NCBI GenBank assembly: GCA_963732385.1
Contig: CAVSZB010000007.1
Coordinates: 1,248,001 to 1,312,000, forward strand
Origin: an uncultured bacterium
Lineage (GTDB): Bacteria > Krumholzibacteriota > Krumholzibacteriia > LZORAL124-64-63
DNA: 64,000 bases
Direction: 5' to 3'
Shown: positions 1 through 64,000 of the stretch, piece after piece
How the letters are laid out: each line of letters opens with the position of its first letter
Position numbering within the stretch: the first letter of the stretch is position 1
Program-made: the position numbers and the translations under genes
Notes under the pieces: model-generated
Database searches by the model: none
What the model was told of the DNA's origin: nothing
The model's input: the letters and a program-made list of their open reading frames with translations, nothing else

Positions 1-38
1 CGGGCAGGACGCACATCAGTTGCTCGAGGAAAGCCATG
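1..38 (-). CDS. 5' end of a gene running off the window edge (MAFLEQLMCVLP...)
   Basis: ATG at 38 on the minus strand with upstream AGGATGG; only 12 codons visible; divergent from the cytochrome gene. Confidence 0.35.
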
Positions 39-228
39 TCGATCCATCCTTCACGCGCCCAAAAGCCAGAAGGTGAGAAACTTCGTCCCGCTTTGCATAT
101 CGGCGTCCCGGACCGTCGGTTTAGAATCCCGCCACCAAAACAAACAGTTTCTTGAATTCGAAGTCGGATCGTTTAACTTCCATCTCTGGCCCGCAGACTC
201 GCACGGCGTGCCGCCGGGAAGGCTGTGG

Positions 229-3015
229 ATGAAGAGCCCCGCACGTATCAGCATCCTCGTGGCCCTGGGCTTCGCCCTTGGCGTGGCAACGACCGCGCGC
301 GCCCAGTCCAACGCCGACTGTCTCGGTTGCCACGACGACCCCACGCTGTACTCCGTCCGCGACGGCCTCCGCGTCTCCCGCCACGTCGATGTCAAGGCGT
401 TCGACCGCTCGGCGCACGCCGGTGTGGAGTGCGTCTCGTGCCATGCGGATCTCTCCGGCAGCGACTTCCCGCACAAGGAGAAGGCCGATCCGGTCGATTG
501 CGGCGGCTGCCACGACGAGGTCGCCGCCCTGTACGTGCAGAGCCTGCACGGAAGCAAGGTCGCCGCGGGGGACAAACTGGCGCCGCGCTGCCGGGACTGC
601 CACGGCTCGCACGATATCCTGCCCCGCACCGACCCCGACTCGCGCGTGACCAAATTCAACATTCCCTTCATGTGCGGCTCCTGCCACAAGGAGGGGACGC
701 CGGTCTCGCGTTTCTACAATATCCCGCAGGACAGCATCCTGACGCACTACTCGGAAAGCATCCACGGCGAGGGGCTGTTCCAGAAGGGCCTCACGATCAC
801 CGCAGTCTGCTCGGATTGTCACACCGCCCATTTCGTCCTCCCGCACACCGACAACCGCTCCAGCATCGCGCGCGCGAACGTGGCGACCACCTGCCAGCAT
901 TGCCACGGCCGCATCGAGCAGGTGCACGTGAAAGTCATCCGGGGCGAATTGTGGGAAAAGGCGCCCAAACAGGTGCCGGTCTGCGTGGATTGCCACCAGC
1001 CGCACAAGGCGCGCCGCATCTTCTACGCCGAGGGGATCTCCGACCGCGATTGCCTCGCCTGCCATTCCCGGTCGGACCTCACCACCAGGCACGACGGCAA
1101 GACGGTTTCCCTGACGGTGTCGGGCGACGAACTGCACGACTCGATCCACCGCAACGTGCGGTGCGCGCAGTGCCACGCCGGCGCCACGCCCGGGCACAAG
1201 CGCCCGTGCGACACCGTGACCACGAAGGTGGACTGCTCGACGTGCCACGCCGAGCCGGTCAGGCAGTACCAGGCCGGCATCCATGGCCAGCTGGCCGCGC
1301 GGGGCGATGTCGATGCTCCCCACTGCACGACCTGCCACGGCACCCACGGCACGAAGGCGCACCTTGATCCGGCCTCTCCCGTCTTCACGCGGAACGTGCC
1401 CTCGCTATGCGCGCGCTGCCACGGCGAAGGCAATCCCGCTCAGGTGCGGTACAAGGGCGATCAGAAGGACATCGTCGCCCACTACCTGCAGAGCGTTCAC
1501 GGCAAGGGACTGACCGAGAGCGGCCTGGTCGTGACCGCCATGTGTGCCGACTGCCACACGGCGCATACCGAGTTGCCCGCGGCCGACCCGGCATCGACCG
1601 TCAATCCGGCGAACATCCCGCACACCTGCGCGAAGTGCCACACCGGCATCAGCGAGATTTTCGCGCGCAGCATCCACGCCAAAGGCCAGCCGAAAGACGG
1701 CAAGCCGCTGCCGGTCTGCAGCGACTGCCATTCCTCGCACGCGATCGCCCGCACGGACGCCGAAGGCTTCAAACTCGAGATCATCGGCCAGTGCGGGAAA
1801 TGCCATGAAGCGGTCACCGAATCGTACTTCCAGACCTATCACGGCAAGGTCGTCAAGCTGGGCTCCGCCAAGACGGCGAAGTGCAACGACTGCCATGGTT
1901 CACACGACATCCTGCCGCCCATCGACCCGGCTTCGCATCTGTCGAGGCAGAATGTGGTGGCCACCTGCGCACAGTGCCATCCGGGATCGCACCGCCGGTT
2001 CGCGGGCTACCTGACCCACGCCACGCATCATGATCGCGACAAATACCCCGCGCTCTACTGGACCTTCCGCTTCATGAGCACGCTGCTCGTGGGGACTTTC
2101 CTGTTCTTCGGAGTGCACACGCTGCTCTGGCTGCCGCGCTCGTTCCAGGCGATGAAACACGCCAAGGCGCTGCGCCAGCGCTCGGAGGGGCAGAAACAGA
2201 TCCGCCGCTTCCCGCGCCTCTCGCGCCAGTTGCACGTGCTCGTGGTGACGAGTTTCCTCGGCCTCGCTCTCACCGGCATGACCCTGAAGTTCTCGTACCT
2301 CGGCTGGGCGCAATGGCTGGCCCGGGTCCTGGGCGGGTTCGAGGGAGCCGGCACGATCCACCGCATCTGCGCGGTGATAACCTTCTTCTACTTCACCCGC
2401 CACATCATCGATCTGGTCGAACGCAAGCGCGTCAGCCGGGTCTCCTGGCGTGAATTCCTGACCGGCCCGGACTCCATGACACCGGGCGCTACCGATCTGA
2501 AGGAATTCGGACAGACGATGCGGTGGTTCGTCGGTCTCGGACCGCGGCCGCGGTACGGCCGCTGGACCTACTGGGAAAAGTTCGACTACTTCGCGGTGTT
2601 CTGGGGCGTGGCGATGATCGGCACCACCGGGTTGATGCTCTGGTTCCCGGAGTTTTTCACCCGCCTGCTGCCGGGCCGGTTCATCAATGTGGCGACGATC
2701 ATCCATTCGGACGAGGCGCTCCTCGCCACGGGCTTCATTTTCACCATCCATTTCTTCAACACCCATTTCCGTCCGGACAAATTCCCGATGGACACGGTCA
2801 TTTTCAGCGGACGCATCCCGCTGGAAGAGTTGAAGGAGGATCGGCCGCGGGAATACGCAAGGCTGGTCGAATCGGGCGAGCTGGAGCAGCAGCTCGTCGA
2901 TCCGCTCCCCTCCTATGTCCTGCGGGGGCTGAAGATCTTCGGCTGGTTTGCGCTTTCGCTCGGGATCGCGCTGATCGTCCTCATCATCTGGGCGGAAGTC
3001 TTCAGGTACCGCTGA
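229..3015 (+). CDS. Multiheme cytochrome c (19 CxxCH) fused to a C-terminal cytochrome b-type membrane domain (CbcL-like)
   Basis: Signal peptide MKSPARISILVALGFALG; 19 CxxCH motifs counted; C-terminal hydrophobic helices with His ligands and the RWTYWEKFDYFAVFWG / HSDEALLA motifs of FdnI/cyt b-like domains. Confidence 0.9.
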   Translation: MKSPARISILVALGFALGVATTARAQSNADCLGCHDDPTLYSVRDGLRVSRHVDVKAFDRSAHAGVECVSCHADLSGSDFPHKEKADPVDCGGCHDEVAALYVQSLHGSKVAAGDKLAPRCRDCHGSHDILPRTDPDSRVTKFNIPFMCGSCHKEGTPVSRFYNIPQDSILTHYSESIHGEGLFQKGLTITAVCSDCHTAHFVLPHTDNRSSIARANVATTCQHCHGRIEQVHVKVIRGELWEKAPKQVPVCVDCHQPHKARRIFYAEGISDRDCLACHSRSDLTTRHDGKTVSLTVSGDELHDSIHRNVRCAQCHAGATPGHKRPCDTVTTKVDCSTCHAEPVRQYQAGIHGQLAARGDVDAPHCTTCHGTHGTKAHLDPASPVFTRNVPSLCARCHGEGNPAQVRYKGDQKDIVAHYLQSVHGKGLTESGLVVTAMCADCHTAHTELPAADPASTVNPANIPHTCAKCHTGISEIFARSIHAKGQPKDGKPLPVCSDCHSSHAIARTDAEGFKLEIIGQCGKCHEAVTESYFQTYHGKVVKLGSAKTAKCNDCHGSHDILPPIDPASHLSRQNVVATCAQCHPGSHRRFAGYLTHATHHDRDKYPALYWTFRFMSTLLVGTFLFFGVHTLLWLPRSFQAMKHAKALRQRSEGQKQIRRFPRLSRQLHVLVVTSFLGLALTGMTLKFSYLGWAQWLARVLGGFEGAGTIHRICAVITFFYFTRHIIDLVERKRVSRVSWREFLTGPDSMTPGATDLKEFGQTMRWFVGLGPRPRYGRWTYWEKFDYFAVFWGVAMIGTTGLMLWFPEFFTRLLPGRFINVATIIHSDEALLATGFIFTIHFFNTHFRPDKFPMDTVIFSGRIPLEELKEDRPREYARLVESGELEQQLVDPLPSYVLRGLKIFGWFALSLGIALIVLIIWAEVFRYR

Positions 3016-3277
3016 GCCTCGCCTGATTGTCGCCAGGAAATCCTGCCCCCGGCTGCGGACAGTCGTGATACCAACTCCTACTTTCGCAATCTGTTATCGA
3101 CGTGGTATTTTCACGAAATTGTCCCGCCAGCTTGACTCCCGGGATTCGATTCCCCAAGGTTGCGATAGGATATTGATTCAGGACTTTCGCTGCCTTGGTT
3201 AACGTCGGAACCGACGCCCCCAGGCCAGGCGTCGGACCGCCGCGAGACAGCGAGCTACGTATGGCGAGGTGACAAGC

Positions 3278-4195
3278 ATGAGCATGGACCGTCGCGACTT
3301 CCTGAAGTTCGCAGCCGCAGGCTCGACCGCCCTCGCGATCGGCGGCAGTCTGACCGCCGAGGCCGACGCCTCCTCAACCGCCCTGGACTCGCCCCGGAAC
3401 GACGCCTTCGGCGTTCTGGTGGACACCACGTTCTGCGTGGGATGCCGCAAGTGCGAGTGGGGCTGCAACCAGGCCAACGAGTTGCCGAAAATCGACAGGG
3501 AGGTCTTCGAGGACAAGTCGATCCTGACGAGTCACCGTCGCCCGGACGTCGCAGCCTTTACGGTGGTCAACCAGGTGGCCGCGCCGCCCGAAACGGAGCA
3601 GCCGGTCTTCGTGAAGATCCAGTGCATGCACTGCAACCGCCCTGCCTGCGTTTCGGCCTGCATCGTCGGCGCGCTGCGCAAGCAGCCGGAGGGTCCGGTC
3701 ACCTACGACGCCGCGAAATGCATCGGGTGCCGCTACTGCATGGTGGCGTGTCCGTTCCAGATCCCCGGCTACGAATACACGCGCGCACTCCAGCCCCGCG
3801 TGATGAAGTGCGGCTTCTGCGCCGAACGCACCATGAAGGAGGGGCGCAAGCCCGGCTGCGTGGAGAATTGCCCCAACGAGGCGCTGACGTTCGGCCGCCG
3901 CGGGGAGCTGCGCGAACTGGCCCACCAGAAGATCTCCGCCTCCCCCTCCCGCTATCTCAATCACGTCTACGGGGAGTACGAAGCGGGCGGCACGAGTTGG
4001 ATGTACCTGGCCGGCATCGACTTCGTCCGCGCCGACCTGCCGACGCTGGGCAGCCACGCCATGCCCTCTCTGACGGAGAAGATCCAGCACGGCGTTTTCA
4101 AGAACTTCGTGCCGCCGCTGGCGCTCTACGGACTGCTGGGCCTCGTGATGGCGAGTCAGCGCAAGGACGACGGGGAGGGCGGAAACGATGAGTGA
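3278..4195 (+). CDS. Tat-exported 4Fe-4S protein, HybA/HmcB/NrfC family
   Basis: Twin-arginine motif DRRDFLK; four Cys clusters CVGCRKCEWGC, CMHCxxPACVSAC, CIGCRYCMVAC, CGFC..CVENC; C-terminal hydrophobic helix. Confidence 0.9.
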   Translation: MSMDRRDFLKFAAAGSTALAIGGSLTAEADASSTALDSPRNDAFGVLVDTTFCVGCRKCEWGCNQANELPKIDREVFEDKSILTSHRRPDVAAFTVVNQVAAPPETEQPVFVKIQCMHCNRPACVSACIVGALRKQPEGPVTYDAAKCIGCRYCMVACPFQIPGYEYTRALQPRVMKCGFCAERTMKEGRKPGCVENCPNEALTFGRRGELRELAHQKISASPSRYLNHVYGEYEAGGTSWMYLAGIDFVRADLPTLGSHAMPSLTEKIQHGVFKNFVPPLALYGLLGLVMASQRKDDGEGGNDE

Positions 4196-5447
4196 CCATG
4201 CATCCCCCGTGCGGGGCTCCTACCTGACGCGCGGCAGCACGGCCGTCCTGGCCGTGGCCGCCGTGGGCATCCTGATCTACCTGTCGCGAATGTTTCTTGG
4301 TCTCGAGAAAGTGACCAATCTGGACAACCAGTGGCCCTGGGGCATCTGGATCGCGGTCGATGTCGCCACCGGCGTCGCGCTGGCCGCGGGCGGCTTCACC
4401 TCCGCGGCTCTGGTCTACATCTTCGGCCACCAGCGGTACCATCCGCTGATCCGCCCGGCGCTGCTGACGGCCATGCTCGGCTACACGTTCGTCGTCATCG
4501 GGCTGCTGGCCGATCTCGGGCGCTGGTACAACGTCTGGCACCCGATGCTGCCCTCGATGTGGCAGGGCAACTCGGTGCTGTTCGAGGTCGGCATCTGCGT
4601 GATGATCTACCTGTGCGTGCTCTACATCGAGTTCGTGCCGATCGTCGCGGAACGCTTCAAGGGACGCGTTGCGCTGCGCGGAGCGCCCCAGCGCCTGAAC
4701 CGGACGATCGACAAGCTCCTGCACGCGGCCGATGCCACGCTTTCGCGCTTCATGTTCATCTTCATCATCGCCGGCGTCGTCCTGTCGTGCCTGCACCAGT
4801 CCTCGCTGGGCACCCTGATGTTGATCGCGCCGACAAAAATGAGCCCGCTCTGGTACACGCCGGTCATGCCGGCCCTCTTCCTTTTGTCGGCCATCGCGGT
4901 CGGCTTCCCGATGATCATCTTCGAATCTCTCCTGGCGTCGCGCAGTTTTCGGCTCCCTCCGGAGATGAACCTGCTCGCCGGTCTGGGGCGGATCGTCACG
5001 TTCACGCTGGGGATCTACGCCGTCGCAAAGATCGTCGACCTGACGGTGCGCGAAGCGTGGCCCTGGGCCCTCGCCGGCGGCACCCAGGCCGTGATGTTCT
5101 GGATCGAGATGCTGGGGGGCGTGCTGCTGCCACTGATCCTCTTCGCCCTGCCGCGCGTGCGGCGTGATCCCCGCGGCCTCTTCGCCGCCGCCACCCTGAC
5201 CGTGCTCGGCGTCGCCCTCAACCGGATCAACGTCTTTTTGGTGGCGTATCGCCCGCCGTTCGCCGGGCCGACCTACTTCCCGTCCGTCTTTGAGATTCTG
5301 CTCACGGCGGGGCTGATCGCCACCCTGGTGCTGGTCTACCGGGCGATCGTGATGATCTTCCCTGTCATCGCCGCGCCTCACGGCGCCGGCGCATCGATTC
5401 ACGTCGGGGAATCGGGCCGGCCGCACAGCCAGGCCCAGGCAAGGTGA
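4188..5447 (+). CDS. NrfD/PsrC-family integral membrane protein, HybB/HmcC-like
   Basis: NLDNQWPWGIWIAVDV, DLGRWYN and LHQSSLGTL motifs; many TM helices; overlaps the upstream Fe-S gene. Confidence 0.9.
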   Translation: MSDHASPVRGSYLTRGSTAVLAVAAVGILIYLSRMFLGLEKVTNLDNQWPWGIWIAVDVATGVALAAGGFTSAALVYIFGHQRYHPLIRPALLTAMLGYTFVVIGLLADLGRWYNVWHPMLPSMWQGNSVLFEVGICVMIYLCVLYIEFVPIVAERFKGRVALRGAPQRLNRTIDKLLHAADATLSRFMFIFIIAGVVLSCLHQSSLGTLMLIAPTKMSPLWYTPVMPALFLLSAIAVGFPMIIFESLLASRSFRLPPEMNLLAGLGRIVTFTLGIYAVAKIVDLTVREAWPWALAGGTQAVMFWIEMLGGVLLPLILFALPRVRRDPRGLFAAATLTVLGVALNRINVFLVAYRPPFAGPTYFPSVFEILLTAGLIATLVLVYRAIVMIFPVIAAPHGAGASIHVGESGRPHSQAQAR

Positions 5448-6625
5448 TCAAGATGAATATCCGTCCGATCACGCGGGCCGTCGCCCTGGCTTCCGCGCTG
5501 TTGAGCCTCTCCTTTGCGCCCGGCGCGCAGGCCCAGACCAAGCGCACCGAAGCGGACGAGCGCGCCCACATGCAGATGATGAACCTCGACTGCCTCGAGT
5601 GCCACACCTGCAAGGACCCGACGAGCGCCACGGCCTGCCTCAAGGCCTGCCCGCGCCTGACGGTCGCCCAGAACACCGGCCGTCATGTGGTGGCGGAAGC
5701 CCCCGAGGGAATGGTGCTCGACTCGCTGGCCGACCAGTACCAGGGGGTCCGGTTCGGCCACAAGCTGCATGCCGGCATGTCGGAGATGAACGCCGGCTGC
5801 TCGACCTGCCACCACTTCTGTCCGCCCGGCAAGATCCCGCCCTGCGGAAGTTGCCATAGCGTCGAGGCCAGCACCCAGAATCTGCGACAGCCCAGCCTCA
5901 AAGGCGCCTACCACCGCCAGTGCATGAACTGCCATCGGGAATGGAGCCACGAGACCGACTGCAACATCTGCCACCTGCCGTCCGGCAAATTCGCGCAGAC
6001 CGGGGACAGGACCGATCCGACCGACATCATGGGCAAGTCCCACCCGGTGATCGCCGCGCCGGAAAAGCGGAGCTATCACACGCCGTACGAGAAGGGCCCG
6101 GTGGTGACGTTCTACCACCAGGAACACATCGACCTGTTCGGCCTGCGCTGCGTGGACTGCCATCAGAAGGAGAACTGCAGCTACTGCCACGACATGCAGA
6201 AGCCGGCCACCCTGAAGAAGAGCATGGAGGAAGTGCACGCGATCTGCTCGAGTTGCCACCAGACGGCCAAGTGCTCGAAATGCCACGATACGGTCGAGCG
6301 GCCCGCCTTCTCGCACGCCGCCACCGGCTGGTCGATCGGCCGCTTCCACTCCCGGCTGGAGTGCCGCGGCTGCCACCCGACCGGCAAGCGGGTCTCGAAG
6401 GTGAATCGCGAGTGCACCTCGTGCCACGGCGGCTGGAACCAGGAGAACTTCCGCCACGCCGTCACCGGCCTGCAGCTCGACGACACGCACGGCGCGGCCG
6501 ACTGCGCGGACTGCCACGCCAACCGCCGCTACGCCGAGAAGCCGACCTGCTCCGGCTGCCACGACGACAATCGCGACTTCAAATCGGTCCCGCCCGGCAA
6601 GTACGTGAGGGTCGGGGGGCGGTAG
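5444..6625 (+). CDS. Periplasmic multiheme cytochrome c (13 CxxCH), cytochrome c3/HmcA-like
   Basis: Signal peptide; 13 CxxCH; c3-type VxFxHxxH and LKGAYHRQCxxCH motifs. Confidence 0.88.
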   Translation: MIKMNIRPITRAVALASALLSLSFAPGAQAQTKRTEADERAHMQMMNLDCLECHTCKDPTSATACLKACPRLTVAQNTGRHVVAEAPEGMVLDSLADQYQGVRFGHKLHAGMSEMNAGCSTCHHFCPPGKIPPCGSCHSVEASTQNLRQPSLKGAYHRQCMNCHREWSHETDCNICHLPSGKFAQTGDRTDPTDIMGKSHPVIAAPEKRSYHTPYEKGPVVTFYHQEHIDLFGLRCVDCHQKENCSYCHDMQKPATLKKSMEEVHAICSSCHQTAKCSKCHDTVERPAFSHAATGWSIGRFHSRLECRGCHPTGKRVSKVNRECTSCHGGWNQENFRHAVTGLQLDDTHGAADCADCHANRRYAEKPTCSGCHDDNRDFKSVPPGKYVRVGGR

Positions 6626-6672
6626 GCGCCCCGCCCCGCCGCCAGGGCGGCCGCAACGCTGAGCGAAGCAGT

Positions 6673-6702
6673 GACGACGGCCCGGGAAACCGGGCCGTCG
6701 TC
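6673..6702. terminator. Hairpin between convergent genes
   Basis: Perfect 13-bp stem GACGACGGCCCGG / CCGGGCCGTCGTC with GAAA loop. Confidence 0.65.
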
Positions 6703-6719
6703 GTTCCCGTCGTTCCGGC

Positions 6720-7421
6720 TCACCGATCCGCGCCCGGATCCTTCACGACGTTCGCCGGTTCCAGTCGGCCCAGCTGCCGCAGATTGCGGATCACTCGACG
6801 CATCAGCATGCCGAGCATGATCGCCGCGAGACAGACGCCGGCGAGGTCGAATACCGTCGCGCCCACGCCCAGCACCTCGAACGGGATCGGCCCGATTGTC
6901 ACGGCGGCCGTGTTGAGCGCGATGAGCAACAGCCGCGTCTCGGTCGGCCCGACCACTCCGTATCCGAAGCGGAAGTCGTTGAAGACCTGGCTCTCCAGAT
7001 AGACGTTGATGGAGAGGATCAGATAGGCCACGACCACGGCCAGGCCGACGGCCAGCAGCATGTAGGGCGACAACCCGAGCCCCAGTCCGATCGCCAGCGT
7101 GGAGAAGGCGTCCACGAGGTGATCGAGATAGAACCCGTAGCGCGGCCGCTGGATCCGCCGCACCCGCGCGATCGTCCCGTCGAGACTGTCACCGAACCAG
7201 TTGATGACGAAGCCCAGGCTGGCGACCCACAACCATGCCGGCGACTGGTTCGACATCAGGTAGGCGAACGTGACGAGACACGACCCCCCGATCCCGATCA
7301 GCGTCAGATGATCGGGCAGCAGACCCCGCGGCAGCCGCGGCGCCAGCCAGGCGAGCAGCCGCTTCTCCCCCTCGCTGAAGACGAAGGTGGCGCGGCGGCG
7401 GGGCTCGGCGGCAGAAGTCAT
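6720..7421 (-). CDS. CDP-alcohol phosphatidyltransferase family protein (YnjF-like)
   Basis: Signature DSLDGTIAR...YGFYLDHLVD; hydrophobic. Confidence 0.88.
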   Translation of the reverse strand: MTSAAEPRRRATFVFSEGEKRLLAWLAPRLPRGLLPDHLTLIGIGGSCLVTFAYLMSNQSPAWLWVASLGFVINWFGDSLDGTIARVRRIQRPRYGFYLDHLVDAFSTLAIGLGLGLSPYMLLAVGLAVVVAYLILSINVYLESQVFNDFRFGYGVVGPTETRLLLIALNTAAVTIGPIPFEVLGVGATVFDLAGVCLAAIMLGMLMRRVIRNLRQLGRLEPANVVKDPGADR

Positions 7422-7597
7422 GATCCAGCCTCCGGGGTGAGTGGCGCGGCGGCGGGCGGGACGACCCGCCGCGGACACTGCATCCTAACCGCAAGGAGCC
7501 GGGAATGTCCCCCGTTCCGATGGCCGGCATAAGCCAGGGGCCGCCCAGCGGTGGGACGGCCCCGGGTCTTCCGCCTGCCGGCGCGGCGCGTGTCCGG

Positions 7598-9499
7598 TCA
7601 GTGTTTTTCGTCCTCGATCTTCCGGCCTGTCAGTTCCTCCCACTCCAGCGGGTGCTCGCTCTTGAGCTGGCGCTCCGGCATCATCCCGTTGATCCAGCTC
7701 GGATTCATCGGGTAGACCTTCGGGTTGAACACGGTCGCGTACATGTGCCAGATCAGGATCGCCAGGAAGGCCAGCCACGCCTCGTAGTAATGGATCACCA
7801 GCAGGACATCGAGCAGCCCCTTGGGGAAGAACTTCACGGCGTAGTTGTCGAACCACAGGAACAGTCCGGTAATCCCCATCACCACGGTGCCCCAGACGAG
7901 GGCCCAGTATTCGGCCTTCTCCACATAGGAGAACCGCCCGAAATGCGGATGTTGGGCGCTTTTGCCCAGGTTGTACTTCATCATCTGGAAGAACTGGATC
8001 ACGTCCAGCTTGCCCGGGAGCATGTCGCGCACGAAGCAGCGGCCCCGCTTCGTGACCAGGAAGATCAGGTGCCACAGCCCGCCCAGCAACAGCAGCACGC
8101 CCGCGGACCGGTGGATGATGCCGCGCGTCGTGTAACCGCCCTCGCGGCCGAAAACGAGCGTGCTCCACCAGGCGTCGTAGTAGCGAAGCGCGAAGCCGGT
8201 CACCACCAGTACCGTGAAGGCGAGCGCCAGCACGGTGTGCTGCACCACTTCGTCCGCGTCCATGCGCCGGACCTGCTTCTCCCGCATCACCGCGATGATC
8301 TGGCGGAACAGGTCGATCAGCCAGTGTACGATCATGCCGCCGATCACAACCACTATCAGGATGACATAGATGATCTTCACGAGGTGCGGCCAGCCCCGAT
8401 CATGTCCGGTGGCCGTGGAGTGGATCGAGGTGGCGGCGAGCTTGGCCGTGATGCCGGGGTGGCACTGCCCGCAGGTGTGCTGCAGGTTGGCCGGCGCGAT
8501 CGAGGAGGTCGCGTCGGATGACGGCAGGATGCGGTGCGCGCCGTGGCAGGAACCGCAGTTGGCCACCAATTTGTCGCCCGCCCGGCTCTTGAGACCATGG
8601 TACGAATCGCGGAACGACTGCAGACGTCCGCTCGGCAGGTCGTACTTCTCGTTCAGGAACGCCGACTCGTGGCACGGCGTGCAGGTGGCCTCGGCGACGC
8701 GATATGGGCTGACCGGGGAGCGTGGGTCGCTCACCGGCAGGATGCCGTGCTCGCCGTGGCAGTGGGTGCAGGTCGGCGCGTCGACCTCGCCGCGCGCGAC
8801 CAGCTGGCCGTGGATCCCCTCCATGTAGTCCTGGGCGATGGCGGTGTGGCACTTGCCGCAGGTCTTCGGGATGTTGAAGAAGTTGATGGTCGAGCTGATG
8901 TCCCCGGGGGGCAGGATGTGGTGCGCGTTGCCGCCAGTGGAGTGGCAATCATTGCAGGAGGCTGCCGTGTGGATGCCCCCCGACATGGCGCGCCCGTGCA
9001 CGCTCTTCGAGTAGACGCGGATCGGGTGCTTGAACTTGATATTGCGGCCGCTGATGAGCGTCGAATCCTCATGGCACTTGCCGCAGGTCTCCGGCAGATT
9101 CACCGGGCTCACCGCCGAGTGGTTGTCGCTGCCGGCGAGGATCTGGTGCGAGCCGTGGCAATCGCCGCAGTTCGGCACCGAGGTCGACTGCCCGACCATC
9201 GCGCGCCCGTGCTGCCTGTAGGTATCGACCTCTTCCGCGTGGCAGCCGGCGCAGTTCGCCGGAGACAGTTTCTCCGGGTGCGGCAACTCGGTGATGTCGG
9301 AGTGACAGTCCAGACACGAAAGCCCTTCGTGGAGGCTCCCTTTCAGGGTCTCGGCGCTGACCTCCGCCGGCTGTCCGCCCGAGCCGGTGTGGCAGGTGGC
9401 GCAGTCGGTTTCGGTGATCTGCGCCCGCAACGGCGCAACCCCGCCAAAGCTAATGAATAGAAGGGCCATCAGCACCGTCGAGGCCGTCGTCCACTTCAT
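7598..9499 (-). CDS. Multiheme cytochrome c (11 CxxCH) fused to a cytochrome b domain (CbcL-like)
   Basis: RBS GAGGTGG; signal peptide; 11 CxxCH; C-terminal TM domain with FSYVEKAEYWALVWG and HYYEAWLA. Confidence 0.9.
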   Translation of the reverse strand: MKWTTASTVLMALLFISFGGVAPLRAQITETDCATCHTGSGGQPAEVSAETLKGSLHEGLSCLDCHSDITELPHPEKLSPANCAGCHAEEVDTYRQHGRAMVGQSTSVPNCGDCHGSHQILAGSDNHSAVSPVNLPETCGKCHEDSTLISGRNIKFKHPIRVYSKSVHGRAMSGGIHTAASCNDCHSTGGNAHHILPPGDISSTINFFNIPKTCGKCHTAIAQDYMEGIHGQLVARGEVDAPTCTHCHGEHGILPVSDPRSPVSPYRVAEATCTPCHESAFLNEKYDLPSGRLQSFRDSYHGLKSRAGDKLVANCGSCHGAHRILPSSDATSSIAPANLQHTCGQCHPGITAKLAATSIHSTATGHDRGWPHLVKIIYVILIVVVIGGMIVHWLIDLFRQIIAVMREKQVRRMDADEVVQHTVLALAFTVLVVTGFALRYYDAWWSTLVFGREGGYTTRGIIHRSAGVLLLLGGLWHLIFLVTKRGRCFVRDMLPGKLDVIQFFQMMKYNLGKSAQHPHFGRFSYVEKAEYWALVWGTVVMGITGLFLWFDNYAVKFFPKGLLDVLLVIHYYEAWLAFLAILIWHMYATVFNPKVYPMNPSWINGMMPERQLKSEHPLEWEELTGRKIEDEKH

Positions 9500-9715
9500 C
9501 AAATCCACCTCGCTTCGAATACCCCTGTACGCACTGTAGATTCCCCGTAATGAAAGGGCTTGTTCCGGAGAGAAGCAAGCTCCAGTTTAGGCCCCGCGAA
9601 ATTCTATTAAGATAATAATTGTAGCCATTTACCGGGTATTGATCGGGCCTGTTTTCAGCGCGGCCGGCGCTCCTCTTCCGGACGGAATTTCCTGCCTGCA
9701 GATGTGGGAGGGGGT

Positions 9716-10858
9716 CTAGCGGCGGCGGTCGGTCAGCGCCTCGCGCAACACCGCCTCGGTGCCGTCGAGCATGCCCTCCTCGGCGAACCGCGCCTCGGCC
9801 AGAGCGCGGGAGCGCGCGCCCATGGCGCGGCGGCGCGCCGGATCGGCCAGCAAAGAGACGAGCGCGTCGGCCAGCGCCGCCTCGTCGCACGGCGGCACGA
9901 TCAGGCCGTTGAGACCCGGTTCGACGCAGGCGCGCACGCCCGGCACATCGGTCGCCACGATCGGCAGGCCGCACGCCAGGGCCTCGAGCAGCACCCACGC
10001 CATGCCTTCGTTGTCGGATGACAGCACCAGCAGGTCGGCGGCGGCCAGCGCCGGGCGGACGTCAGGCAGGAAGCCGGCCAGCACGAAGCGATCGGCCAGA
10101 TTGAGCTCGCGGACCCGCGCCTCGAGGGCCGGGCGCAGGAAACCCTCCCCCACGACCACGACGCGGGCCTCCGGCAGCACCCCACGCAGGCGCGCGACCG
10201 CCCGCGCGAGCAGATCGTGGTCCTTCTGGGGGGTGAGACCGCCCACCGCCAGGGCGAGCGGCGCGTCCGCGGGGACGCCCCAGAGCCGGCGCAGCGACGC
10301 CCCGTCGCCGCCGGGAAGGAACCTCGCCAGGTCGACGCCGTTGTGCACGACGCGCACCTTGTCCGCGTCGATCCACGGCAGGGCAGCCAGCCCGGCGCGG
10401 ATCTCCTCCGCGTTCACCAGCACGCGTTGTGACAGCCGGAAGACGAGCCGCCGCTTGAAATCGCCGCGCGGCGTCACCCGCAGGCCCAGCGCGCTCACCG
10501 CGAGCGGCGTTCCGGCCAGCCGCGCCGCCACGCCGCCCAGGAGATACTCCCGCCACTTCGTGAGGATCACGGCGTCGGCCCGCCCGCGGCGCAGCGTTCC
10601 GGCCAGCGCGGCCACCGCCGGCAGATCGGCGTCGCTCCGCGGGCGCCAGAGCGCGTTCACCAGGCCGGCCGCCGCCGCCCGCTCCCCCACGACGTCGTGG
10701 CCCCAGAGCAGCGTCACCTCGTGCCCGCGCCGGCAAAGACCGGCGGCCAGCTGCACGGCGTAGTGCTCCATGCCGCCCCAGCTGCGACTCGTGTTCGTGA
10801 TCACCAGTCGCAGCGGGCGCCCGGTGGGCGCCGTTTCAGCCGCGGAACTGCAGGTCAT
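9716..10858 (-). CDS. Glycosyltransferase family 4
   Basis: WGGMEHY, VVHNGVD and SSDNEGMAWVLLEALACGLPIVATDV (GT4 E-x7-E motif). Confidence 0.9.
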   Translation of the reverse strand: MTCSSAAETAPTGRPLRLVITNTSRSWGGMEHYAVQLAAGLCRRGHEVTLLWGHDVVGERAAAAGLVNALWRPRSDADLPAVAALAGTLRRGRADAVILTKWREYLLGGVAARLAGTPLAVSALGLRVTPRGDFKRRLVFRLSQRVLVNAEEIRAGLAALPWIDADKVRVVHNGVDLARFLPGGDGASLRRLWGVPADAPLALAVGGLTPQKDHDLLARAVARLRGVLPEARVVVVGEGFLRPALEARVRELNLADRFVLAGFLPDVRPALAAADLLVLSSDNEGMAWVLLEALACGLPIVATDVPGVRACVEPGLNGLIVPPCDEAALADALVSLLADPARRRAMGARSRALAEARFAEEGMLDGTEAVLREALTDRRR

Positions 10859-12791
10859 GGAGGACACGGTAGGGCCCCTCCTGCGCGAGGAGCTCGGCGT
10901 GGGCGCCGGTCTGGACGATGCGACCGTCCTTGAGCACGTAGATCCGATCGGCGCTCTGGATGGTGGACAGCCGGTGGGCGATCACGAACGTCGTGCGGTT
11001 GCGCACCAGACGGTCGATCGCCTCCTGCACCAGCAGCTCGGACTCGGTGTCGAGCGCGCTGGTGGCTTCGTCGAAGATGAGGATCGGCGGATCGCGCAGG
11101 ATCGCCCGCGCGATCGACAGCCGTTGCCGTTGGCCGCCGGAAAGCTTCACGCCGCGGTCGCCGATCACCGTGTCGTAACCGTTCGGCATCTGCTGGATGA
11201 ACTCGTGGGCGTTGGCGGCCCGCGCCGCCGCCTCGATCCGCACCGCGGGAACGTCCGCGAGACCGTAGGCGATGTTCGCGCGCACCGTATCGTTGAAGAG
11301 GATGACCTCCTGCGTGACGATGCCCATGGCGCGCCGCAGCGAGCCGAGGGTGAATTCGCGGGCATTGTGGCCGTCGATCAGCAGCCGCCCCGCCTGGGGG
11401 TCGTAGAAGCGGGGGATCAGGTCGACGAGGGTCGATTTGCCGGCGCCGCTCGCCCCGACCAGCGCCACGATCTCCCCCGGCGCCACGCGCAGGTTGATGT
11501 CGCGCAGGACCGGCCCGCCCGAATCGTAGGCGAACGTAACCTGTTCGAACACGACCTCGCCGCGCACGGTGCCCAGGTCGCGCGCGCGGGCGTCGTCCGC
11601 GGATTCGGAAGGGGCGTCGATCACGGAAAATATGCGCTCCGCCGCCGCCGTGCCCTCCTGGATGGCGTTGTTGACCCCGCTCAACTCCTTGATCGGGCGT
11701 ACGAGCGAGAAGATGGACACGAGGAACAGGATGAACAGGTCGGGCGGCAACTGCTCGGCGCCCGACAGCACCTCGCGTCCGCCGTACCAGAGGATGGACA
11801 GCCCCACGACCACGGAAAGCTGTTCAGTGAGCGGCGAGGAGATGCTCTGCATGCGCGCGATCTTGAACATGTCGCGATACAGACGACGCGACTCCCGCCA
11901 GAACCGGTCGGTTTCATATCGCTCCATGGCGAACGCCTTCACCACGCGCACTCCCGAGACGGTCTCCTGCAGGATCGCCGTTAGGTTGGCCAGCTTCTCC
12001 TGCTGCCGGTGGCTGTAGCGGCGCAGCCGCCGTCCGATCTGGACGATGGTCAGCAGGCTCAACGGCAGCACGGCCAGCGCGATCAGGGTGAGCCGCCAGC
12101 TGATCACGAGCGCCGCCCCGAGGTACATCAGGATGAAAATGGGATCGCGCACCAGATTCGTGAAGCTGACGTTCACGCACTTGTTCGCGATCTGGACATC
12201 ATTCGTGGCCCGGCTGATCAACTCGCCCGCTCGGTGCCGGTGGAAGAACGACAACGGCAGGCGCAGGAGCCGGGCGAACAGGTCGTCGCGCAGATCGCGG
12301 ATGACCCGCAATCCGACCTGGGCCATCAGCACCGCCTGCCCGTAGCCGGCGAGGTTCTTGGCGAGCCAGAGGAAGAAGAAGGCGACACAGATGCGCCACA
12401 GCTGCTCCAGCTTGGTGCCCCGCAGCAGCCAGCCGTCCATGCGCGCCTTGAGCCGGTCGCGCAGGGCGGTCAGCCCCTCGACACGCCGCTGCAGATCATG
12501 GGCTGAGGCAGCGGTGCCGTCCTCGCCACGGTCGTCGGGCGCGATCGCGGCCGATCCGCCCGGCCCCCCGGCGACCGCAGCGCCGGCCACCGGCATCGGT
12601 GGCAGGAGAACCGGCGCGGCCGTCGCCACCACGACCGTCGGCTCCGGCAGGAAAAGGGTCTTGAGGAACGGCGAGATCATCCAGATGCTGAAGATGCTCA
12701 GCACCGAGAACACGATCATCAACAGCACCGAAATAGCCACGTGCGCCGCGTACGGCCTGACGTAGCGCAATATCCGCCAATAGGTACGCAT
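10836..12791 (-). CDS. ABC transporter permease/ATP-binding protein, MsbA-like
   Basis: TM domain plus Walker A GASGAGKS, LSGGQRQR signature, IFDEATSALD, IAHRLST; adjacent to a GT4 gene. Confidence 0.9.
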   Translation of the reverse strand: MRTYWRILRYVRPYAAHVAISVLLMIVFSVLSIFSIWMISPFLKTLFLPEPTVVVATAAPVLLPPMPVAGAAVAGGPGGSAAIAPDDRGEDGTAASAHDLQRRVEGLTALRDRLKARMDGWLLRGTKLEQLWRICVAFFFLWLAKNLAGYGQAVLMAQVGLRVIRDLRDDLFARLLRLPLSFFHRHRAGELISRATNDVQIANKCVNVSFTNLVRDPIFILMYLGAALVISWRLTLIALAVLPLSLLTIVQIGRRLRRYSHRQQEKLANLTAILQETVSGVRVVKAFAMERYETDRFWRESRRLYRDMFKIARMQSISSPLTEQLSVVVGLSILWYGGREVLSGAEQLPPDLFILFLVSIFSLVRPIKELSGVNNAIQEGTAAAERIFSVIDAPSESADDARARDLGTVRGEVVFEQVTFAYDSGGPVLRDINLRVAPGEIVALVGASGAGKSTLVDLIPRFYDPQAGRLLIDGHNAREFTLGSLRRAMGIVTQEVILFNDTVRANIAYGLADVPAVRIEAAARAANAHEFIQQMPNGYDTVIGDRGVKLSGGQRQRLSIARAILRDPPILIFDEATSALDTESELLVQEAIDRLVRNRTTFVIAHRLSTIQSADRIYVLKDGRIVQTGAHAELLAQEGPYRVLHDLQFRG

Positions 12792-12940
12792 CCGGGAATC
12801 CTTGACCGGAGATGGAGCCGAGCCTGCGGCTAAGGTCGCCCGGACCATCCGCCCGGTCAAGTCAACTCGATCGCAGATACGAAGCCGCTGCGTTTCCCGA
12901 CGGCCAGAGGGAGATCCAGGCTCGGCCGCGGACCGCAGCT

Positions 12941-12977
12941 GGAGAATAGTCTCCGAATTCATTGGAGACTATTCTCC
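12941..12977. promoter_or_regulatory. Perfect 14-bp inverted repeat whose arms are each GGAGA-N4-TCTCC; putative enhancer for a sigma54 activator
   Basis: GGAGAATAGTCTCC-9nt-GGAGACTATTCTCC, about 55-90 bp upstream of a -24/-12 motif. Confidence 0.6.
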
Positions 12978-13029
12978 GGCCAGCGCCCGATGAGGCCAGT
13001 AACTTATTGCATACAAATAAGTTATGTTT

Positions 13030-13045
13030 TGGCCTGTCCTGTGCT
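13030..13045 (+). promoter_or_regulatory. Putative sigma54 (-24/-12) promoter of the metal efflux operon
   Basis: TGGCCTGTCCTGTGCT has GG-N10-GC spacing and follows an AT-rich IHF-like tract (13000-13028). Confidence 0.55.
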
Positions 13046-13087
13046 GTCTCCCGCATCAGACCCACGCGAGGCCCGAAGGAGGTTGAG

Positions 13088-13264
13088 ATGACGGTCGCCT
13101 TCAACATCTGCGCACTGCTGATCATGGCCGGCCTCATCTGGCTGTTCCTCTGGACAGGACGAGAGCCTCGTACGCGGAGAACTTCCTCCGCTGATCAACA
13201 GGACCGGACCGTCGGGACACGGAGACCTGATTCACCGTCCACCCGGACTTGCCGTTCACTGTAG
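13088..13264 (+). CDS. Small single-pass membrane protein (58 aa)
   Basis: Strong RBS AAGGAGG; MTVAFNICALLIMAGLIWLFLW hydrophobic helix; first ORF after the promoter. Confidence 0.45.
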   Translation: MTVAFNICALLIMAGLIWLFLWTGREPRTRRTSSADQQDRTVGTRRPDSPSTRTCRSL

Positions 13265-13283
13265 TTCGAGAAAGGACCCTGAC

Positions 13284-13700
13284 ATGCGTGCATTGCGCTT
13301 CCTCAACATCATCGGCGTTCTCGCCGCCCTCTTCATGGCCGCGGGCACGGCCGTCGCCGGCAAGACCGCGGCGCAGGCCCAACCGCAGAGCACCTGCCCC
13401 GTGACCGGCAAACCGATCGACAAGGGGGTCTCGACGACCTACGGCGGACAGAAGGTCTACTTCTGCTGTCCGAAGTGCATCGCGACCTTCGACAAGGATC
13501 CCGAGACTTATCTGGCGAAGCTCGGCAAGCAGGGCCAGATCGTCGAGTCGCAGCAGAAGTTCTGCCCGGTGTCGGGTGAGCCCATCGATGCGAAGGTCTC
13601 GGTCGACTACAAGGGACGCCACGTCTTCTTCTGCTGCGCCATGTGCATCAAGGATTTCCAGGCTGACCCGGCCAAGTACCTCCCGAGAATGGCGGCCTGA
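13284..13700 (+). CDS. Exported tandem YHS/TRASH metal-binding protein
   Basis: Signal peptide; two CPVxG...Y.G....FCCxxC...F..DP..YL repeats. Confidence 0.88.
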   Translation: MRALRFLNIIGVLAALFMAAGTAVAGKTAAQAQPQSTCPVTGKPIDKGVSTTYGGQKVYFCCPKCIATFDKDPETYLAKLGKQGQIVESQQKFCPVSGEPIDAKVSVDYKGRHVFFCCAMCIKDFQADPAKYLPRMAA

Positions 13701-15007
13701 TGAAACGACGCATCCGCATCCTGACCGGCGCGGTAATGGCCTGTGCGGCGCTGAGCGCCGCGCCCTCGAGGGGGCAGCAGTCCGCGGCCGTCGCCGACAC
13801 CGTCCCACCGGGGGATGTGGAGGCTTTCGTTGCTGACGTGCTGGCGCACGCGCCCTCGCTGGCCGCCCTTCAGGCACGCAGCGCCGCGGCCGCCCAGGGG
13901 ATCCGCGCGGCCGGCGCGCTGCCCGACCCCCGGCTCGAGTTCATGCTGCAGGACGTCGGCTTCCCCTCGCTCACCCTGGGTCGCGAGGCCATGTCGATGG
14001 CCGGTTTCGAAGTGACACAGGGGCTGCTCTGGCCCGGCAAACGTCGGGCGCGCTCGGCCGTCGCCACCGCCGAGGCCGGCGTGGCCGTCACCGAAGTCAC
14101 CGCGTTCAGGCGACGACTCGCCGCGGAGACGAGGATGCTGGGGGCGGCGCTCTATGCCCTGGACCGCGAGCGTGACCTCCTGAATTCCTCGCGCGAACTG
14201 CTCGAGATGCTGGCCGCCACGGTGACGGCGCGCTACGCCACGGGCGAGGCAGATCAGGAAGCTGTGCTGAAGCAGCAGTTGGCCGTGACCCGGCTCGACG
14301 AGCGGCTGGCGGACCTCGAGGCGAGCCGGGCCGGGCTGGCCGCGGAGATCAACCGGCTGTGCGGGCGATCCGGCGATGCGCCGGTGGGAGTGATCGCGTC
14401 GCTGCCGGATGTTACGCCACCGGCGCCGACACCCGCGGCGACGGCGGTGACCGGTGCGCCGGAGGTCGTGGTGCGCCGCGCCGGGCTGCAGGCGGCCCAG
14501 GCGCGTCTGACCCTGGCGCGGGCCGAGAAGCACCCGAACGCGGTGGCGGCCGCGGGCTACGGCTATCGCGACGGCTTCGATCCGGTCGTGACGCTGCGCT
14601 TCGGGCTGGAATTGCCGCTCTGGAGCGGCCGCAAGCAGGAGCCCCAGGCGCGGGCCGCCGCGTATGAGCTCGCAGCGGCGAAACACGAATTGGCCGCCGC
14701 CGAAGCCGCGGCCGACGCCGAGGCGACCCGGCTGGCGGCCGAGTGGCGGCGGGACGAAGCCCAGGTCCTGCTCTATCGGGAGTCGATCCTGCCCCGCACG
14801 AGTGCGGCATTCGACGCGGCGCGGGCCAACTACCTCGTCGGACGCGCGGACTTCGCCACCGTGGCCGAGGACTTCCGGATGTGGCTCGAAGCCCGCGTCG
14901 AGCTCGCCCGTCGCCAAGCCGATCGTTTCTCGGTTTGGGCCCGGATCGCAGCGCTCGTCGGCGAACCGACGCCGGACACGACCGGCGCCAGGAAGGAGCA
15001 ATCGTGA
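13700..15007 (+). CDS. TolC-family outer membrane efflux protein (CusC-like)
   Basis: ALPDPRL, Met-rich REAMSM, ELPLW, ANYLVGRADF; position in the RND operon. Confidence 0.85.
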   Translation: MKRRIRILTGAVMACAALSAAPSRGQQSAAVADTVPPGDVEAFVADVLAHAPSLAALQARSAAAAQGIRAAGALPDPRLEFMLQDVGFPSLTLGREAMSMAGFEVTQGLLWPGKRRARSAVATAEAGVAVTEVTAFRRRLAAETRMLGAALYALDRERDLLNSSRELLEMLAATVTARYATGEADQEAVLKQQLAVTRLDERLADLEASRAGLAAEINRLCGRSGDAPVGVIASLPDVTPPAPTPAATAVTGAPEVVVRRAGLQAAQARLTLARAEKHPNAVAAAGYGYRDGFDPVVTLRFGLELPLWSGRKQEPQARAAAYELAAAKHELAAAEAAADAEATRLAAEWRRDEAQVLLYRESILPRTSAAFDAARANYLVGRADFATVAEDFRMWLEARVELARRQADRFSVWARIAALVGEPTPDTTGARKEQS

Positions 15008-16329
15008 ATCCCCGCATCCGTATGGGGCGGCTGAACCTGTCGCCATTGCTCGTGGCCGTCGGCGCGATCCTGCTCGTGGGAATTCTGGCGGGGGGCGGCT
15101 GCAGTCCACAGAAGGCGGACGCCACCCCCTACCACTGCCCCATGCATCCGACCTATGTAGCGGATCGACCGGGCGATTGCCCGATCTGCGGCATGCGGCT
15201 GGTCCCGGTAAAGCCCGCTCAGCCGGCCGAGGTTGAACAGTCGGCTCCCGACACGGAAACCGGTGTTGCGGACCTGGCGACGGTCACCATGAACGCGGAA
15301 GAGATGCGCCTGACCGGAGTGATGACGGCCGTCGCGGAGCGGGGTCCGTTCGTGCGCACGGTGCGCGCGGTCGGAACCGTGAAGGCGGACGAAACCCGCG
15401 TCCGGCGCGTCCAGACGCGGGTCGGAGGATATGTTGAAAGACTGCAGGCGAACTTCACCGGCCAGCTGATCCGCCGGGGAGATCCCGTTCTGGGCATCTA
15501 CTCGCCGGAACTGCTGTCGTCCCAGGAGGAGTTCCTGCGGGCTTGCGAGACGGCCAAGCGCTTCGCGACCTCGAGCCTTCCCGAGACTCGCCGCGGCGGC
15601 GAGGACCTCCTGCGGGCGTCGCGCCAGCGGCTCGAGCTGTTCGACGTGCCGGAGTCGTTCATCGCCAGCCTCGAGCAGACCGGCCGGGCGGAGCGGGTCG
15701 TCACTCTGACGGCGCCGATCTCGGGCTACATCACCGCCAAGGACGTATTGATCGGGCAGCGGGTCGAGCCGGGGATGGAACTCTTCACGGTGACGGACCT
15801 GAGCGCTGTCTGGGTCGAAGCCGCGTTCTACGAGTCCGAGGCGCCGGCGATTACCGTTGGGGCGACGGCCACGCTCACACTCCCCTATGACCCGTCCCTG
15901 AAACTGCAGGGGCGCGTGGCCTACATCTATCCCTACCTGAACTTGGAAACGCGAACCCTGCCGGTGCGTTTCGATGTGCCCAACCCCGGGCTCGCCCTCA
16001 AACCGGGCATGTATGCGAACGTCGATCTCAGCATCGACCAGGGCGAACAGGTCACCGTGCCCGCCGACGCCGTGATGGATACGGGGACCCGGCAGATCGT
16101 GTTCGTCGCGGGCGCCAACGGCTCCTTCGCGCCCCGCCTGGTGACCGTGGGCGCCCGCGCGAACGGTCTTGCGTCCATCCTGACGGGTCTCGCGCCGGGC
16201 GAGCAGGTCGCCGTGAAAGCGAACTTCCTGCTCGACTCCGAGTCCCGCCTGCGGGCGGCCATCGCGGGCGCGACCTCCCCGAACGCGCCCTCCGCCCCCG
16301 GCAACCAGCACGCGGGAGACGGGCAGTGA
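15004..16329 (+). CDS. RND efflux periplasmic adaptor, CusB-like, with heavy-metal-binding domain
   Basis: YHCPMHP...PGDCPICGMRLVP, YSPELLSSQEE, LKPGMYANV, ANFLLDSESRL; GTG start overlaps the TolC stop. Confidence 0.9.
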   Translation: MNPRIRMGRLNLSPLLVAVGAILLVGILAGGGCSPQKADATPYHCPMHPTYVADRPGDCPICGMRLVPVKPAQPAEVEQSAPDTETGVADLATVTMNAEEMRLTGVMTAVAERGPFVRTVRAVGTVKADETRVRRVQTRVGGYVERLQANFTGQLIRRGDPVLGIYSPELLSSQEEFLRACETAKRFATSSLPETRRGGEDLLRASRQRLELFDVPESFIASLEQTGRAERVVTLTAPISGYITAKDVLIGQRVEPGMELFTVTDLSAVWVEAAFYESEAPAITVGATATLTLPYDPSLKLQGRVAYIYPYLNLETRTLPVRFDVPNPGLALKPGMYANVDLSIDQGEQVTVPADAVMDTGTRQIVFVAGANGSFAPRLVTVGARANGLASILTGLAPGEQVAVKANFLLDSESRLRAAIAGATSPNAPSAPGNQHAGDGQ

Positions 16330-19300
16330 TCCGCAGAATCATCGAATTTTCGGCGCACAACCGGGTGCTCGTGCTCATTGGCGTGGCCGCGCTGTGCGCC
16401 GTGGCGGTGCACACGCTCAAGACGATCCGGCTCGACGCCCTGCCCGACCTCTCGGACACGCAGGTCATCGTTTACTCCAGGTGGGACCGCTCGCCCGACA
16501 TCATCGAGGACCAGGTCACCTACCCGGTCGTCAGCGCGTTGCTGGGCGCTCCCCGGGTCAAGGCGATCCGCGGTTACTCGGACTTCGGTTTCTCGTACGT
16601 CTACGTCATCTTCCAGGACGGCACCGACATGTACTGGGCGCGCTCGCGCGTGCTCGAGTACCTGTCGAAGATCCAGTCGCGGCTTCCCGATGGGGTGCAG
16701 ACCGAACTGGGGCCCGACGCGACCGGCGTGGGCTGGGTGTTCCAATACGCCCTGGTGGACCGCTCCGGCGCGCATTCCCCGGACGAACTGCGTTCATATC
16801 AGGACTGGACGCTCCGGTACGCGATCCAGTCGGTTCCCGGCGTCGCCGAGGTCGCCTCGATCGGCGGCTTCGTGAAACAGTACCAGATCACCGTGGACCC
16901 GAACCGCCTGGCCACGTATGGCCTGCCGATCATGGCGGTCGCCGCCGCCATCCGTGCGTCCAACGACGAAGTGGGCGGGCGACTGATCGAATGGAGCGGG
17001 ACCGAGTACATGGTGCGGGCCCGCGGCTACGCCCGCAGCCTGTCCGACTTCGAGCAGGTCGTCCTCAAGGTGGGACCCGGCGGCGTGCCGGTCCTGCTGC
17101 GCGACGTCGCGCGGGTCGAATTCGGCCCGGAAATCCGCCGCGGCGTGTCCGACCTTGACGGGCTGGGCGATGCGGTCGGCGGCATCGTCGTCATGCGTCA
17201 CGGCGAGAACGCCCTCAACGTGATCAGGGCCGTCAAGACGCGGCTGGCGGAGCTGCGTCCGTCGCTGCCGGCGGGCGTGGAGATCGTCACCACCTACGAC
17301 CGCGCAACGCTCATCGAACGGGCTCTCGACACCCTCAGGCACGAGCTCACCGTGGAGATGATCATCGTCGCGCTGGTGATCCTCATCTTCCTGTGGCACA
17401 TCCCGTCGGCGGTCGTGCCGATCGTGACCATCCCGATGTCGGTGCTGCTGGCGTTCATCCCGATGAAAATGTTCGGCGTGACCGTCAACATCATGTCGCT
17501 GGCCGGCATCGCGATCTCGATCGGCGTGCTCGTGGACGGCGCCATCGTCGAGGTGGAGAACGCCTACAACAAGCTGCACCTGTGGGAGGCGGGGGGGCGC
17601 AAGGGCGACTATCACGCGGTGCGGCTCGAAGCGCTGAAGGAGGTCGGCCCGTCGGTCTTCTTCTCGCTGCTCGTGATCGGCGTCGCCTTCCTGCCCGTCT
17701 TCGCGCTGGTCGATCAGGAAGGGCGGCTCTTCAAGCCGCTCGCGTATTCCAAGAACCTGGCGATGTTGCTGGCCGCCCTGCTGGCGATCACGCTCGATCC
17801 CGCCATGCGCATGATGTTCACGCGGATGGACCCGTTCCTGTTCCGTCCCCGCTGGCTGGCGCGCCTGGCTACGCACGCGCTCGTGGGCACTTACCACTCG
17901 GAGGAGCGCCACCCGATCAGCCGCGTGATCTTCCGCGTGTACGACCCGGCGTGCCGGTTCGTGCTGCGCCACCCCTGGCGCGTGATCGGCGCGGCCCTGT
18001 TGATCGTGGCGGTCAGCCTGCCCGCGTTCTTCCACCTCGGCTCCGAGTTCATGCCGCCCCTGAACGAGGGCACGCTCCTCTACATGCCGACCACGCTGCC
18101 GGGCATCTCGGTCGCCGAGGCGCAGCGGCTGCTCGAGACCCAGGACCGCGTGCTCAAGGGCTTCCCCGAGGTCGAGCGGGTCTTCGGCAAGGCTGGCCGC
18201 GCCGACACCTCGACCGACCCGGCCCCCTTCTCGATGATGGAAACCACGGTCGTGCTCAGGCCGCACGACGAGTGGCGTCCGAAACAGCGCTGGTACTCCG
18301 CCTGGGCGCCGCGCTGGCTGCGCGGCGTGCTCAACCCTGTCTGGCCGGACCGGATCTCGTGGGACGAGCTCGTCGACGAGATGGACCGGGCGCTGCGCAT
18401 CCCGGGCGTGACGAACGCCTGGACCATGCCGATCAAGGCGCGCATCGACATGCTGACCACCGGCGTGCGCACGCCGGTCGGCATCAAGGTGTTCGGCTCC
18501 GACCTGAAGGAGATCGAGCGGATCGGGTCGAGCCTCGAGGGGATCATACGCAAGGTGCCGGGCACCCGCAGCGTGTACGCCGAGCGCGTGGCGGGCGGCT
18601 ACTTCGTGGATATCGACCCGCGCCGCGACCAGCTCGCCCGCTACGGCCTGACGATCGCCGACGTGCAGGCGGTCATCATGAGCGCGATCGGCGGCGAGAA
18701 CATCACCACCACGGTGGAAGGGCGCGCGCGCTACCCCGTGAACCTGCGCTACCCCCGCGAACTGCGCGGCGACGTCGATCAGCTGCGGCGGGTTCTGGTG
18801 GCGGCGCCGGGCGGGGCGCAGGTGCCGTTGGGGCAGGTGGCCGAGATCCGGCTCGTTCAGGGCCCGTCGATGCTGCGCGACGAGAACGGCTTTCTGGCCG
18901 GCTACGTCTACGTGGACATCGCCGGCCGCGACGTCGGCGGCTATGTGGAAGAGGCGAAGCGGGCCGTCGCGTCGCAGCTGACGCTGCCGGCCGGCTACGT
19001 CCTGCAGTGGAGCGGACAGTACGAGAACATGATCCGCGTCCGCGAGCGGCTCAAGGTCGTCGTGCCGATCACCCTGGTCCTGATCTTCGTGCTGCTGCTG
19101 GCGAACACGCGGTCGGCCTTCAAGGCCGCGGTCGTCATGCTGGCGGTGCCGTTCTCGGCGGTCGGAGCCATCTGGCTGTTCCATCTGCTGCATTACAACG
19201 TGTCGATCGCCGCCTGGGTGGGGATGATCGCCCTGCTCGGCCTCGACGCGGAGACCGGCGTCTTCATGCTGCTGTTCCTCGACCTCTCCTACGCGGAGGC

Positions 19301-19577
19301 GAAGCGGCAGGGCCGCCTGCGCTCGGTCGCGGAGCTGGACGAGGCCATCCTGCACGGCGCCGTCAAGCGCGTGCGGCCGAAACTGATGACGGTCGCCGCC
19401 GCGTTCATGGGCCTGCTGCCGATCATGTGGTCGACGTCGGCCGGCGCCGACGTGATGAAGCGCATCGCCGCGCCGATGATCGGCGGCCTGGCCACCTCGT
19501 TCCTGCTGGAGCTGCTCGTCTACCCGGCCGTGTACAAGCTGTGGAAGCGGCGCACCGAGTTGCGGGGAATCGCGTGA
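16326..19577 (+). CDS. cusA: CusA/SilA-family Cu/Ag heavy-metal efflux RND transporter
   Basis: LDALPDLSDTQVI, LGPDATGVGWVFQY, EFMPPLNEG, DPAPFSMMET, RIDMLTTG (Met triad), KRVRPKLMT. Confidence 0.93.
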   Translation: MIRRIIEFSAHNRVLVLIGVAALCAVAVHTLKTIRLDALPDLSDTQVIVYSRWDRSPDIIEDQVTYPVVSALLGAPRVKAIRGYSDFGFSYVYVIFQDGTDMYWARSRVLEYLSKIQSRLPDGVQTELGPDATGVGWVFQYALVDRSGAHSPDELRSYQDWTLRYAIQSVPGVAEVASIGGFVKQYQITVDPNRLATYGLPIMAVAAAIRASNDEVGGRLIEWSGTEYMVRARGYARSLSDFEQVVLKVGPGGVPVLLRDVARVEFGPEIRRGVSDLDGLGDAVGGIVVMRHGENALNVIRAVKTRLAELRPSLPAGVEIVTTYDRATLIERALDTLRHELTVEMIIVALVILIFLWHIPSAVVPIVTIPMSVLLAFIPMKMFGVTVNIMSLAGIAISIGVLVDGAIVEVENAYNKLHLWEAGGRKGDYHAVRLEALKEVGPSVFFSLLVIGVAFLPVFALVDQEGRLFKPLAYSKNLAMLLAALLAITLDPAMRMMFTRMDPFLFRPRWLARLATHALVGTYHSEERHPISRVIFRVYDPACRFVLRHPWRVIGAALLIVAVSLPAFFHLGSEFMPPLNEGTLLYMPTTLPGISVAEAQRLLETQDRVLKGFPEVERVFGKAGRADTSTDPAPFSMMETTVVLRPHDEWRPKQRWYSAWAPRWLRGVLNPVWPDRISWDELVDEMDRALRIPGVTNAWTMPIKARIDMLTTGVRTPVGIKVFGSDLKEIERIGSSLEGIIRKVPGTRSVYAERVAGGYFVDIDPRRDQLARYGLTIADVQAVIMSAIGGENITTTVEGRARYPVNLRYPRELRGDVDQLRRVLVAAPGGAQVPLGQVAEIRLVQGPSMLRDENGFLAGYVYVDIAGRDVGGYVEEAKRAVASQLTLPAGYVLQWSGQYENMIRVRERLKVVVPITLVLIFVLLLANTRSAFKAAVVMLAVPFSAVGAIWLFHLLHYNVSIAAWVGMIALLGLDAETGVFMLLFLDLSYAEAKRQGRLRSVAELDEAILHGAVKRVRPKLMTVAAAFMGLLPIMWSTSAGADVMKRIAAPMIGGLATSFLLELLVYPAVYKLWKRRTELRGIA

Positions 19578-19736
19578 CCGGGGGATTCCCAACGCGATCG
19601 TGCGGCACGCGGCGATGGCAGTATTGAACACGGCTGTCAATATGCCCGGCCAGAATCCTGAAGCGGACAATCCGCGGCTGCGGGCGCGCCGACCCCCGCT
19701 TGCCGCCCGCCAACGCGGGTGTTAGGCTGCGCAGCC

Positions 19737-20321
19737 ATGCGCTATTCCACCGACATTGTGGTGATCGATCTCGAAGCCACCTGCCCCGCCGAGGACGAAG
19801 GCGACAACGCCGTCGAGCGGAGCAACATCATCGAGATCGGCGCCGTCCGGCTCGATCGGCGCAGTCTCGAGGTGACGGACCGGTTCAGCGAGCTGGTGCG
19901 TCCGCGCGACTACCCGGTCGCCCCGTTCATCGCCCGGATGACCGGCATCACCCCCGAAATGGTGGCCGACCGGGACGATTTCGGGGCGGTGGGCCGGCGC
20001 TTCATGGCCTGGTACGGACCGCGCAACCGGGCCGTCATCGCCGCCTTCGGCGCCTATTACGACATCCCCCTGCTGCGGCGGGAGTGCGCGGCGTGCGGTC
20101 TCGACTACGGCCTGCACATCGCCGGCGGCGCGCTCGATGTCCGGGCGGTGGCCACGATCTGGCTGGCCGAACGGGACGAGCGCACGAGCGGGCTGACCCT
20201 GGAGGCGATCCTCGACAAGATGGGCGTTCCCCGGGCGGCCCCGCTGCACCGCGCCGTGGACGACGCGCAGGCCGCGGCGGCCGTCCTGCAGGTCTTCCAC
20301 CTGGGGCGGGCGCTGGCCTGA
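19737..20321 (+). CDS. 3'-5' exonuclease, DEDDh family
   Basis: IDLEAT..IIEIGAV..YYD..LHRAVDDA. Confidence 0.85.
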   Translation: MRYSTDIVVIDLEATCPAEDEGDNAVERSNIIEIGAVRLDRRSLEVTDRFSELVRPRDYPVAPFIARMTGITPEMVADRDDFGAVGRRFMAWYGPRNRAVIAAFGAYYDIPLLRRECAACGLDYGLHIAGGALDVRAVATIWLAERDERTSGLTLEAILDKMGVPRAAPLHRAVDDAQAAAAVLQVFHLGRALA

Positions 20322-20443
20322 TCCGGCCCGCGGCGTCCTTGCCCCGGCTGGCGCCGCCTGCCATCTTTGCGGATTCGGGACAGACGGTTTCGCCGCCCCG
20401 CGGCAGCGTCACATGACGGTATACGAGGCGAGAGGAGACGGCC

Positions 20444-22790
20444 GTGTCCGACGTCACAAGGTTGTTCGAGGCGCAGGCGAAGGACTTCCGACACTGGGAG
20501 ATCATCAAGGACGTCATCGACCAGCAGATCGACCTGATGCTCAACTACCGGCAGAGCGGTCACCCCGGCGGCAGCCGCTCCAAGGTGCACATGATGGTGT
20601 CACTGCTGCTGTCGGGAGCCATGCGCTGGGATATCCGCAACCCCGGCAAACGCTTCGGCGACCGTTTCATCCTCATCGCGGGCCACACGGCCCCGCTCGT
20701 CTACGGCACGCTCGCGGTCTTCAACGAGGCGCTGCGCACCATGCACCAGCGCACCGGCGATCCGAAGTACGTCGTCCCGGGCGGCCCGAAGCGGCAGCTC
20801 ACGTGGGAGGACCTGCTTACGCTGCGCAACAACGGCGGTCTTCCGGGCCATGTCGAGATGGAGGGCAAGGACCTCTTCGTGAAGTTCAACACCGGCCCGA
20901 GCGGCCACGGCGCTCCGGCGGCCGCGGGCGAGGCGCTGGCCCTCAAGCGGGCCGGCGCAACCGGCGTGAAGGTCTTCGGGATCGAGGGCGAGGGGGGCCA
21001 CACGGCCGGCTGCCATCACGAGACGAAAAACTCGGCCTACGGCCTCGGCCTCGACAACCTTTTCACTCTGCTCGACTGGAACGATTTCGGCATCGACAAC
21101 CAGCCGGTTTCGTCCGTGGTGCACGGCACCCCGCGCGACTGGTTCGCCCCCTACGGCTGGCACGTGCACGAAGCGCCGGACGGGAGCGAATGGAAGGATG
21201 TCACCTACGCCCTGCTCGACATGACGGCCGGCAACAACCCGCCGCTGCACCCCGGCATGATGTACGGACGCACGCGCAAGGGCCGCGGCTATCATGTCTA
21301 CGACAACAAGAGCCACGGCACGCCGCACAAGCTCAACAGCGAGCCGTTCTGGCTCTGCCGCAAGGACTTCAGCGACAAGTACGGCGTGGTCTGGGACGGC
21401 GCCGGCCAGCCGGCGCCGACCGACAAGGCGGCGCTGCGCAAACACGCCGAAGCCAACTTCAACGTGGCGCTCGACGTGCTGCGCAACGGCGACACCTGCG
21501 AGTATCTCGCCAACCGGCTCGTCGAGCTGGGCGAAAGCGTGCCGCGCGACGTGAAGACCTTCCTGATCCCCGAGGCGAAGAATCCGTTGCACGACCCGAA
21601 GCTGTGGGACTTCAAGGCCTATCCCGAAGGCATGTGGGCGAAGGCGGGCGCCAGCCAGCCGAATCGCGCCGCCCTGGCGCGCTGGGGCTCCTGGATCAAC
21701 GCCTACTGCCGGAAGAACTACGGCCGCCCGCTGTTCCTGGTCTGCTCGGCCGACCTGGCCGACTCGACGAACATCTCCGGCTTCGGCGCCGATTACGATG
21801 ACCTGCCGGGTTACGGCTGGTTCGATCGCGAGAAGAGCCCCCAGGGGGTGATCCTGCCGCAGGAGATCACCGAGTTCGCCAACAGCGGCATCTGCGCCGG
21901 CGCCGCCGCCACGAACCTCGCCGCGGATCCCGAGGCGGACTTCAACGGCTTCTACACCGCCTGCTCCACCTACGGATCCTTCTCCTACCTGAAGTACGGA
22001 ACGTTCCGGCTGCTCAGTCAGATGGCCCAGGACAGCAATTACAAGCTGGGCAAGGTGATCTGGGTGGCCGGCCACTCCGGTCCCGAAACGGCCGAAGACT
22101 GCCGCACCCACTTCGGCGTCTACTCGCCCGGCGTGACGCAGATGTTCCCCGACGGCCAGGTGATCGATATCCACCCGTGGGAATACAACGAAGTGCCGGT
22201 GCTGCTGGCCGCCGCGCTGCGCGACCGACAAGCCGATCGTGGCCCTGCACCTGACGCGCCCGCCGGTCAACATCCCCGACCGCGCGCAGCTCGGCCTCGG
22301 ACATTACTTCGAAGCCGCGAAGGGGGCCTACATCCTGCGCGATTACGCCCCCGGCAAGCCGAAGCACGGCTGCGTGATCGTCCAGGGCACCATGTCCACC
22401 TTCAACCTGATCCGCGCGCTGCCGGAGATCGACAAGGCGGGCGTGAACGTGAAGTTCGTCGCGGCGCCGAGTCCGCAGCTGTTCGCGCTGCAGCCCGAAA
22501 GCTACCGCAACCAGGTGCTCTCCGCGGGCGACCGCCTCAACAGCACCTACGTGACCAACCGCGCCCGTCGTCTGATGTACGACTGGAGCTTCAACCCGCT
22601 CGCCGCCGAGTACGCCCTCTCCAGCGACTTCGACAACCGCTGGCGCACCGGCGGTTCGCTCGACGAAATCATGACCGAGGCTCATCTCGATCCGGCCAGC
22701 ATCATCGCCGGCGTGGTCCGGTTCGCGAAGGACCACGACGCACGGATGAAGCGCCTGCGCGACATGCTCAAGGCGGCGGAAGGGGCCTAG
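20444..22790 (+). CDS. Transketolase-family protein (one apparent frameshift near 22220)
   Basis: QSGHPGGS, DRFILIAGH, LPGHVE, SADLADST, GHSGPETAEDCRTH; C-terminus continues in ORF 22239..22790 after one extra base (LA-TDKPIVALHLTR). Confidence 0.85.
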
Positions 22791-22826
22791 GCCCTCGCGC
22801 CGGCCCGCGACAGCGTCGACCGACAG

Positions 22827-22854
22827 GAAGGACCCGCCGCAAGGCGGGTCCTTC
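22827..22854. terminator. Hairpin between convergent genes
   Basis: 12-bp perfect stem GAAGGACCCGCC / GGCGGGTCCTTC with GCAA loop. Confidence 0.65.
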
Positions 22855-22887
22855 GCGTCAGGCGGCAGCAGATTGCGCGCCGCCCCG

Positions 22888-25406
22888 TCAACTTCCGGGG
22901 TCGAGCCTCAACGTCCAGACCGTCGGCTCCCGGCAGCAGCGGCGTCGCCTCTCCCCGTTCCCACGCCGTATGCCCGCGCCGGTAGTACGGTGAGAGCGGG
23001 TGTCCGCTCTGACCGGTCGGCATGTGGAACAACCCCGCCTCCTCGCGTCCGGGCGAGACCACCATCCGCTCCGAGGCGCCCATGTCGGGCGACTGCACGC
23101 GGGGCAGGTTGCTGTCGCCCGGCAGGCGCGTGCGCGGCATGTCGAGCCACCGGCCGAGTTGCGGCACCGCCAGGCTGAGCGGGTGGCGGATGGCGGCGGT
23201 GTTGCGCTCGCCCCAGGTCCGGTCGGCCAGCGGACGGCCGCCGCGCGTGAGCCGCGCCACGGTGGTGTCGACGGCGGCGAGCAGGGCCTCCTCCCAGGAG
23301 CGGAACGCCGGCGCGAGCAGGTGGGGCGGCCGCTGCGTGGCGAGCGCCCAGAGCGGGTCCTCGTACTGGCCGAGATTGTCGAACGTGAAGCCGGAGTCGG
23401 CGGCGGCGCAGGGGGCGGTCAGCCAGCCGTAGACGCTCTCGCGCACCTGCAGCCGGAATCCGCGCACCAGCCGGTAGCCGACCGACTCGATCGAGGCGCG
23501 GCCGCTCCAGCTCGTCTCCAGCAGCTCGCGGAACTCGGCGCGGCCGGGCACGCCGGCCAGAGCGTCCGGCGTGAGCAGGTCGAGCAGCAGATCGCGCCAG
23601 CGCTGCAGGAAAAGGGCCCGGTCGTCGAGCTGGATCCGCAGCATATCGCCCGGATCGGCGCGGTCGAGGACGCGCAGGTCGTCGCGGATCTGGCGGGCGC
23701 GAGCGCCGGTGATGTAGCCACCGTCGCCCAGCGCGGCGAGGCCGTCGCCGTCGACGGTGCGATTGTTGGCGCTCCAGAGCCGCCCCTCGGGCGGGTCGAC
23801 CACCCGCGGATACCGGTCCGCGGGCAGACACGCCGTCCCAGCGGCAGGCGCCGTCGGCCCAGGAGACCGGCACGCGGCCGTCGAACCCGACGCGGCGCGG
23901 CAGCCGGCCGATGACCGTCCAGGCGATGCGACCGTCAGCGTCGGCGCAGACCAGGTTCTGCGGCGGCATGCCGCAGCGGGGCGCCAGGGCCAGCGCCTCG
24001 TCCACCGTGCGCACCGACCCCATTTCGAGCAGGGCGAGATTCGCTCCGTCCGGATCGTGCGCCACCCAGCGCATGGCCAGCCGCCGGCCGAACCGGTCGC
24101 GCCCCGTGACCGGGCCCCACATCGTGTCGAGGATGGTCACCGTGTCGGCCGGCGCGCCTCGCACCGCGATGACCTCGCGCCGGCGGACCAACGGCCGCGG
24201 ACCGCCCGGGGCCAGATAGCGATTGCTGTCGGCGGGGTCGGGCTCGATCACGACCAGGTCGATCACGTCGGCCATCGCGTTCGTGAACCCCCACGCCACC
24301 CGTCCGTTGCTGCCGACGATCAGCCCCGGCACCCCCGGCAGCGTGACGCCGACCAGCCGTTGCGCCGTGGCGGCGTCCTCCCGCGGCCAGCTCAGCACCG
24401 CCCGGTACCAGATGTCCGGCACCCCCAGCCCCAGATGCATGTCGTTGGCCAGCAGCGCGCCCCCATCGCGCGCCCGGAAACCGGCCACCGCCCAGTTGTT
24501 GCTGCCGGGCGGCTCCTCGACCGCTGGACGGGGAGCGTGCCGCGTCCCGCGCAGCCCCGGCAACGCGCCCAGCCCCCCGCCCCCGTGGCGGGGATCGGCC
24601 GCCACGCTGTCCACCGAGGCACGGCGCAGGTCCACCACGTCGGGCCCGGGCACCGCCGGCGCCGCCAGCGGCCCCCCGACCAGCGGCGCGTCCCACTCGC
24701 CGCCGTCCGGCGTGAGGAACGCGGCCAACGCCGGCGGCAGCGTCGTCACCAGGGTGGCGCGCGCCGTCTCGTTCTCCTCGTTGAGCAGGTTGTACATCGC
24801 GTAGAGGACGAGGTAGGAATCCTCGGGCCGCCACGCCTGCGGCCGCTGCCGCAGCATCAGGTACTCGAAGGAGGGACGCCGCTGCGCCGCCAGCCCCGCG
24901 TTGACGCCGGAGGCGTAGGCCTCGAGCAGCTCCCGTTCGCCCGCGGAAGCCCGCGCCAGAGCCACGCGCGCCCGCCCCCGGAACGCCTGCCGTCGCGCCA
25001 GCCGGTCCCACCGCACCGCCGCCCCGCCGATGAGCGCCGCCAGCTCCCCCGCCGGCTGCCGCCGCGAAAGGTCCATCTGAAAGAACCGCTCCTGCGCATG
25101 CAGGAACCCCAGCGCGAAGGTGGCGTCACGAGCCGACGCCGCGCTGACGGTCGGCACGCCGAGCGCATCGCGCGTGACCCCCACCGACGCCGTCAGCCCG
25201 CGGACATCCACCACTCCCGACAACCGCGGCAGACTCGCCCGCAACAGCCCCCACGCCACCAGCCCCCCCACCAGCAACAACACGCACAGCCCCAGCAACG
25301 CGCGCAACAGCCACCGCGCCACCCGGCGCAGCCGCGCACGGCGACGCCCCGGCTCCGCCGGTCCACCAGAGGCTGGCAAAGGATCACGCTGCGCGCCCGC
25401 CGCCAT
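22888..25406 (-). CDS. Penicillin acylase family (Ntn hydrolase, peptidase S45); apparent frameshifts near 23831 and 22928
   Basis: RDALGVP, LGFLHAQERFFQMDLSRR, PGSNNWAV (nucleophile Ser), ANDMHL, SANNR, GASERMVV, PTGQSGHPLSPYY split across frames. Confidence 0.88.
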
Positions 25407-25512
25407 GGCTCCCCTCCACCCGCGTCGGGCGGGCCGCGCGCAGTATAGCCGATCGCCTCCCCGGGCGAGACGCTCTGCGTGACGGGGGAGAGAGATGTGG
25501 ATTCCGCCGCTC

Positions 25513-28131
25513 CTATTTCGCGAGGGTGATCTTGCTCGCCCGCACCCCCTGCTCCGTGACCAGCCGAACGATGTAGGTTCCCGGAGGCACGCGGGCACCG
25601 TGAGCATCTCGGCCGTCCCATTCCACGACTGCTCGCCGGCCGGAAGGGACGCGTCGACCAGCGAACGTACAAGTCGACCTCGTTGGTCGTAGAGCCCGAG
25701 AGCCGCGTGCGTCGCCTGCGGCAGGCTGTACCGGATCGTCGTGCGCGGGTTGAACGGGTTGGGTGCGTTTGAGGTGATCGCCAACCGCTCGGGGAGCGTC
25801 GCGGCCGCAAGCTGCGCCGGACCGTACCAAGTCTCCTGTCCTTGGTCAGTGACCTGCAGCCAGTACGACAACTCTTCAGCGGGCGCGTCGACATCGGCAT
25901 AGTCGCCCGCAAGGGTCTCCCCGCCTTCCCACTGCGATACCAGTTCACGATCCGCCTCGGCTGTCTGTCGCCACAGCCGCATCTCCCCGCCGGCGACCGA
26001 TCCTTCCAGCGCCACTGCACTAAGGCGCTGGTCGATGTCCGCCTGGCCTCGAACGACCGCAACCAGACCGGCGTCATCAGTGACTCGACCCGCATGGCGA
26101 AGATGTCCTCGCCGCCGAGGCTGTCGTCGTAGCAACCCTCCGTCACCGGGAAGTCGGTCGACCAGGTGGACCCCACGAGCAACCGCCGCCCCGGTAGACG
26201 TCGCCGCGAGATGATCGTTCTGCTGGAAATCGTTCCCGCCGTAGACGCCGCTGCCCAAGAGTGCCTGCCCGGAGCCGTTCAGGTGCGCCAGGACGCGCGG
26301 CGTTGACGCCCGGCACCGCAAACTGGTCGGGCCCCAACGGGCCCGGAAAGGTCGGCCCCCACGTGCGACCGCACACCAGGATGCCGCCGCCCGGCGGCAA
26401 CGAAAGCCCTTCCAGTTCGTCGTCCTGGTGGGGCCACCCAGATACGTGCTCTGCAGCAAGCTCGAACCGTCCACGCTGAGCGTACTGATGAAGCCGTCCC
26501 CGGTGCCCCGCATGCTGGTCTGATATGCGCCGATCGTGACCGGGAACGTCCCCGAGCCCGTACCGCCGGCCACCACCACGCGACCGTCCCGGCCAATCTT
26601 CAAGTCGCGGATGCCGGCGCCTTCCAGGAATGTACTCCAGGACGAACTGCCTTCCGTCCGCCGTCAGCTTCGTCACGAACCCCGCCCCAAGACCGTCACA
26701 GTGCGTGTCATAGCTCCCCGGGGTGACCGGGAAGTCAAGCCCCGTGAATCCTCCTGCCACCGGCCTGCCCTGGTCGTCCAACCCGACAGCGCTGACATAA
26801 TCTTCGTCGGAGCTGCCCAGGTACGTGCACCAGTCCAGGGCTCGCCCCTGGTTGGATATCCGCGCAACAAAGCCATCAAAGTAACCGCCACGGTGTGTAG
26901 GCTGGAAGGTGCCGACCGTGGTCGGCAGATAGGGCGAGGAGACTATTCCTGCCAGTACGACGGCGCCCTCGCTGGCCGCGGCCACGGAGAGCGCCCAGCC
27001 GTCGTCCAACAGCGTGCACCACACGAAGCGCCCCGTCTGCGCCTCCAGCTCCGCGATGAACGAGGATCCTGATGCCGAAACCGTGCTGTCCTGCACGCCG
27101 GGCGTTGTCGGGAAATCTACGGAATACGTACGGCCGACGACCACAACATTGCCATTGGGAAGCATGGCGATGCCCCGACCTTCGTTGGTATTTTCCCCAC
27201 TGAGCACCGTGCTCCAGACGGGAAACCCGCTCTCTTCGTCCAGGGCCGTGACGATGACATTCGTGAACCCCAGCACAATCGCGGTGCCGGGAATCGTGGG
27301 GTAGTCCAGCGATTGCGTGTAGCCCGTCAGGAAGGTCAAGCCGACTCCATTGCTGACCACCGCATACGACTCATCCCATGACCAGCCACCCAGAAACGTG
27401 CTCCAGACCATCCGGTCCAGATCCTTCGTCGCTGGTTGTGGCGCCAGCGTTGCCACGGGGCCAGCAGGGACCGCTTCCTCCGCTGGCGAGATCCAACCCG
27501 TCAGTGCGCTCCCCAGGGCCGGGCTGACGATCAGCGTGCCGTGCGGGGTGGAAACCACCTCGTTGCCGTCGACCTGCGCAATGTCCGTCGCGCCGCGCCA
27601 TCGCACGGCGACGTGCCCCAAAACGTCCGCGCTGCCCCGCCATTCGTAGGCCAGCCTGCCGCCCTCAGGCCGCAGAACGAGATCGACGCCGGGCCACAGC
27701 CCCCGGTACACGACCTCTCCATAGCACGCCCGGGACTCAAGCCAGCGGCTGCGATCCCTGCCGGCGTAATGGTTCAGGAGGAGGGGCCGAGGGACCTGTC
27801 CCATGGGCTGGACCGCCGGGTCCGCGCCCACGAAATCCAGCAGCACGATGTGGCCCTCGATGGGCTGGGCCTCGGGCTTGGCGCCAGGGGCTGAGAGCCG
27901 GGAGCCCAGTAGGCCCGGGCCGTCTTGCCGTGCCGGGCGAGGCGGCGTCAGGCCGAGTGCGAAGGCGATGCCGCCCGGCAGTGCCGTCAGGCGCAGTTCG
28001 CCACACTCCGCGGTCAGGCGCACCTCGTCGATCTGCCCCCCGGCCACGGGCCGAAACCCCTCGGCAGCGACCGCGATGCCGGCGCCAAGAACAACCATGG
28101 CGACAAGAATAGCGATAATGGACCTGCGCAA
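25513..28131 (-). CDS. Secreted SBBP beta-propeller-repeat protein with C-terminal FlgD-Ig/T9SS-like domain; about 6 apparent frameshifts
   Basis: TTG start after GGGGAGG; signal peptide; YRGLWPGVDL; repeats WSTFLGG/WCTYLG/GxTxSxDFPxTxG; C-terminal PNPFNPRTTIRY...WDGRD...PGTYIVRL...ASKITLAK in alternating frames. Confidence 0.75.
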
Positions 28132-28279
28132 TTGGCCCTCCCCAACGACCGCACCCTCCGCGCGCCTCACCCCAATAGCAATTGCAGCCAAGTGACCATA
28201 GCATGGCGCTCCATACTCGCACTACTCCTGCCAGCCGGCCTTTCCCATTGTGCGTCACAATGTCCACGCCCAGTACAAC

Positions 28280-28311
28280 ACGCCGCCGCCGGGATGGCCC
28301 GGCGGCGGCGT
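28280..28311 (-). terminator. Hairpin downstream of the tricorn protease gene
   Basis: 14-bp stem ACGCCGCCGCCGGG / CCCGGCGGCGGCGT with 4-nt loop. Confidence 0.6.
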
Positions 28312-28333
28312 TGCAAACGGACTTCGCGGTATC

Positions 28334-31300
28334 TTACTTTGTCTTCACCGGATCGGCCGGGCGCGAGGGCAGATGCCGCGGCTCCGCGGCCATCTTCGCC
28401 AGCACCTCTTTCACGCCGCGTTCGAGCTGCGGGTCGCCGCCGGCGATGAGCGCGGCCGGGTCGTTGTCCACCTCGATGTCGGGATCGACGCCGTGGCCCT
28501 CGATGATCCACTCGCCGGTCGGGGCGTTGGTGCCGTTCTCGGGCACGTACACGGTGCCGCCGTCGATCAGGGGGCCGCGGCCGGAGATGCCGACCACGCC
28601 GCCCCAGGTCCGCTTGCCGATCAGCGGGCCGAGGCCGGCGGTGCGGAAGCGGTAGGGGAAGATGTCGCCGTCGGAGGCGGCAGTTCTCGTTGATCAGGCA
28701 GGCCAGGTGGCCGTAGAAGCAGGTGTTCGGGTAGGTGGCCGGCAGCTCGCTGATGCGGCCGAAGCGGGTGCCGAGCAGCTGGTTGTCGAGTCGCTCGAGG
28801 ATCCACTGCGAGACGTTGCCGCCGCCGTTGTCGCGCACGTCGACGATCAGCCCCTCCTGGCGGATCTGCGGATAGAACCACTTGATGAACTCGGCGATGC
28901 CGGTCGGCCCCCATGTCGGGGATGTGCAGGTAGCCGACGCGGCCGTCCGACAGCTTGTCGGTCAGCTGCCGCCGGCTCTCCACCCAGTCGTTGTAGATCA
29001 GCGACGACTTCGTCGCGCACCGGCTGGTAGGTCACCGTGCGCGCACCGTCGGGGACGGGACGGGTGTTGAGCGTCAGGGTGACCGGGTCGGTCTTGTGCT
29101 GCAGCAGGCGGTACGGGTTGTCGTTGCCGGCCAGGTCGACGCCGTCGATGGCCAGCACGTAGTCCCCTTCACGCGCGTCGACCCCGACCTCGGTCAGCGG
29201 CGAGCGGTACTTCGGCTCGGCGTTGTCGCCGCGGTAGATCCGCGCGATCCGGTAGCGGTTCGCCTGCGGGTCGAGCGCGAACCGGGCGCCCGGCAGGCCG
29301 ACCGGCGCCCGCGTCGGCACCTCGTAGTCGCCCCCCTCGATGTAGCAGTGCCCGGCGTTGAGTTCGGAGACCATCTCGCCCAGGACGTAGTTCAGGTCGG
29401 AGCGGTGGGCCACGTAGGGCAGCAGGGCGCGGTAGCGGTCGCCGATGGCCCGCCAGTCGTAGCCGTGCATGTTCTCGACGTAGAAGAAGTCGCGGTAGCG
29501 GCGCCACACTTCGTCGAAGATCTGCGTCCACTCCTGCGCCGGCACGCGGTCCACGACCAGCCCGTCGGTGCCGACGGCCTTGGCATCGCCCGGCTTGGGA
29601 CGCGCGTCGTACAGCTTGTAAGCTTTGCCCTGCGCCACGATCAGCTTGCTGCCGTCGCCCGACAGCGCGTAGCCGCCGGAGTCGGCCACCAGCTCGGACT
29701 CCTTGCGCTCCTTCAGGTCGTAGACGCGCACCGACGGCTTCGTGTAGCTGTCGCGACCGTAGAAGGGGGCGCCGCGCTTGACGTAGAAGAGGAAGCCCCT
29801 GGCGGCGGCGAGGTCCTCGATGTTGTCGGCCTCCACCGGCAGGCGGGCGATGCGGCCGGCCAGACCGTCGAAGTCGATGTTGACCTCGGGCGGCGGCGCC
29901 TTTTCGTCCTTCTTCTCGTCCTTCTTGTCGCTCTTCTTGTGCCTTGCCGCCGGCGGCAGCGCCGGCTCGACCGTGACCTCGTCGCTCTGCGGTCCGACCA
30001 GGTTCGGCACGTCGCGGCGCAGCGCCAGCGCGTACACCCCGGTCGTGCGGTTGCCGGCGTAATTCCATTCGAGGCTGCTGATCTGCGGCGCGTAGTCGTG
30101 GTTGGCGAGGCAGAAGAGGTACTTCCCTTCGGGATCCCACACCGGTTCGGACTCGCTGGCGCGCCCGTCGGTCACGCGGCGCACCTGGCCGTCGCGGGCG
30201 CTCCAGACGTGCAGCGCGCTGGCGCCGCTGGTCTCGCTCAGCGAGAAGGCGAGCCACCGGCTGTCGGGCGACCAGGCGTAGTCGCGCACCTGGCCGCGCC
30301 GATCGTCGGCGACCTGGACCAGCCCGCGGTCGGCCAGCGTGAGCACGTAGACGCGGCCGTCCTTGTCGGAGAAGGCGATCGACCTGCCGTCGGGTGACCA
30401 CTCCGGCGCGTAGCGCATCGCCCGGCCGCCCCGGGTGAGCTGCTCGGGCTCGCCCTTTGCCATCCTGCGCGGTCACCCAGACCTCGTCCTCGCCACTGCG
30501 GTCGGAAATGAACGCCACCCGCGCGCCATCGGGCGACCAGCGCGCCCACTTGTCATGCGCGTTCGAGCTGTGGGTAAGATTGCGGGTCGGCCCCTTCTCG
30601 ACCGGCGCCGTGAAGACGTCGCCGCGGGCCACGAACAACGCCCGCTCCCCCTTGGGGCTGAGCGTGTAGTCCTCGATCCGGTCCGCCACCGCGATGCGCG
30701 CGGGGCGCGTCGCCAGGCCGTCGTCGGGCACCGTGATCGCGATCGGCCGGGCCTGGCCGCTGGCGAGGTCATAGACCACCAGTTCGCCGCCCAGCTCGTA
30801 GACGATGCGTCCGCGGTGATCGGTGCCGGGCCAGCGGACGTCCCAGGTGGTGCCGCGGGTGAGCTGGGTGACGGCGTCGCCCGCCTCGTCCCAGCGGTAG
30901 AGGTTGAGCGTGCCGTCGCGGTCGGAAGTGAAGTAGACCGCGCCGCCGATCCAGAGCGGATCGCGCTCTGTACGCGGCGAGGCGGCGATGCGGCGCGCGG
31001 TATTACTGGCCAGGTCGAACACGAACAGGTCCTGCGCGCGTCCCCCCGCGTAGCGCTTCCAGGTGCGGAAATCGCGGAACAGCGGCGAGTAGACCAGCCT
31101 CTGCGCGTCGGGCGCGAAATCGCCCGCGCCGGCCGCCGGCATCGGCAGCGCCACCGGCAGCCCCCCCTCCACGCCCACCGTGTAGAGACGGCTCGTCACG
31201 CCGACCGTGGCGTCGCGCATGGAGCGGAAAAGCACCGCGCGGCCGTCGGGCGTCCAGCCGTAGACCTGGTTGTCCACTCCGTGGCGCGGCGCCATCGGGC

Positions 31301-31634
31301 CGTGCGCCGGGTACCAGGTCAGCCGTCGCGGCTCGCCCCCCTCCGCCGGCACGATGCAGACCTGCTCGTCGCCGTCGTACTGGCCGGTGAAGGCGATCCA
31401 GCGGCCGTCGGGCGAAAAGTGCGGGAACAGCTCCTGCCCCGGATGCGCGGTCACCCGGGCGGCCAAACCGCCGGTGACGGGGGCGGTCCAGATGTCGCCC
31501 CCGTAGCAGAACGCCACCCGGTCGCCGGAGATGGCGGGGAAACGCAGCAGTTTCGTCTGCGCACTGGCGCCGGGCGCCACGCCGGCCACGAGCGCCAGGG
31601 CGGCCACGACAACGGCAAGGGCTCTGCGAACCAT
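28334..31634 (-). CDS. Tricorn protease homolog (peptidase S41); about 4 apparent frameshifts (near 30460, 29010, 28905, 28680)
   Basis: [12 protein letters not shown]40 repeats ([10 protein letters not shown]), [41 protein letters not shown] catalytic Ser, [27 protein letters not shown]. Confidence 0.88.
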
Positions 31635-31714
31635 GGTTCCTCCCGGGGTGGACGGAAACGGATGTGCACGGGATGGCGGCCGGCGGCGATGCGCCGGCCA
31701 CAACCTACGGGATA

Positions 31715-31744
31715 CGGACGGCAACCCGCCCGGGTTGCCGTCCG
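31715..31744 (-). terminator. Hairpin downstream of the nucleotide-sugar dehydrogenase gene
   Basis: 13-bp stem CGGACGGCAACCC / GGGTTGCCGTCCG. Confidence 0.55.
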
Positions 31745-31778
31745 GCAGGAAACCGCGGTCGGCGGTCCGGTCCGCGGG

Positions 31779-33447
31779 TCAGCCAGCCCTGCCGGCGCGA
31801 ACCTCGTCCTTGATCCGCTTGACGTGGCCGCGGCCGAGTCCCTTCACCTCGCAGCCGAGTTCGAAGTAGCGGCGGATCTTCGCGTCGTCGAGCAGGCCGA
31901 AGCAGTCGATGATCGCCAGCGGGCCTCCCGCGCCGTTCACCACCGCGTCGGGATCGAGCTGCAGGTACTGGCTGTGGCGCACCGCGAAGATGACCGCGTC
32001 ACAGCCGCGCAGCGCCGTGGCGAGGTCCTTCTGCACTTCCAGCTGCGTCAGCTTGTCCTGGTCGCGGAAGAAGCGGGCCAGGCTGCGGCCGGGCGACGGG
32101 TAGCTGTCCTGCTGCGTCGAACTCCCACCACTGCTCCACGTACGGATCGTGCACGCGGATCTCCGCGCCCATCTCGGTCAGCTTGCGCACCAGCAGTTCG
32201 GAGCCGCTGTAGCGGGTGTCCCCCACATCCTCGCGGTAGCTGGCGCCCAGAACGAGCACGCCGGCCATCGCCACCGGACGACTCATATTGCGCAGGGCGT
32301 CGCGCACCAGCTCGGCGGCGTGCAGGGGGCGCGTGTCGTTGATGTCAATCGCGGCGCCGGTCATCATGAAGATGTCGTCGTTCCAGCCGTGGATGTGGCG
32401 GTAGGCCCAGAGACCGAGGCCACCGTCCTTGGGCAGGCAGTAGCCGCCGATGCCGGGACCGGGGAACATGATGTTCGAATGCGTGGGGCGCACCTTCACG
32501 GCCTGGATCACCTTGAGCAGGTCCACGCCGTTGCGTTCGGCGAACAGGCTCCACTCGTCCATGAAGGCGAGCAGCGTGGCGCGGAAGCTGTTCTCCACGA
32601 TCTTCGCCGTCTCCGACTCGATCGGCCGGTCGAGCACGGTGAGCGGGAAGTCCTGCGTGTTGAGCACTTCGCGCAGGAACTTCTCCACCCGTTGGCGCGA
32701 CTCCTCGTTCACGCCGCTGCAGACGCGCCAGAAGTCGCGGATGCTCGCCACGTAGTTGCGCCCCGGCATGACCCGCTCGTAGCTGTGCGCCAGCACCGGA
32801 TCGGCGTCGATCCCGCGGGCGCGGAAACTCTTCTTGAGGATCGGGAAGGCGATCTGCTCGGTGGTGCCGGGAGCGACCGTGGTCTCGATCAGGGTCAGGC
32901 AGTGCGCCGGGATCCGTTCGCCGATGACGTGGAACGACTGCTCGAGCGCCGCCATGTCGACCTGGCCGGTGCGCACGTCGCCCAGATCGTTCTTGAGATA
33001 GTCGCACTGCACGTCCACCACGACCGTGTCGGCCAGCTTGAGCACGTCGTAGATCCAGGTGGCGATGAGCGTCTTCTTATCGAGGACGGTGGCGCGGATG
33101 ATCCGATCCACCTCGGGATCCTCGGCGCTCACCGGCGGCTCGCCGCGGTTGAGCAGCGGGATCTTCCAGAAGCTGCGCACGCTCGGGCGCTGCATGCCGA
33201 TGACGAACTTGCTGGGCTTGCCGCCGGCGTCGACAGCGTCGGCGCAGACGGCGGCCATGACCGCCCCCACGAAGCCGACCCCCATCACGACGACGATCTC
33301 GCGGCCGAGCGCGCGCTGCTGATCGACGATGGCGGATAACCGCGCGAACTCGGCGCCAGCGTCGCCGGGGCGCGGCAGCGGGAACCGCTCGCCGGCCGGC
33401 GAAGCGGAAAACGGGGCGGAATCCGGAATATTCGCAGTCGTCGCCAT
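31779..33447 (-). CDS. UDP-glucose/GDP-mannose dehydrogenase family protein (apparent frameshift near 32114)
   Basis: GVGFVG Rossmann motif, ETTVAPGTT, SYERVMPG, KIVENSFR, PGPGIGGYCLPKD, GASYREDVGDTRYS; C-terminus in ORF 31779..32036. Confidence 0.88.
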
Positions 33448-33636
33448 CCTGCTCTCCTTGGCTGACCCGTGGGCGATGCCGCTCCTTGCGGCGCTCCCCC
33501 CATTGTCCGTCGTCGGGCGCCCAAGCGCCAGTCCGCAGTGCGCCGCCAGCCGCCGCCGGCCCTCGCCCGGCGCGGCTTCCCCTTTGCGGCGCGGGCGGGC
33601 GGCGTGCTATCGTCCCGCCACGAAAGGGGATGCCAC

Positions 33637-34872
33637 ATGCGCCTCGTCACTGTCTGGTGCGCCCTGCTCGCGATCGCCGGCACCGCCACCGCGGCCCCCC
33701 CGCCACCGGTCGGGGGCACCATCACCATCGTGGAGAGCTTTCCCGTCGGCACTCCGTACGACCTGCCGCAGCTGCCCAACGCCCCCGACGTCTGGCGCGA
33801 GATGATCGGCCGGGCGCGGCACAGCCTCGACATCGAGTCCTTCTACTTCAGCGAAGATCCCGGCCGCGACGACCCGCTCGACGCGGTGCTGGCCGCGGTC
33901 GAGGCCGCCGCGCGCCGCGGCGTGAAGGTCCGCGCGCTTGCCGACCGGAAGATGAACGCCACCTATCCCGAAATCTGCGGCCGCCTCGGCGCGTGGCCCG
34001 GCGCGGAGTGCCGTCTGCTCGACGCCCGCGCGCTCTGGGGCGGGGTGCAGCACGCGAAGCTGTTCCTGGTGGACGGCGAGGAATTCTACGTCGGCAGCCA
34101 GAACTGGGACTGGCGCGCGCTCGAGCACATCCGCGAAACCGGCGCCCGCGTGCGCAGCCCTCTCCTCGCCGCAGCGCTCGGGCGGGTGTTCGCGCTCGAC
34201 TGGGCGCTGGCGGGCGGGGGCGGCCTGGCCGACGCCGGGCTGCCGGCCGCACCGCCGGTCTGTCGCGACCGTCTCCTCACCTCCGGTGGCGACACCGTCG
34301 ACGTGGCGCTGGCGGCGAGCCCGCCGCAGGGCCTGCCGCCGGGCGTGCCGTGGGACTGGCCGCTCCTCGAGGCGACCATCGACTCGGCGCGCGCCCGCGT
34401 GCGGCTGCAACTGCTCTCGTACAGCCCCGGCGAGCGGGGCGGCGGCTACTGGGACGATCTCGACGCCGCGCTACGACGCGCCGCCGCCCGCGGCGTGCAG
34501 GTGGAGATCATCCTGTCCAACTGGGCCAAGCGGAAATCTGCGCTGTCGTGGATCAGGAGCCTGGCCGCGGCCCCCAACGTCGCCGTGCGGTTCACTAACA
34601 TCCCCGAAGCGACGACCGGGTACATCCCCTTCGCCCGCGTCGAACACGCCAAGTACCTGATCGCCGACGACAACGCCTGCTGGCTCGGCACCTCGAACGG
34701 CTCGCGCGACTACTTTCACGAATCGCGCAACGTCAGCCTGTTCATCCGCGGCCGCCCCGGCCACGGCGTGGCCGCCGACCTGGCCGCCGTCTTCGCCACC
34801 AGCTGGAACGGTCCCTACGCCGAACCGGTCAGCCCGTGCGGCGAGTACACGCCGCCCCGAACCGGAGAGTAG
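33637..34872 (+). CDS. Exported phospholipase D superfamily protein (two HKD motifs)
   Basis: Signal peptide; QHAKLFLVD..YVGSQNWDWRAL and EHAKYLIAD..LGTSN. Confidence 0.88.
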   Translation: MRLVTVWCALLAIAGTATAAPPPPVGGTITIVESFPVGTPYDLPQLPNAPDVWREMIGRARHSLDIESFYFSEDPGRDDPLDAVLAAVEAAARRGVKVRALADRKMNATYPEICGRLGAWPGAECRLLDARALWGGVQHAKLFLVDGEEFYVGSQNWDWRALEHIRETGARVRSPLLAAALGRVFALDWALAGGGGLADAGLPAAPPVCRDRLLTSGGDTVDVALAASPPQGLPPGVPWDWPLLEATIDSARARVRLQLLSYSPGERGGGYWDDLDAALRRAAARGVQVEIILSNWAKRKSALSWIRSLAAAPNVAVRFTNIPEATTGYIPFARVEHAKYLIADDNACWLGTSNGSRDYFHESRNVSLFIRGRPGHGVAADLAAVFATSWNGPYAEPVSPCGEYTPPRTGE

Positions 34873-34887
34873 AGGGAGGGAATCGAG

Positions 34888-35448
34888 ATGGCGCGCGTGC
34901 CGGCCCGACTCGAGAAGAAGAGCTGCGTCCTCATCGTGGTGGACGTGCAGGAGCGGTTCCGGGATCTGATCGCCGACATGGACGGGGTCATCCTCGCCTG
35001 CGGGCGATTGATCCGCTTCTGCGACCGACTCGACATCCCGATCGTCGTCACGGAGCAGTACCCGCGGGCCCTCGGCCGCACCGTGCCGGAACTGGCGTCG
35101 CTCGTGCCCGACTACGCGCCGATCGAGAAGCTGACCTTCTCGTGCGCGGGCGATCGCCATTTCGGCGCCCGGCTGCAGGTGCTGGGCCGCTCGCAGGTGA
35201 TCCTGTGCGGCATCGAAACGCACGTCTGCGTCTACCAGACGGCGTTCGACCTGCTGGCGCAGGGGCGGCAGGTCGCGGTGGCGGCCGACGCGGTGTCGTC
35301 CCGCCTGTCGGCGAATCGCGACCTGGGCCTGGCCCGGATGCGCGAACTGGGCGCGCCGTTGATGCCGGCCGAAATGATCATGTTCGAGATCCTGCGCGAA
35401 GCCGGCACCGCCGACTTCAAGGCGGTCGCCGACCTGCTGAAGGGATAG
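34888..35448 (+). CDS. Isochorismatase-family hydrolase
   Basis: VDVQERF, TEQYPRALGRTV, EKLTFSC, GIETHVCVYQT. Confidence 0.9.
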   Translation: MARVPARLEKKSCVLIVVDVQERFRDLIADMDGVILACGRLIRFCDRLDIPIVVTEQYPRALGRTVPELASLVPDYAPIEKLTFSCAGDRHFGARLQVLGRSQVILCGIETHVCVYQTAFDLLAQGRQVAVAADAVSSRLSANRDLGLARMRELGAPLMPAEMIMFEILREAGTADFKAVADLLKG

Positions 35449-35454
35449 TCCGCC

Positions 35455-36018
35455 ATGCCGCTGCCGTTTTTTCCCACCCCCGGCCGCCGCCGACGCGCCC
35501 GGCTCGCCGCCCTCCCCGCGGAGGTACGCGCCGAACTGAACGCCGCGCCCCCGTCACCTTTGGCCGCCCCGCTGCTGGCCGGCGCCGCGGTCGGCGTGGC
35601 GCTGGCCTGCGGGCTCAGCCTGTTCGCCTGGACCTCCCTGCCCGACCATATCCCGTCCCACTTCGGCCCCGACGGCCGCGCCGACGCCTGGGACGGCCGG
35701 AGCACCCTGTTCATCTTCCCCGTCATGACCCTGTTCCTGTTCGGCATGATGACCCTGCTGACCCGCTCTCCCGCCACCTACAACTACCCCTTCGCCATCA
35801 CGCGCGACAACGCCCGCCGCCAGGCCACGCTCGCCATGGGCCTGATCGCCTGGCTCCGCTTCGCCACCATCTGGCTGATGACCTACCTGGAATACGGCGT
35901 CATCGCCGCCGCGCGCGACGAAAACGCCACCCTCGGCTACTGGTTCCTGCCGGTCGTGCTGCTGCTGATCGTCGGGCCGGTGGTCGGGTACCTTGTCGCG
36001 GCGTGGCGGGGGCGGTAG
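35455..36018 (+). CDS. DUF1648-domain membrane protein
   Basis: LPDHIPSHFGPDGRADAW motif, YNYPF, four TM helices. Confidence 0.8.
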   Translation: MPLPFFPTPGRRRRARLAALPAEVRAELNAAPPSPLAAPLLAGAAVGVALACGLSLFAWTSLPDHIPSHFGPDGRADAWDGRSTLFIFPVMTLFLFGMMTLLTRSPATYNYPFAITRDNARRQATLAMGLIAWLRFATIWLMTYLEYGVIAAARDENATLGYWFLPVVLLLIVGPVVGYLVAAWRGR

Positions 36019-36021
36019 CCT

Positions 36022-37428
<1,407 letters not shown>

Positions 37429-37446
37429 GCCCACCTCCGCCGCGCG

Positions 37447-38538
37447 TCAGGCCGGCGCGACCGGGAAGTCCACCGTCACCCGCGCGCCGCCCGCCTCGCG
37501 GTTCACGGCGCCGATGCGCGCCCCGTGATCCTCGGCGATGCGGTGGCAGATCGCCAGCCCCAGCCCGGTACCGGCGGGGCGCGTGGAGAAGAACGGCGTG
37601 CCGAAATTCTCCAGCGCGTCGGCGGTGAAACCGGGCCCGTCATCCTCCACCGTGAGCGTGTTGAGTTCCTCGTGGCGGACCACCCGCACCGCGACCTCGC
37701 CGCTGGCGCCCGCCGCTTCGCCCGCGTTGAGCACCAGGTTGAGCAGGAGCTGGCGCAGCTGCTCGCGGTCGCCGGTCACCAGGCACACCTCCGCCGGACG
37801 CGGACCGGTCAGGTGCGGCGCCCCCTCGCGGTGCGCGGCCAGTTCGAGGACCTGTCGCGCCTCGGCCGCCAGATCGACCGTTTCGCGCGCTCCCGGCTGC
37901 GGTCGGGCGAAGGCGAGGAAGCGGGTCAGCACGCCGTTGAGACGACCCGCCTCCTCCGTCAGAACCCGCACCAGGCGTCCCTTGGGATGAGGCGCCGGAA
38001 AATCGTCGGCCAGCACCTCGGCCGCCCCCTGGATCGAGGCGAGCGGATTGCGGATCTCGTGCGCCAGTCCGGCCGACAGCCGCCCCACCGCGGCCATCCG
38101 CGCCTGCCGCACGAGCTGCGTCTCCATCTCCGCCTTCTCGCGCAGCGCCCGCTCGAGACCGACGGCGGTGGCCTGCAGTTCGTCGCGCGTCTGCCGTTCG
38201 CGGGAGACCAGCACGCCCGAGACGAGGCCCACGGCCAGATAGAGCAGCATCTCGAGCCCCTTCTCCAGCGTGGGCGCGGGATCGCGGCCGATCAGGCCGA
38301 ACGCGTGCGGCGCGTAGAGCGCGCAGACGGCCAGCGACGTGGCGAGACTGGCCGGCCAGCCCCCCAGGAACGCGGCGAAGATGATCGGGAAGTAGTAGAG
38401 GCGACGGTAGATGCCGTGCGCGCCGTGCAGGTGGAACGACGTATTGTAATGCAGCAGGGAGATGACGACGACCATCAGCGCGATGACCGCATAGCGCTCG
38501 CGCACCCGGCTGCCGGCGGGCGGCCCGGCGCCGCTCAC
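37447..38538 (-). CDS. Membrane sensor histidine kinase with His-rich intramembrane input domain
   Basis: LLHYNTSFHLHGAHGIYRRLYY..YAPH TM segment; AHEIRNPL H-box; N, D/G and GTGLGL boxes. Confidence 0.9.
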   Translation of the reverse strand: MSGAGPPAGSRVRERYAVIALMVVVISLLHYNTSFHLHGAHGIYRRLYYFPIIFAAFLGGWPASLATSLAVCALYAPHAFGLIGRDPAPTLEKGLEMLLYLAVGLVSGVLVSRERQTRDELQATAVGLERALREKAEMETQLVRQARMAAVGRLSAGLAHEIRNPLASIQGAAEVLADDFPAPHPKGRLVRVLTEEAGRLNGVLTRFLAFARPQPGARETVDLAAEARQVLELAAHREGAPHLTGPRPAEVCLVTGDREQLRQLLLNLVLNAGEAAGASGEVAVRVVRHEELNTLTVEDDGPGFTADALENFGTPFFSTRPAGTGLGLAICHRIAEDHGARIGAVNREAGGARVTVDFPVAPA

Positions 38539-39698
38539 GGCGCGCCGCCTTCCATCACCACGACCACCTCGATACGACGATTCTGCTCGCGGCCGGCCGC
38601 GGTCTGGTTGGAGACGAGCGGTCGATCGGGCCCGACCCCCTCCACGGTCACCGCGCGCGCCGCCAAAGCTCCGAGCCGGACCCGCAACTCCGCCGCCACC
38701 GCTTCGGCGCGGGCGCGAGCCAGGCGCAGATTCTCGGCGCGGCCGCCGCTATCGTCGGTGTGCCCCTCCACCCGCAGCGCGGCGCCGGGAAACGCCGATA
38801 CCGCCGCCACCACTGCCGCCAGGGCCTCCGCCATGGCGGGGGTGACCTCGGTCCTGCCGGCGCCGAAGGCCAGGCCAGGGTGGCGCAGCACCAGGTCGCC
38901 CGTGGGACTCAGCGCCGCCGCACCGCCCGCGGCCATGAAGAGGTCGGTGACCTGGCGCACCAGGGCGGCGCGCTCCCGTCCCGCCCGCAGGTGCGCTTCG
39001 ACCGCCGCGCGGTCCGCCTCGGCCACGCCGGCGCGCAGTTCCATCTCCCAGAGACTCTGCTGCAGGTCGCTCAGATGCCGGCGCAGGTCGGCCAGTGACG
39101 AATCGCGCGCGACCAGCTCGAGCTGCAGCGTTTCCCGCTCCAGACGCCGTTCGGCCCCGAGCGAATCGGCCAGCCCCAGACAGCGCAAACGCCTCCGGCC
39201 CACGGAATCGACCACGGCACGCGCGAGTTCCACGCCGGCTGCGGCCGGATCCGGCGCCACCCCCGCGGCCCGCGCGCAGGCGCGCAGATCGCGGTCGTAG
39301 ACATCGGCCACCGCCTGCCAGGCCTGCTTCTGGCGCCGCAGGTCGCGCACGAACCGGGCCGTGAGCCACAGATGCGTGGCGGAAACCTGCGCATCCTGCA
39401 CGGCGGCGGCGCAGGCGCCGGCGCGCGCCCCGTCGGGATCGGCCGCGATCCGCGCCGCCGCGGCGGACACCGCCGCCTCGGCCGCGTCGTGCAGGCGGGG
39501 CAGCGTCTTGCCGGCCCCCAGCGCCTTCGCCTCAGCGAGCGCGGTCCGCGCCGGCGCGAGCAGCTCGGACTGCAAAGCCAGCGTTGCCGGATCCACCGCC
39601 GGCTTTCCCGCCCGCCCCGCCGACGCCGCCAGACACGCCGCAGTCGCCAGAGCCAGCGCGACCCCCCGTCCACCCGACCGCCATCCGCGTCTCCTCAT
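38535..39698 (-). CDS. OmpA/MotB C-terminal domain protein with N-terminal coiled coil
   Basis: VEGHTDDSG..NLRLARARAEAV..GPDRPLVSN..GREQNRRIEVV. Confidence 0.82.
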   Translation of the reverse strand: MRRRGWRSGGRGVALALATAACLAASAGRAGKPAVDPATLALQSELLAPARTALAEAKALGAGKTLPRLHDAAEAAVSAAAARIAADPDGARAGACAAAVQDAQVSATHLWLTARFVRDLRRQKQAWQAVADVYDRDLRACARAAGVAPDPAAAGVELARAVVDSVGRRRLRCLGLADSLGAERRLERETLQLELVARDSSLADLRRHLSDLQQSLWEMELRAGVAEADRAAVEAHLRAGRERAALVRQVTDLFMAAGGAAALSPTGDLVLRHPGLAFGAGRTEVTPAMAEALAAVVAAVSAFPGAALRVEGHTDDSGGRAENLRLARARAEAVAAELRVRLGALAARAVTVEGVGPDRPLVSNQTAAGREQNRRIEVVVVMEGGAP

Positions 39699-40726
39699 CC
39701 GTGCGACCTCCGGTCCGCTTCCCCCACGACCGCCACCGCGTCGATCGCGGCCGCGACCACCGCGTCCACCCCGACGGTCTCCAGACAGTTCCACAGCCGG
39801 CACCGCGGGCCGAGACAGGCCAGCCGGGCCGGGCAGAGCACGTCCGGAGCAACCGACCGCGCGCGCGGTCCGAGCGGCCCCCAGCGCTCCGCGCTCTGGA
39901 CCGGCACCGGCGACATCACCCCCACGGCCGCCAGGCCGAGCGCCGCCGCCAGATGCAGCGGCCCGGTGCTCGGGGCGACCATCAGGTCGCCGCCCGACAG
40001 CACACCGAGCAGCTCGCGCAGGTCATAACGACCGGCGAGCGACGTCACCGCCGGACCGGCCGCGGCGGCCGCGGCCGCCACCGCCTCGCCATCGCTCTCG
40101 CCGCCGGTGAGGAAGAGGCGCCAGCCGTCGCGCATCGCCAGCCTGGCCGCCGCAGCGCCGAAACGCTCCGGCGGCCAGCCGAGCGCCGAGCCGCCCGAAC
40201 CGGCGTGGACGAACGCCACCACCGCGGACCCGGGCGCCGCCGTCGCGCGGAAGCGACGGCCCGCCTGGAGCTGCGCCCCGCTCAACGCCAGGCGCGGCGC
40301 GGCAAACTCTCCCCCCGCCTCCTCCCGCGCCAGCGCGGCCACGAGCCCCACGTTGTAGTCGCGTTCGTGCAATCCCCCCCGGGATCGCCGCTGCCACACG
40401 CCGCGGCTGAGCAGCAGCCAGCTCGTCCACCGCGAGAGCGGCCCCACACGTCGCCGCACGCCGATCCGCCGCAAATGCGCCGCCACCGCGCGGTCGTACA
40501 CCAGCAGCACCGCGGCGTCGAACCGCTCCGCGCCGAGCCGCGGCGCGTCGTCGGGCCAGGTCCAGACGCGCGCCAGTCCCGGTTCGTGCTCCACGAGCGG
40601 CACCGCGCGCGCCGCCACCAGCGCGTGGATCTCCCAGGCCCGACGGTGCGCCTTCAGCCAGGCGATCGCCGGCAACGACAACACGACGTCGCCCAGCTTG
40701 TCGGTGCGCGAGATGAGGACCTTCAC
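39695..40726 (-). CDS. Glycosyltransferase family 9 (LPS heptosyltransferase-like)
   Basis: RTDKLGDVVLSLP, HAGSGGS..WP, STGPLHLAAALG, WGP. Confidence 0.88.
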   Translation of the reverse strand: MKVLISRTDKLGDVVLSLPAIAWLKAHRRAWEIHALVAARAVPLVEHEPGLARVWTWPDDAPRLGAERFDAAVLLVYDRAVAAHLRRIGVRRRVGPLSRWTSWLLLSRGVWQRRSRGGLHERDYNVGLVAALAREEAGGEFAAPRLALSGAQLQAGRRFRATAAPGSAVVAFVHAGSGGSALGWPPERFGAAAARLAMRDGWRLFLTGGESDGEAVAAAAAAAGPAVTSLAGRYDLRELLGVLSGGDLMVAPSTGPLHLAAALGLAAVGVMSPVPVQSAERWGPLGPRARSVAPDVLCPARLACLGPRCRLWNCLETVGVDAVVAAAIDAVAVVGEADRRSHG

Positions 40727-41466
40727 GGCCGACCGGCCCGCCAGATCTTCACGTACTTGACGAGCACGTAGTACGCCGAGCAGAGGCAGAGCACGAGCCC
40801 GTGCCAGCCGTCGAGGAAGCCGAGGCGCAGGAAGTACATGCGCAGGAACGTCAGCTTCGCCCGCAGCACCGCTCCCGGCAGCGACGCGCGCCGCCCCGCC
40901 CCGATCGCCTCCTGTGCCGCCAACGTCGTGTAACGGTTGAGACGGGCCACGTACTGTTCCATCGTCTCGTACGTGTAGTGACGCAGCAGGCCGTCCAGCC
41001 GCCCCACCGGCCCCCGCACCTCGACCGACTCGTGCACTGGCTTGTCGTTGAAGCCGGACCGCTCCTTGTCGAACAGCCGCACCACCCACTCGGGGTGCCA
41101 GCCGCAGTGCCGGATCCAGCGCCCCAGGAAGCGAGACTGCCGGTTCACCGCATAGGCCGCGTGCGGGGGATCGTCGGCGAGCGCCAGCAGCGAGGCGCGC
41201 AGTTCGGGGGTCAGCTCCTCGTCGGAGTCGATGCTCAGCACCCAGCGGTTGCGGGTGTGCGCCACCGCGGCCGCCTTCGTGCGGCCGAAGCCCTGCCACT
41301 CGCCGCGCACGACGCGGGCGCCGAACCGCTCGCACAGCTGCACCGTGCCGTCGTCGCTCGCCTGATCGAGTACCACGATGTCATCAAGCCCCGCGAGCGA
41401 GACGAGGCAGCGTTCGAGCCCCGCCTCGACCGCGTTATGGGTGATGATCGCCGCCGAGATCCTCAC
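40723..41466 (-). CDS. Glycosyltransferase family 2 (KdtX/WaaE-like)
   Basis: ISAAIITHN, DQASDDGT, WQGFG, WVLSIDSDE, VHE, LGFLDGWHG. Confidence 0.88.
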   Translation of the reverse strand: MRISAAIITHNAVEAGLERCLVSLAGLDDIVVLDQASDDGTVQLCERFGARVVRGEWQGFGRTKAAAVAHTRNRWVLSIDSDEELTPELRASLLALADDPPHAAYAVNRQSRFLGRWIRHCGWHPEWVVRLFDKERSGFNDKPVHESVEVRGPVGRLDGLLRHYTYETMEQYVARLNRYTTLAAQEAIGAGRRASLPGAVLRAKLTFLRMYFLRLGFLDGWHGLVLCLCSAYYVLVKYVKIWRAGRP

Positions 41467-42509
41467 GATACCGCCTCCCGCGCGCCGTCTGGCGCCAGCA
41501 GCACCTTGCCCACGTTCAGCCGGTCCTGCAGCCGATGATGCGCGGCCGCCGCCTCCGCGAACGGGTAGACGCGGTCCACGCGCGGACTCACTCCCCCCTC
41601 CGCCAGCAGGCGCACCAGTTCGGTCATCCAGCCACGCACCCGTTCCCCCTCGTTCCAGAGCTGCCCCAGATTGACCCCCATGACGCCGCGGTTGTCGTTC
41701 ATGAGCCGGATCGGGTTCAGCGCCAGCCACGGCACGCCGGCCAGGGTGCGCAGCACCGCCAGGCGCGACCGCGTCTTGCCGGGCGCCGCGCTCGAAAATC
41801 CGAACAGGACCAGGCGACCGGTCGGCGCCAGAGCCGCGTAACTTTCCCGGATCCAGGCGCCGTGCCGCGGCTCGAGCACCAGGTCCACGCCGCGCCCGCC
41901 GGCCGCCGCCCGCACCGCGGCGGCGAAATCGCGCCGCCGCGAATCGCAGCAGAATTCCACGCCGCGCTCGGCAAGCACCGCGTGTTTGGCCGGCGAAGCG
42001 GAGCCGAACACGCGCGCCCCGGCGCGTCGGCAAAGCTCGACGGCCGCCAGCCCCACGCCACCGGCGGCGCCGTGCACGAGCACGGTGTCGCCCGCCTTCA
42101 CCCCCGCCATCACGACGAGCATCTGCCAGGCGGTGAGGTAGTTGACCGGCAGGGCCGCCGCAATCGTCAGCGGCACGCCGTCGGGCACCGGGAATACCGC
42201 CTCGCGCGCCACGCACAGCAGATCGGCGTAGCCGCCGAACCGGCAGAAGGCCAGCACCCGCTCCCCCACGCGCGCCGCCGGCACCCCCGCGCCCACGGCG
42301 TCGATCACACCGGCCGCCTCGTATCCCGGCACGGCCGGCAGCCGCGGCGCATCGGGGTAGATGCCGAGCCGCATCATCACATCGGCGAAATTGACCCCCG
42401 CCGCGGCCACGCGCAGCCGCACCTGGCCGGGGCCCGGCTCGGGGTCGGGCGCCTCGCGCACCTGCAACGTTTCGGGCGGACCTGCCCGCGTCACCCAGAC
42501 CTGCCGCAT
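41463..42509 (-). CDS. MDR-family NADPH:quinone oxidoreductase (VAT-1-like)
   Basis: AGVNFADVMMRLGIY, PGYEAAG, VNYLTAW, HGAAGGVG, NVGKVLL. Confidence 0.88.
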   Translation of the reverse strand: MRQVWVTRAGPPETLQVREAPDPEPGPGQVRLRVAAAGVNFADVMMRLGIYPDAPRLPAVPGYEAAGVIDAVGAGVPAARVGERVLAFCRFGGYADLLCVAREAVFPVPDGVPLTIAAALPVNYLTAWQMLVVMAGVKAGDTVLVHGAAGGVGLAAVELCRRAGARVFGSASPAKHAVLAERGVEFCCDSRRRDFAAAVRAAAGGRGVDLVLEPRHGAWIRESYAALAPTGRLVLFGFSSAAPGKTRSRLAVLRTLAGVPWLALNPIRLMNDNRGVMGVNLGQLWNEGERVRGWMTELVRLLAEGGVSPRVDRVYPFAEAAAAHHRLQDRLNVGKVLLAPDGAREAVS

Positions 42510-42528
42510 GGCGCCCTCCCTGACCGGT

Positions 42529-42981
42529 TCAACCGGCCGCCGACGCCTGTCCTGCCAGGAATTCCGCCACCACCGCGGCGATTCCCGCCTCGTCGCAGTG
42601 CCGCACGGTCAGCAGCGGCGACGGATTGCCCACGATCATGGCCGACGGCAGCACTTCGGCCAGCGCCGCATCGCGCAGGCAGAGCGTCGGCAGGCCGAGA
42701 CGCAGCGCCTCACCGATTTCGAACCCGACCCCCAGCGACGGCACCGAGATCTCGGCGATCAGCGCGTCGCTCGCGCCCAGCCAGGCCAGGTCGCGCGCGA
42801 AAATGCGCCGCGCGCGATCGGGACCGTTGTCGGCGAAATCGGCAGCGGGGTCGATCACCGGCGTCGACAGCACAACCCACCCCGCCCGCGCAGCCGCCCG
42901 CGCGATCGCCGCCAGTCGCGGCGCGGCGCTCCGGCCCGCCGACATCGCGCCGGCCACGTACAACTGGCGGTCCGGCCTCAC
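42529..42981 (-). CDS. Nucleoside 2-deoxyribosyltransferase / DNPH1(Rcl)-like N-hydrolase
   Basis: YVAGAMSAGR, IFARDLAWL, IAEISVPSLGVGFEIG, SAMIVG. Confidence 0.82.
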   Translation of the reverse strand: MRPDRQLYVAGAMSAGRSAAPRLAAIARAAARAGWVVLSTPVIDPAADFADNGPDRARRIFARDLAWLGASDALIAEISVPSLGVGFEIGEALRLGLPTLCLRDAALAEVLPSAMIVGNPSPLLTVRHCDEAGIAAVVAEFLAGQASAAG

Positions 42982-43529
42982 GGAGCCGGCGTTTTCGCCA
43001 GCGGCGGCAGCGGCTCGCTGGTGATGCGAATGTCATCGATCCAGGCCCGCCCATTGCCGTCGAGCACCAGGTTCACGCGCAGCAGATCAGGCCGCTCGCC
43101 CTTCTCGCAGCGGTACTCGATCCGCACCGGCGTCCAGTTACGCGTCTTGCCGATGACCCCGTCCGGATTGCGCGCCTGCACCTCATTGCGTCCCGGCGCG
43201 TTGATCCAGAGTTCGGGAAAGACCCGGCCGTGGACCCCCACGCTCTTGAGCTGCGCGGTCAGGACGATGAGTCGTCCCTCCAGATCGCGCGGATTGCGTA
43301 TCTCGTACAGGCGCACCGTGCGGGGACGCTCTGACTCGGCGCGCAGCGACCCGCCGCCGTCGGAGCTCTCCTCCCGATCGAACACAACGTTTTCGCCGCC
43401 GCGATCCACGATATCCTGGTCGCCATCCAAGGGGAACGACGCCACTTCCACCGGCCCCCGTCCGCAGCCTCCTGCCGCCAGGGCCGCCGTGATCGCGATG
43501 CTCAGCAAGGACAGAACCACGCGCCGCAT
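42978..43529 (-). CDS. Hypothetical lipoprotein
   Basis: RBS GGGAGG; signal peptide ending AAGGC; beta-rich body ending GRAWIDDIRI. Confidence 0.6.
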   Translation of the reverse strand: MRRVVLSLLSIAITAALAAGGCGRGPVEVASFPLDGDQDIVDRGGENVVFDREESSDGGGSLRAESERPRTVRLYEIRNPRDLEGRLIVLTAQLKSVGVHGRVFPELWINAPGRNEVQARNPDGVIGKTRNWTPVRIEYRCEKGERPDLLRVNLVLDGNGRAWIDDIRITSEPLPPLAKTPAP

Positions 43530-43664
43530 AACCACCTCCCGCTGGACTTCCCACGCCCCGAACTGGCACCGCAGCCGGGCCGAACCGGCGTAAAGGTACC
43601 ACAAGCCCGCCCTCCGGACCACGCAGAGGTGGCGCGCGGGCCGACCGCGCCGCATGATGGAGTC

Positions 43665-44237
43665 ATGCTCACCGGCGCCACTCTGGAAATCCTGGCCCTG
43701 GCGATCGGCCTCGGCTGCGACGCATTCGCGGTCGGCCTCTCGGTCGGCACCCGCTGGTGCAGACCGCGCCAGGTGTTCCGTCTTGCCTTCCACTTCGGGC
43801 TGTTCCAGTTCCTGATGCCGGTGATCGGCTGGCAGCTCGGCCGCACGCTGCTGGCGCGCGTGCTCCATACCGGACACTGGCTGGGTGCGGCGATCCTGGC
43901 GGTCGTCGGTCTGAAAATGCTGGTCGACGCCCTGCGGCAGGCCACGCGCGACGCAGAGGCGGCCGCCGCCGACCGCGCCGGCTTTGATCCCACGCGAGGC
44001 TGGTCGCTGATGGGGCTGTCGGTAGCCACGAGTCTTGACGCCCTGGCCGTCGGCGTCGGGATGGGTGTGGCGGGCGGGCGGCTGTTCCTGCCGGCGGCCA
44101 TCATCGGCGTGACGGCCGCCGTCATGACCTTCACCTCCATGCGGCTCGGCCGTTCACTCTCCCGACGGGTGGGACGACGGATCGAAATCGTCGGCGCCCT
44201 GCTGATCCTCGCCGCCGCGGCCAGCCTGCTGCGCTGA
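43665..44237 (+). CDS. mntP: Manganese efflux pump MntP family
   Basis: LGCDAFAVG, FGLFQFLMPVIGW, ATSLDALAVG, EIVGALLI. Confidence 0.88.
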   Translation: MLTGATLEILALAIGLGCDAFAVGLSVGTRWCRPRQVFRLAFHFGLFQFLMPVIGWQLGRTLLARVLHTGHWLGAAILAVVGLKMLVDALRQATRDAEAAAADRAGFDPTRGWSLMGLSVATSLDALAVGVGMGVAGGRLFLPAAIIGVTAAVMTFTSMRLGRSLSRRVGRRIEIVGALLILAAAASLLR

Positions 44238-44328
44238 GCGGGCGCGCCATCTGACGCAGGTCAGCGGGACAGCCGGGATCGCCGTCCAGGTCGATCCCGG
44301 CGCACGGCCGCTCAGGCCGGCGACAGGA

Positions 44329-46419
44329 TCAACCTGCCACCTTCGCCTTCTTCGAGTTCGCGTACAGGAACCAGCAGAGGCCCGAGAAGGCCAGGAGGCT
44401 GATCACCTGGGCGAGGGTTTCGTTCTTGTCGGCGAGCCCAAGGTCGATGTGGGGGGCAACGCCCGAGAGGGTGAGCAGGGCGCCGACGACCCCCATGATC
44501 GCACCGCCGGCGATGAAGCCGCTGGCGAGCAGGGTGCCGCGGCGGGAGCGCTCTTCCGAGAGCGCGGGATCCTGCGTGCTCCTGGCCACCCAGTGCGAGA
44601 TCAGGCCGCCGATGAACAACGGAGTATTGATCTGCAGCGGCAGGTACATGCCGATCGCGAAGGCCAGCGGCGGGATGCCCATCATCACCAGCAGGACGGC
44701 CAGGACCAGGCCGACGCCATAGAGCAGCCAGGTGACGGGGGCGTTGTCGAAGATGCCGGAAAGGATCGTGGCGAACAGGTTGGCCTGCGGGGCAGGCACG
44801 AGCTGGGTGTTCATGAAGCCCGACACGAACTGCCCGGTCACCGGGTCGCTGGTGCCATAGGCACGGTGGATCAGCAGCACGGTGCCGGCAACGCCGATCG
44901 CGGCGACGATCGTGCCGATCGCCTTCGAGATCTGCTGGTAGCGCGGTGTCGAGCCGAGCCAGAAGCCGACCTTGAGGTCGGTCACGAAGCCGCCGCTCAT
45001 CGAAAGGGCGGTGCAGACGACCCCGCCCATCACGATGGCGGCGTACTTGCCGAAGTCGCCGTGCAGGCCCACCGAGACGAGGGCCGTCGAACCGATGATC
45101 AGGGTCACGAGCGTCATGCCGGAGATGGGGTTGTTGCCGGTCATCGCCGTGGCGAGCGCCGCCACCGTCGTGAACAGGAAAGCGAAGACGAAGGCGATGA
45201 TCAGGCCGGTCAACGCGATCTGCGGCGCGTTGCCGGTACCGGCCGGATCCTGCCGCAGCAGGATGAAGAAGAAGAGACCGACCGCGACCACCGTCAGCGC
45301 GATGCCGCCGATGACGGTGCTCATCTTCAGGTCGCGATCGGTGCGGACGGACGCCTTCCCAATGTCGTGCCGGTTCACGAGCTGCTGGAACCCGAGCGAG
45401 AACGACTTGGCGATCGTCGGCATGCTGCGGATGATCCCGATGAGGCCCGCGCCCGCCATCGCCCCCACGCCGACCCGTTGGGCGTAGAGACGGAACACCT
45501 GGTTCGCGTCCATCTCCGGGATGAAATGCGGGAAGTTCGGCAGCGGCGACGGGGGCACGGCCAGCGCCGGAATGTTCTGCCCGAAGTGGAAGATCAGCGG
45601 CACCAGGATCAGCGCCGAGAAGAGTCCACCGGCGCAGATGATCGCCGAAAAGCGCAGCCCCGTGATGTAGCCGAGCCCGAGGATCAGGCTGACCGCGTCG
45701 AGGCTGATGGTCGCGCGGGCCGACACTGCCAGCTTCCGCACGACCGGGATGAACTGGAAATTGATGATCTCGTTCCAGGCGCGCATGGTGGTGGCCAGGA
45801 AGTCATACACGCCGCCCACCCCCGCCGCCATGACGAGGGTGCGGGCCTGGTCACCGCCCGCCTCTCCGGTGACGAACACCTCGTTGATGGCGGTCGCCTC
45901 GGGGAACGGCAGCTTGCCGTGCTGCTCGACCACGAAGTAGCGTCGCAGCGGAATCAGGAAGAGCAGGCCGAGCGACGCGCCAAGCACCGACACGACGAAC
46001 ATCGTCATCAGCATGGCCCCGGTCCCGGGCGCCACGTTCATGATATAGAGGGCCGGCAGCGTGAAGATCGACCCGGCCACCACAAGCCCCGAAGCCCCGC
46101 CGATACTCTGGATGATTACGTTTTCCAGGATCGAATTGCGGCGCCTGAAGAACCCCGAGAAGCCGATGGCGAGGATACTGATGGGGATCGCCGCCTCGAA
46201 CACCTGCGCGACCTTGAGGCCGGAATAGGTGGCGGCCACGGAGAAGAGCAGCGCCATGCCGATGCCCAGCAGGACGGCCCGCCAGGTGAATTCCGGCACC
46301 GGCTCGTGCGGGCGCACGAACGGCTCGTAGGTCTCTCCGGGCTGCAACTCCCGATACGCGGCCGGCGACAGTTTGCGAAGCGTTTCGCCCCCACCGGGGC
46401 CACCCTGGATAACACTCAT
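44329..46419 (-). CDS. Oligopeptide transporter, OPT family
   Basis: EFTWRA, YSGLKVAQVFEAAIP, LENVIIQSIG, LPFPEATA, NNPISGMT, DLKVGFWLGSTP, APQANL. Confidence 0.92.
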   Translation of the reverse strand: MSVIQGGPGGGETLRKLSPAAYRELQPGETYEPFVRPHEPVPEFTWRAVLLGIGMALLFSVAATYSGLKVAQVFEAAIPISILAIGFSGFFRRRNSILENVIIQSIGGASGLVVAGSIFTLPALYIMNVAPGTGAMLMTMFVVSVLGASLGLLFLIPLRRYFVVEQHGKLPFPEATAINEVFVTGEAGGDQARTLVMAAGVGGVYDFLATTMRAWNEIINFQFIPVVRKLAVSARATISLDAVSLILGLGYITGLRFSAIICAGGLFSALILVPLIFHFGQNIPALAVPPSPLPNFPHFIPEMDANQVFRLYAQRVGVGAMAGAGLIGIIRSMPTIAKSFSLGFQQLVNRHDIGKASVRTDRDLKMSTVIGGIALTVVAVGLFFFILLRQDPAGTGNAPQIALTGLIIAFVFAFLFTTVAALATAMTGNNPISGMTLVTLIIGSTALVSVGLHGDFGKYAAIVMGGVVCTALSMSGGFVTDLKVGFWLGSTPRYQQISKAIGTIVAAIGVAGTVLLIHRAYGTSDPVTGQFVSGFMNTQLVPAPQANLFATILSGIFDNAPVTWLLYGVGLVLAVLLVMMGIPPLAFAIGMYLPLQINTPLFIGGLISHWVARSTQDPALSEERSRRGTLLASGFIAGGAIMGVVGALLTLSGVAPHIDLGLADKNETLAQVISLLAFSGLCWFLYANSKKAKVAG

Positions 46420-46649
46420 GAAGCCGTGTCTCCTTTACGGAAGCGGAGGTGATAAGCCGGCGAATAGTACATCAGCACCTCCGGCGCCACAAGTCATTGT
46501 GCGCTTCCGGCTGACGCCCGACGACGGACCGAACGTCCGGTCCGACAACGGAATCGGCCTTCGGCGGGGCGAAATGCCGTGGCGTCGCCCGTCGCCGTGG
46601 CGTATCGTTGGCCCGCCGCGGCCGGTTCTTCGCAGTGAGGAATTCACAC

Positions 46650-47369
46650 ATGGACCTGAGTGTCGTCGTCCCCATGTACAACGAGGCCGGCAATGTGCCG
46701 CGCCTCCTGGACGAAGTGTGCGCCGCGCTCGACGGCGCCGGCCTGGCCTGGGAACTGATCTGCGTGGACGACGCCAGCGACGACGGCACGCGCGAGGTGC
46801 TGGCGGCCGCGCGCAGCGCCGAGCCGCGGCTGCGCGCCGTGCGGCACGCCCGCCGCGCCGGCCAGACGGCCGCCTTGGCCACCGGCTTCGCGCTCGCGCG
46901 GGGCGAGGCGATCGGCACGCTTGACGGAGACCTGCAGAACGACCCCGCCGACCTGCCGCGCCTGCTGGAGGAGTTGCGCCGGGGCGGCTGCGAAATGGTG
47001 ACCGGCCACCGCGTCCGGCGGCGCGACAATCCGGTGCGCCGCCTCTGTACGCTCATCGCCAATCGCTTCCGCAGCGCCGTGCTGCACGACGGCATCGTCG
47101 ACGTGGGCTGCTCCACGCGCGTGATGTACCGTGACTGCCTCGCGCGCATCAAGCTGTACGACGGGCTGCACCGGTTCCTGCCTGTGCTTTTCATGGCCGA
47201 GGGCTTCCGCGTGCGCCAGTCGCCGGTGAACCACCGCCCACGCGCCACCGGGCGCTCGAAATACGGCATCGGCAATCGTCTCGGGCGCAGCCTGCGCGAC
47301 CTGCTGGCGGTCCGCTGGATGCAGGAACGGGCGCTGCTCGTCCCGCACGGGGAGATCGAACCGCGGTGA
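46650..47369 (+). CDS. Glycosyltransferase family 2 (polyprenol-phosphate GT, DPM1/ArnC-like)
   Basis: SVVVPMYNE, VDDASDDGT, GQTAAL, LDGDLQNDPAD, LHRFLP, GRSKYG. Confidence 0.9.
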   Translation: MDLSVVVPMYNEAGNVPRLLDEVCAALDGAGLAWELICVDDASDDGTREVLAAARSAEPRLRAVRHARRAGQTAALATGFALARGEAIGTLDGDLQNDPADLPRLLEELRRGGCEMVTGHRVRRRDNPVRRLCTLIANRFRSAVLHDGIVDVGCSTRVMYRDCLARIKLYDGLHRFLPVLFMAEGFRVRQSPVNHRPRATGRSKYGIGNRLGRSLRDLLAVRWMQERALLVPHGEIEPR

Positions 47370-47713
47370 ACAGGCTCTGGCTCGCCATCGGCCTTGCCGG
47401 CCAGATCACTTTCGGCGCCAGGTTTCTCGTGCAGTGGATCGTCAGCGAGCGCCGCGGCAGGAGCGTCATCCCGCTCGCCTTCTGGTGGCTGAGTCTCGGG
47501 GGCGGCATCATCCTGCTGTCCTACGCCCTGTACCGCCGCGATCCGGTCTTCATCCTCGGGCAGGCGTTCGGGCTGATCGTGTACGTGCGCAACATCGTCC
47601 TGATCCGGGGCCGCCAGGCCCGCCTGCACAGCCTGCAACTGGCGCACGCCGACCACGCCGAAGTACTCGATCCCCACGCGCCGGCCGCCCGGCACGGCCG
47701 GGACGACGCCTGA
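47366..47713 (+). CDS. Lipid-A-disaccharide synthase N-terminal (LAB_N) domain protein
   Basis: GQITFGARFLVQWIVSER..SVIPLAFWWLSL..RRDPVFILGQ..VYVRN. Confidence 0.88.
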   Translation: MNRLWLAIGLAGQITFGARFLVQWIVSERRGRSVIPLAFWWLSLGGGIILLSYALYRRDPVFILGQAFGLIVYVRNIVLIRGRQARLHSLQLAHADHAEVLDPHAPAARHGRDDA

Positions 47714-47745
47714 CCTGCGGCGGTTGCCCCCCACCGGTTTCCCGC

Positions 47746-47875
47746 CCCTTGTGCCGCCGAAATTGTTTCCGACCCGAATCGCCGCCATCAGTCAGGCGAA
47801 AGTGGCCATTGCCGCAGGATGAAAAGACAAAAAAGCTCGATTCAGAGGGGAGAAACAATTTCGACGGCACAAGGG
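47746..47875. repeat. 130-bp element bounded by 24-bp inverted repeats (MITE-like element or long hairpin)
   Basis: CCCTTGTGCCGCCGAAATTGTTTC (47746-47769) versus GAAACAATTTCGACGGCACAAGGG (47852-47875), 23/24 complementary. Confidence 0.7.
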
Positions 47876-47971
47876 AGCGCTTGCACACCGCCCGCGGCGG
47901 TAGTTACTTGGTTGCACGGAGATGCCGTCCCAACCCGGTATCCGCCTTCCCGTTCCTCTGGAGGCTGATCG

Positions 47972-49231
47972 ATGCTTGAGCGCAGCAAGGAAACGCGTTT
48001 CCCCACCCTGGTAGAACGTTTTGTAAAGTACGCGAAAATCCACACGACCTCGCAGGAAGGTGCCGAGAGCTACCCCTCCACCGCCCGTCAGCTCGATCTG
48101 GCCCGCGAGCTCGTTCAGGAATTGCGCGATCTCGGGCTGAAGAACGCCGACCTGGACCAGCACGGTTACGTGACGGCCATCCTGCCGGCGAACTGCCCGG
48201 AAGGCCGGAAGGTCCCCGCCATCGCCTTCATCGCCCACATGGACACCTACCCCGAGGTGTCGGGCGAGAACGTCAAGCCGACGTTCCACGCGAACTACGC
48301 CGGCGGCGACATCAGGCTGCCGTCCGGCTATGTAATCAAGGCGGCCGACAACCCCTATCTCTCCGAGTGCGTCGGCGAGACGATCATCACCTCGGACGGC
48401 ACCACGCTGCTGGGCGCCGACGACAAGGCCGGCGTGGCCGAGATCATGGAGGCGTTCACCCGCCTGATCGAGAACCCCGATTTCAAGCACGGCCCGGTGA
48501 AGGTGGCCTTCACACCGGACGAGGAGGTCGGCGCCGGCGTGAAGCACTTCGATGTGGCGGCCTTCGGCGCCACCGTCGCCTACACGATGGACGGCGGTCC
48601 GCGCGGCGAGGTCGAGGACGAGACGTTCAGCGCCGACACCGCGATCGTGACTTTCGTCGGCCGCGACATCCACCCCGGCTACGCCAAGGGGAAGATGGTC
48701 CCGTCGATCAAGGTGGCCGCCGATTTCGTGGCCAGCCTCCCCCGCGACCTCGCCCCCGAAACGACGGCGGGCAAGCAGGGCTACGTCCACCCGATCAGCA
48801 TCGAGGGGAACGCTTCGGCCACGAAGGTCAGCCTGCTCGTGCGCGATTTCGACGCCGGGCAGCTCAAGCCGAAGGAGGAGCTCATCCTGAAGCTCGCGCA
48901 GAAAGCGGCGGCCGGGTGGCCCGGCGCCGAGATCAAGTTCGAGGTCAAGGAATACTACCGGAACATGAAGTACGACCTCCAGAAGGAGCCACGCGCCGTG
49001 GCCTACGCCATGGAGGGGATCCGGCGGGCCGGCATGGAACCGAAACTCGGATCGATCCGCGGCGGCACTGACGGCGCGGTCCTCTCCGCGAAGGGCCTGC
49101 CCACCCCGAACCTGTTCACCGGTGAACAGAGCTTTCACAGCTTCGGCGAGTGGATCTGCGAGAAGGACATGGAGCTGGCGACCCGGACCATCCTGCACAC
49201 GATCGCCGTCTGGCTGGAAAAGAGCGCCTGA
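47972..49231 (+). CDS. pepT: Peptidase T (M20B tripeptidase)
   Basis: FIAHMDT, TSDGTTLLGADDKAG, FTPDEEVG, HPGYAKGKM, IRGGTDGA, GLPTPNLFTG. Confidence 0.95.
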   Translation: MLERSKETRFPTLVERFVKYAKIHTTSQEGAESYPSTARQLDLARELVQELRDLGLKNADLDQHGYVTAILPANCPEGRKVPAIAFIAHMDTYPEVSGENVKPTFHANYAGGDIRLPSGYVIKAADNPYLSECVGETIITSDGTTLLGADDKAGVAEIMEAFTRLIENPDFKHGPVKVAFTPDEEVGAGVKHFDVAAFGATVAYTMDGGPRGEVEDETFSADTAIVTFVGRDIHPGYAKGKMVPSIKVAADFVASLPRDLAPETTAGKQGYVHPISIEGNASATKVSLLVRDFDAGQLKPKEELILKLAQKAAAGWPGAEIKFEVKEYYRNMKYDLQKEPRAVAYAMEGIRRAGMEPKLGSIRGGTDGAVLSAKGLPTPNLFTGEQSFHSFGEWICEKDMELATRTILHTIAVWLEKSA

Positions 49232-49263
49232 GCGCGCCGCGCCGGTCAGGCCGGATTCCGGGC

Positions 49264-49303
49264 ACGGGCCGTGGAGGTCGAAAAACTTCCACGGCCCGTT
49301 TCT
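49264..49303 (+). terminator. Probable terminator of pepT
   Basis: ACGGGCCGTGGAGGT / ACTTCCACGGCCCGT stem (one G:U pair) followed by TTCT. Confidence 0.55.
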
Positions 49304-49357
49304 GTGCCTGCCCCTGTCTCACGGTCTCAAATTCATCGCCCAGTGTGAAAAATAGGC

Positions 49358-49386
49358 TTGCAACCAGATTGCGCCAATCTTATACT
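49358..49386 (+). promoter_or_regulatory. Sigma70 promoter with a palindrome in the spacer
   Basis: TTGCAA-N17-TATACT; spacer holds AGATTG-CGC-CAATCT (49366-49380). Confidence 0.65.
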
Positions 49387-49465
49387 AAGAACCTAGGATT
49401 TTCGGCAGACAGAAACACCAGACCCAGGCGCGGCAGCGACGCCTCGCGTCGAAGGGACATGACGA

Positions 49466-50014
49466 ATGCGAAACTTCTTCAAAGGGACCCTGCTGATCCT
49501 CGCCATCTCGGTGCTGACCGCCGGAATTCTGACGGCTGGCGGACCGGAATGTGCCAAGGACAAGGCCGCGGCCACCGCCGCGGATATGGGCGGCTGCCCC
49601 GGCCACGCCGTGCAGGCGTCGACCGACGGGAAGGCCGGCTGTCCTGCTCACGCTTCTGTTGCCGACGGCAAGAGCTGCGATCCCGCGAAGTGCCCCCAGG
49701 CCGCGGCCATGAAGGCCGATGGCAAGGGTTGCGACCCGGCCGCCTGCGCCGCCATGGCCAAGAGCGGCAAGTGCGACCCCGCCGCCTGCGCGGCCACGGC
49801 CAAGAGCGGCAAGTGCGACCCCGCCGCCTGCGCCGCCACGGCCAAGAGCGGCAAGTGCGACCCCGCCGCCTGCGCGGCCAAGGCCACGGTGAAGACCGAA
49901 GGCAAGACTTGCGATCCGAAGAATTGCGATCCGTCCAAGTGCCCGATGCATGGCTCGGCGAAGGGCGCTGCTGCCCCCGAGGCCAAGTCGTCGGACGACA
50001 AAGGCACCTCCTGA
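49466..50014 (+). CDS. Exported Cys-rich CDPxxC-repeat protein (metallothionein-like, unknown family)
   Basis: Signal peptide; 16 Cys; 7 CDPxxC units; 3 CPxH motifs; own promoter and terminator. Confidence 0.75.
   Translation: MRNFFKGTLLILAISVLTAGILTAGGPECAKDKAAATAADMGGCPGHAVQASTDGKAGCPAHASVADGKSCDPAKCPQAAAMKADGKGCDPAACAAMAKSGKCDPAACAATAKSGKCDPAACAATAKSGKCDPAACAAKATVKTEGKTCDPKNCDPSKCPMHGSAKGAAAPEAKSSDDKGTS
49730..49879 (+). repeat. 42-bp tandem repeat, about 3.5 copies, encoding CDPAACAATAKSGK
   Basis: Units start at 49730, 49772, 49814 and 49856. Confidence 0.85.
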
Positions 50015-50065
50015 CGATCCCCGGCCAAGGAATGGGCGCTGAATCCTCGTCCCGGCGTCCTTCCG

Positions 50066-50100
50066 ATGACCCCCTCCCCTCGGGGAGGGGGTCATTTTTT
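50066..50100 (+). terminator. Rho-independent terminator
   Basis: ATGACCCCCTCCC-CTCG-GGGAGGGGGTCAT followed by a T-run. Confidence 0.85.
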
Positions 50101-50134
50101 GCGATATCGCGGGCACAGGCAGGAATTCGATCTG

Positions 50135-50173
50135 TTGACAGTGCGACATCTTTATAGTATCGTTATGATATCA
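50135..50173 (+). promoter_or_regulatory. Putative sigma70 promoter and TGATATCA palindrome of the SPFH-Arc operon
   Basis: TTGACA-N17-TATCGT; TGATATCA at 50166-50173. Confidence 0.5.
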
Positions 50174-50262
50174 ACACGGAATACATGCCCGCTCCCCCTG
50201 TCGGGGCCGGGACCACCGGCGCCGCGCTCACCGCGCCGCCAGAACCGAAGGAGGCAGAAGCG

Positions 50263-51129
50263 ATGCACGAGGAGAGGCTGCGCAAGATCGCGTCGGGGTG
50301 GCCCCATCTGTTCCTGAACATCCTGTTATTCGCGGCGGCCGTGGCATCTTACCTGTCGATCATCCGGACCAGCATGCCAATCAACGCCCTCTGGGGGACA
50401 CTGCTGCTGTTCGCGGCGCTCCTGCACTCCGCCGGCTTCTTCATCGTGAATCCGAACGAGGCAGCGGTCCTGCTGCTGTTCGGCGCCTACAAGGGGACCG
50501 TGAAGCACAACGGCTTCCGCTGGGCCAACCCCTTCTACCGGAAAATCAAGATCTCGCTGCGGATGCGGAACCTCGTCAGCGAGAAAATCAAGGTGAACGA
50601 TCTGATCGGCAATCCGATCGAGATCGCCGCGGTGATCGTCTGGCAGGTGCACAACACCACCGAGGCGCTCTTCGACGTGGATGACTACCACAACTACATC
50701 ACCACGCAGAGCGAGGCGGCGATCCGCCACCTGGCCAGCTCGTACCCGTACGACGGCTCCGAAACCGAACTGACGCTGCGCGGCGCGACCGACCAGATCA
50801 ACACGCACCTCCAGCGGGAACTCCAGGAGCGGCTCGGCCGGGCCGGCGTGACGGTGACCGAGGCGCGCCTGAGTCACCTCGCCTACGCCTCGGAAATCGC
50901 CGGCGCGATGCTGCAGCGGCAGCAGGCGACCGCGATCGTCGCCGCCCGGCAGAAGATCGTCGAGGGGGCGGTCGGCATGGTGGAGATGGCGCTGTCGGAG
51001 TTGAGCCGCAAGGCGATCGTCCAGCTCGACGACGAGCGCAAGGCCGCCATGGTGAGCAACCTGCTCGTCGTGCTGTGCAGCGAGCGGGCCGCGGCGCCGG
51101 TCGTGAACACCGGGACACTCTACTCTTAG
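50263..51129 (+). CDS. SPFH (band 7) domain protein
   Basis: [64 protein letters not shown]. Confidence 0.9.
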
Positions 51130-51197
51130 CGGACCCGGACGCGCGGGCGGGTTGGCAACCCGCCCGCGCCAAGGGCCGCGGGCACGCGAGGGAGCGC

Positions 51198-51404
51198 ATG
51201 ACCGTGGAGAAGAAAGCGTTCCTGCTCCGCCTGCCGGCGGACCTCCATGACGACCTGCGCCGCTGGGCCGACGCGGAGTTGCGCTCCCTCAACGCTCAGA
51301 TCGAATTCGTGCTGCGCCGGGCGGCGAGGGAGAGGCGGCGCGATGCCGATACGCAGCGTGCCTCCGGGTCTGCCGCCCCAGCCGACGACCTGCCCGACAA
51401 CTGA
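51198..51404 (+). CDS. Arc-family ribbon-helix-helix DNA-binding protein
   Basis: KKAFLLRLP..WADAELRSLNAQIEFVL; follows the SPFH gene. Confidence 0.85.
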   Translation: MTVEKKAFLLRLPADLHDDLRRWADAELRSLNAQIEFVLRRAARERRRDADTQRASGSAAPADDLPDN

Positions 51405-51419
51405 CGGCACAGCGTCGCC

Positions 51420-52043
51420 TCACTTGTCCTCTTCATTCTCCCCGTCGCTCCATATCCGGAACCATTCGAGCGCGCCCAACTCCGGGATTCTCCCGCGCAT
51501 CTCCGTCACCGTTCCGCGCAGATCGTCGACCAGGGACACGATCGCTTCGCCGCGCTTCTCGAGGTCGGTCCCCTTCATCTCCATCCGGGCCGCCTCGGCC
51601 TCCATCTCGCGCTCGAGATCCTCTTCGTCGTAGTCGTCACGGCTCAGGCGGACCGCCCTGGCCAGCGCCCGGGCGGCGAGCGCCGCGCCGGCCACGCCCA
51701 GCTTCGCCCCTTCCGCGCCGAGCACGGCGGCCTCCTCCTCGATCCGCACGTAGCCGCCGTAGAAATCCTGCACGAGACGGCGCTCGTCGCGGTCCAGCGG
51801 CACCGTGTCGCCATTGATGGTCAGACCGCCGACAGGGGTGACCTCGGCACTGCCGCCGGAGCCGGCCGCGTCCGTCAGCACGAGAGTGTCGCCGTTCCAA
51901 TCGCTCTCCATGCCCTTGCCGTGGGAGAGGTGGCGGGCATGGTGCCGGTCCGCGGAGCCATCGTGGTGGTGGCCGGCCAGGACCGGCGCGACGGTCAGAG
52001 CCAGCACCGCCAGCGTGAGGGCAGATAGTTTTCTTACTCTCAT
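51420..52043 (-). CDS. Exported hypothetical protein (YggN/DUF2884-like)
   Basis: Signal peptide, His-rich N-terminus, AEVTPVGGLTING..L...ERRL, helical C-terminus ending IPEL. Confidence 0.6.
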   Translation of the reverse strand: MRVRKLSALTLAVLALTVAPVLAGHHHDGSADRHHARHLSHGKGMESDWNGDTLVLTDAAGSGGSAEVTPVGGLTINGDTVPLDRDERRLVQDFYGGYVRIEEEAAVLGAEGAKLGVAGAALAARALARAVRLSRDDYDEEDLEREMEAEAARMEMKGTDLEKRGEAIVSLVDDLRGTVTEMRGRIPELGALEWFRIWSDGENEEDK

Positions 52044-52132
52044 GTCGTCCTCCCGGGGGTCGGATTTCCGCATCGGGGTCACGCCTCTACGCGATCGGGC
52101 GACCCCGGGTTACGCGGACGCGGCGGCAGGCA

Positions 52133-52975
52133 TCAGTTCCCGATGGTCAGGCTGCCCCCCTCCCCCTTCGTTCCGGCCAGTTCGAACACGTTGCTGGCTT
52201 CGCTCCAGGTCGCCTCGAGGCGCTCGCGGTAGGGGGCGAAACCGGCCGCGATCGCCGGCGGCAGGCCTGCGGCCCACGGCAGGCAACGTCCGTCATCCTC
52301 GAGGCGGGCGATCTCGGCCACGAGCGTGTCGCGCCAGGCCGCCGGGCCGGCCGCCGGCGCCGCTTCGACCGCGCAGAGTTGATTGCGCAGCTGGGCCAGC
52401 AGCTGGCGGTGCAGGCGGGGACGGATGTCGCGCCCGCGATCGTGGTCTCTGTCGCTGTAATGGAGACTCTGCGGACCGGCGTCGGGCGACTTGCCGAGGC
52501 TGCCGTAGTAACCCAGCGCATAGATGTACGCGTACTCCCCCATCCCCATACCGACGGAGTTCAGCGCGGAATTCCGCCGTCCGTAGAACTCTCCCAGCAG
52601 CGGTGCGAACGACATGCCGCCGCGCGCGGCGCGCAGGACGTCGCCGAAGCGCCGGGGCTGTTGCTTGTCGCTGACCCGGCGGAAGACGTCGAACGTCTCG
52701 ACGAAGCGCGCGTGCGTCTCACGGAGCGAATCGCGCACGGCCAGGAACAATTCGATCCGCGCCGCCGGTACCGCGCCGTTGGCGGGCGGCGTCCAGTCTT
52801 CCGGCTCGCCGAACCGCGTTGCCAGCTCTGTTCCCTGGCTGGCGGCGGTATCGAAACGCCCCTTCAGCCCGCGCGCGAACCAGACCCCGCCGCCGATGAC
52901 CATGGCGATCAGGAGAATCACCACGCCACAGCCGATGCCGCAACCGAGCAACCACTTCTGCGCCGTGCTGCTCAC
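52133..52975 (-). CDS. Hypothetical membrane-anchored protein
   Basis: N-terminal [11 protein letters not shown] plus TM helix; start overlaps the regulator stop codon. Confidence 0.65.
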
Positions 52976-54402
52976 GACCGTCCCCTTTCCCGGCGCGGCG
53001 GCGCCGGATCAGCCTCGGGCTGCAGCCCATGTTCGCGGATCTTGCGCCATAGCGTCGAGCGGTCGATGCCGAGCTGGCGCGCGGCGCGCGTGCGGTTCCA
53101 GCCGGTGCGCGCCAGCGCGGCGGCGAGAAGATCGCGCTCGGCCGGGCTGTGCGCCGGCGCGCCGGTCAGCCCGCGTCCCGGTCCGTTGGCGCCGGCCGCC
53201 ACCTCGGGCGGCAGGTGCTCCACCCGGATGACCCGGCCGCGGGACAAGACGTGCGCGTGCTCCAGGGAGTTCTCCAGTTCGCGTACGTTGCCGGGCCAGG
53301 GGTGATCGAGCAGCAGGCGCAGCGCCTCCGGAGCCATCTCGGCGGACGTGGCCTGTTCCCCGCGCAGACGGCGCAGGAAGTGGTCGACGAGCAGCGGGAT
53401 GTCCTCGCGCCGTTCGCGCAGCGGCGGCAAAGTCAGGCTGACCACCTTGATGCGATAGTAGAAATCCTCGCGCACGCGGCCGGCCGCCACCAGCGCCTCG
53501 AGGTCGCGGTGGGTGGCCGACACGAGGCGCACGTTCACGGGCACCGGACGGTTGTCCCCCACGCGCTCGACCACGCGCTCCTGCAGCACGCGCAGGAGCT
53601 TCACCTGCACCGCCGGGCTGACGTCACCGATCTCGTCGAGGAAGATCGTGCCGCCTTGCGCCTCTTCGAAGCGTCCGCGCCGGTCGGCGACGGCGCCGGT
53701 GAACGACCCGCGCACGTGCCCGAACAGTTCGCTCTCGAGCAGCCCCTCCGACAACGCCGAACAGTTGACCTTCACGAACGGGCCCTGGGCACGACCGCTG
53801 GCGTAGTGCAGTGCGCGCGCCACGAGCTCCTTGCCGGTGCCGGTTTCGCCACGGATCAGCACCGACACCTCGCTCGGCGCGACATCTCCGATCAGCCGGA
53901 ACAGCTCCTGCAGGCGCCGGCTCTTGCCGACGATGCCGCCGAGACGATAGCGAGCGCTGACCGCCTTGCGCAGCCCGGTCTCCTCGGTGACGTCGCGCAG
54001 GATCATGGCCACACCGGTGGCGGGCGCCGGCGGCGCGCTGCCGCTCCAGAGCGGCACGGTGCGGATCACCACCTGCCCCGTGGCGCCGTCCGGCAGCCGC
54101 ACTCCGGTCTGGTAGTCGTGGATCGGACGGCCGGTGCGCAACGTCTCCTCCAGGCAGTCACGCGGGCAGTCCCCCTCGGGAAAGAGCCGGCAGACACCAC
54201 CGTCGCCGGCGCCTGCGGGTACGGGGCCGAACTGCGCAACGGCCGCCGCGTTGAGCGACACCAGATGCAGCGCGTGATCCACCACGACCACGCTCTCCTG
54301 CAGGGCGTCGAAGATGGCCTGGACGCTTTCCGGCTGGAAATGGCACAACGACAGGGTCGGGAAGTTCGCCGGCGTGTCGTGAGGCGGGCTGGGATCGGCC
54401 AC
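52972..54402 (-). CDS. Sigma54-dependent activator with PAS domain (no receiver)
   Basis: PAS containing [56 protein letters not shown]. Confidence 0.9.
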
Positions 54403-54460
54403 GGGATCCTCCTGCGCCGACCGCGGGCGACAGCGCGATCCTAATGATAGCAAGACGGAA

Positions 54461-54506
54461 CGTTGCACGCAACATAAATGGTGCAACACTGTTGAGGCAG
54501 GCAACG
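54461..54506. promoter_or_regulatory. Putative enhancer: repeated GTTGC/GCAAC half-sites
   Basis: GTTGCACGCAAC, TGCAACACTGTTG and GTTGAGGCAGGCAAC about 125-170 bp upstream of a -24/-12 motif. Confidence 0.5.
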
Positions 54507-54627
54507 CCGGAGAGCAGGCAGCAAGGGCGCCCCCGGCCGTTGAGAGCCATGTTTATTTCCCGCTATTTCGCATTATTAAAGCAAGTTACAAACTTCTTTT
54601 ATTCCATGGTCGCGTCCAGATCGGATC

Positions 54628-54643
54628 AGGCACGGCAACTGCT
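54628..54643 (+). promoter_or_regulatory. Putative sigma54 promoter of trxA
   Basis: AGGCACGGCAACTGCT matches GGCAC-N7-GC; AT-rich IHF-like tract upstream (54550-54605). Confidence 0.65.
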
Positions 54644-54721
54644 TTACTCTTATTTTGTGCCGAGACAGTGAGATTTGCAACGGAGCCCAGCGCCGCAACC
54701 ATCCCGACGGAGGAGTAGACG

Positions 54722-55045
54722 ATGTCCAACGCGAAACCGGTCGAGGGCGCGACTTTCGACGCCGAAGTGCTCAAGAGCAGCGTCCCGGTCCTGGTCGACT
54801 TCTGGGCCCCCTGGTGCGGCCCGTGCAAGATGTTGACGCCGATCATCGACGCCCTGGCGATCGAATACGTCGGACGGGTGAAGGTGGCCAAGGTCAACGT
54901 CGACGACAACCAGGAGCTGGCCGTCAAGTACGGCATCCGCGGCATCCCGACGGTGATGGTGTTCAAGGGTGGACAGCCCGTTTCGACACTGGTCGGGCTG
55001 CGCTCCAGGGATGACCTGACCAGGGTGCTGAACGACAACCTGTAG
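54722..55045 (+). CDS. trxA: Thioredoxin
   Basis: VDFWAPWCGPC, KYGIRGIPT; RBS GGAGGAG. Confidence 0.95.
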   Translation: MSNAKPVEGATFDAEVLKSSVPVLVDFWAPWCGPCKMLTPIIDALAIEYVGRVKVAKVNVDDNQELAVKYGIRGIPTVMVFKGGQPVSTLVGLRSRDDLTRVLNDNL

Positions 55046-55152
55046 CCGCACCACCCTGGCCAGGCTTACTCGGGGCCGCCGGTATCGCCCGCCGGCGGCC
55101 CTCCTCCTCTTGCCCGCCGCGCCGCGGGGACCGATAATGGAGCCGCGGGGCG

Positions 55153-56082
55153 ATGGGGTTCCGCCGCAGCCGAAACGAGGTCCCCCTCTTGGCCGGTCTG
55201 CTCCACGGCGTCAGGTCGCTCCTGCGGGGCGGCGACAAACCGAATCACATCGTCTTCCTGGTCCTCGATTCCTGCCGTTACGACGCCTACCAGGCGGCCC
55301 GGCATCCCAATCTGGACCGCATCGGGACCGCGCAGCGGCGCTACAGCTACGCCAGCTGGACCAGCCCGAGCCACTACACCTTCCTGATGGGCATGATCCC
55401 CCACCTGAGCCCGAAGGGGGTGTTCGCTTCGAACGTCTACCGGGACGAGTTCTCGCTCTGGTCGCAGCGACTCAACATTCCCGACGTCGAGTTCGGGAAG
55501 TTCGTGCCGCAACTGTCGCTGCCGTGCTTTCTGAAGGCCGCCGGCTACTGGTGCCAGGGCTGGGTGAGCCTCCCGGTGCTCAACCCGATGACCTCGATGT
55601 CGCAACACTTCGACCGCTACGAGCTGGCCCCTTCGCACAACGACCTGCGCGCCATCTTCGCGCAACTCGAGTTTCGCAAGGAACAGCCCTGCTTCTTCTT
55701 CATCAACACCGGCGAAACCCACTATCCGTACATCCTGCCGGGCGAGAGCGCGAGCGATCTGCCACACATCAGCGGCGTGCACGGCGTGTTCAAGAGCCTG
55801 GACGATTTCCTGAAGAACCCCTCCGAGTTCGTGCACGACCGCGTTCAGGACGAGTTCTTCACGCCGCAACAGTTCCGCGCCTTCTACGACAAGCAGGTGG
55901 CGAACGTGGAGTGGATCGACGGGGTGGTCGGGAAATTCCTGGACCGCTGCCCCGACAACACCCACTTCATGATCATGTCGGACCATGGCGAACTGTTCGG
56001 CGAGGACGGATACTTCGGCCACGGTCCCATCTTCCACGAGAAGGTGTTCGAGGTGTTCTACGTCGAGGGCAGACGGCCATGA
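55153..56082 (+). CDS. Alkaline phosphatase/sulfatase-superfamily metalloenzyme
   Basis: VLDSCRYD, ASWTSPSH, GETHYPY, MSDHGELFGEDGYFGHG. Confidence 0.8.
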   Translation: MGFRRSRNEVPLLAGLLHGVRSLLRGGDKPNHIVFLVLDSCRYDAYQAARHPNLDRIGTAQRRYSYASWTSPSHYTFLMGMIPHLSPKGVFASNVYRDEFSLWSQRLNIPDVEFGKFVPQLSLPCFLKAAGYWCQGWVSLPVLNPMTSMSQHFDRYELAPSHNDLRAIFAQLEFRKEQPCFFFINTGETHYPYILPGESASDLPHISGVHGVFKSLDDFLKNPSEFVHDRVQDEFFTPQQFRAFYDKQVANVEWIDGVVGKFLDRCPDNTHFMIMSDHGELFGEDGYFGHGPIFHEKVFEVFYVEGRRP

Positions 56083-56705
56083 AGGGGCGCGGCGGGTTCG
56101 CAGGACTGGCGCTGGCGCTCGGACTGGCGGCGGCTTTCGCGACGCCGGCGACGACGTCGGCCCGCGCCGCCGCCGACGTCGACCTCGGCGCCGAGTTCAG
56201 GGGCGCCGATGACACCAGGGTCTGGCTGGCCGTGCTCGCGCGCCACCACGATCGCGACCCGGCCGACACGGCGCGGCTGGTCGCCCGCGTGACCGATCCG
56301 GACGAGCTGGCAACGCTGCTGTTCGTGGCGGCGCGTGCGACCCGCCCGCCCGAGACCGTGCTCGCCCTGCGCACCCGCGGCCTGTCGTGGTGGGAGATCA
56401 GCGGTCGACTGGGGCTCCCGGTGGAAGTCTGGTTCCCGCCGGTGAGATTCGACCCCGGTCCCCCGTTCAACCGCCCCTACGCGGCCTGGCGCCGCCTGCG
56501 CGAGACCCACGAGCCGTTCCCCGGCCTCGACGACGGACAGGCTCGCGACCTGGTCGTGGTCCGGCTGCTGAGCGAGTACTTCGGCGCACCGGTCGAGACC
56601 GCCATGGCGTGGCGCGCCGGCGGGCGCGACGCGCGCGCCCTCGCGGCGACGGAGTACCGCCGCCGGCACGGGGCGGAGCGGAAGCCGCGGGCGGACGGGG
56701 GCTGA
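56079..56705 (+). CDS. Exported hypothetical protein
   Basis: ATGA overlap with upstream stop; signal peptide; RGLSWWEISGRLGL. Confidence 0.6.
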   Translation: MKGRGGFAGLALALGLAAAFATPATTSARAAADVDLGAEFRGADDTRVWLAVLARHHDRDPADTARLVARVTDPDELATLLFVAARATRPPETVLALRTRGLSWWEISGRLGLPVEVWFPPVRFDPGPPFNRPYAAWRRLRETHEPFPGLDDGQARDLVVVRLLSEYFGAPVETAMAWRAGGRDARALAATEYRRRHGAERKPRADGG

Positions 56706-56710
56706 GCGCT

Positions 56711-57940
56711 TTGCCCCACGACCCGCTCCGGCACAACCTGGCCGAGCGCGTGAAGGAACTCACCGCGCTGCACCGGACGGCGCGCCTGCTGCAGGACACC
56801 GCGCGCCCGCGCGCCGGGCTGATGCGGGAGATCGTGGAATCCCTGCCCGACGCCTGGCAGTTCCCCGAGATCGCCGGCGCCCGGATCCGCCTGCCCGACG
56901 GCGATTTCGCCACCGCCGGCTACCGCCACACCCCGTGGGTCCAGCGGGCCGAATTTTCCGTTCATGACGACGTTGCGAACGCCCCCCATGCCTGCAGTCT
57001 CGAAGTCTGCTACCGCGAACCGCGCCCGGCCGCCGACGAGGGCCCGTTCCTGCGCGAGGAGCGCGACCTCATCGATTCGCTGGCGGATCTCCTGCGCTTC
57101 CACGTGCAGCACCATCTCGACGACGAGGCGCTGCGGCGGGCGCGCGACGGACTCGAATGTCAGGTGCGCGAGCGGACAGGCGAACTGGAACGCGCAAATG
57201 CCGATCTGGAGGCCGAGATCGCCGAACACCGGCGCGCGCGTCAGGAGATCGAGCGGTACCAGCGCCAGTTGCGCCGGCTGGCCGCAGAGCTGTCCCTGGC
57301 CGAGGAACGCGAGCGGCGCGCCATCGCCACGGACCTCCACGATCATCTCGGCCAGGCTCTCGCGTTCGTGAAGCTGCGCCTGTCCGAGTTCGCGGGCAAT
57401 GCCATGTTCTGCGGCTTCGAGACCGACCTCGCGGAGATCCTGCGGCTCGTCGACCAGTCCATCCGCTTCACGCGCACGCTTACGGGCGAGCTCAGCCCGC
57501 CCGTGCTGTACGAGCTCGGCCTCGGTCCGGCGCTGGAGTGGCTGGGCGAGCGGTTCGCGGCGAAGCATGGCTGCCGGGTGACGGTCGATGCCGCCGGCAG
57601 CGGTGCGGCCACCGCCCAGGAGGCGCGGATCATGCTCTTCAAGGCGGCGCACGAACTGCTGACGAACTCCGCCAAGCACGCGCGCCCCGGCCGGATCCGC
57701 GTCAGTCTGCGCCGCGCCGGGACGGACCTGCGCCTCGAGGTGGAGGACGACGGCGACGGCTTCGATCCCGCCGTGCTCGCGGCAGCCGAAGCGACCGGAG
57801 AACCGGGCGGCTTCGGACTGTTCAGCATCCGCGAGCGGCTGCGCCATCTGGGCGGCCGCATGGATGTCCGCTCCGCGCCGGGCTCGGGGTGCACGGTCAC
57901 CCTGCAGTTGCCCGCGGCAGCGGCCGGGGAGTCGCGATGA
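56711..57940 (+). CDS. Cytoplasmic sensor histidine kinase (HisKA_3)
   Basis: ERRAIATDLHDHLGQ, LSPPVLYELGL, ELLTNSAKHA, DDGDGFD, GFGLFSIRER; no TM helix; start codon uncertain. Confidence 0.88.
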   Translation: MPHDPLRHNLAERVKELTALHRTARLLQDTARPRAGLMREIVESLPDAWQFPEIAGARIRLPDGDFATAGYRHTPWVQRAEFSVHDDVANAPHACSLEVCYREPRPAADEGPFLREERDLIDSLADLLRFHVQHHLDDEALRRARDGLECQVRERTGELERANADLEAEIAEHRRARQEIERYQRQLRRLAAELSLAEERERRAIATDLHDHLGQALAFVKLRLSEFAGNAMFCGFETDLAEILRLVDQSIRFTRTLTGELSPPVLYELGLGPALEWLGERFAAKHGCRVTVDAAGSGAATAQEARIMLFKAAHELLTNSAKHARPGRIRVSLRRAGTDLRLEVEDDGDGFDPAVLAAAEATGEPGGFGLFSIRERLRHLGGRMDVRSAPGSGCTVTLQLPAAAAGESR

Positions 57941-58587
57941 GACTGCGCATCCTGCTCGCCGACGATCACAAGATGTTCCGTGACGCCGTGCGCCCCCTGC
58001 TCGAGCGCACGCCGGGGCTGGCCATCGTCGGCGAGGCGGGCGACGGACTCGACGCCGTACGGCTGGCGGCCGAACTCCAGCCCGACGTCATCATCATGGA
58101 CATCTCCATGCCGGGCCTCAACGGGATCGAGGCGGCGAGACAGATCCTCGCGGCCGCTCCGCGAGTTCGGGTCATCATCCTCTCCATGCACGCCGACCGG
58201 CGCTTCGTGACCGAGACCCTCAAGGCGGGCGCCGCAGGCTACCTGCTCAAGGACGGCCCGATCTCCGAGCTGGTGGAGGCGATCCATGCGGTCGCCGCCG
58301 GGCGCACGTTCCTGAGCCGTCCGATCCAGGACGTCGTCGTGCAGGACTATGTCGGCCTCGCGCGGCGCGCCGACGGCTCCGCGTTCTCCGTGCTGAGCGC
58401 CCGCGAGCGCGAGGTGCTGCAACTGCTGGCGGAGGGCCGCAACACCAAGGAGATCGCCGACCGGCTGTCGATCAGCGTCAAGACTGTCGAGACCCATCGC
58501 AAGCAGACCATGGACAAGCTCGGGCTGCGCAGCATCGCCGAACTGACCAAGTACGCCATCCGCGAGGGGCTGACCCCGCTGGAATAG
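57937..58587 (+). CDS. NarL/LuxR-family response regulator
   Basis: LADDH, MDISMPGLNG, GYLLK, LSAREREVLQLLAEG, SVKTVETHR. Confidence 0.93.
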   Translation: MRLRILLADDHKMFRDAVRPLLERTPGLAIVGEAGDGLDAVRLAAELQPDVIIMDISMPGLNGIEAARQILAAAPRVRVIILSMHADRRFVTETLKAGAAGYLLKDGPISELVEAIHAVAAGRTFLSRPIQDVVVQDYVGLARRADGSAFSVLSAREREVLQLLAEGRNTKEIADRLSISVKTVETHRKQTMDKLGLRSIAELTKYAIREGLTPLE

Positions 58588-58645
58588 GCCGCCCGCCCAA
58601 TCGATCGCCGCCGCCCCTCTCCCCTCAGGATCCACACCCCTCGAT

Positions 58646-58662
58646 ATCAGGAATTCCCCGAT
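58646..58662. promoter_or_regulatory. Imperfect palindrome, candidate response-regulator site upstream of amtB
   Basis: ATCAGGAA-T-TCCCCGAT, 6/8 complementary, about 100 bp before the amtB start. Confidence 0.4.
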
Positions 58663-58761
58663 TGAGGCGCCCGTGCCGGGAGCCCACGCTTGCTTCAGCC
58701 GCGCGGCGCGATGCCGGGCGGCAGCGACCGCCGTGGAAACCCCGAGCTTGGGAGGAACGCG

Positions 58762-59982
58762 ATGCACGGCTTCGATTCCGGGCACACCGGCTTCATGCTG
58801 GTGGCCACCAGCCTCGTCATGCTGATGACGCCGGGGCTGGCCTTCTTCTACGGCGGTCTGGTCGGGCGCAAGAACGTCCTGGCCATCATGATTCAGAGTT
58901 TCGTGTCGATGGGCGTGACCACGATCCTCTGGTACGTGTGCGGCTACTCGCTCTGCTTCAGTGGCGGGCAGGGGGGAATCATCGGGAATTTAGACCTGGT
59001 CTTCCTGCGCGGGGTCGACCTGAACACCCCCTACGGCGACGGCCATATCCCGCTCTACGTGTTCATCGCCTACCAGATGATGTTCGCGATCATCACCCCG
59101 GCCCTGATCACCGGCGCGTTCGCGAACCGCATCCGCTTCGGGGCCTACCTGCTGTTCCTGGTGGCCTGGCTCTTCCTGGTCTACTTCCCGTTCGTGCACA
59201 TGATCTGGGGCGGCGGTCTGCTGGCGAAATGGGGCGTGCTCGATTTCGCGGGCGGCATCGCGGTGCACAACATCGCCGGCATGGCGGCCCTCGCCTCGGT
59301 GCTCTACGTCGGGCGCCGGCGCGTGGCCGACAGCGTGCCCCACAGCATCCCGCTGGTGGCCCTCGGCACCGGCCTGCTCTGGTTCGGCTGGTACGGGTTC
59401 AACGCCGGCAGCGAACTGAAGGTGGACGCGGTGACCGGTCTCGCCTTCCTCAACACCGACATCGCGGCGTCGTTCGCCGGCCCGACCTGGCTGTTGCTGG
59501 CCTGGATTTTCGAGCGCAAACCGAAGTTCCTCGGCCTGCTCACCGGCGCGGTGGCCGGCCTCGCCACCATCACGCCATGCGCCGGCTACGTCACACCGGT
59601 CAGCGCCATGATCATCGGCATCCTGGCGGGAGGCATCTGCTACTTCGCCGTCAACCTCAAGAACCGGCTCGGCTGGGACGACGCGCTCGATGTCTGGGGC
59701 GTGCACGGAGTGGGTGGCATGCTCGGCATCATCCTGCTCGGCGTGCTCGGCAGCACGGCCGTGAATTCCGCCGGCCAGAACGGACTGCTCCACGGGAACC
59801 CGGCGTTTTTCGGCAAGCAACTGGTGGCCATCCTGTTCTCCTCGGTCTACGCCTTCGCGTTCACCTACGGCATGCTGTTCCTGATCAACCGGGTCACTCC
59901 CGTGCGCACGAGCGAAGCCGACGAGGAGAAGGGGCTCGACGCGACCCTGCATGGCGAGGTGGCCTACGAAAGCGGCGTCTGA
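58762..59982 (+). CDS. amtB: Ammonium transporter (Amt family)
   Basis: LMTPGLAFFYGG, YQMMFAIITPAL, DFAGGIAVH, WFGWYGFNAGS, DDALDVWGVHG (twin His intact). Confidence 0.95.
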   Translation: MHGFDSGHTGFMLVATSLVMLMTPGLAFFYGGLVGRKNVLAIMIQSFVSMGVTTILWYVCGYSLCFSGGQGGIIGNLDLVFLRGVDLNTPYGDGHIPLYVFIAYQMMFAIITPALITGAFANRIRFGAYLLFLVAWLFLVYFPFVHMIWGGGLLAKWGVLDFAGGIAVHNIAGMAALASVLYVGRRRVADSVPHSIPLVALGTGLLWFGWYGFNAGSELKVDAVTGLAFLNTDIAASFAGPTWLLLAWIFERKPKFLGLLTGAVAGLATITPCAGYVTPVSAMIIGILAGGICYFAVNLKNRLGWDDALDVWGVHGVGGMLGIILLGVLGSTAVNSAGQNGLLHGNPAFFGKQLVAILFSSVYAFAFTYGMLFLINRVTPVRTSEADEEKGLDATLHGEVAYESGV

Positions 59983-60123
59983 GATCGGGAGCGGGTCAGG
60001 GATGGAGGGACCTGAGGCACGGCCGCCTTCTCGATGACCTGCCGGTTCCAGGCTCCGCCCCGCGCCGCCCGGCGCAACGCGGAGCCGCGCGGCGGCCCGG
60101 ACGACTCGCCCCGTCCGGGCCGC

Positions 60124-60618
60124 TTAGTCCCGCCAGGTGCCGATCCGCGCCACCTCGAGCCGGAACGGGCCCTCCTGGCGGTCGGCGATGAGCAGCCCGA
60201 GTCCGCAGACCGTGGCGGGGTCGAGCGGCGGGTAGTCGGTCATCTCCCAGCCGCGGTAGCGCGGGCGGAAGGCAGCGAAGGGGATGCGCACGACCGTGAG
60301 ACGATCGTCGGGCACCACCAGCGGCGCCTGAAAGGCGACGTCTTCGAAGCGGTCGCTGGTGCGCAGGCGCAGACTGTACCGCTTGCCGTCGCCCCGCGCC
60401 TCGACCGCCAGGCCGGCACAGCCCGCCAGCGCCAGCGGACCGGCGGGCGAGCGGACCGAGGCGAATCCGCCGTTGTTCGCCAGCGAGACCGTACCGGCGA
60501 AGAGGGCGCATCCCTCCCCCGGCTCCAGGCGACTCGTCGATATGCCCCCCATGACCCGATCGTCGATGCTTGCCCAGGCCGCCGCGCCGGCGGTGAAGTC
60601 GAACAGGACCAGATCCAC
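60124..60618 (-). CDS. CIA30-family (complex I intermediate-associated protein 30-like) protein
   Basis: WASIDDRVMGGIS, GTVSLANNGGFASVR, RGDGKRY, FRPRYRG, GPFRLEV. Confidence 0.88.
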   Translation of the reverse strand: MDLVLFDFTAGAAAWASIDDRVMGGISTSRLEPGEGCALFAGTVSLANNGGFASVRSPAGPLALAGCAGLAVEARGDGKRYSLRLRTSDRFEDVAFQAPLVVPDDRLTVVRIPFAAFRPRYRGWEMTDYPPLDPATVCGLGLLIADRQEGPFRLEVARIGTWRD

Positions 60619-60838
60619 GCGGTGCCTCCCCCGGCTGATGATGAGCCGCCAGGACCGGGGCGATTATAGCGGCTGGAGGCGAGGCACGGCACCATAAAGC
60701 ACCGCCCACGACCCGGCCCGGATGCCGCCCGATTTCCGTCTTTCATCCCCGGCAGCGCCCCTGTATCATCCCCGCCGCATGAGGACGGGCCGCCCGTCGG
60801 CAACGGCGATCCCGACGGCGGTCACGAGGAGAAACGTC

Positions 60839-62218
60839 ATGGACTTCCCGCTCTTCCATCTCGACGTCTTCGGCAACCGCCTGCTGTTCGCCTGGATCGC
60901 CATCACGCACGTGCTGATCAACCACGCTCTGGCAGTCGGCGCAATGCCGCTGGTGACCCTGCTCGAGTGGCGGGGGGTGCGCACCGGCGACGCGCGCTGG
61001 GACCGCCTGGCGCACCGTCTGCTGACGGTATTCTTCATTGTCACCACCACGGCGGGCGCGCTGACCGGCGTCGGGATCTGGTTCTGCGCGTCGCTGGTGA
61101 ATCCGACGGCGATCGGCAGCCTGATCCACGTCTTCTTCTGGGCCTGGTTCACGGAGTGGCTCGTCTTCGTGGGCGAGGTGGGGCTGATCCTGGCGTACTA
61201 CCTGAGCTGGCATGGGTGGGGAGCGCGGCACAAGCGGGCGCACGTCTGGCTCGGCCTGACTCTGAGCGCCTTCTCGTTTGCCACCATGGCGATCGTCGTG
61301 GCCATACTCGGATTCCAGATGGACACCGGGGTCTGGACCGTGCGGCCCGGTTTCTGGACGGCCCTGTTCAACCCGATCTACCTGCCGCAGCTCGCCTTCC
61401 GCACGCCGTTCGCCATGATCACCGCCGCGCTGGTGGCGCTCATGCTCGGGTTCTGGTTCTTGCGCGACGATCGCGATTTCCGGGCCCGGGCCGTCCGCCT
61501 GATCTCGCTGTGGGCTCTCGCCTGGACCCCCGGCTGGCTGCTGGGCGCGCTGGCCTACTGGCGCGTGCTGCCGAAGGCGGCGGGGAGCAACATCGACATC
61601 GCCCTGACCTCCCTGCGCTGGCAGCAGTGGACCGAGCGGATGCCCTGGCTGATCGCCGGAGCGACCGCCGCGATCATCGTGCTGGCGGCGTGGGGCGCCG
61701 GGAAACCGGCCAGGCTGCCGCGAGCGGCCCTGCTCGTGCCGGCCGTGCTGGCACTCTGGCTGCTCGGCTATTTCGAACGGGTGCGCGAATTCATCCGCAA
61801 GCCGGACGTGATCGCCGGCTATCTCTACGCGAACGGACTGCGCCACGCCGACTACCCCCTCCTGCGCGAGGAGGGGCTGCTGCGTCACGCAACGTACACC
61901 GCCGCGCGGGGGATCACCGACGATTCACGGCTCATCGCCGGACGCGAGATGTTCCGCCTCGCCTGCTCCCGCTGCCACACGACCAACGGCATGAACGGTG
62001 TGGTGGCCAAACTGACCAATCTCTACGGCCCCGGCCCCTGGGAACAGGCGACCATCGAGGCCTACCTGACCGGCATGCAGAACACGCGCCCCTTCATGCC
62101 GCCGCTGCCCGGCACGGGCGCGGAGCGATCGGCGCTGGCCGCCTGGCTGATCTCCCTGCGCGCCACCCCCGCGCGTCTCGACGGCGCGCAGACCGCGGGC
62201 GCAGCGACAATCCCCTGA
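60839..62218 (+). CDS. CydA (cytochrome bd subunit I)-like membrane protein with C-terminal c-type heme
   Basis: IAITHVLINH, GALTGVGIW, WFTEWLVFVGE, FERVREFIRKP, CSRCH..FMPP. Confidence 0.75.
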   Translation: MDFPLFHLDVFGNRLLFAWIAITHVLINHALAVGAMPLVTLLEWRGVRTGDARWDRLAHRLLTVFFIVTTTAGALTGVGIWFCASLVNPTAIGSLIHVFFWAWFTEWLVFVGEVGLILAYYLSWHGWGARHKRAHVWLGLTLSAFSFATMAIVVAILGFQMDTGVWTVRPGFWTALFNPIYLPQLAFRTPFAMITAALVALMLGFWFLRDDRDFRARAVRLISLWALAWTPGWLLGALAYWRVLPKAAGSNIDIALTSLRWQQWTERMPWLIAGATAAIIVLAAWGAGKPARLPRAALLVPAVLALWLLGYFERVREFIRKPDVIAGYLYANGLRHADYPLLREEGLLRHATYTAARGITDDSRLIAGREMFRLACSRCHTTNGMNGVVAKLTNLYGPGPWEQATIEAYLTGMQNTRPFMPPLPGTGAERSALAAWLISLRATPARLDGAQTAGAATIP

Positions 62219-62234
62219 CTTCACGGGAGCTCCG

Positions 62235-63569
62235 ATGACGCCGCTTGCCCTCCTCCCCCTGCCGCGCGAGATCCCGCTGCCGATGCCGGCCGATCCGGCG
62301 CTGCTGCAGGCGCTGCTGGTCGTGCTGTTCCTGCTGCACATCCTGTTCGTGAACCTGACGGTCGGCAGCTCGCTGCTGGCGCTCTGGGCCGAATGGACCG
62401 GGCGCCGCCGTCCCGCCTTCGATGCGCTGGCCCACGCGATCGTGCGCACGATCACTGTGAACAAGAGTCTCGCCGTGGTGCTGGGCGTGGGACCGCTGCT
62501 GGTCATCAACGTGATCTACACGGTGTTCTTCTATTCGGCCAATTCCCTCACCGGCGCCGCCTGGATCATGATCGTGCCGCTGGTGACGGCGGCGTTCCTC
62601 GCCGCCTACGCCCACAAGTACTCCTGGGAGCGCCTGGCTCACCGGAAGGGGCTGCATCTGGCGCTGGGCGGCCTCTCGAGCCTGCTGTTCCTGATCGTGC
62701 CGTTCATCTTCCTGACGAACATCAACCTGATGCTCTTCCCGGAACGCTGGACGCAGGTGCACGGCTTCCTTTCGGCCCTGCTGCTGCCGAACGCCCTGCC
62801 GCGTTATTTGCATTTCGTGACCGCGAGCGTCTCCCTGACCGCGCTGTTCTTGCTGCTCTGGTTCACCCGCCCCGGCTTTCCGCTCGACACCGAATTGCCC
62901 GGCTTCGACCGGCCGACGCTGCGGCGGCTGTTCTACCGGATCGCGCTGGGCGCCACGGCGCTGCAGCTGCTCGCCGGCCCGCTGGTGCTGTTCACCCTGC
63001 CGCGCGCGGGGTGGAGCGGCTTCCTCTGGATCGTGATCGGCACCGGGGTGACGTGCGCCCTCTGGGCGATCGGGCTGATGGCGCGCGAATCGCTGCGGTC
63101 CGACAACCGGGTGGGCAGCCACTTCCTGCTGATCGTGGGCCTGATCACGACGACCGCCTTCTGCATGGGCTACGGCCGCCACGTCTACCGTGAGACGGCG
63201 GTGACCGCCCACCGCGAAGCGATGGCGACGCGCACCGCTGACTACGGCTGGGCGACGGCAGCGGCGCAGTGGCGCGAGGCAACCGGGGTCGGCCCCGACA
63301 CGACCCCGCTCGGCGAGCGCATCTTCAACGGCACCTGCGCGAGCTGCCACGCGCTCGATCGCGTCCTGGTCGGCCCGTCGCTGCGGGAGATCGCGCAGCT
63401 GTACACCGGCAATCCCGGCGGCATCGCCCGCTGGGCCGACGCCCCCGGCAAAAAACGCGCGGGCTTCCAGCAGATGCCGGCCTTCCGGCTCGGCAGCGAA
63501 AAGCTGCTGGCGGTGGCCGAATACATGCTGCAACTCGGCAGCGGTCAGGCGCCGCAGCGACTTGACTAA
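62235..63569 (+). CDS. Partner membrane protein with C-terminal monoheme cytochrome c
   Basis: LFLLHILFVN, LGVGPLL, PRYLHF, CASCH..VGPSL..MPAF. Confidence 0.75.
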   Translation: MTPLALLPLPREIPLPMPADPALLQALLVVLFLLHILFVNLTVGSSLLALWAEWTGRRRPAFDALAHAIVRTITVNKSLAVVLGVGPLLVINVIYTVFFYSANSLTGAAWIMIVPLVTAAFLAAYAHKYSWERLAHRKGLHLALGGLSSLLFLIVPFIFLTNINLMLFPERWTQVHGFLSALLLPNALPRYLHFVTASVSLTALFLLLWFTRPGFPLDTELPGFDRPTLRRLFYRIALGATALQLLAGPLVLFTLPRAGWSGFLWIVIGTGVTCALWAIGLMARESLRSDNRVGSHFLLIVGLITTTAFCMGYGRHVYRETAVTAHREAMATRTADYGWATAAAQWREATGVGPDTTPLGERIFNGTCASCHALDRVLVGPSLREIAQLYTGNPGGIARWADAPGKKRAGFQQMPAFRLGSEKLLAVAEYMLQLGSGQAPQRLD

Positions 63570-63615
63570 ATAACACCACTTGACAAATAGATCAAGTCGC
63601 TCTATTTAGACAAGT
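63559..63615 (+). promoter_or_regulatory. AT-rich promoter with three copies of an ACTTG(A/T)C(T)AAATA repeat (candidate autoregulatory operator)
   Basis: ACTTGACTAAATA (63560), ACTTGACAAATAGA (63578) and inverted TCTATTTAGACAAGT (63601-63615); TTGACA at 63580. Confidence 0.6.
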
Positions 63616-64000
63616 ATGGATTCACTCCCGAAATCTGGCCGCTTTGCCGGCAAAGTGCCTGAAGTGCTGGCTGAACTCCTGGGGATCAGCCGGGCGGACC
63701 TCGATCTTCGCCCGCGCGACCCAACCGGGGCTGACCTGATCATCGCCGCCGGACAAACCTTCGTCATCGCCTTCAACAAGTCCACCGGCGCCGCTCCGAT
63801 CGCCGCGGTCGCGAAGAGGGTGCAGGAGCTGGCCAGGCGTGTCCGCCGACGTGCCGTGCCGCTTGTCGCGGTGCCGTTCATGGGCGAGGTCGGTCGCAGA
63901 GCCTGCGACGAGGTCGGCGTAGGCTGGCTCGACCTCAGCGGCAACGCGTGCATCGTCGCGCCCGGCCTCCGGGTGCTCGTCGATGGCCGGCCGAACCGCT
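63616..64000 (+). CDS. Type IV toxin-antitoxin AbiEi-family antitoxin (partial, runs off window)
   Basis: Open frame from ATG 63616: ..PLVAVPFMGEVGRRACDEVGVGWLDLSGNACIVAPGLRVLVDGRPNR; D(L)xGN motif recalled from the AbiEi_2 family; absent from the ORF track because no stop is in view. Confidence 0.65.
   Translation, partial: MDSLPKSGRFAGKVPEVLAELLGISRADLDLRPRDPTGADLIIAAGQTFVIAFNKSTGAAPIAAVAKRVQELARRVRRRAVPLVAVPFMGEVGRRACDEVGVGWLDLSGNACIVAPGLRVLVDGRPNR

Follow-up and report, generated by a model that had tools for sequence, protein, structure and literature searches.

The window (the whole stretch of DNA that was analysed, 64,000 nucleotides) carries a group of multiheme cytochrome and membrane-protein genes within 9.3 kb (Table 1). 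The CxxCH motifs of A, D and F add up to 19 + 13 + 11 = 43, and shuffled versions of these cytochromes (2000 shuffles each) reached a maximum of 2-3. The open reading frames and motif counts match the original prediction, which had listed the three cytochromes, the Tat 4Fe-4S protein and the NrfD subunit; its guess of an FCB-lineage host also fits the names on the close homologues (Krumholzibacteria). Gene E, inside the cluster, and the minus strand of F had been overlooked.

Table 1. Genes and other features of the cluster (positions in the window).
Feature	Position	Strand	Description
gene A	229-3015	+	928 aa; 19 CxxCH and cytochrome b; signal peptide; CbcL/MtrH/MtoC-type fusion
gene B	3278-4195	+	HybA/HmcB-type 4x[4Fe-4S] subunit, exported by Tat; 16 Cys; predicted C-terminal membrane anchor
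gene C	4188-5447	+	NrfD family, 10 hydrophobic segments; HybB/HmcC/NhcC subgroup; start overlaps B
gene D	5444-6625	+	periplasmic 13-heme cytochrome c; start overlaps C
hairpin	6673-6702		13-bp G+C-rich stem, GAAA loop; located where D and E converge
gene E	6720-7421	-	CDP-alcohol phosphatidyltransferase (PF01066, E 4e-11); non-redox
gene F	7598-9499	-	633 aa; 11 CxxCH and cytochrome b; signal peptide; CbcL/MtrH/MtoC-type fusion

Since E, a lipid-synthesis gene, interrupts the cluster and F lies on the opposite strand, convergent with B-C-D, a minimum of two transcripts is required, and the 262-nt gap between A and B suggests a third. The hairpin downstream of D may be a two-way terminator, as judged from its sequence; our terminator scan requires a T-run, so this hairpin fell outside its output. 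The scan returned no promoters, and its 5 terminators compare with an expectation of 5.5. Among the relatives' loci compared, E occupies the same position only in two genomes (G001 and G008). A single 43-heme supercomplex was ruled out by strand, by the inserted gene E and by synteny, and the five redox genes are neither one complex nor one operon. Two metatranscriptome runs covered the cluster, but they covered a control stretch (36000-46000) equally, and thus say nothing either way on expression; both consist of contigs of relatives with ~90-95% identity, possibly with some DNA content. The best-matching DNA data sets had at most 25% of words in common with the strain, and no habitat could be assigned.

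A and F have the same overall layout, with residues 270-879 of A aligning to F at 30% identity. In A, a block of eight hemes is tandemly duplicated (41% identity over 240 aa; score 475 versus a shuffled maximum of 48) and followed by three more c-heme motifs, so that its heme surplus probably arose by tandem duplication of this block. F scored above the cut-off for PF01292 and matched FdnI (E 6e-8); its H421, H463, H570 and H585 align with H18, H57, H155 and H169 of FdnI, which we take to be the b-heme ligands. The AlphaFold2 model of F (pLDDT 80) had FdnI (1kqf_C) as its top Foldseek match, with a TM-score of 0.73 on the target. A stayed below the PF01292 cut-off, though it can be aligned with F throughout, and its His669, His711, His725, His826 and His841 are invariant in 40/40 homologues. 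Both proteins are accordingly predicted from sequence to carry an FdnI-type di-heme cytochrome b. Among solved structures A gave weak matches only, one of them being 28pb_A, possibly Geobacter CbcA. The two proteins fit the CbcL/MtrH/MtoC family, in which they were placed by layout, His ligands and published ranges. The published range is 3-23 hemes and 416-1034 aa (PMC6295460), and A and F both lie within it. CbcL of Geobacter sulfurreducens (GSU0274), MtrH and MtoC likewise join an N-terminal multiheme c part to a HydC/FdnI-like di-heme cytochrome b (PMC6295460, Zhong & Shi 2018); CbcL itself has nine hemes, fewer than either A or F.

B matched the TAT_signal and Fer4_11 domains and scored 331 bits with HmcB (cut-off 420) and 259 with HybA (cut-off 263), below both cut-offs. 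It is 36% identical to E. coli HybA, and its 16 Cys and Tyr153 are kept in 87/87 family members. C belongs to PF03916 (NrfD, E 2e-25), again below the NCBIfam cut-offs for HybB (355 bits, 450 required), HmcC (299, 550) and QrcD (107, 570), is 34% identical to E. coli HybB and had no sequence match among solved structures. For quinone-site and proton-path residues, E. coli HybB served as the reference, together with the residue tables of PMC8076601: D58, Y99, D109, S129, E133, Y141, E148, E155, H203, E246 and R346 of C match HybB, and each is conserved in 84-92 of 92 family members. Family matches, these residues and the F model agree with the earlier claim of three modules of quinone-interacting kinds.

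With HybA and HybB among the best NCBIfam matches, B and C could be the membrane arm of a hydrogenase, a formate dehydrogenase or another Mo-enzyme encoded elsewhere. HybO and HybC, the partners of HybA and HybB in E. coli hydrogenase-2, are missing here, as are QrcB, the partner of QrcCD (which share the quinone-site and proton-path residues with C), and the molybdopterin-enzyme-like B subunit of Qrc and alternative complex III (ACIII). The cluster had been described as lacking a hydrogenase, molybdoenzyme or porin gene, and scanning ORFs of the cluster, of part of the window and of the 40 kb upstream (25 ORFs and 13 of 19 called genes there) likewise revealed none. Nor was there a catalytic operon just outside the window that could use these subunits: in a genome-wide family search the sole NiFe large subunit, of the cytoplasmic Mvh/Hdr type, lies ~170 kb downstream, and the closest Mo-enzyme-family match ~80 kb upstream. 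The 95.8%-complete genome contains no group 1 NiFe hydrogenase and no periplasmic hydrogenase, and its FeFe hydrogenases are of NADH-linked or sensory types without a Tat match. A Tat-type Mo-enzyme with its own FeS subunit does occur in the assembly (C2:123963-126833); it was dismissed as a partner of B and C, since contig C2 is likely foreign DNA, with a median tetranucleotide distance of 0.29 versus 0.08-0.10 for the other eight contigs. A NiFe large subunit gene accompanies the B-C-D triplet in 0/80 loci, and we consider such a membrane arm the most improbable of the explanations weighed.

In D, hemes 2-5 form a c3 domain like that of HmcA and nine-heme cytochrome c (9Hcc), its nearest solved relatives, and eight further hemes follow; the similarity is restricted to the c3 domain, with 58 bits for HmcA (cut-off 400) and 41 for the nine-heme family (cut-off 640). 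No match to NapC/NirT was found for D. Its AlphaFold2 model (pLDDT 55, pTM 0.34) was dismissed for heme-ligand assignment as too poor, and the Foldseek matches of this model merely repeat the sequence result. D occurs in 45/67 genomes of the taxonomic family and in many uncultured phyla. Within the literature text searched, no paper surfaced that names this 13-heme family (one '13-heme' match was actually '113-heme'), and within the same scope D appears from its homologues to represent a widespread family without a description.

The first heme of D has the motif CxxCHxCxxPx5Cx3C, i.e. three extra Cys. C56, C65, C69 and M112 are invariant in 81/81 sequences and M115 in 80/81, and the motif was found in 118/120 D homologues. 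It lies outside the region that aligns with HmcA and 9Hcc, and is absent from 12-heme paralogues and from fusions to an octaheme tetrathionate-reductase (OTR) domain, which have a catalytic domain of their own. His/Cys-ligated catalytic hemes occur in DsrJ, TsdA and SoxA. D might thus be a catalytic subunit, with heme 1 as a Cys-ligated or persulfide site and B-C-D as a Mo-free sulfur-compound oxidoreductase. Two of the Cys may, however, form a mere disulfide, the third Cys or a conserved Met may be a structural axial ligand, and the D model does not place the ligands; no sulfur genes were among the recurrent neighbours (those present in 4 or more of 98 loci, with representatives inspected by eye). 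We regard a catalytic D as very unlikely. In a broader form of the idea, the triplet would be a respiratory complex that has no name yet and spans several phyla (Krumholzibacteria, Zixibacteria, Ignavibacteria, Acidobacteriota, Marinimicrobia and others). Its three-Cys heme 1 would stand in for the Mo enzyme and turn over sulfur or another small substrate, with coupling to a quinone site that is electrogenic; this seems to us only slightly less unlikely.

The conserved unit is the FeS–NrfD–13-heme triplet. B and C adjoin D in 73 of 80 GTDB loci from several phyla, which were selected by closeness to the window's D, and the triplet is kept in 18/20 relatives' loci, whereas CbcL-like genes lie beside it in only 3 of these 20. 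The co-location of A, F and the triplet is a lineage-specific gathering of parts. Of the wiring hub put forward in the original prediction, the quinone-interacting modules therefore stand and the single five-gene hub does not. D is fused to NrfD at one locus (L049), and thus belongs with C. Prediction of a B+D complex scored 0.57 versus 0.00 for the best control, with runs agreeing in at least 82% of contacts and a partner pLDDT of at least 70. The mark used was reached by 116/157 solved pairs and by 2/215 mismatched pairs, and scores of 0.60 or lower within it comprise only 18 solved pairs together with both mismatched ones, so that the prediction weakly supports an association of B and D. 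In a quick NrfD tree, C was closer to copies from Acidobacteria, Zixibacteria and Ignavibacteria than to most of those of its own family (median identity 61% versus 55%). The tree has long outgroup branches and loci picked for closeness to D; its topology hints at lateral replacement of C, which we do not claim.

Two relatives (L055 and L056) instead have NrfD joined to a c3 domain and a TIGR04315 octaheme domain scoring over the cut-off, so the module can serve a periplasmic enzyme. Together with a stand-alone OTR-family protein (C7:1183361, 316 bits, cut-off 375) and a HAO-like octaheme protein (C3:377926) in the genome, this raises the possibility that the modules, and B-C-D in particular, supply electrons to multiheme reductases of sulfur or nitrogen compounds that are soluble in the periplasm, and that nothing crosses the outer membrane. 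We find this improbable: an OTR-like gene is present in 0/80 triplet loci, the OTR fusions form a separate branch of the quick tree, and CbcL orthologues travel with porin-decaheme genes.

A search for a porin-cytochrome conduit, as proposed with the original prediction, found MtrAB-type genes elsewhere in the genome and beside the same genes in relatives. In the genome, a DmsE-family decaheme protein (over the cut-off) adjoins a 652-aa MtrB/PioB-like protein, called a porin by a language-model similarity of 0.98 with a recognition value under the tool's reliable mark and with no Pfam or NCBIfam match. Flanking the pair are multiheme proteins, of 8 and 9 hemes, whose signals resemble those of lipoproteins. 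Relatives mostly encode A/F-type fusions away from the triplet, often beside MtrAB- or ImcH-like genes, as is common in the CbcL/MtrH/MtoC family, which often lies next to mtrAB-like genes. Among 20 regions around A/F orthologues, five have a decaheme gene and five an ImcH-like gene; in G006 an 8-heme protein, a decaheme, a porin and the F orthologue follow each other on one strand, and two Zixibacteria loci have the triplet, CbcL, a decaheme of GSU2203 type and a GSU2204 protein resembling MtrB in one contiguous row. A 970-aa ORF directly upstream of position 1 was rejected as a porin (no Pfam match, not barrel-like by inspection); it adjoins A or F orthologues in several relatives. The genome also contains menaquinone (futalosine-pathway) genes, an ImcH-like gene, ACIII (on C6, separate from the cluster), bd-like genes and a heme-copper oxidase subunit.

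Direct observations are the set of genes, the conserved residues at ligand positions and quinone sites, the persistence of the triplet across loci and the presence of conduit genes in the genome. The reading we prefer, at a probability of roughly 55%, is that the cluster holds the genes for three menaquinone:cytochrome c oxidoreductases, likely independent of one another (two CbcL-type and one Nhc/Hmc-like), which probably feed extracellular electron transfer. Electrons would pass from the quinol pool through the three modules to periplasmic multiheme cytochromes, and from there probably to an MtrAB-type outer-membrane conduit encoded elsewhere and to extracellular acceptors, e.g. Fe(III) or humics. 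In A and F the path would lead from quinol over two b hemes to the c-heme chain; in B-C-D, from quinol at the NrfD subunit over four FeS clusters to the 13-heme chain. By homology, all three modules would exchange protons with the cytoplasm, because the FdnI-type cytochrome b has its quinone site on the cytoplasmic side and NrfD proteins of the HybB/QrcD type have a proton channel on that side. When oxidising quinol, the modules would thus have a low yield and serve as outlets to poor acceptors of low potential, as reported for CbcL in Geobacter (10.1101/2022.08.31.506072), and better acceptors would go to the ImcH-like protein and ACIII. Counted against this reading were the absence of a porin from the cluster and the rarity of decaheme (3/80) and CbcL-type cytochrome b genes (12/80, two of these being the window's own kin) in the GTDB loci.

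The same hardware could also work inward, with Fe(II), reduced humics, conductive particles or partner cells delivering electrons through the porin conduit for menaquinone reduction; protons drawn from the cytoplasm would build proton motive force, and oxygen or an octaheme reductase would be the sink. HybB/HmcC-type subunits are described as preferably quinone reductases (Duarte 2018, PMC6303296), which points to inward flow. C retains the residues on which electrogenic quinone reduction by QrcD depends (PMC13059093, PMC6303296), F retains the fold of FdnI, itself a quinone reductase, and the heme-copper oxidase subunit, ACIII and bd-like genes are at hand. The CbcL/MtrH/MtoC family occurs in Fe(III) reducers and, through MtoC, in Fe(II) oxidisers alike, without a distinguishing feature (PMC6295460). 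However, the lipoprotein-like multihemes flanking the conduit favour reduction by the reasoning of PMC3903129, and the genome has an ImcH-like gene, of a kind that often lies beside A in relatives and is reported solely in Fe(III) reducers (PMC6295460). We give inward flow a minor but appreciable chance. The earlier suggestion of extracellular electron transfer or uptake finds its context in the relatives and the genome, and electrons may run in either direction.

Returning to outward transfer through three modules, the triplet would work like Nhc/HmcABC of Desulfovibrio, which likewise combine a c3-type multiheme cytochrome, a Tat 4x[4Fe-4S] protein and a 10-helix NrfD subunit without a catalytic subunit; the C-terminal c3 domain of HmcA and 9Hcc is homologous to hemes 2-5 of D. 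It differs in heme number (9 in NhcA, 16 in HmcA), in the gene order FeS-NrfD-cytochrome, in the absence of HmcD/E/F or NhcD from the cluster, and in the extra three-Cys motif at heme 1; B-C-D lie below the HmcA/B/C cut-offs and the host has no DsrAB/NIR-SIR (PF01077) match. Geobacter Cbc4 (CbcSTU), a proposed quinone-cytochrome oxidoreductase, also unites a cytochrome, a 4x[4Fe-4S] protein and an integral membrane subunit without a catalytic enzyme, but CbcS is a membrane-anchored NapC/NirT-like tetraheme and D a 13-heme c3-type protein. PMC9386147 and PMC7327174 describe the same architecture, with a multiheme cytochrome instead of a Mo catalytic subunit, in MBNT15 SHF-111, Melioribacter roseus and Methanoperedenaceae, and make the same genome-based proposal of quinol-to-periplasmic-cytochrome transfer for metal reduction. 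The cytochromes of these clusters likely belong to the same 13-heme family; one of the 80 triplet loci comes from Ca. Deferrimicrobium. The cluster thus misses the cut-offs of the characterised HmcA/B/C and HybA/B, while a similar architecture with a proposal of extracellular electron transfer is published (PMC9386147). The parts are of known kinds, and architecture and hypothesis are already in print for MBNT15 and Melioribacter.

If the preferred reading is true, a little-studied sediment lineage has, like Geobacter, several outlets in parallel at its inner membrane (an ImcH-like protein, ACIII, an Nhc-like complex and two CbcL types) together with an MtrAB-type conduit, and the organism would live as a heterotroph that respires metals or humics. 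As a marker the triplet would be useful, since in the many uncultured phyla with D, annotation would label B and C as parts of hydrogenase-2. In which direction HmcC-type complexes work physiologically is described as uncertain in PMC6303296, and the three-gene version without HmcDEF would offer a simple system in which to test it, with the conserved extra Cys of D as a concrete target for spectroscopy.

The five redox genes lie where the original prediction had placed them, and their CxxCH motifs total 43 as it had counted; shuffled versions of the three cytochromes contained a maximum of 2-3 motifs per protein. The Tat 4x[4Fe-4S] protein (B), the NrfD subunit (C) and the 13-heme cytochrome (D) form a single operon with overlapping ends, 262 nt downstream of the 19-heme c/cyt-b fusion (A), and a phosphatidyltransferase gene (E) and the 11-heme c/cyt-b fusion (F) are oriented against this operon. 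The 40 kb upstream of the window carry housekeeping genes and genes of no known function. The 43-heme cluster is real and assembled from known parts, and the gathering of A, the B-C-D triplet and F is not random.

Coordinates of the features discussed (in the window, which is G000:C7:1248001-1312000, unless a contig, C, of the source genome G000 or a fetched locus, L, is named)
Feature	Position	Strand	Description
A	229-3015	+	19 CxxCH
B	3278-4195	+	Tat signal, 16 Cys
C	4188-5447	+	NrfD
D	5444-6625	+	13 CxxCH
13-bp hairpin	6673-6702		between B-C-D operon and opposing E/F
E	6720-7421	minus	CDP-alcohol phosphatidyltransferase
F	7598-9499	minus	11 CxxCH
Efflux operon	13284-19574		CusCBA-type, heavy metal, with YHS-domain protein; ordinary
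Membrane protein	60839-63566	+	C-terminal heme c domain
970-aa protein	L001:17044-19956	minus	directly ahead of window; central membrane helix, no Pfam match
1041-aa cytochrome	G000:C7:21185-24310 (L010:1188-4310)	minus	42 CxxCH
Multiheme locus L003	G000:C3:154030-158821		20 + 19 hemes, 523-aa unknown protein
Multiheme locus L004	G000:C3:296577-300540		12 + 22 hemes, 442-aa unknown protein
bd-like heme-c fusion	G000:C8:461806-464468		membrane protein, C-terminal heme c domain; matches cytochrome bd subunit I
NrfD + c3 + octaheme tetrathionate reductase (OTR) fusions	L055:9439-12648, L056:7345-10614		1070-1090 aa, FeS gene ahead
GSU2204-family MtrB-like proteins	L098:7290-9509, L105:8463-10283, L151, L154		C-terminal ...FDG
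D-B-C locus	L129:7217-11247		divergent NrfD; GcvH-like gene ahead of D

The proposal that the five genes act as one hub was not borne out by comparison across genomes. Among the loci surrounding 20 top-ranking NrfD matches from 40 relatives searched, B-C-D was present in 18 (one of these truncated at a contig end, another having C and D fused), and CbcL-type genes in only 3, several loci being short; in other relatives the A/F matches lie on contigs separate from the triplet. Among the best 80 of 547 candidate stretches kept from a GTDB scan, mainly from Zixibacteria and Ignavibacteria and also from Acidobacteriota, Marinimicrobia, Eisenbacteria, Gemmatimonadota, Lentisphaeria and Ca. Deferrimicrobium, B and C accompanied D in 73 (68 ordered B-C-D and 5 D-B-C), and five of the other seven have a contig end close upstream. 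CbcL-type cytochrome b occurred in 12/80, a count that includes two duplicates from kin of the window. Since the triplet is conserved and CbcL-type genes are rarely alongside, what is conserved is a complex encoded by three genes, and the 43-heme cluster represents a local assemblage. The order in L125, L127 and L128 resembles that in L129.

Residues 270-879 of A matched F at 30% in the alignment, and the extra length of A is an 8-heme block copied in tandem (41% over 240 aa). In the cytochrome b domains from the collected loci five His were invariant (40/40), four of which align with the FdnI ligands His18/57/155/169. FdnI was also the sole Foldseek match below E 0.001 for the AF2 model of F (pLDDT 80), and F itself was matched at E <= 1e-30 in 20/24 family genomes. 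As the heme counts and lengths of A and F fall inside the ranges for CbcL/MtrH/MtoC homologues (3-23 hemes, 416-1034 aa, 15 phyla; Zhong & Shi, excerpt of PMC6295460), both are ordinary members of the CbcL family, judged on architecture. The 970-aa protein ahead of the window adjoins CbcL-type genes in several relatives.

Subunit C shares 34% identity with E. coli HybB, and between 84 and 92 of the 92 family members keep its residues D58, Y99, D109, S129, E133, Y141, E148, E155, H203, E246 and R346; HybB T63, S95 and S105 are not retained. The kept positions match those listed for HybB, NhcC and QrcD as residues of the quinone site and the proton path (excerpt of PMC8076601), among them QrcD D70, Y110, S138 and Y150, which are essential (excerpt of PMC13059093). 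In B all 16 Cys are conserved, together with a Tyr between two Cys ligands that is probably equivalent to QrcC Y113. The profile scores of B and C were under the HybA/HybB and HmcB/HmcC family cut-offs; B-C-D works like Nhc/HmcABC, yet is not a member, and Geobacter Cbc4 is a tetraheme analogue (excerpts of 10.1101/2025.04.14.648717 and PMC13591261). Complex prediction for B and D weakly supported their pairing (0.57 versus 0.00 for the best control; contact agreement between runs at least 82%, partner pLDDT at least 70), passes as weak as this being seen for 18/157 solved pairs and for both (2/2) mismatched pairs that passed.

The absence of a catalytic enzyme using B and C was borne out when hydrogenase and dehydrogenase operons were sought in G000 (3.8 Mb, 95.8% complete). 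Its sole NiFe large subunit lies in an Mvh/Hdr cluster, and its sole Tat-type Mo-enzyme (DMSO-reductase family) on contig C2 (283 kb), which is likely a contaminant or foreign (tetranucleotide use 0.29 versus 0.08-0.10 for the other eight contigs); thus no catalytic operon that would use these subunits was found. No NiFe large subunit was found in any of the 80 GTDB triplet loci, and we regard service of B/C to a missing dehydrogenase as very improbable. G000 also has alternative complex III, a heme-copper oxidase subunit, menaquinone synthesis by family match, and OTR-like and HAO-like octahemes; DsrAB/NIR-SIR gave no match in this genome. That the modules supply such periplasmic octaheme reductases seems unlikely; an OTR gene was found in 0/80 GTDB triplet loci. 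In the remaining 2/20 relatives' loci NrfD is fused to c3 and OTR domains, and the FeS gene and this fusion would make a complete quinol:substrate reductase of two genes.

The search for a porin-cytochrome conduit yielded a candidate elsewhere in G000, not beside the cluster: a DmsE-family decaheme over the cut-off adjoins a 652-aa MtrB/PioB-like protein (atlas score high, recognition value below the reliable mark), and the genes on either side of it encode multiheme proteins whose signals resemble those of lipoproteins. L003 and L004 are candidates for further conduits. A NapC/NirT six-heme protein is termed ImcH-like from architecture alone. The genome has 29 ORFs with at least 2 CxxCH, among them the decaheme, the ImcH-like protein, alternative complex III and the two octahemes, and including some duplicates: contig C9 overlaps the C4 end and C7 start (~98% identity), and heme counts are inflated because the multiheme genes there are frameshifted in their C7 copy. 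Upstream of the 42-CxxCH cytochrome are a PPIase and three genes with no Pfam match, one encoding a 725-aa protein with C-terminal Phe, a possible barrel.

In the relative G006 the same flanks enclose A, an ImcH-like gene and a 9-heme protein, together with a consecutive run on one strand of an 8-heme protein, a decaheme, a porin and finally F. Two loci from Zixibacteria carry, converging on the triplet, a GSU2203-type decaheme together with a GSU2204 MtrB-like protein and a CbcL. A decaheme and an ImcH-like gene each occurred in 5 of 20 selected regions round A/F orthologues, counts that are descriptive since kin are not independent; a decaheme occurred in 3/80 GTDB triplet loci. The family name of the GSU2204 MtrB-like proteins suggests selenocysteine read-through, and in L098 the gene is followed by a co-directional ORF of 131 aa. 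Extracellular electron transfer was proposed likewise for FeS + NrfD + multiheme clusters with no Mo subunit in MBNT15 (excerpt of PMC9386147, which cites Melioribacter) and Methanoperedenaceae (excerpt of PMC7327174), and Krumholzibacteria iron-cycling genes were noted previously (excerpt of PMC7914226). Excerpts of PMC3903129, PMC5317091 and bioRxiv 10.64898/2026.05.27.727921 do not describe the triplet.

From its b-heme fold, CbcL is expected to have a quinone site on the cytoplasmic side and to gain little energy in quinol oxidation (excerpt of 10.1101/2022.08.31.506072), and HybB/HmcC-type subunits share a cytoplasm-side proton path with QrcD (excerpt of PMC6303296); hence A, F and B-C-D would each trade protons with the cytoplasm. 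The same excerpt argues that HybB/HmcC-type subunits reduce quinone electrogenically, their direction in the cell being uncertain, and inward electron uptake is a possibility to which we give rather low odds. We prefer, at a probability of about 0.55, an outward, low-potential role for the three modules, because G000 lacks a periplasmic donor enzyme, multiheme proteins bearing lipoprotein-like signals flank the conduit and an ImcH-like gene is present. Of the predicted quinol-to-periplasm wiring, possibly for extracellular electron transfer, the quinone-type modules and the candidate conduit elsewhere in G000 speak in favour; the single hub is not supported.

Cytochrome D was present in 45/67 family genomes and 53/150 phylum genomes sampled. 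The part of it with hemes 2-5 has its homologue in HmcA and nine-heme cytochrome c, in their C-terminal c3 domain. Heme 1 carries the motif CxxCHxCxxPx5Cx3C, which lies outside the part alignable with those solved proteins and which 118 of 120 listed homologues share (1280 were found in total). Second D copies stand in tandem in L130, L131 and L134 (after D; these copies lack heme 1 and the three-Cys motif) and also in L087 and L108. That D is itself catalytic appears very improbable. A search of open-access article text found no paper naming the 13-heme family. Within this family, the three-cysteine heme 1 is the feature that merits work at the bench.

Follow-up and report, generated by a model that had tools for sequence, protein, structure and literature searches.

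The locus considered here raises the question of what a small, apparently exported bacterial protein does with a six-residue cysteine unit that it carries seven times over. The gene lies in the window, by which we mean the whole 64,000-nucleotide stretch of DNA that was analysed, and it encodes a 182-residue protein, designated P0001, that the initial annotation described as metallothionein-like. The counts given there (16 Cys, seven CDPxxC units, three CPxH motifs and no CxxCH) were all reproduced: the CDPxxC units begin at residues 71, 89, 103, 117, 131, 149 and 154, the CPxH motifs at residues 44, 59 and 159, and P0001 lacks the CxxCH motif by which a c-type cytochrome is recognized. The mature part was also said to be free of aromatic residues, and indeed no F, W or Y is found after residue 24; from residue 25 onward L, I and R are missing as well. 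These 158 residues include 42 Ala, 21 Lys, 17 Gly, 14 Asp and 13 Pro, and P0001 has three His and four Met. When the mature part was shuffled 20,000 times, no shuffle contained more than one CDPxxC versus seven in the real sequence. A six-frame survey of the 3.8-Mb host genome (ORFs of at least 40 residues) placed seven of its 14 CDPxxC strings within P0001 and uncovered no second ORF with two.

Although several frames are open across the gene, codons 1–87 gave dN/dS values of 0.18 and 0.17 against two relatives with changes falling mostly at third positions, which identifies the P0001 frame as the coding one. Antisense and alternative frames were rejected because this synonymous pattern contradicts them. 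The gene is real and under purifying selection. Its neighbours in the window are pepT (47972–49231) upstream and a gene for an SPFH protein on the other side. Segment 49255–49310, behind pepT, has a predicted folding energy of −35.8 kcal/mol (z −6.5), and with hairpins closing both pepT and the P0001 gene (z −5.2 for the latter), a stand-alone unit is likely. As for the earlier description of a monocistronic gene with its own promoter and terminator, a promoter candidate retained in relatives and hairpins on both sides were found, and we infer monocistronic expression from this arrangement. Contigs assembled from three RNA runs of one study, which belong to close relatives, span the gene at about 90% identity. 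The same contigs also cover 27–30 of the 30 bins of a 20-kb neighbourhood, so DNA carry-over may account for this coverage. Coordinates of the features are collected in the table. On the far side of the terminator candidate, a strong promoter-like site with the look of an inverted repeat (50135–50175) was noted ahead of the SPFH gene (50185–51404), which is followed by a ribbon-helix-helix gene; the two could be an autoregulated pair.

Table. Predicted features of the P0001 gene and its flanks (window coordinates), with two leader-like ORFs from loci of distant relatives
Feature	Position	Strand	Details
Hairpin with short T-rich tail, likely pepT terminator	49266..49305	+	
Sigma-70-type promoter candidate	49358..49386	+	TTGCAA-17 nt-TATACT; kept in G001, G016, L190
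Ribosome-binding site candidate	49451..49457	+	8 nt 5' of ATG; similar purine run in G001, G016
Gene for CDPxxC repeat protein P0001	49466..50014	+	182-aa ORF; dN/dS 0.17–0.18; orthologues behind pepT
Predicted Sec signal peptide	49466..49537	+	Residues 1–24; hydropathy and by-eye reading
N-terminal low-complexity part	49550..49651	+	C29, C44, C59 (15 residues apart); two CPxH
Repeat core	49676..49951	+	Residues 71–162; seven CDPxxC units; ends with CPMH
42-bp tandem array	49730..49886	+	3.7 copies, 94% matches; 14-residue unit
Intrinsic terminator candidate	50065..50101	+	14-bp stem, 4-nt loop, U run; −31 kcal/mol, z −5.2
Cys-rich leader-like ORFs	L005:1016-1420, L006:882-1352	+	xPPP end 38–41 residues past last Cys

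By-eye reading and hydropathy bear out the signal peptide proposed earlier insofar as the N-terminus is signal-like: it has a basic start and a hydrophobic stretch at residues 7–23 (peak 11-residue hydropathy 2.8), and cleavage is likely to follow Ala24. Neither a twin-Arg motif nor a lipobox was seen by eye in this segment. The 42-bp repeat, beside which a 15-bp duplication lies at 49904–49933, had been called expanding; the 3.7-copy array is there, but for expansion nothing was found beyond relatives that differ in unit number. Unit arrangements in G001 and L190, for instance, are not those of P0001. No Pfam and no NCBIfam family matched P0001 at E values up to 1, and an Atlas search returned unnamed clusters only (best 0.87). 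Weak matches to a TAZ1 zinc finger in a PDB sequence search (E 0.007–0.17) were attributed to composition and set aside. The composition of P0001 fits disorder, and its structural model, built from a 9-row alignment, has a mean pLDDT of 48.6 and a pTM of 0.24 and shows every Asp-Pro followed by a short helix. Because hydrophobic residues are lacking, a stable core would be unlikely to form in the absence of metal or disulfides.

Profile and pattern searches for relatives, which the initial annotation had recommended, place P0001 in a real, unannotated family found in several bacterial phyla. A word-indexed protein search gave eight matches, and a profile run against 1.84 billion representatives found 90; nine long profile matches were dropped as CHU_C/SprB or Ig-repeat proteins without C[DN]PxxC. 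Pattern scanning of species genomes returned at least 120 loci, of which 23 passed a crude signal-peptide filter and 17 were kept, and a second scan contributed 37 among the 119 matches listed, most rows of both scans being chance occurrences or other proteins. The 17 kept loci include, among the matches listed, Bacteroidales, Saprospiraceae, Chitinophagaceae, Phycisphaerae, Holophagales, KSB1 and Krumholzibacteriia, the last of which contributes a protein closely homologous to others from the window's own family, so that the host probably belongs to this class. At the 50% cluster level, 74 stand-alone relatives carrying one or more C[DN]PxxC were pooled from Bacteroidota, Krumholzibacteriia, Planctomycetota, KSB1 and Acidobacteriota, a count that excludes fusions, a pair of distant variants and four rows whose starts were doubtful. 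Apart from fused domains, no Pfam or NCBIfam family was matched in 92 relatives, so the proposal of a new family held. A search among longer proteins found nothing in 7994 candidates, a weak negative since fusions surfaced by other routes, and a word-based search of partial literature coverage found no publications on a CDPxxC repeat family. The similarity across phyla (E 1e-7 to 7e-4, in low-complexity sequence) could be partly convergent. Within the phylum of the window, the family profile matches 8 of 208 genomes. The gene is found behind pepT in G001, G016, G027, G438, G441 and L190, with unit numbers varying among the first five. A lipobox-like Cys in some relatives (P0059, P0066) supports location in the envelope. 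Exported proteins with another type of repeat, CDPI[DE]C, were encountered in Dyella and another Pseudomonadota record (L084:4869-5639 and L071:4917-5207, both on the minus strand).

The relatives also show which part of the protein is conserved. CPxH had been singled out as notable, but just 17 of the 74 relatives have one, 30 have no His whatsoever, and the CPxH motifs in the N-terminal part of P0001 are not kept as such in orthologues. It was therefore rejected as a functional motif, and the conserved element is instead the unit C-D-P-A-[KTNA]-C following Lys/Gly. Between 1 and 10 such units occur per protein, confirming the variation in repeat number that the annotation had suggested looking for; Cys makes up a median of 12% (range 7–16%), aromatic residues number 16 in 7230, and the spacings CxC, CC and CxxC are found in 0, 23 and 22 of the 74, respectively.

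The metallothionein label did not survive sequence tests of profile, size, Cys density and motifs. P0001 does resemble SmtA/BmtA, PmtA and MymT in being Cys-rich, in favouring Lys over Arg (21 to 0), in having few aromatics (no F, W or Y) and in its poorly predicted fold. However, metallothioneins are described as about 60 residues long with 16% Cys in CxC, CxxC and CC motifs (PMC13578184), whereas the mature part of P0001 has 158 residues and 10% Cys, arranged only as CxxxxC, with every Cys spacing at least 5. According to PMC11237414, PmtA has no signal peptide, while one is predicted for P0001. The same source nevertheless reports PmtA on the surface of Pseudomonas aeruginosa, which qualifies the premise that bacterial metallothioneins are cytoplasmic. 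That premise also left out exported proteins that are known: the Cys-rich copper stores Csp1 and Csp2 and the sponges SilE and PcoE.

The redox setting of the host bears on whether the cysteines of P0001 are thiols or disulfides. No DsbA, DsbB or VKOR was found in the host genome (96% complete), where positive controls were matched, and a DsbD/CcdA-type domain (DsbD_TM) is present. Among 338 crudely predicted exported host proteins, 102 have an even, nonzero number of Cys and 157 an odd number, so the even-Cys bias described as a sign of disulfide formation (PMC2823432) is not seen. Taken together, the missing enzymes and the lack of bias make free thiols plausible. These proteins average 0.74% Cys, making P0001 about 14-fold richer. 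DsbB and VKOR were likewise not detected above cut-off in any of five Bacteroidota carriers of the family. The genomes behind all of these absences are incomplete, and oxidation may proceed by other routes. The window also has a multiheme cytochrome cluster at 1–9508, comprising a c3/c7-type gene with paired CXXCH motifs (73–3015), an NrfD gene (4188–5447), a class III cytochrome gene (5444–6625) and, on the minus strand, a gene for a multiheme protein with cytochrome b561 (7598–9508). Elsewhere in the host genome, a CxxC-rich, lipoprotein-like ORF was noted at G000:C1:144226-144615.

Relatives in which the repeat is joined to other domains hint at the kind of process it may serve. The 14-residue unit of the P0001 type follows an exported HMA domain in P0003–P0005, L166 and L191; shorter units are fused to YHS (L254), to Metal_resist/LTXXQ domains (L050, L178) and to a rhodanese (P0095); and units are also joined to a DinB-methyltransferase (P0086). 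In L050 and L211 the family gene lies behind genes for an ECF sigma factor and a Metal_resist protein. Thioredoxin-like or TlpA neighbours (L020, L055, L161, L174, L207) are as common as metal genes, and a C_GCAxxG_C_C gene adjoins the family gene at L081. Pumps of the CopA, CusA and CzcA types were absent from the neighbouring ORFs scanned (62/76 and 40/87). For the exported sponge or redox buffer originally envisaged, then, the context favours envelope thiol chemistry, as the HMA, YHS and ZraP/Spy-like fusions, the Cys-bearing sensor kinase described below and the failure to find disulfide-forming enzymes in the host all point that way, but it offers no efflux pump as a regular neighbour. 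Within the window's own family, P0013 and P0014 are distant relatives with a 14-mer repeat (single-genome E about 1e-4, missed by the profile). Each lies 50–67 nt downstream of a Cys-rich ORF whose end reads xPPP, and a hairpin is predicted to cover the ribosome-binding site of the next gene. This layout is that of the CutF/CruR copper leaders as far as these are described in PMC9973294 and PMC9426467; the ORFs have no Pfam match, and their likeness to CutF/CruR is one of layout. Arsenic was considered as a signal on account of ArsP-type permeases (L027, L207), an ArsR (L185) and a hint from P0086, and was rejected as all NCBIfam scores were below cut-off. Two exported-looking proteins of the host were noted in passing. 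One, encoded in the window (13284–13700, plus strand), has 138 residues, 8 Cys and two YHS-like halves, its NCBIfam YHS score being weak and below cut-off; the other (G000:C3:210260-210658, L354) is an exported HMA protein whose short, Cys-rich tail resembles the CxxCP motif at the N-terminus of family members from Bacteroidales.

The most elaborate context was found in Bacteroidota. There the family gene is divergent from a sensor kinase gene in 5 of the 13 genome loci that had flanks and in 5 of 22 metagenome family loci examined, both among the matches listed, and an OmpR-type regulator, closest to RprY (243 bits, below the family cut-off of 370), follows the kinase wherever the contig extends that far. 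The periplasmic sensor has a three-Cys consensus, C-x5-C-x8-C. Its model (pLDDT 83.5) gave Cache/PAS-type matches with Z up to 6.6, too weak for a family name; no match was obtained in a PDB sequence search, and an Atlas search returned unnamed clusters only (best 0.91). Starting instead from the kinases, as a guard against circularity, we examined the 76 best-scoring loci for a profile made from kinases beside the family, 73 of them with 500 bp upstream. Among these best-scoring loci, a small secreted Cys-rich ORF was divergent from 22 of 29 kinases with at least three sensor Cys and from 6 of 44 with fewer, one of the six being spurious. C[DN]PxxC occurs in 6 of the 28 partners, the others being rich in Cys and Lys with different spacings, and 26 of 27 Cys-rich partners belong to no Pfam family; none is a Dsb protein. 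A tree built from 63 catalytic domains puts most partners in one kinase clade (18 of 25 rows). Sensor Cys and partner did not show significant co-evolution, the independent pairs being too few; this comparison omitted 10 of 73 rows. RprX-like kinases whose sensor has one or two Cys were also seen divergent from genes for a DUF1573 protein, carrying a CGC motif, or an FKBP isomerase (L144, L147, L152, L157, L350, L326), a wider set of Bacteroidota modules pairing a kinase with a secreted partner.

A TAA-N7-TTAA[C/T] box, a pattern picked after the repeats had been seen, precedes 19 of 24 Bacteroidota-type genes, including some without an adjacent kinase (shuffles: mean 1.1, maximum 6). It also precedes partners of other kinases, Cys-poor ones included, and a triple box in G063 is followed by an LTXXQ gene. 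Genome-wide, the box was not enriched in five genomes (22 matches versus 46 for a reversed-pattern control). The DsbR box of P. aeruginosa has the same spacing, and the divergent kinase there is reported to sense copper through Cys (10.1101/2020.08.17.255257). As far as that system is described, the Bacteroidota relatives share with DsbRS-dsbDEG a Cys-bearing periplasmic sensor, a divergent target and a TAA-N7-TTAA box between the two; they differ in that DsbRS targets Dsb enzymes rather than a small Cys-rich peptide, that DsbS has one sensor Cys instead of three, and that the Bacteroidota regulator is nearest RprY. In the phylum of the window, no partner kinase was found in 208 genomes, the host genome yielded catalytic-domain matches only, and the box is absent from all seven promoters inspected. 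The kinase and box context thus concerns the Bacteroidota relatives, and the strongest context is not the window copy's own.

The reading that we prefer is that P0001 is exported and, as a disordered thiolate sponge, takes up soft metals much as SilE and PcoE do, but using cysteine, and we put its probability at about one half. The chain would cross the inner membrane by Sec and be cut near Ala24. With no hydrophobic core, it would consist of short helical turns capped by Asp-Pro, with two Cys flanking each, as the low-confidence model suggests. The cysteines would remain largely thiols because the host seems to lack oxidative folding enzymes and to possess a DsbD/CcdA-type reductant channel. 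Pairs of Cys could then fold around metal ions, such as Cu(I), Ag, Zn, Cd or Hg, none of which is singled out, and capacity would consequently scale with repeat number. In Bacteroidota, the divergent two-component system would probably induce the gene, its sensor reading the same thiol-reactive signal, while the window copy appears to be an orphan with a plain sigma-70-type promoter. What leads us to a sponge is the convergence of the metal-domain fusions, the Cys sensor with its DsbR-like box, the CutF-like leaders and the thiol-friendly host. Counted against it are the Cys density of 10% and the CxxxxC spacing, looser than that of metallothioneins, together with the lack of a pump neighbour in the ORFs scanned and the identity of the window neighbours, pepT and the SPFH gene.

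SilE and PcoE are the best match for this proposed way of working, being, in the description of PMC5008109, small, exported, expressed from their own promoter under two-component control and unstructured without metal. They differ in their ligands, which are described as His and Met with ten His each, compared with the 16 Cys, three His and four Met of P0001, and they have no sequence match to it. They are also reported to sit in pco/sil efflux clusters, which the CDPxxC family genes do not in the loci scanned. Csp1 and Csp2 are likewise exported and have many Cys, with thiolate binding of Cu(I) without disulfides described as a feature of Csp proteins (PMC5171941); however, they are reported to be rigid four-helix bundles exported by Tat, whereas P0001 has no twin-Arg motif, hydrophobic core or Pfam match. 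Judged by sequence, P0001 falls outside the SmtA/BmtA metallothioneins, SilE/PcoE, the Csp proteins and the LTXXQ proteins.

The exported sponges known so far rely on His and Met as in SilE and PcoE, or on a rigid bundle exported by Tat as in Csp1/2, and signal peptides are missing from metallothioneins. A Sec-exported, unfolded Cys sponge would fill this gap as the exported counterpart of metallothionein, and would show how bacteria without DsbA and DsbB make use of a thiol-friendly periplasm. The CDPxxC family and its three-Cys kinase module are new here. In Bacteroidota the three-Cys kinase, the box and the target form a testable pair and a lead to the signal of the poorly understood RprXY family, and the short modular unit could be useful for metal capture if binding proves positive. 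A broader and distinctly more speculative proposal is that the sponge belongs to an envelope defence of FCB/PVC bacteria, in which a portable, Cys-only CDPxxC unit with capacity set by the number of repeats is Sec-exported and has been grafted onto HMA, YHS, ZraP-like, rhodanese and RnfG proteins; the Bacteroidota module would add a new three-Cys kinase sensing the same metal, and the window gene would be a stand-alone copy.

Most of the evidence for a metal sponge is common to its main rival, a sacrificial redox buffer in the envelope whose Cys would absorb oxygen, peroxide, hypochlorite and reactive sulfur and be re-reduced through DsbD/CcdA and thioredoxin-like proteins, metals being incidental. 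The host looks anaerobic, its sole heme-copper oxidase family match being a quinol-dependent nitric oxide reductase (G000:C8:293465-295738, L351), and it has many multiheme cytochromes. A Cys sensor suits oxidants as well as metals, RprY has been linked to oxidative stress in Porphyromonas gingivalis (PMC3646045), and the thioredoxin-like and TlpA neighbours, the C_GCAxxG_C_C gene and the rhodanese links fit a redox role. We nevertheless consider a buffer rather unlikely, since the fusions to HMA, YHS and Metal_resist domains recur, genes for peroxiredoxin or Msr do not constantly accompany the family in the scanned loci, and a non-catalytic protein would be a costly antioxidant. If this or the structural alternative below is true, what remains is a new unannotated family.

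Some small exported proteins are encoded divergent from their own two-component system, zraP next to zraSR being an example. The layout in Bacteroidota recalls CpxP, Spy and ZraP, and in particular cpxP-cpxRA as described in PMC6737893, and the family protein could accordingly be an accessory output of a two-component or ECF system that acts like a holdase or damps the kinase, its Cys being disulfide staples or a regulatory metal site. LTXXQ/Metal_resist domains of the CpxP/Spy/ZraP type are fused or adjacent to the repeat in L050, L178 and L211, one such gene follows the triple box in G063, and paralogous kinases have DUF1573 and FKBP isomerase as other secreted partners. P0001 itself, however, has neither the LTXXQ helical hairpin nor an LTXXQ/Metal_resist match, almost no hydrophobic surface for clients is available, and the family shows no even-Cys bias (43 of 74 members even, 31 odd; p 0.2). 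Kinase damping is excluded as a role of the window copy because the partner kinase was not found in 208 genomes of its phylum. On balance this alternative is unlikely.

Less probable still is a structural or surface peptide, such as a spacer, matrix or sheath component, that is cross-linked by disulfides and has no metal or redox job. The signal peptide, the low complexity, the variable repeat number and the even 16 Cys of P0001 would suit such a peptide, as would the linker-like tails of similar units on RnfG and a Prevotella membrane protein. It would require disulfides, yet disulfide-forming enzymes were not found in the host, nor above cut-off in five of five Bacteroidota carriers; moreover, the Cys count is odd in 31 of 74 relatives, and Cys and Asp-Pro are both strictly retained. 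A precursor of secreted RiPP-like or toxin-like peptides cut from the repeats, suggested by the signal peptide, the repeated cores and the marginal score of one kinase partner (L304) on Pfam Conotoxin (25.3 bits versus a cut-off of 25.1), is highly improbable given that the units overlap without constant cleavage sites, that scanned neighbours show no recurring modifying enzyme, dedicated protease or exporter, and that the Conotoxin score was seen in 1 of 27 partners and is consistent with composition alone.

Cys-rich tails were also recorded on two kinds of larger protein. A Prevotella membrane protein (L032, L046), which resembles a succinate dehydrogenase cytochrome b subunit but has no Pfam match at 1e-5, has CKCDPC units in its C-terminal tail. 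In gut bacteria, RnfG (FMN_bind) carries a Cys-rich tail with one CDPxxC (L179:4946-5737, minus strand), and about 45 similar rows were present among the matches listed.
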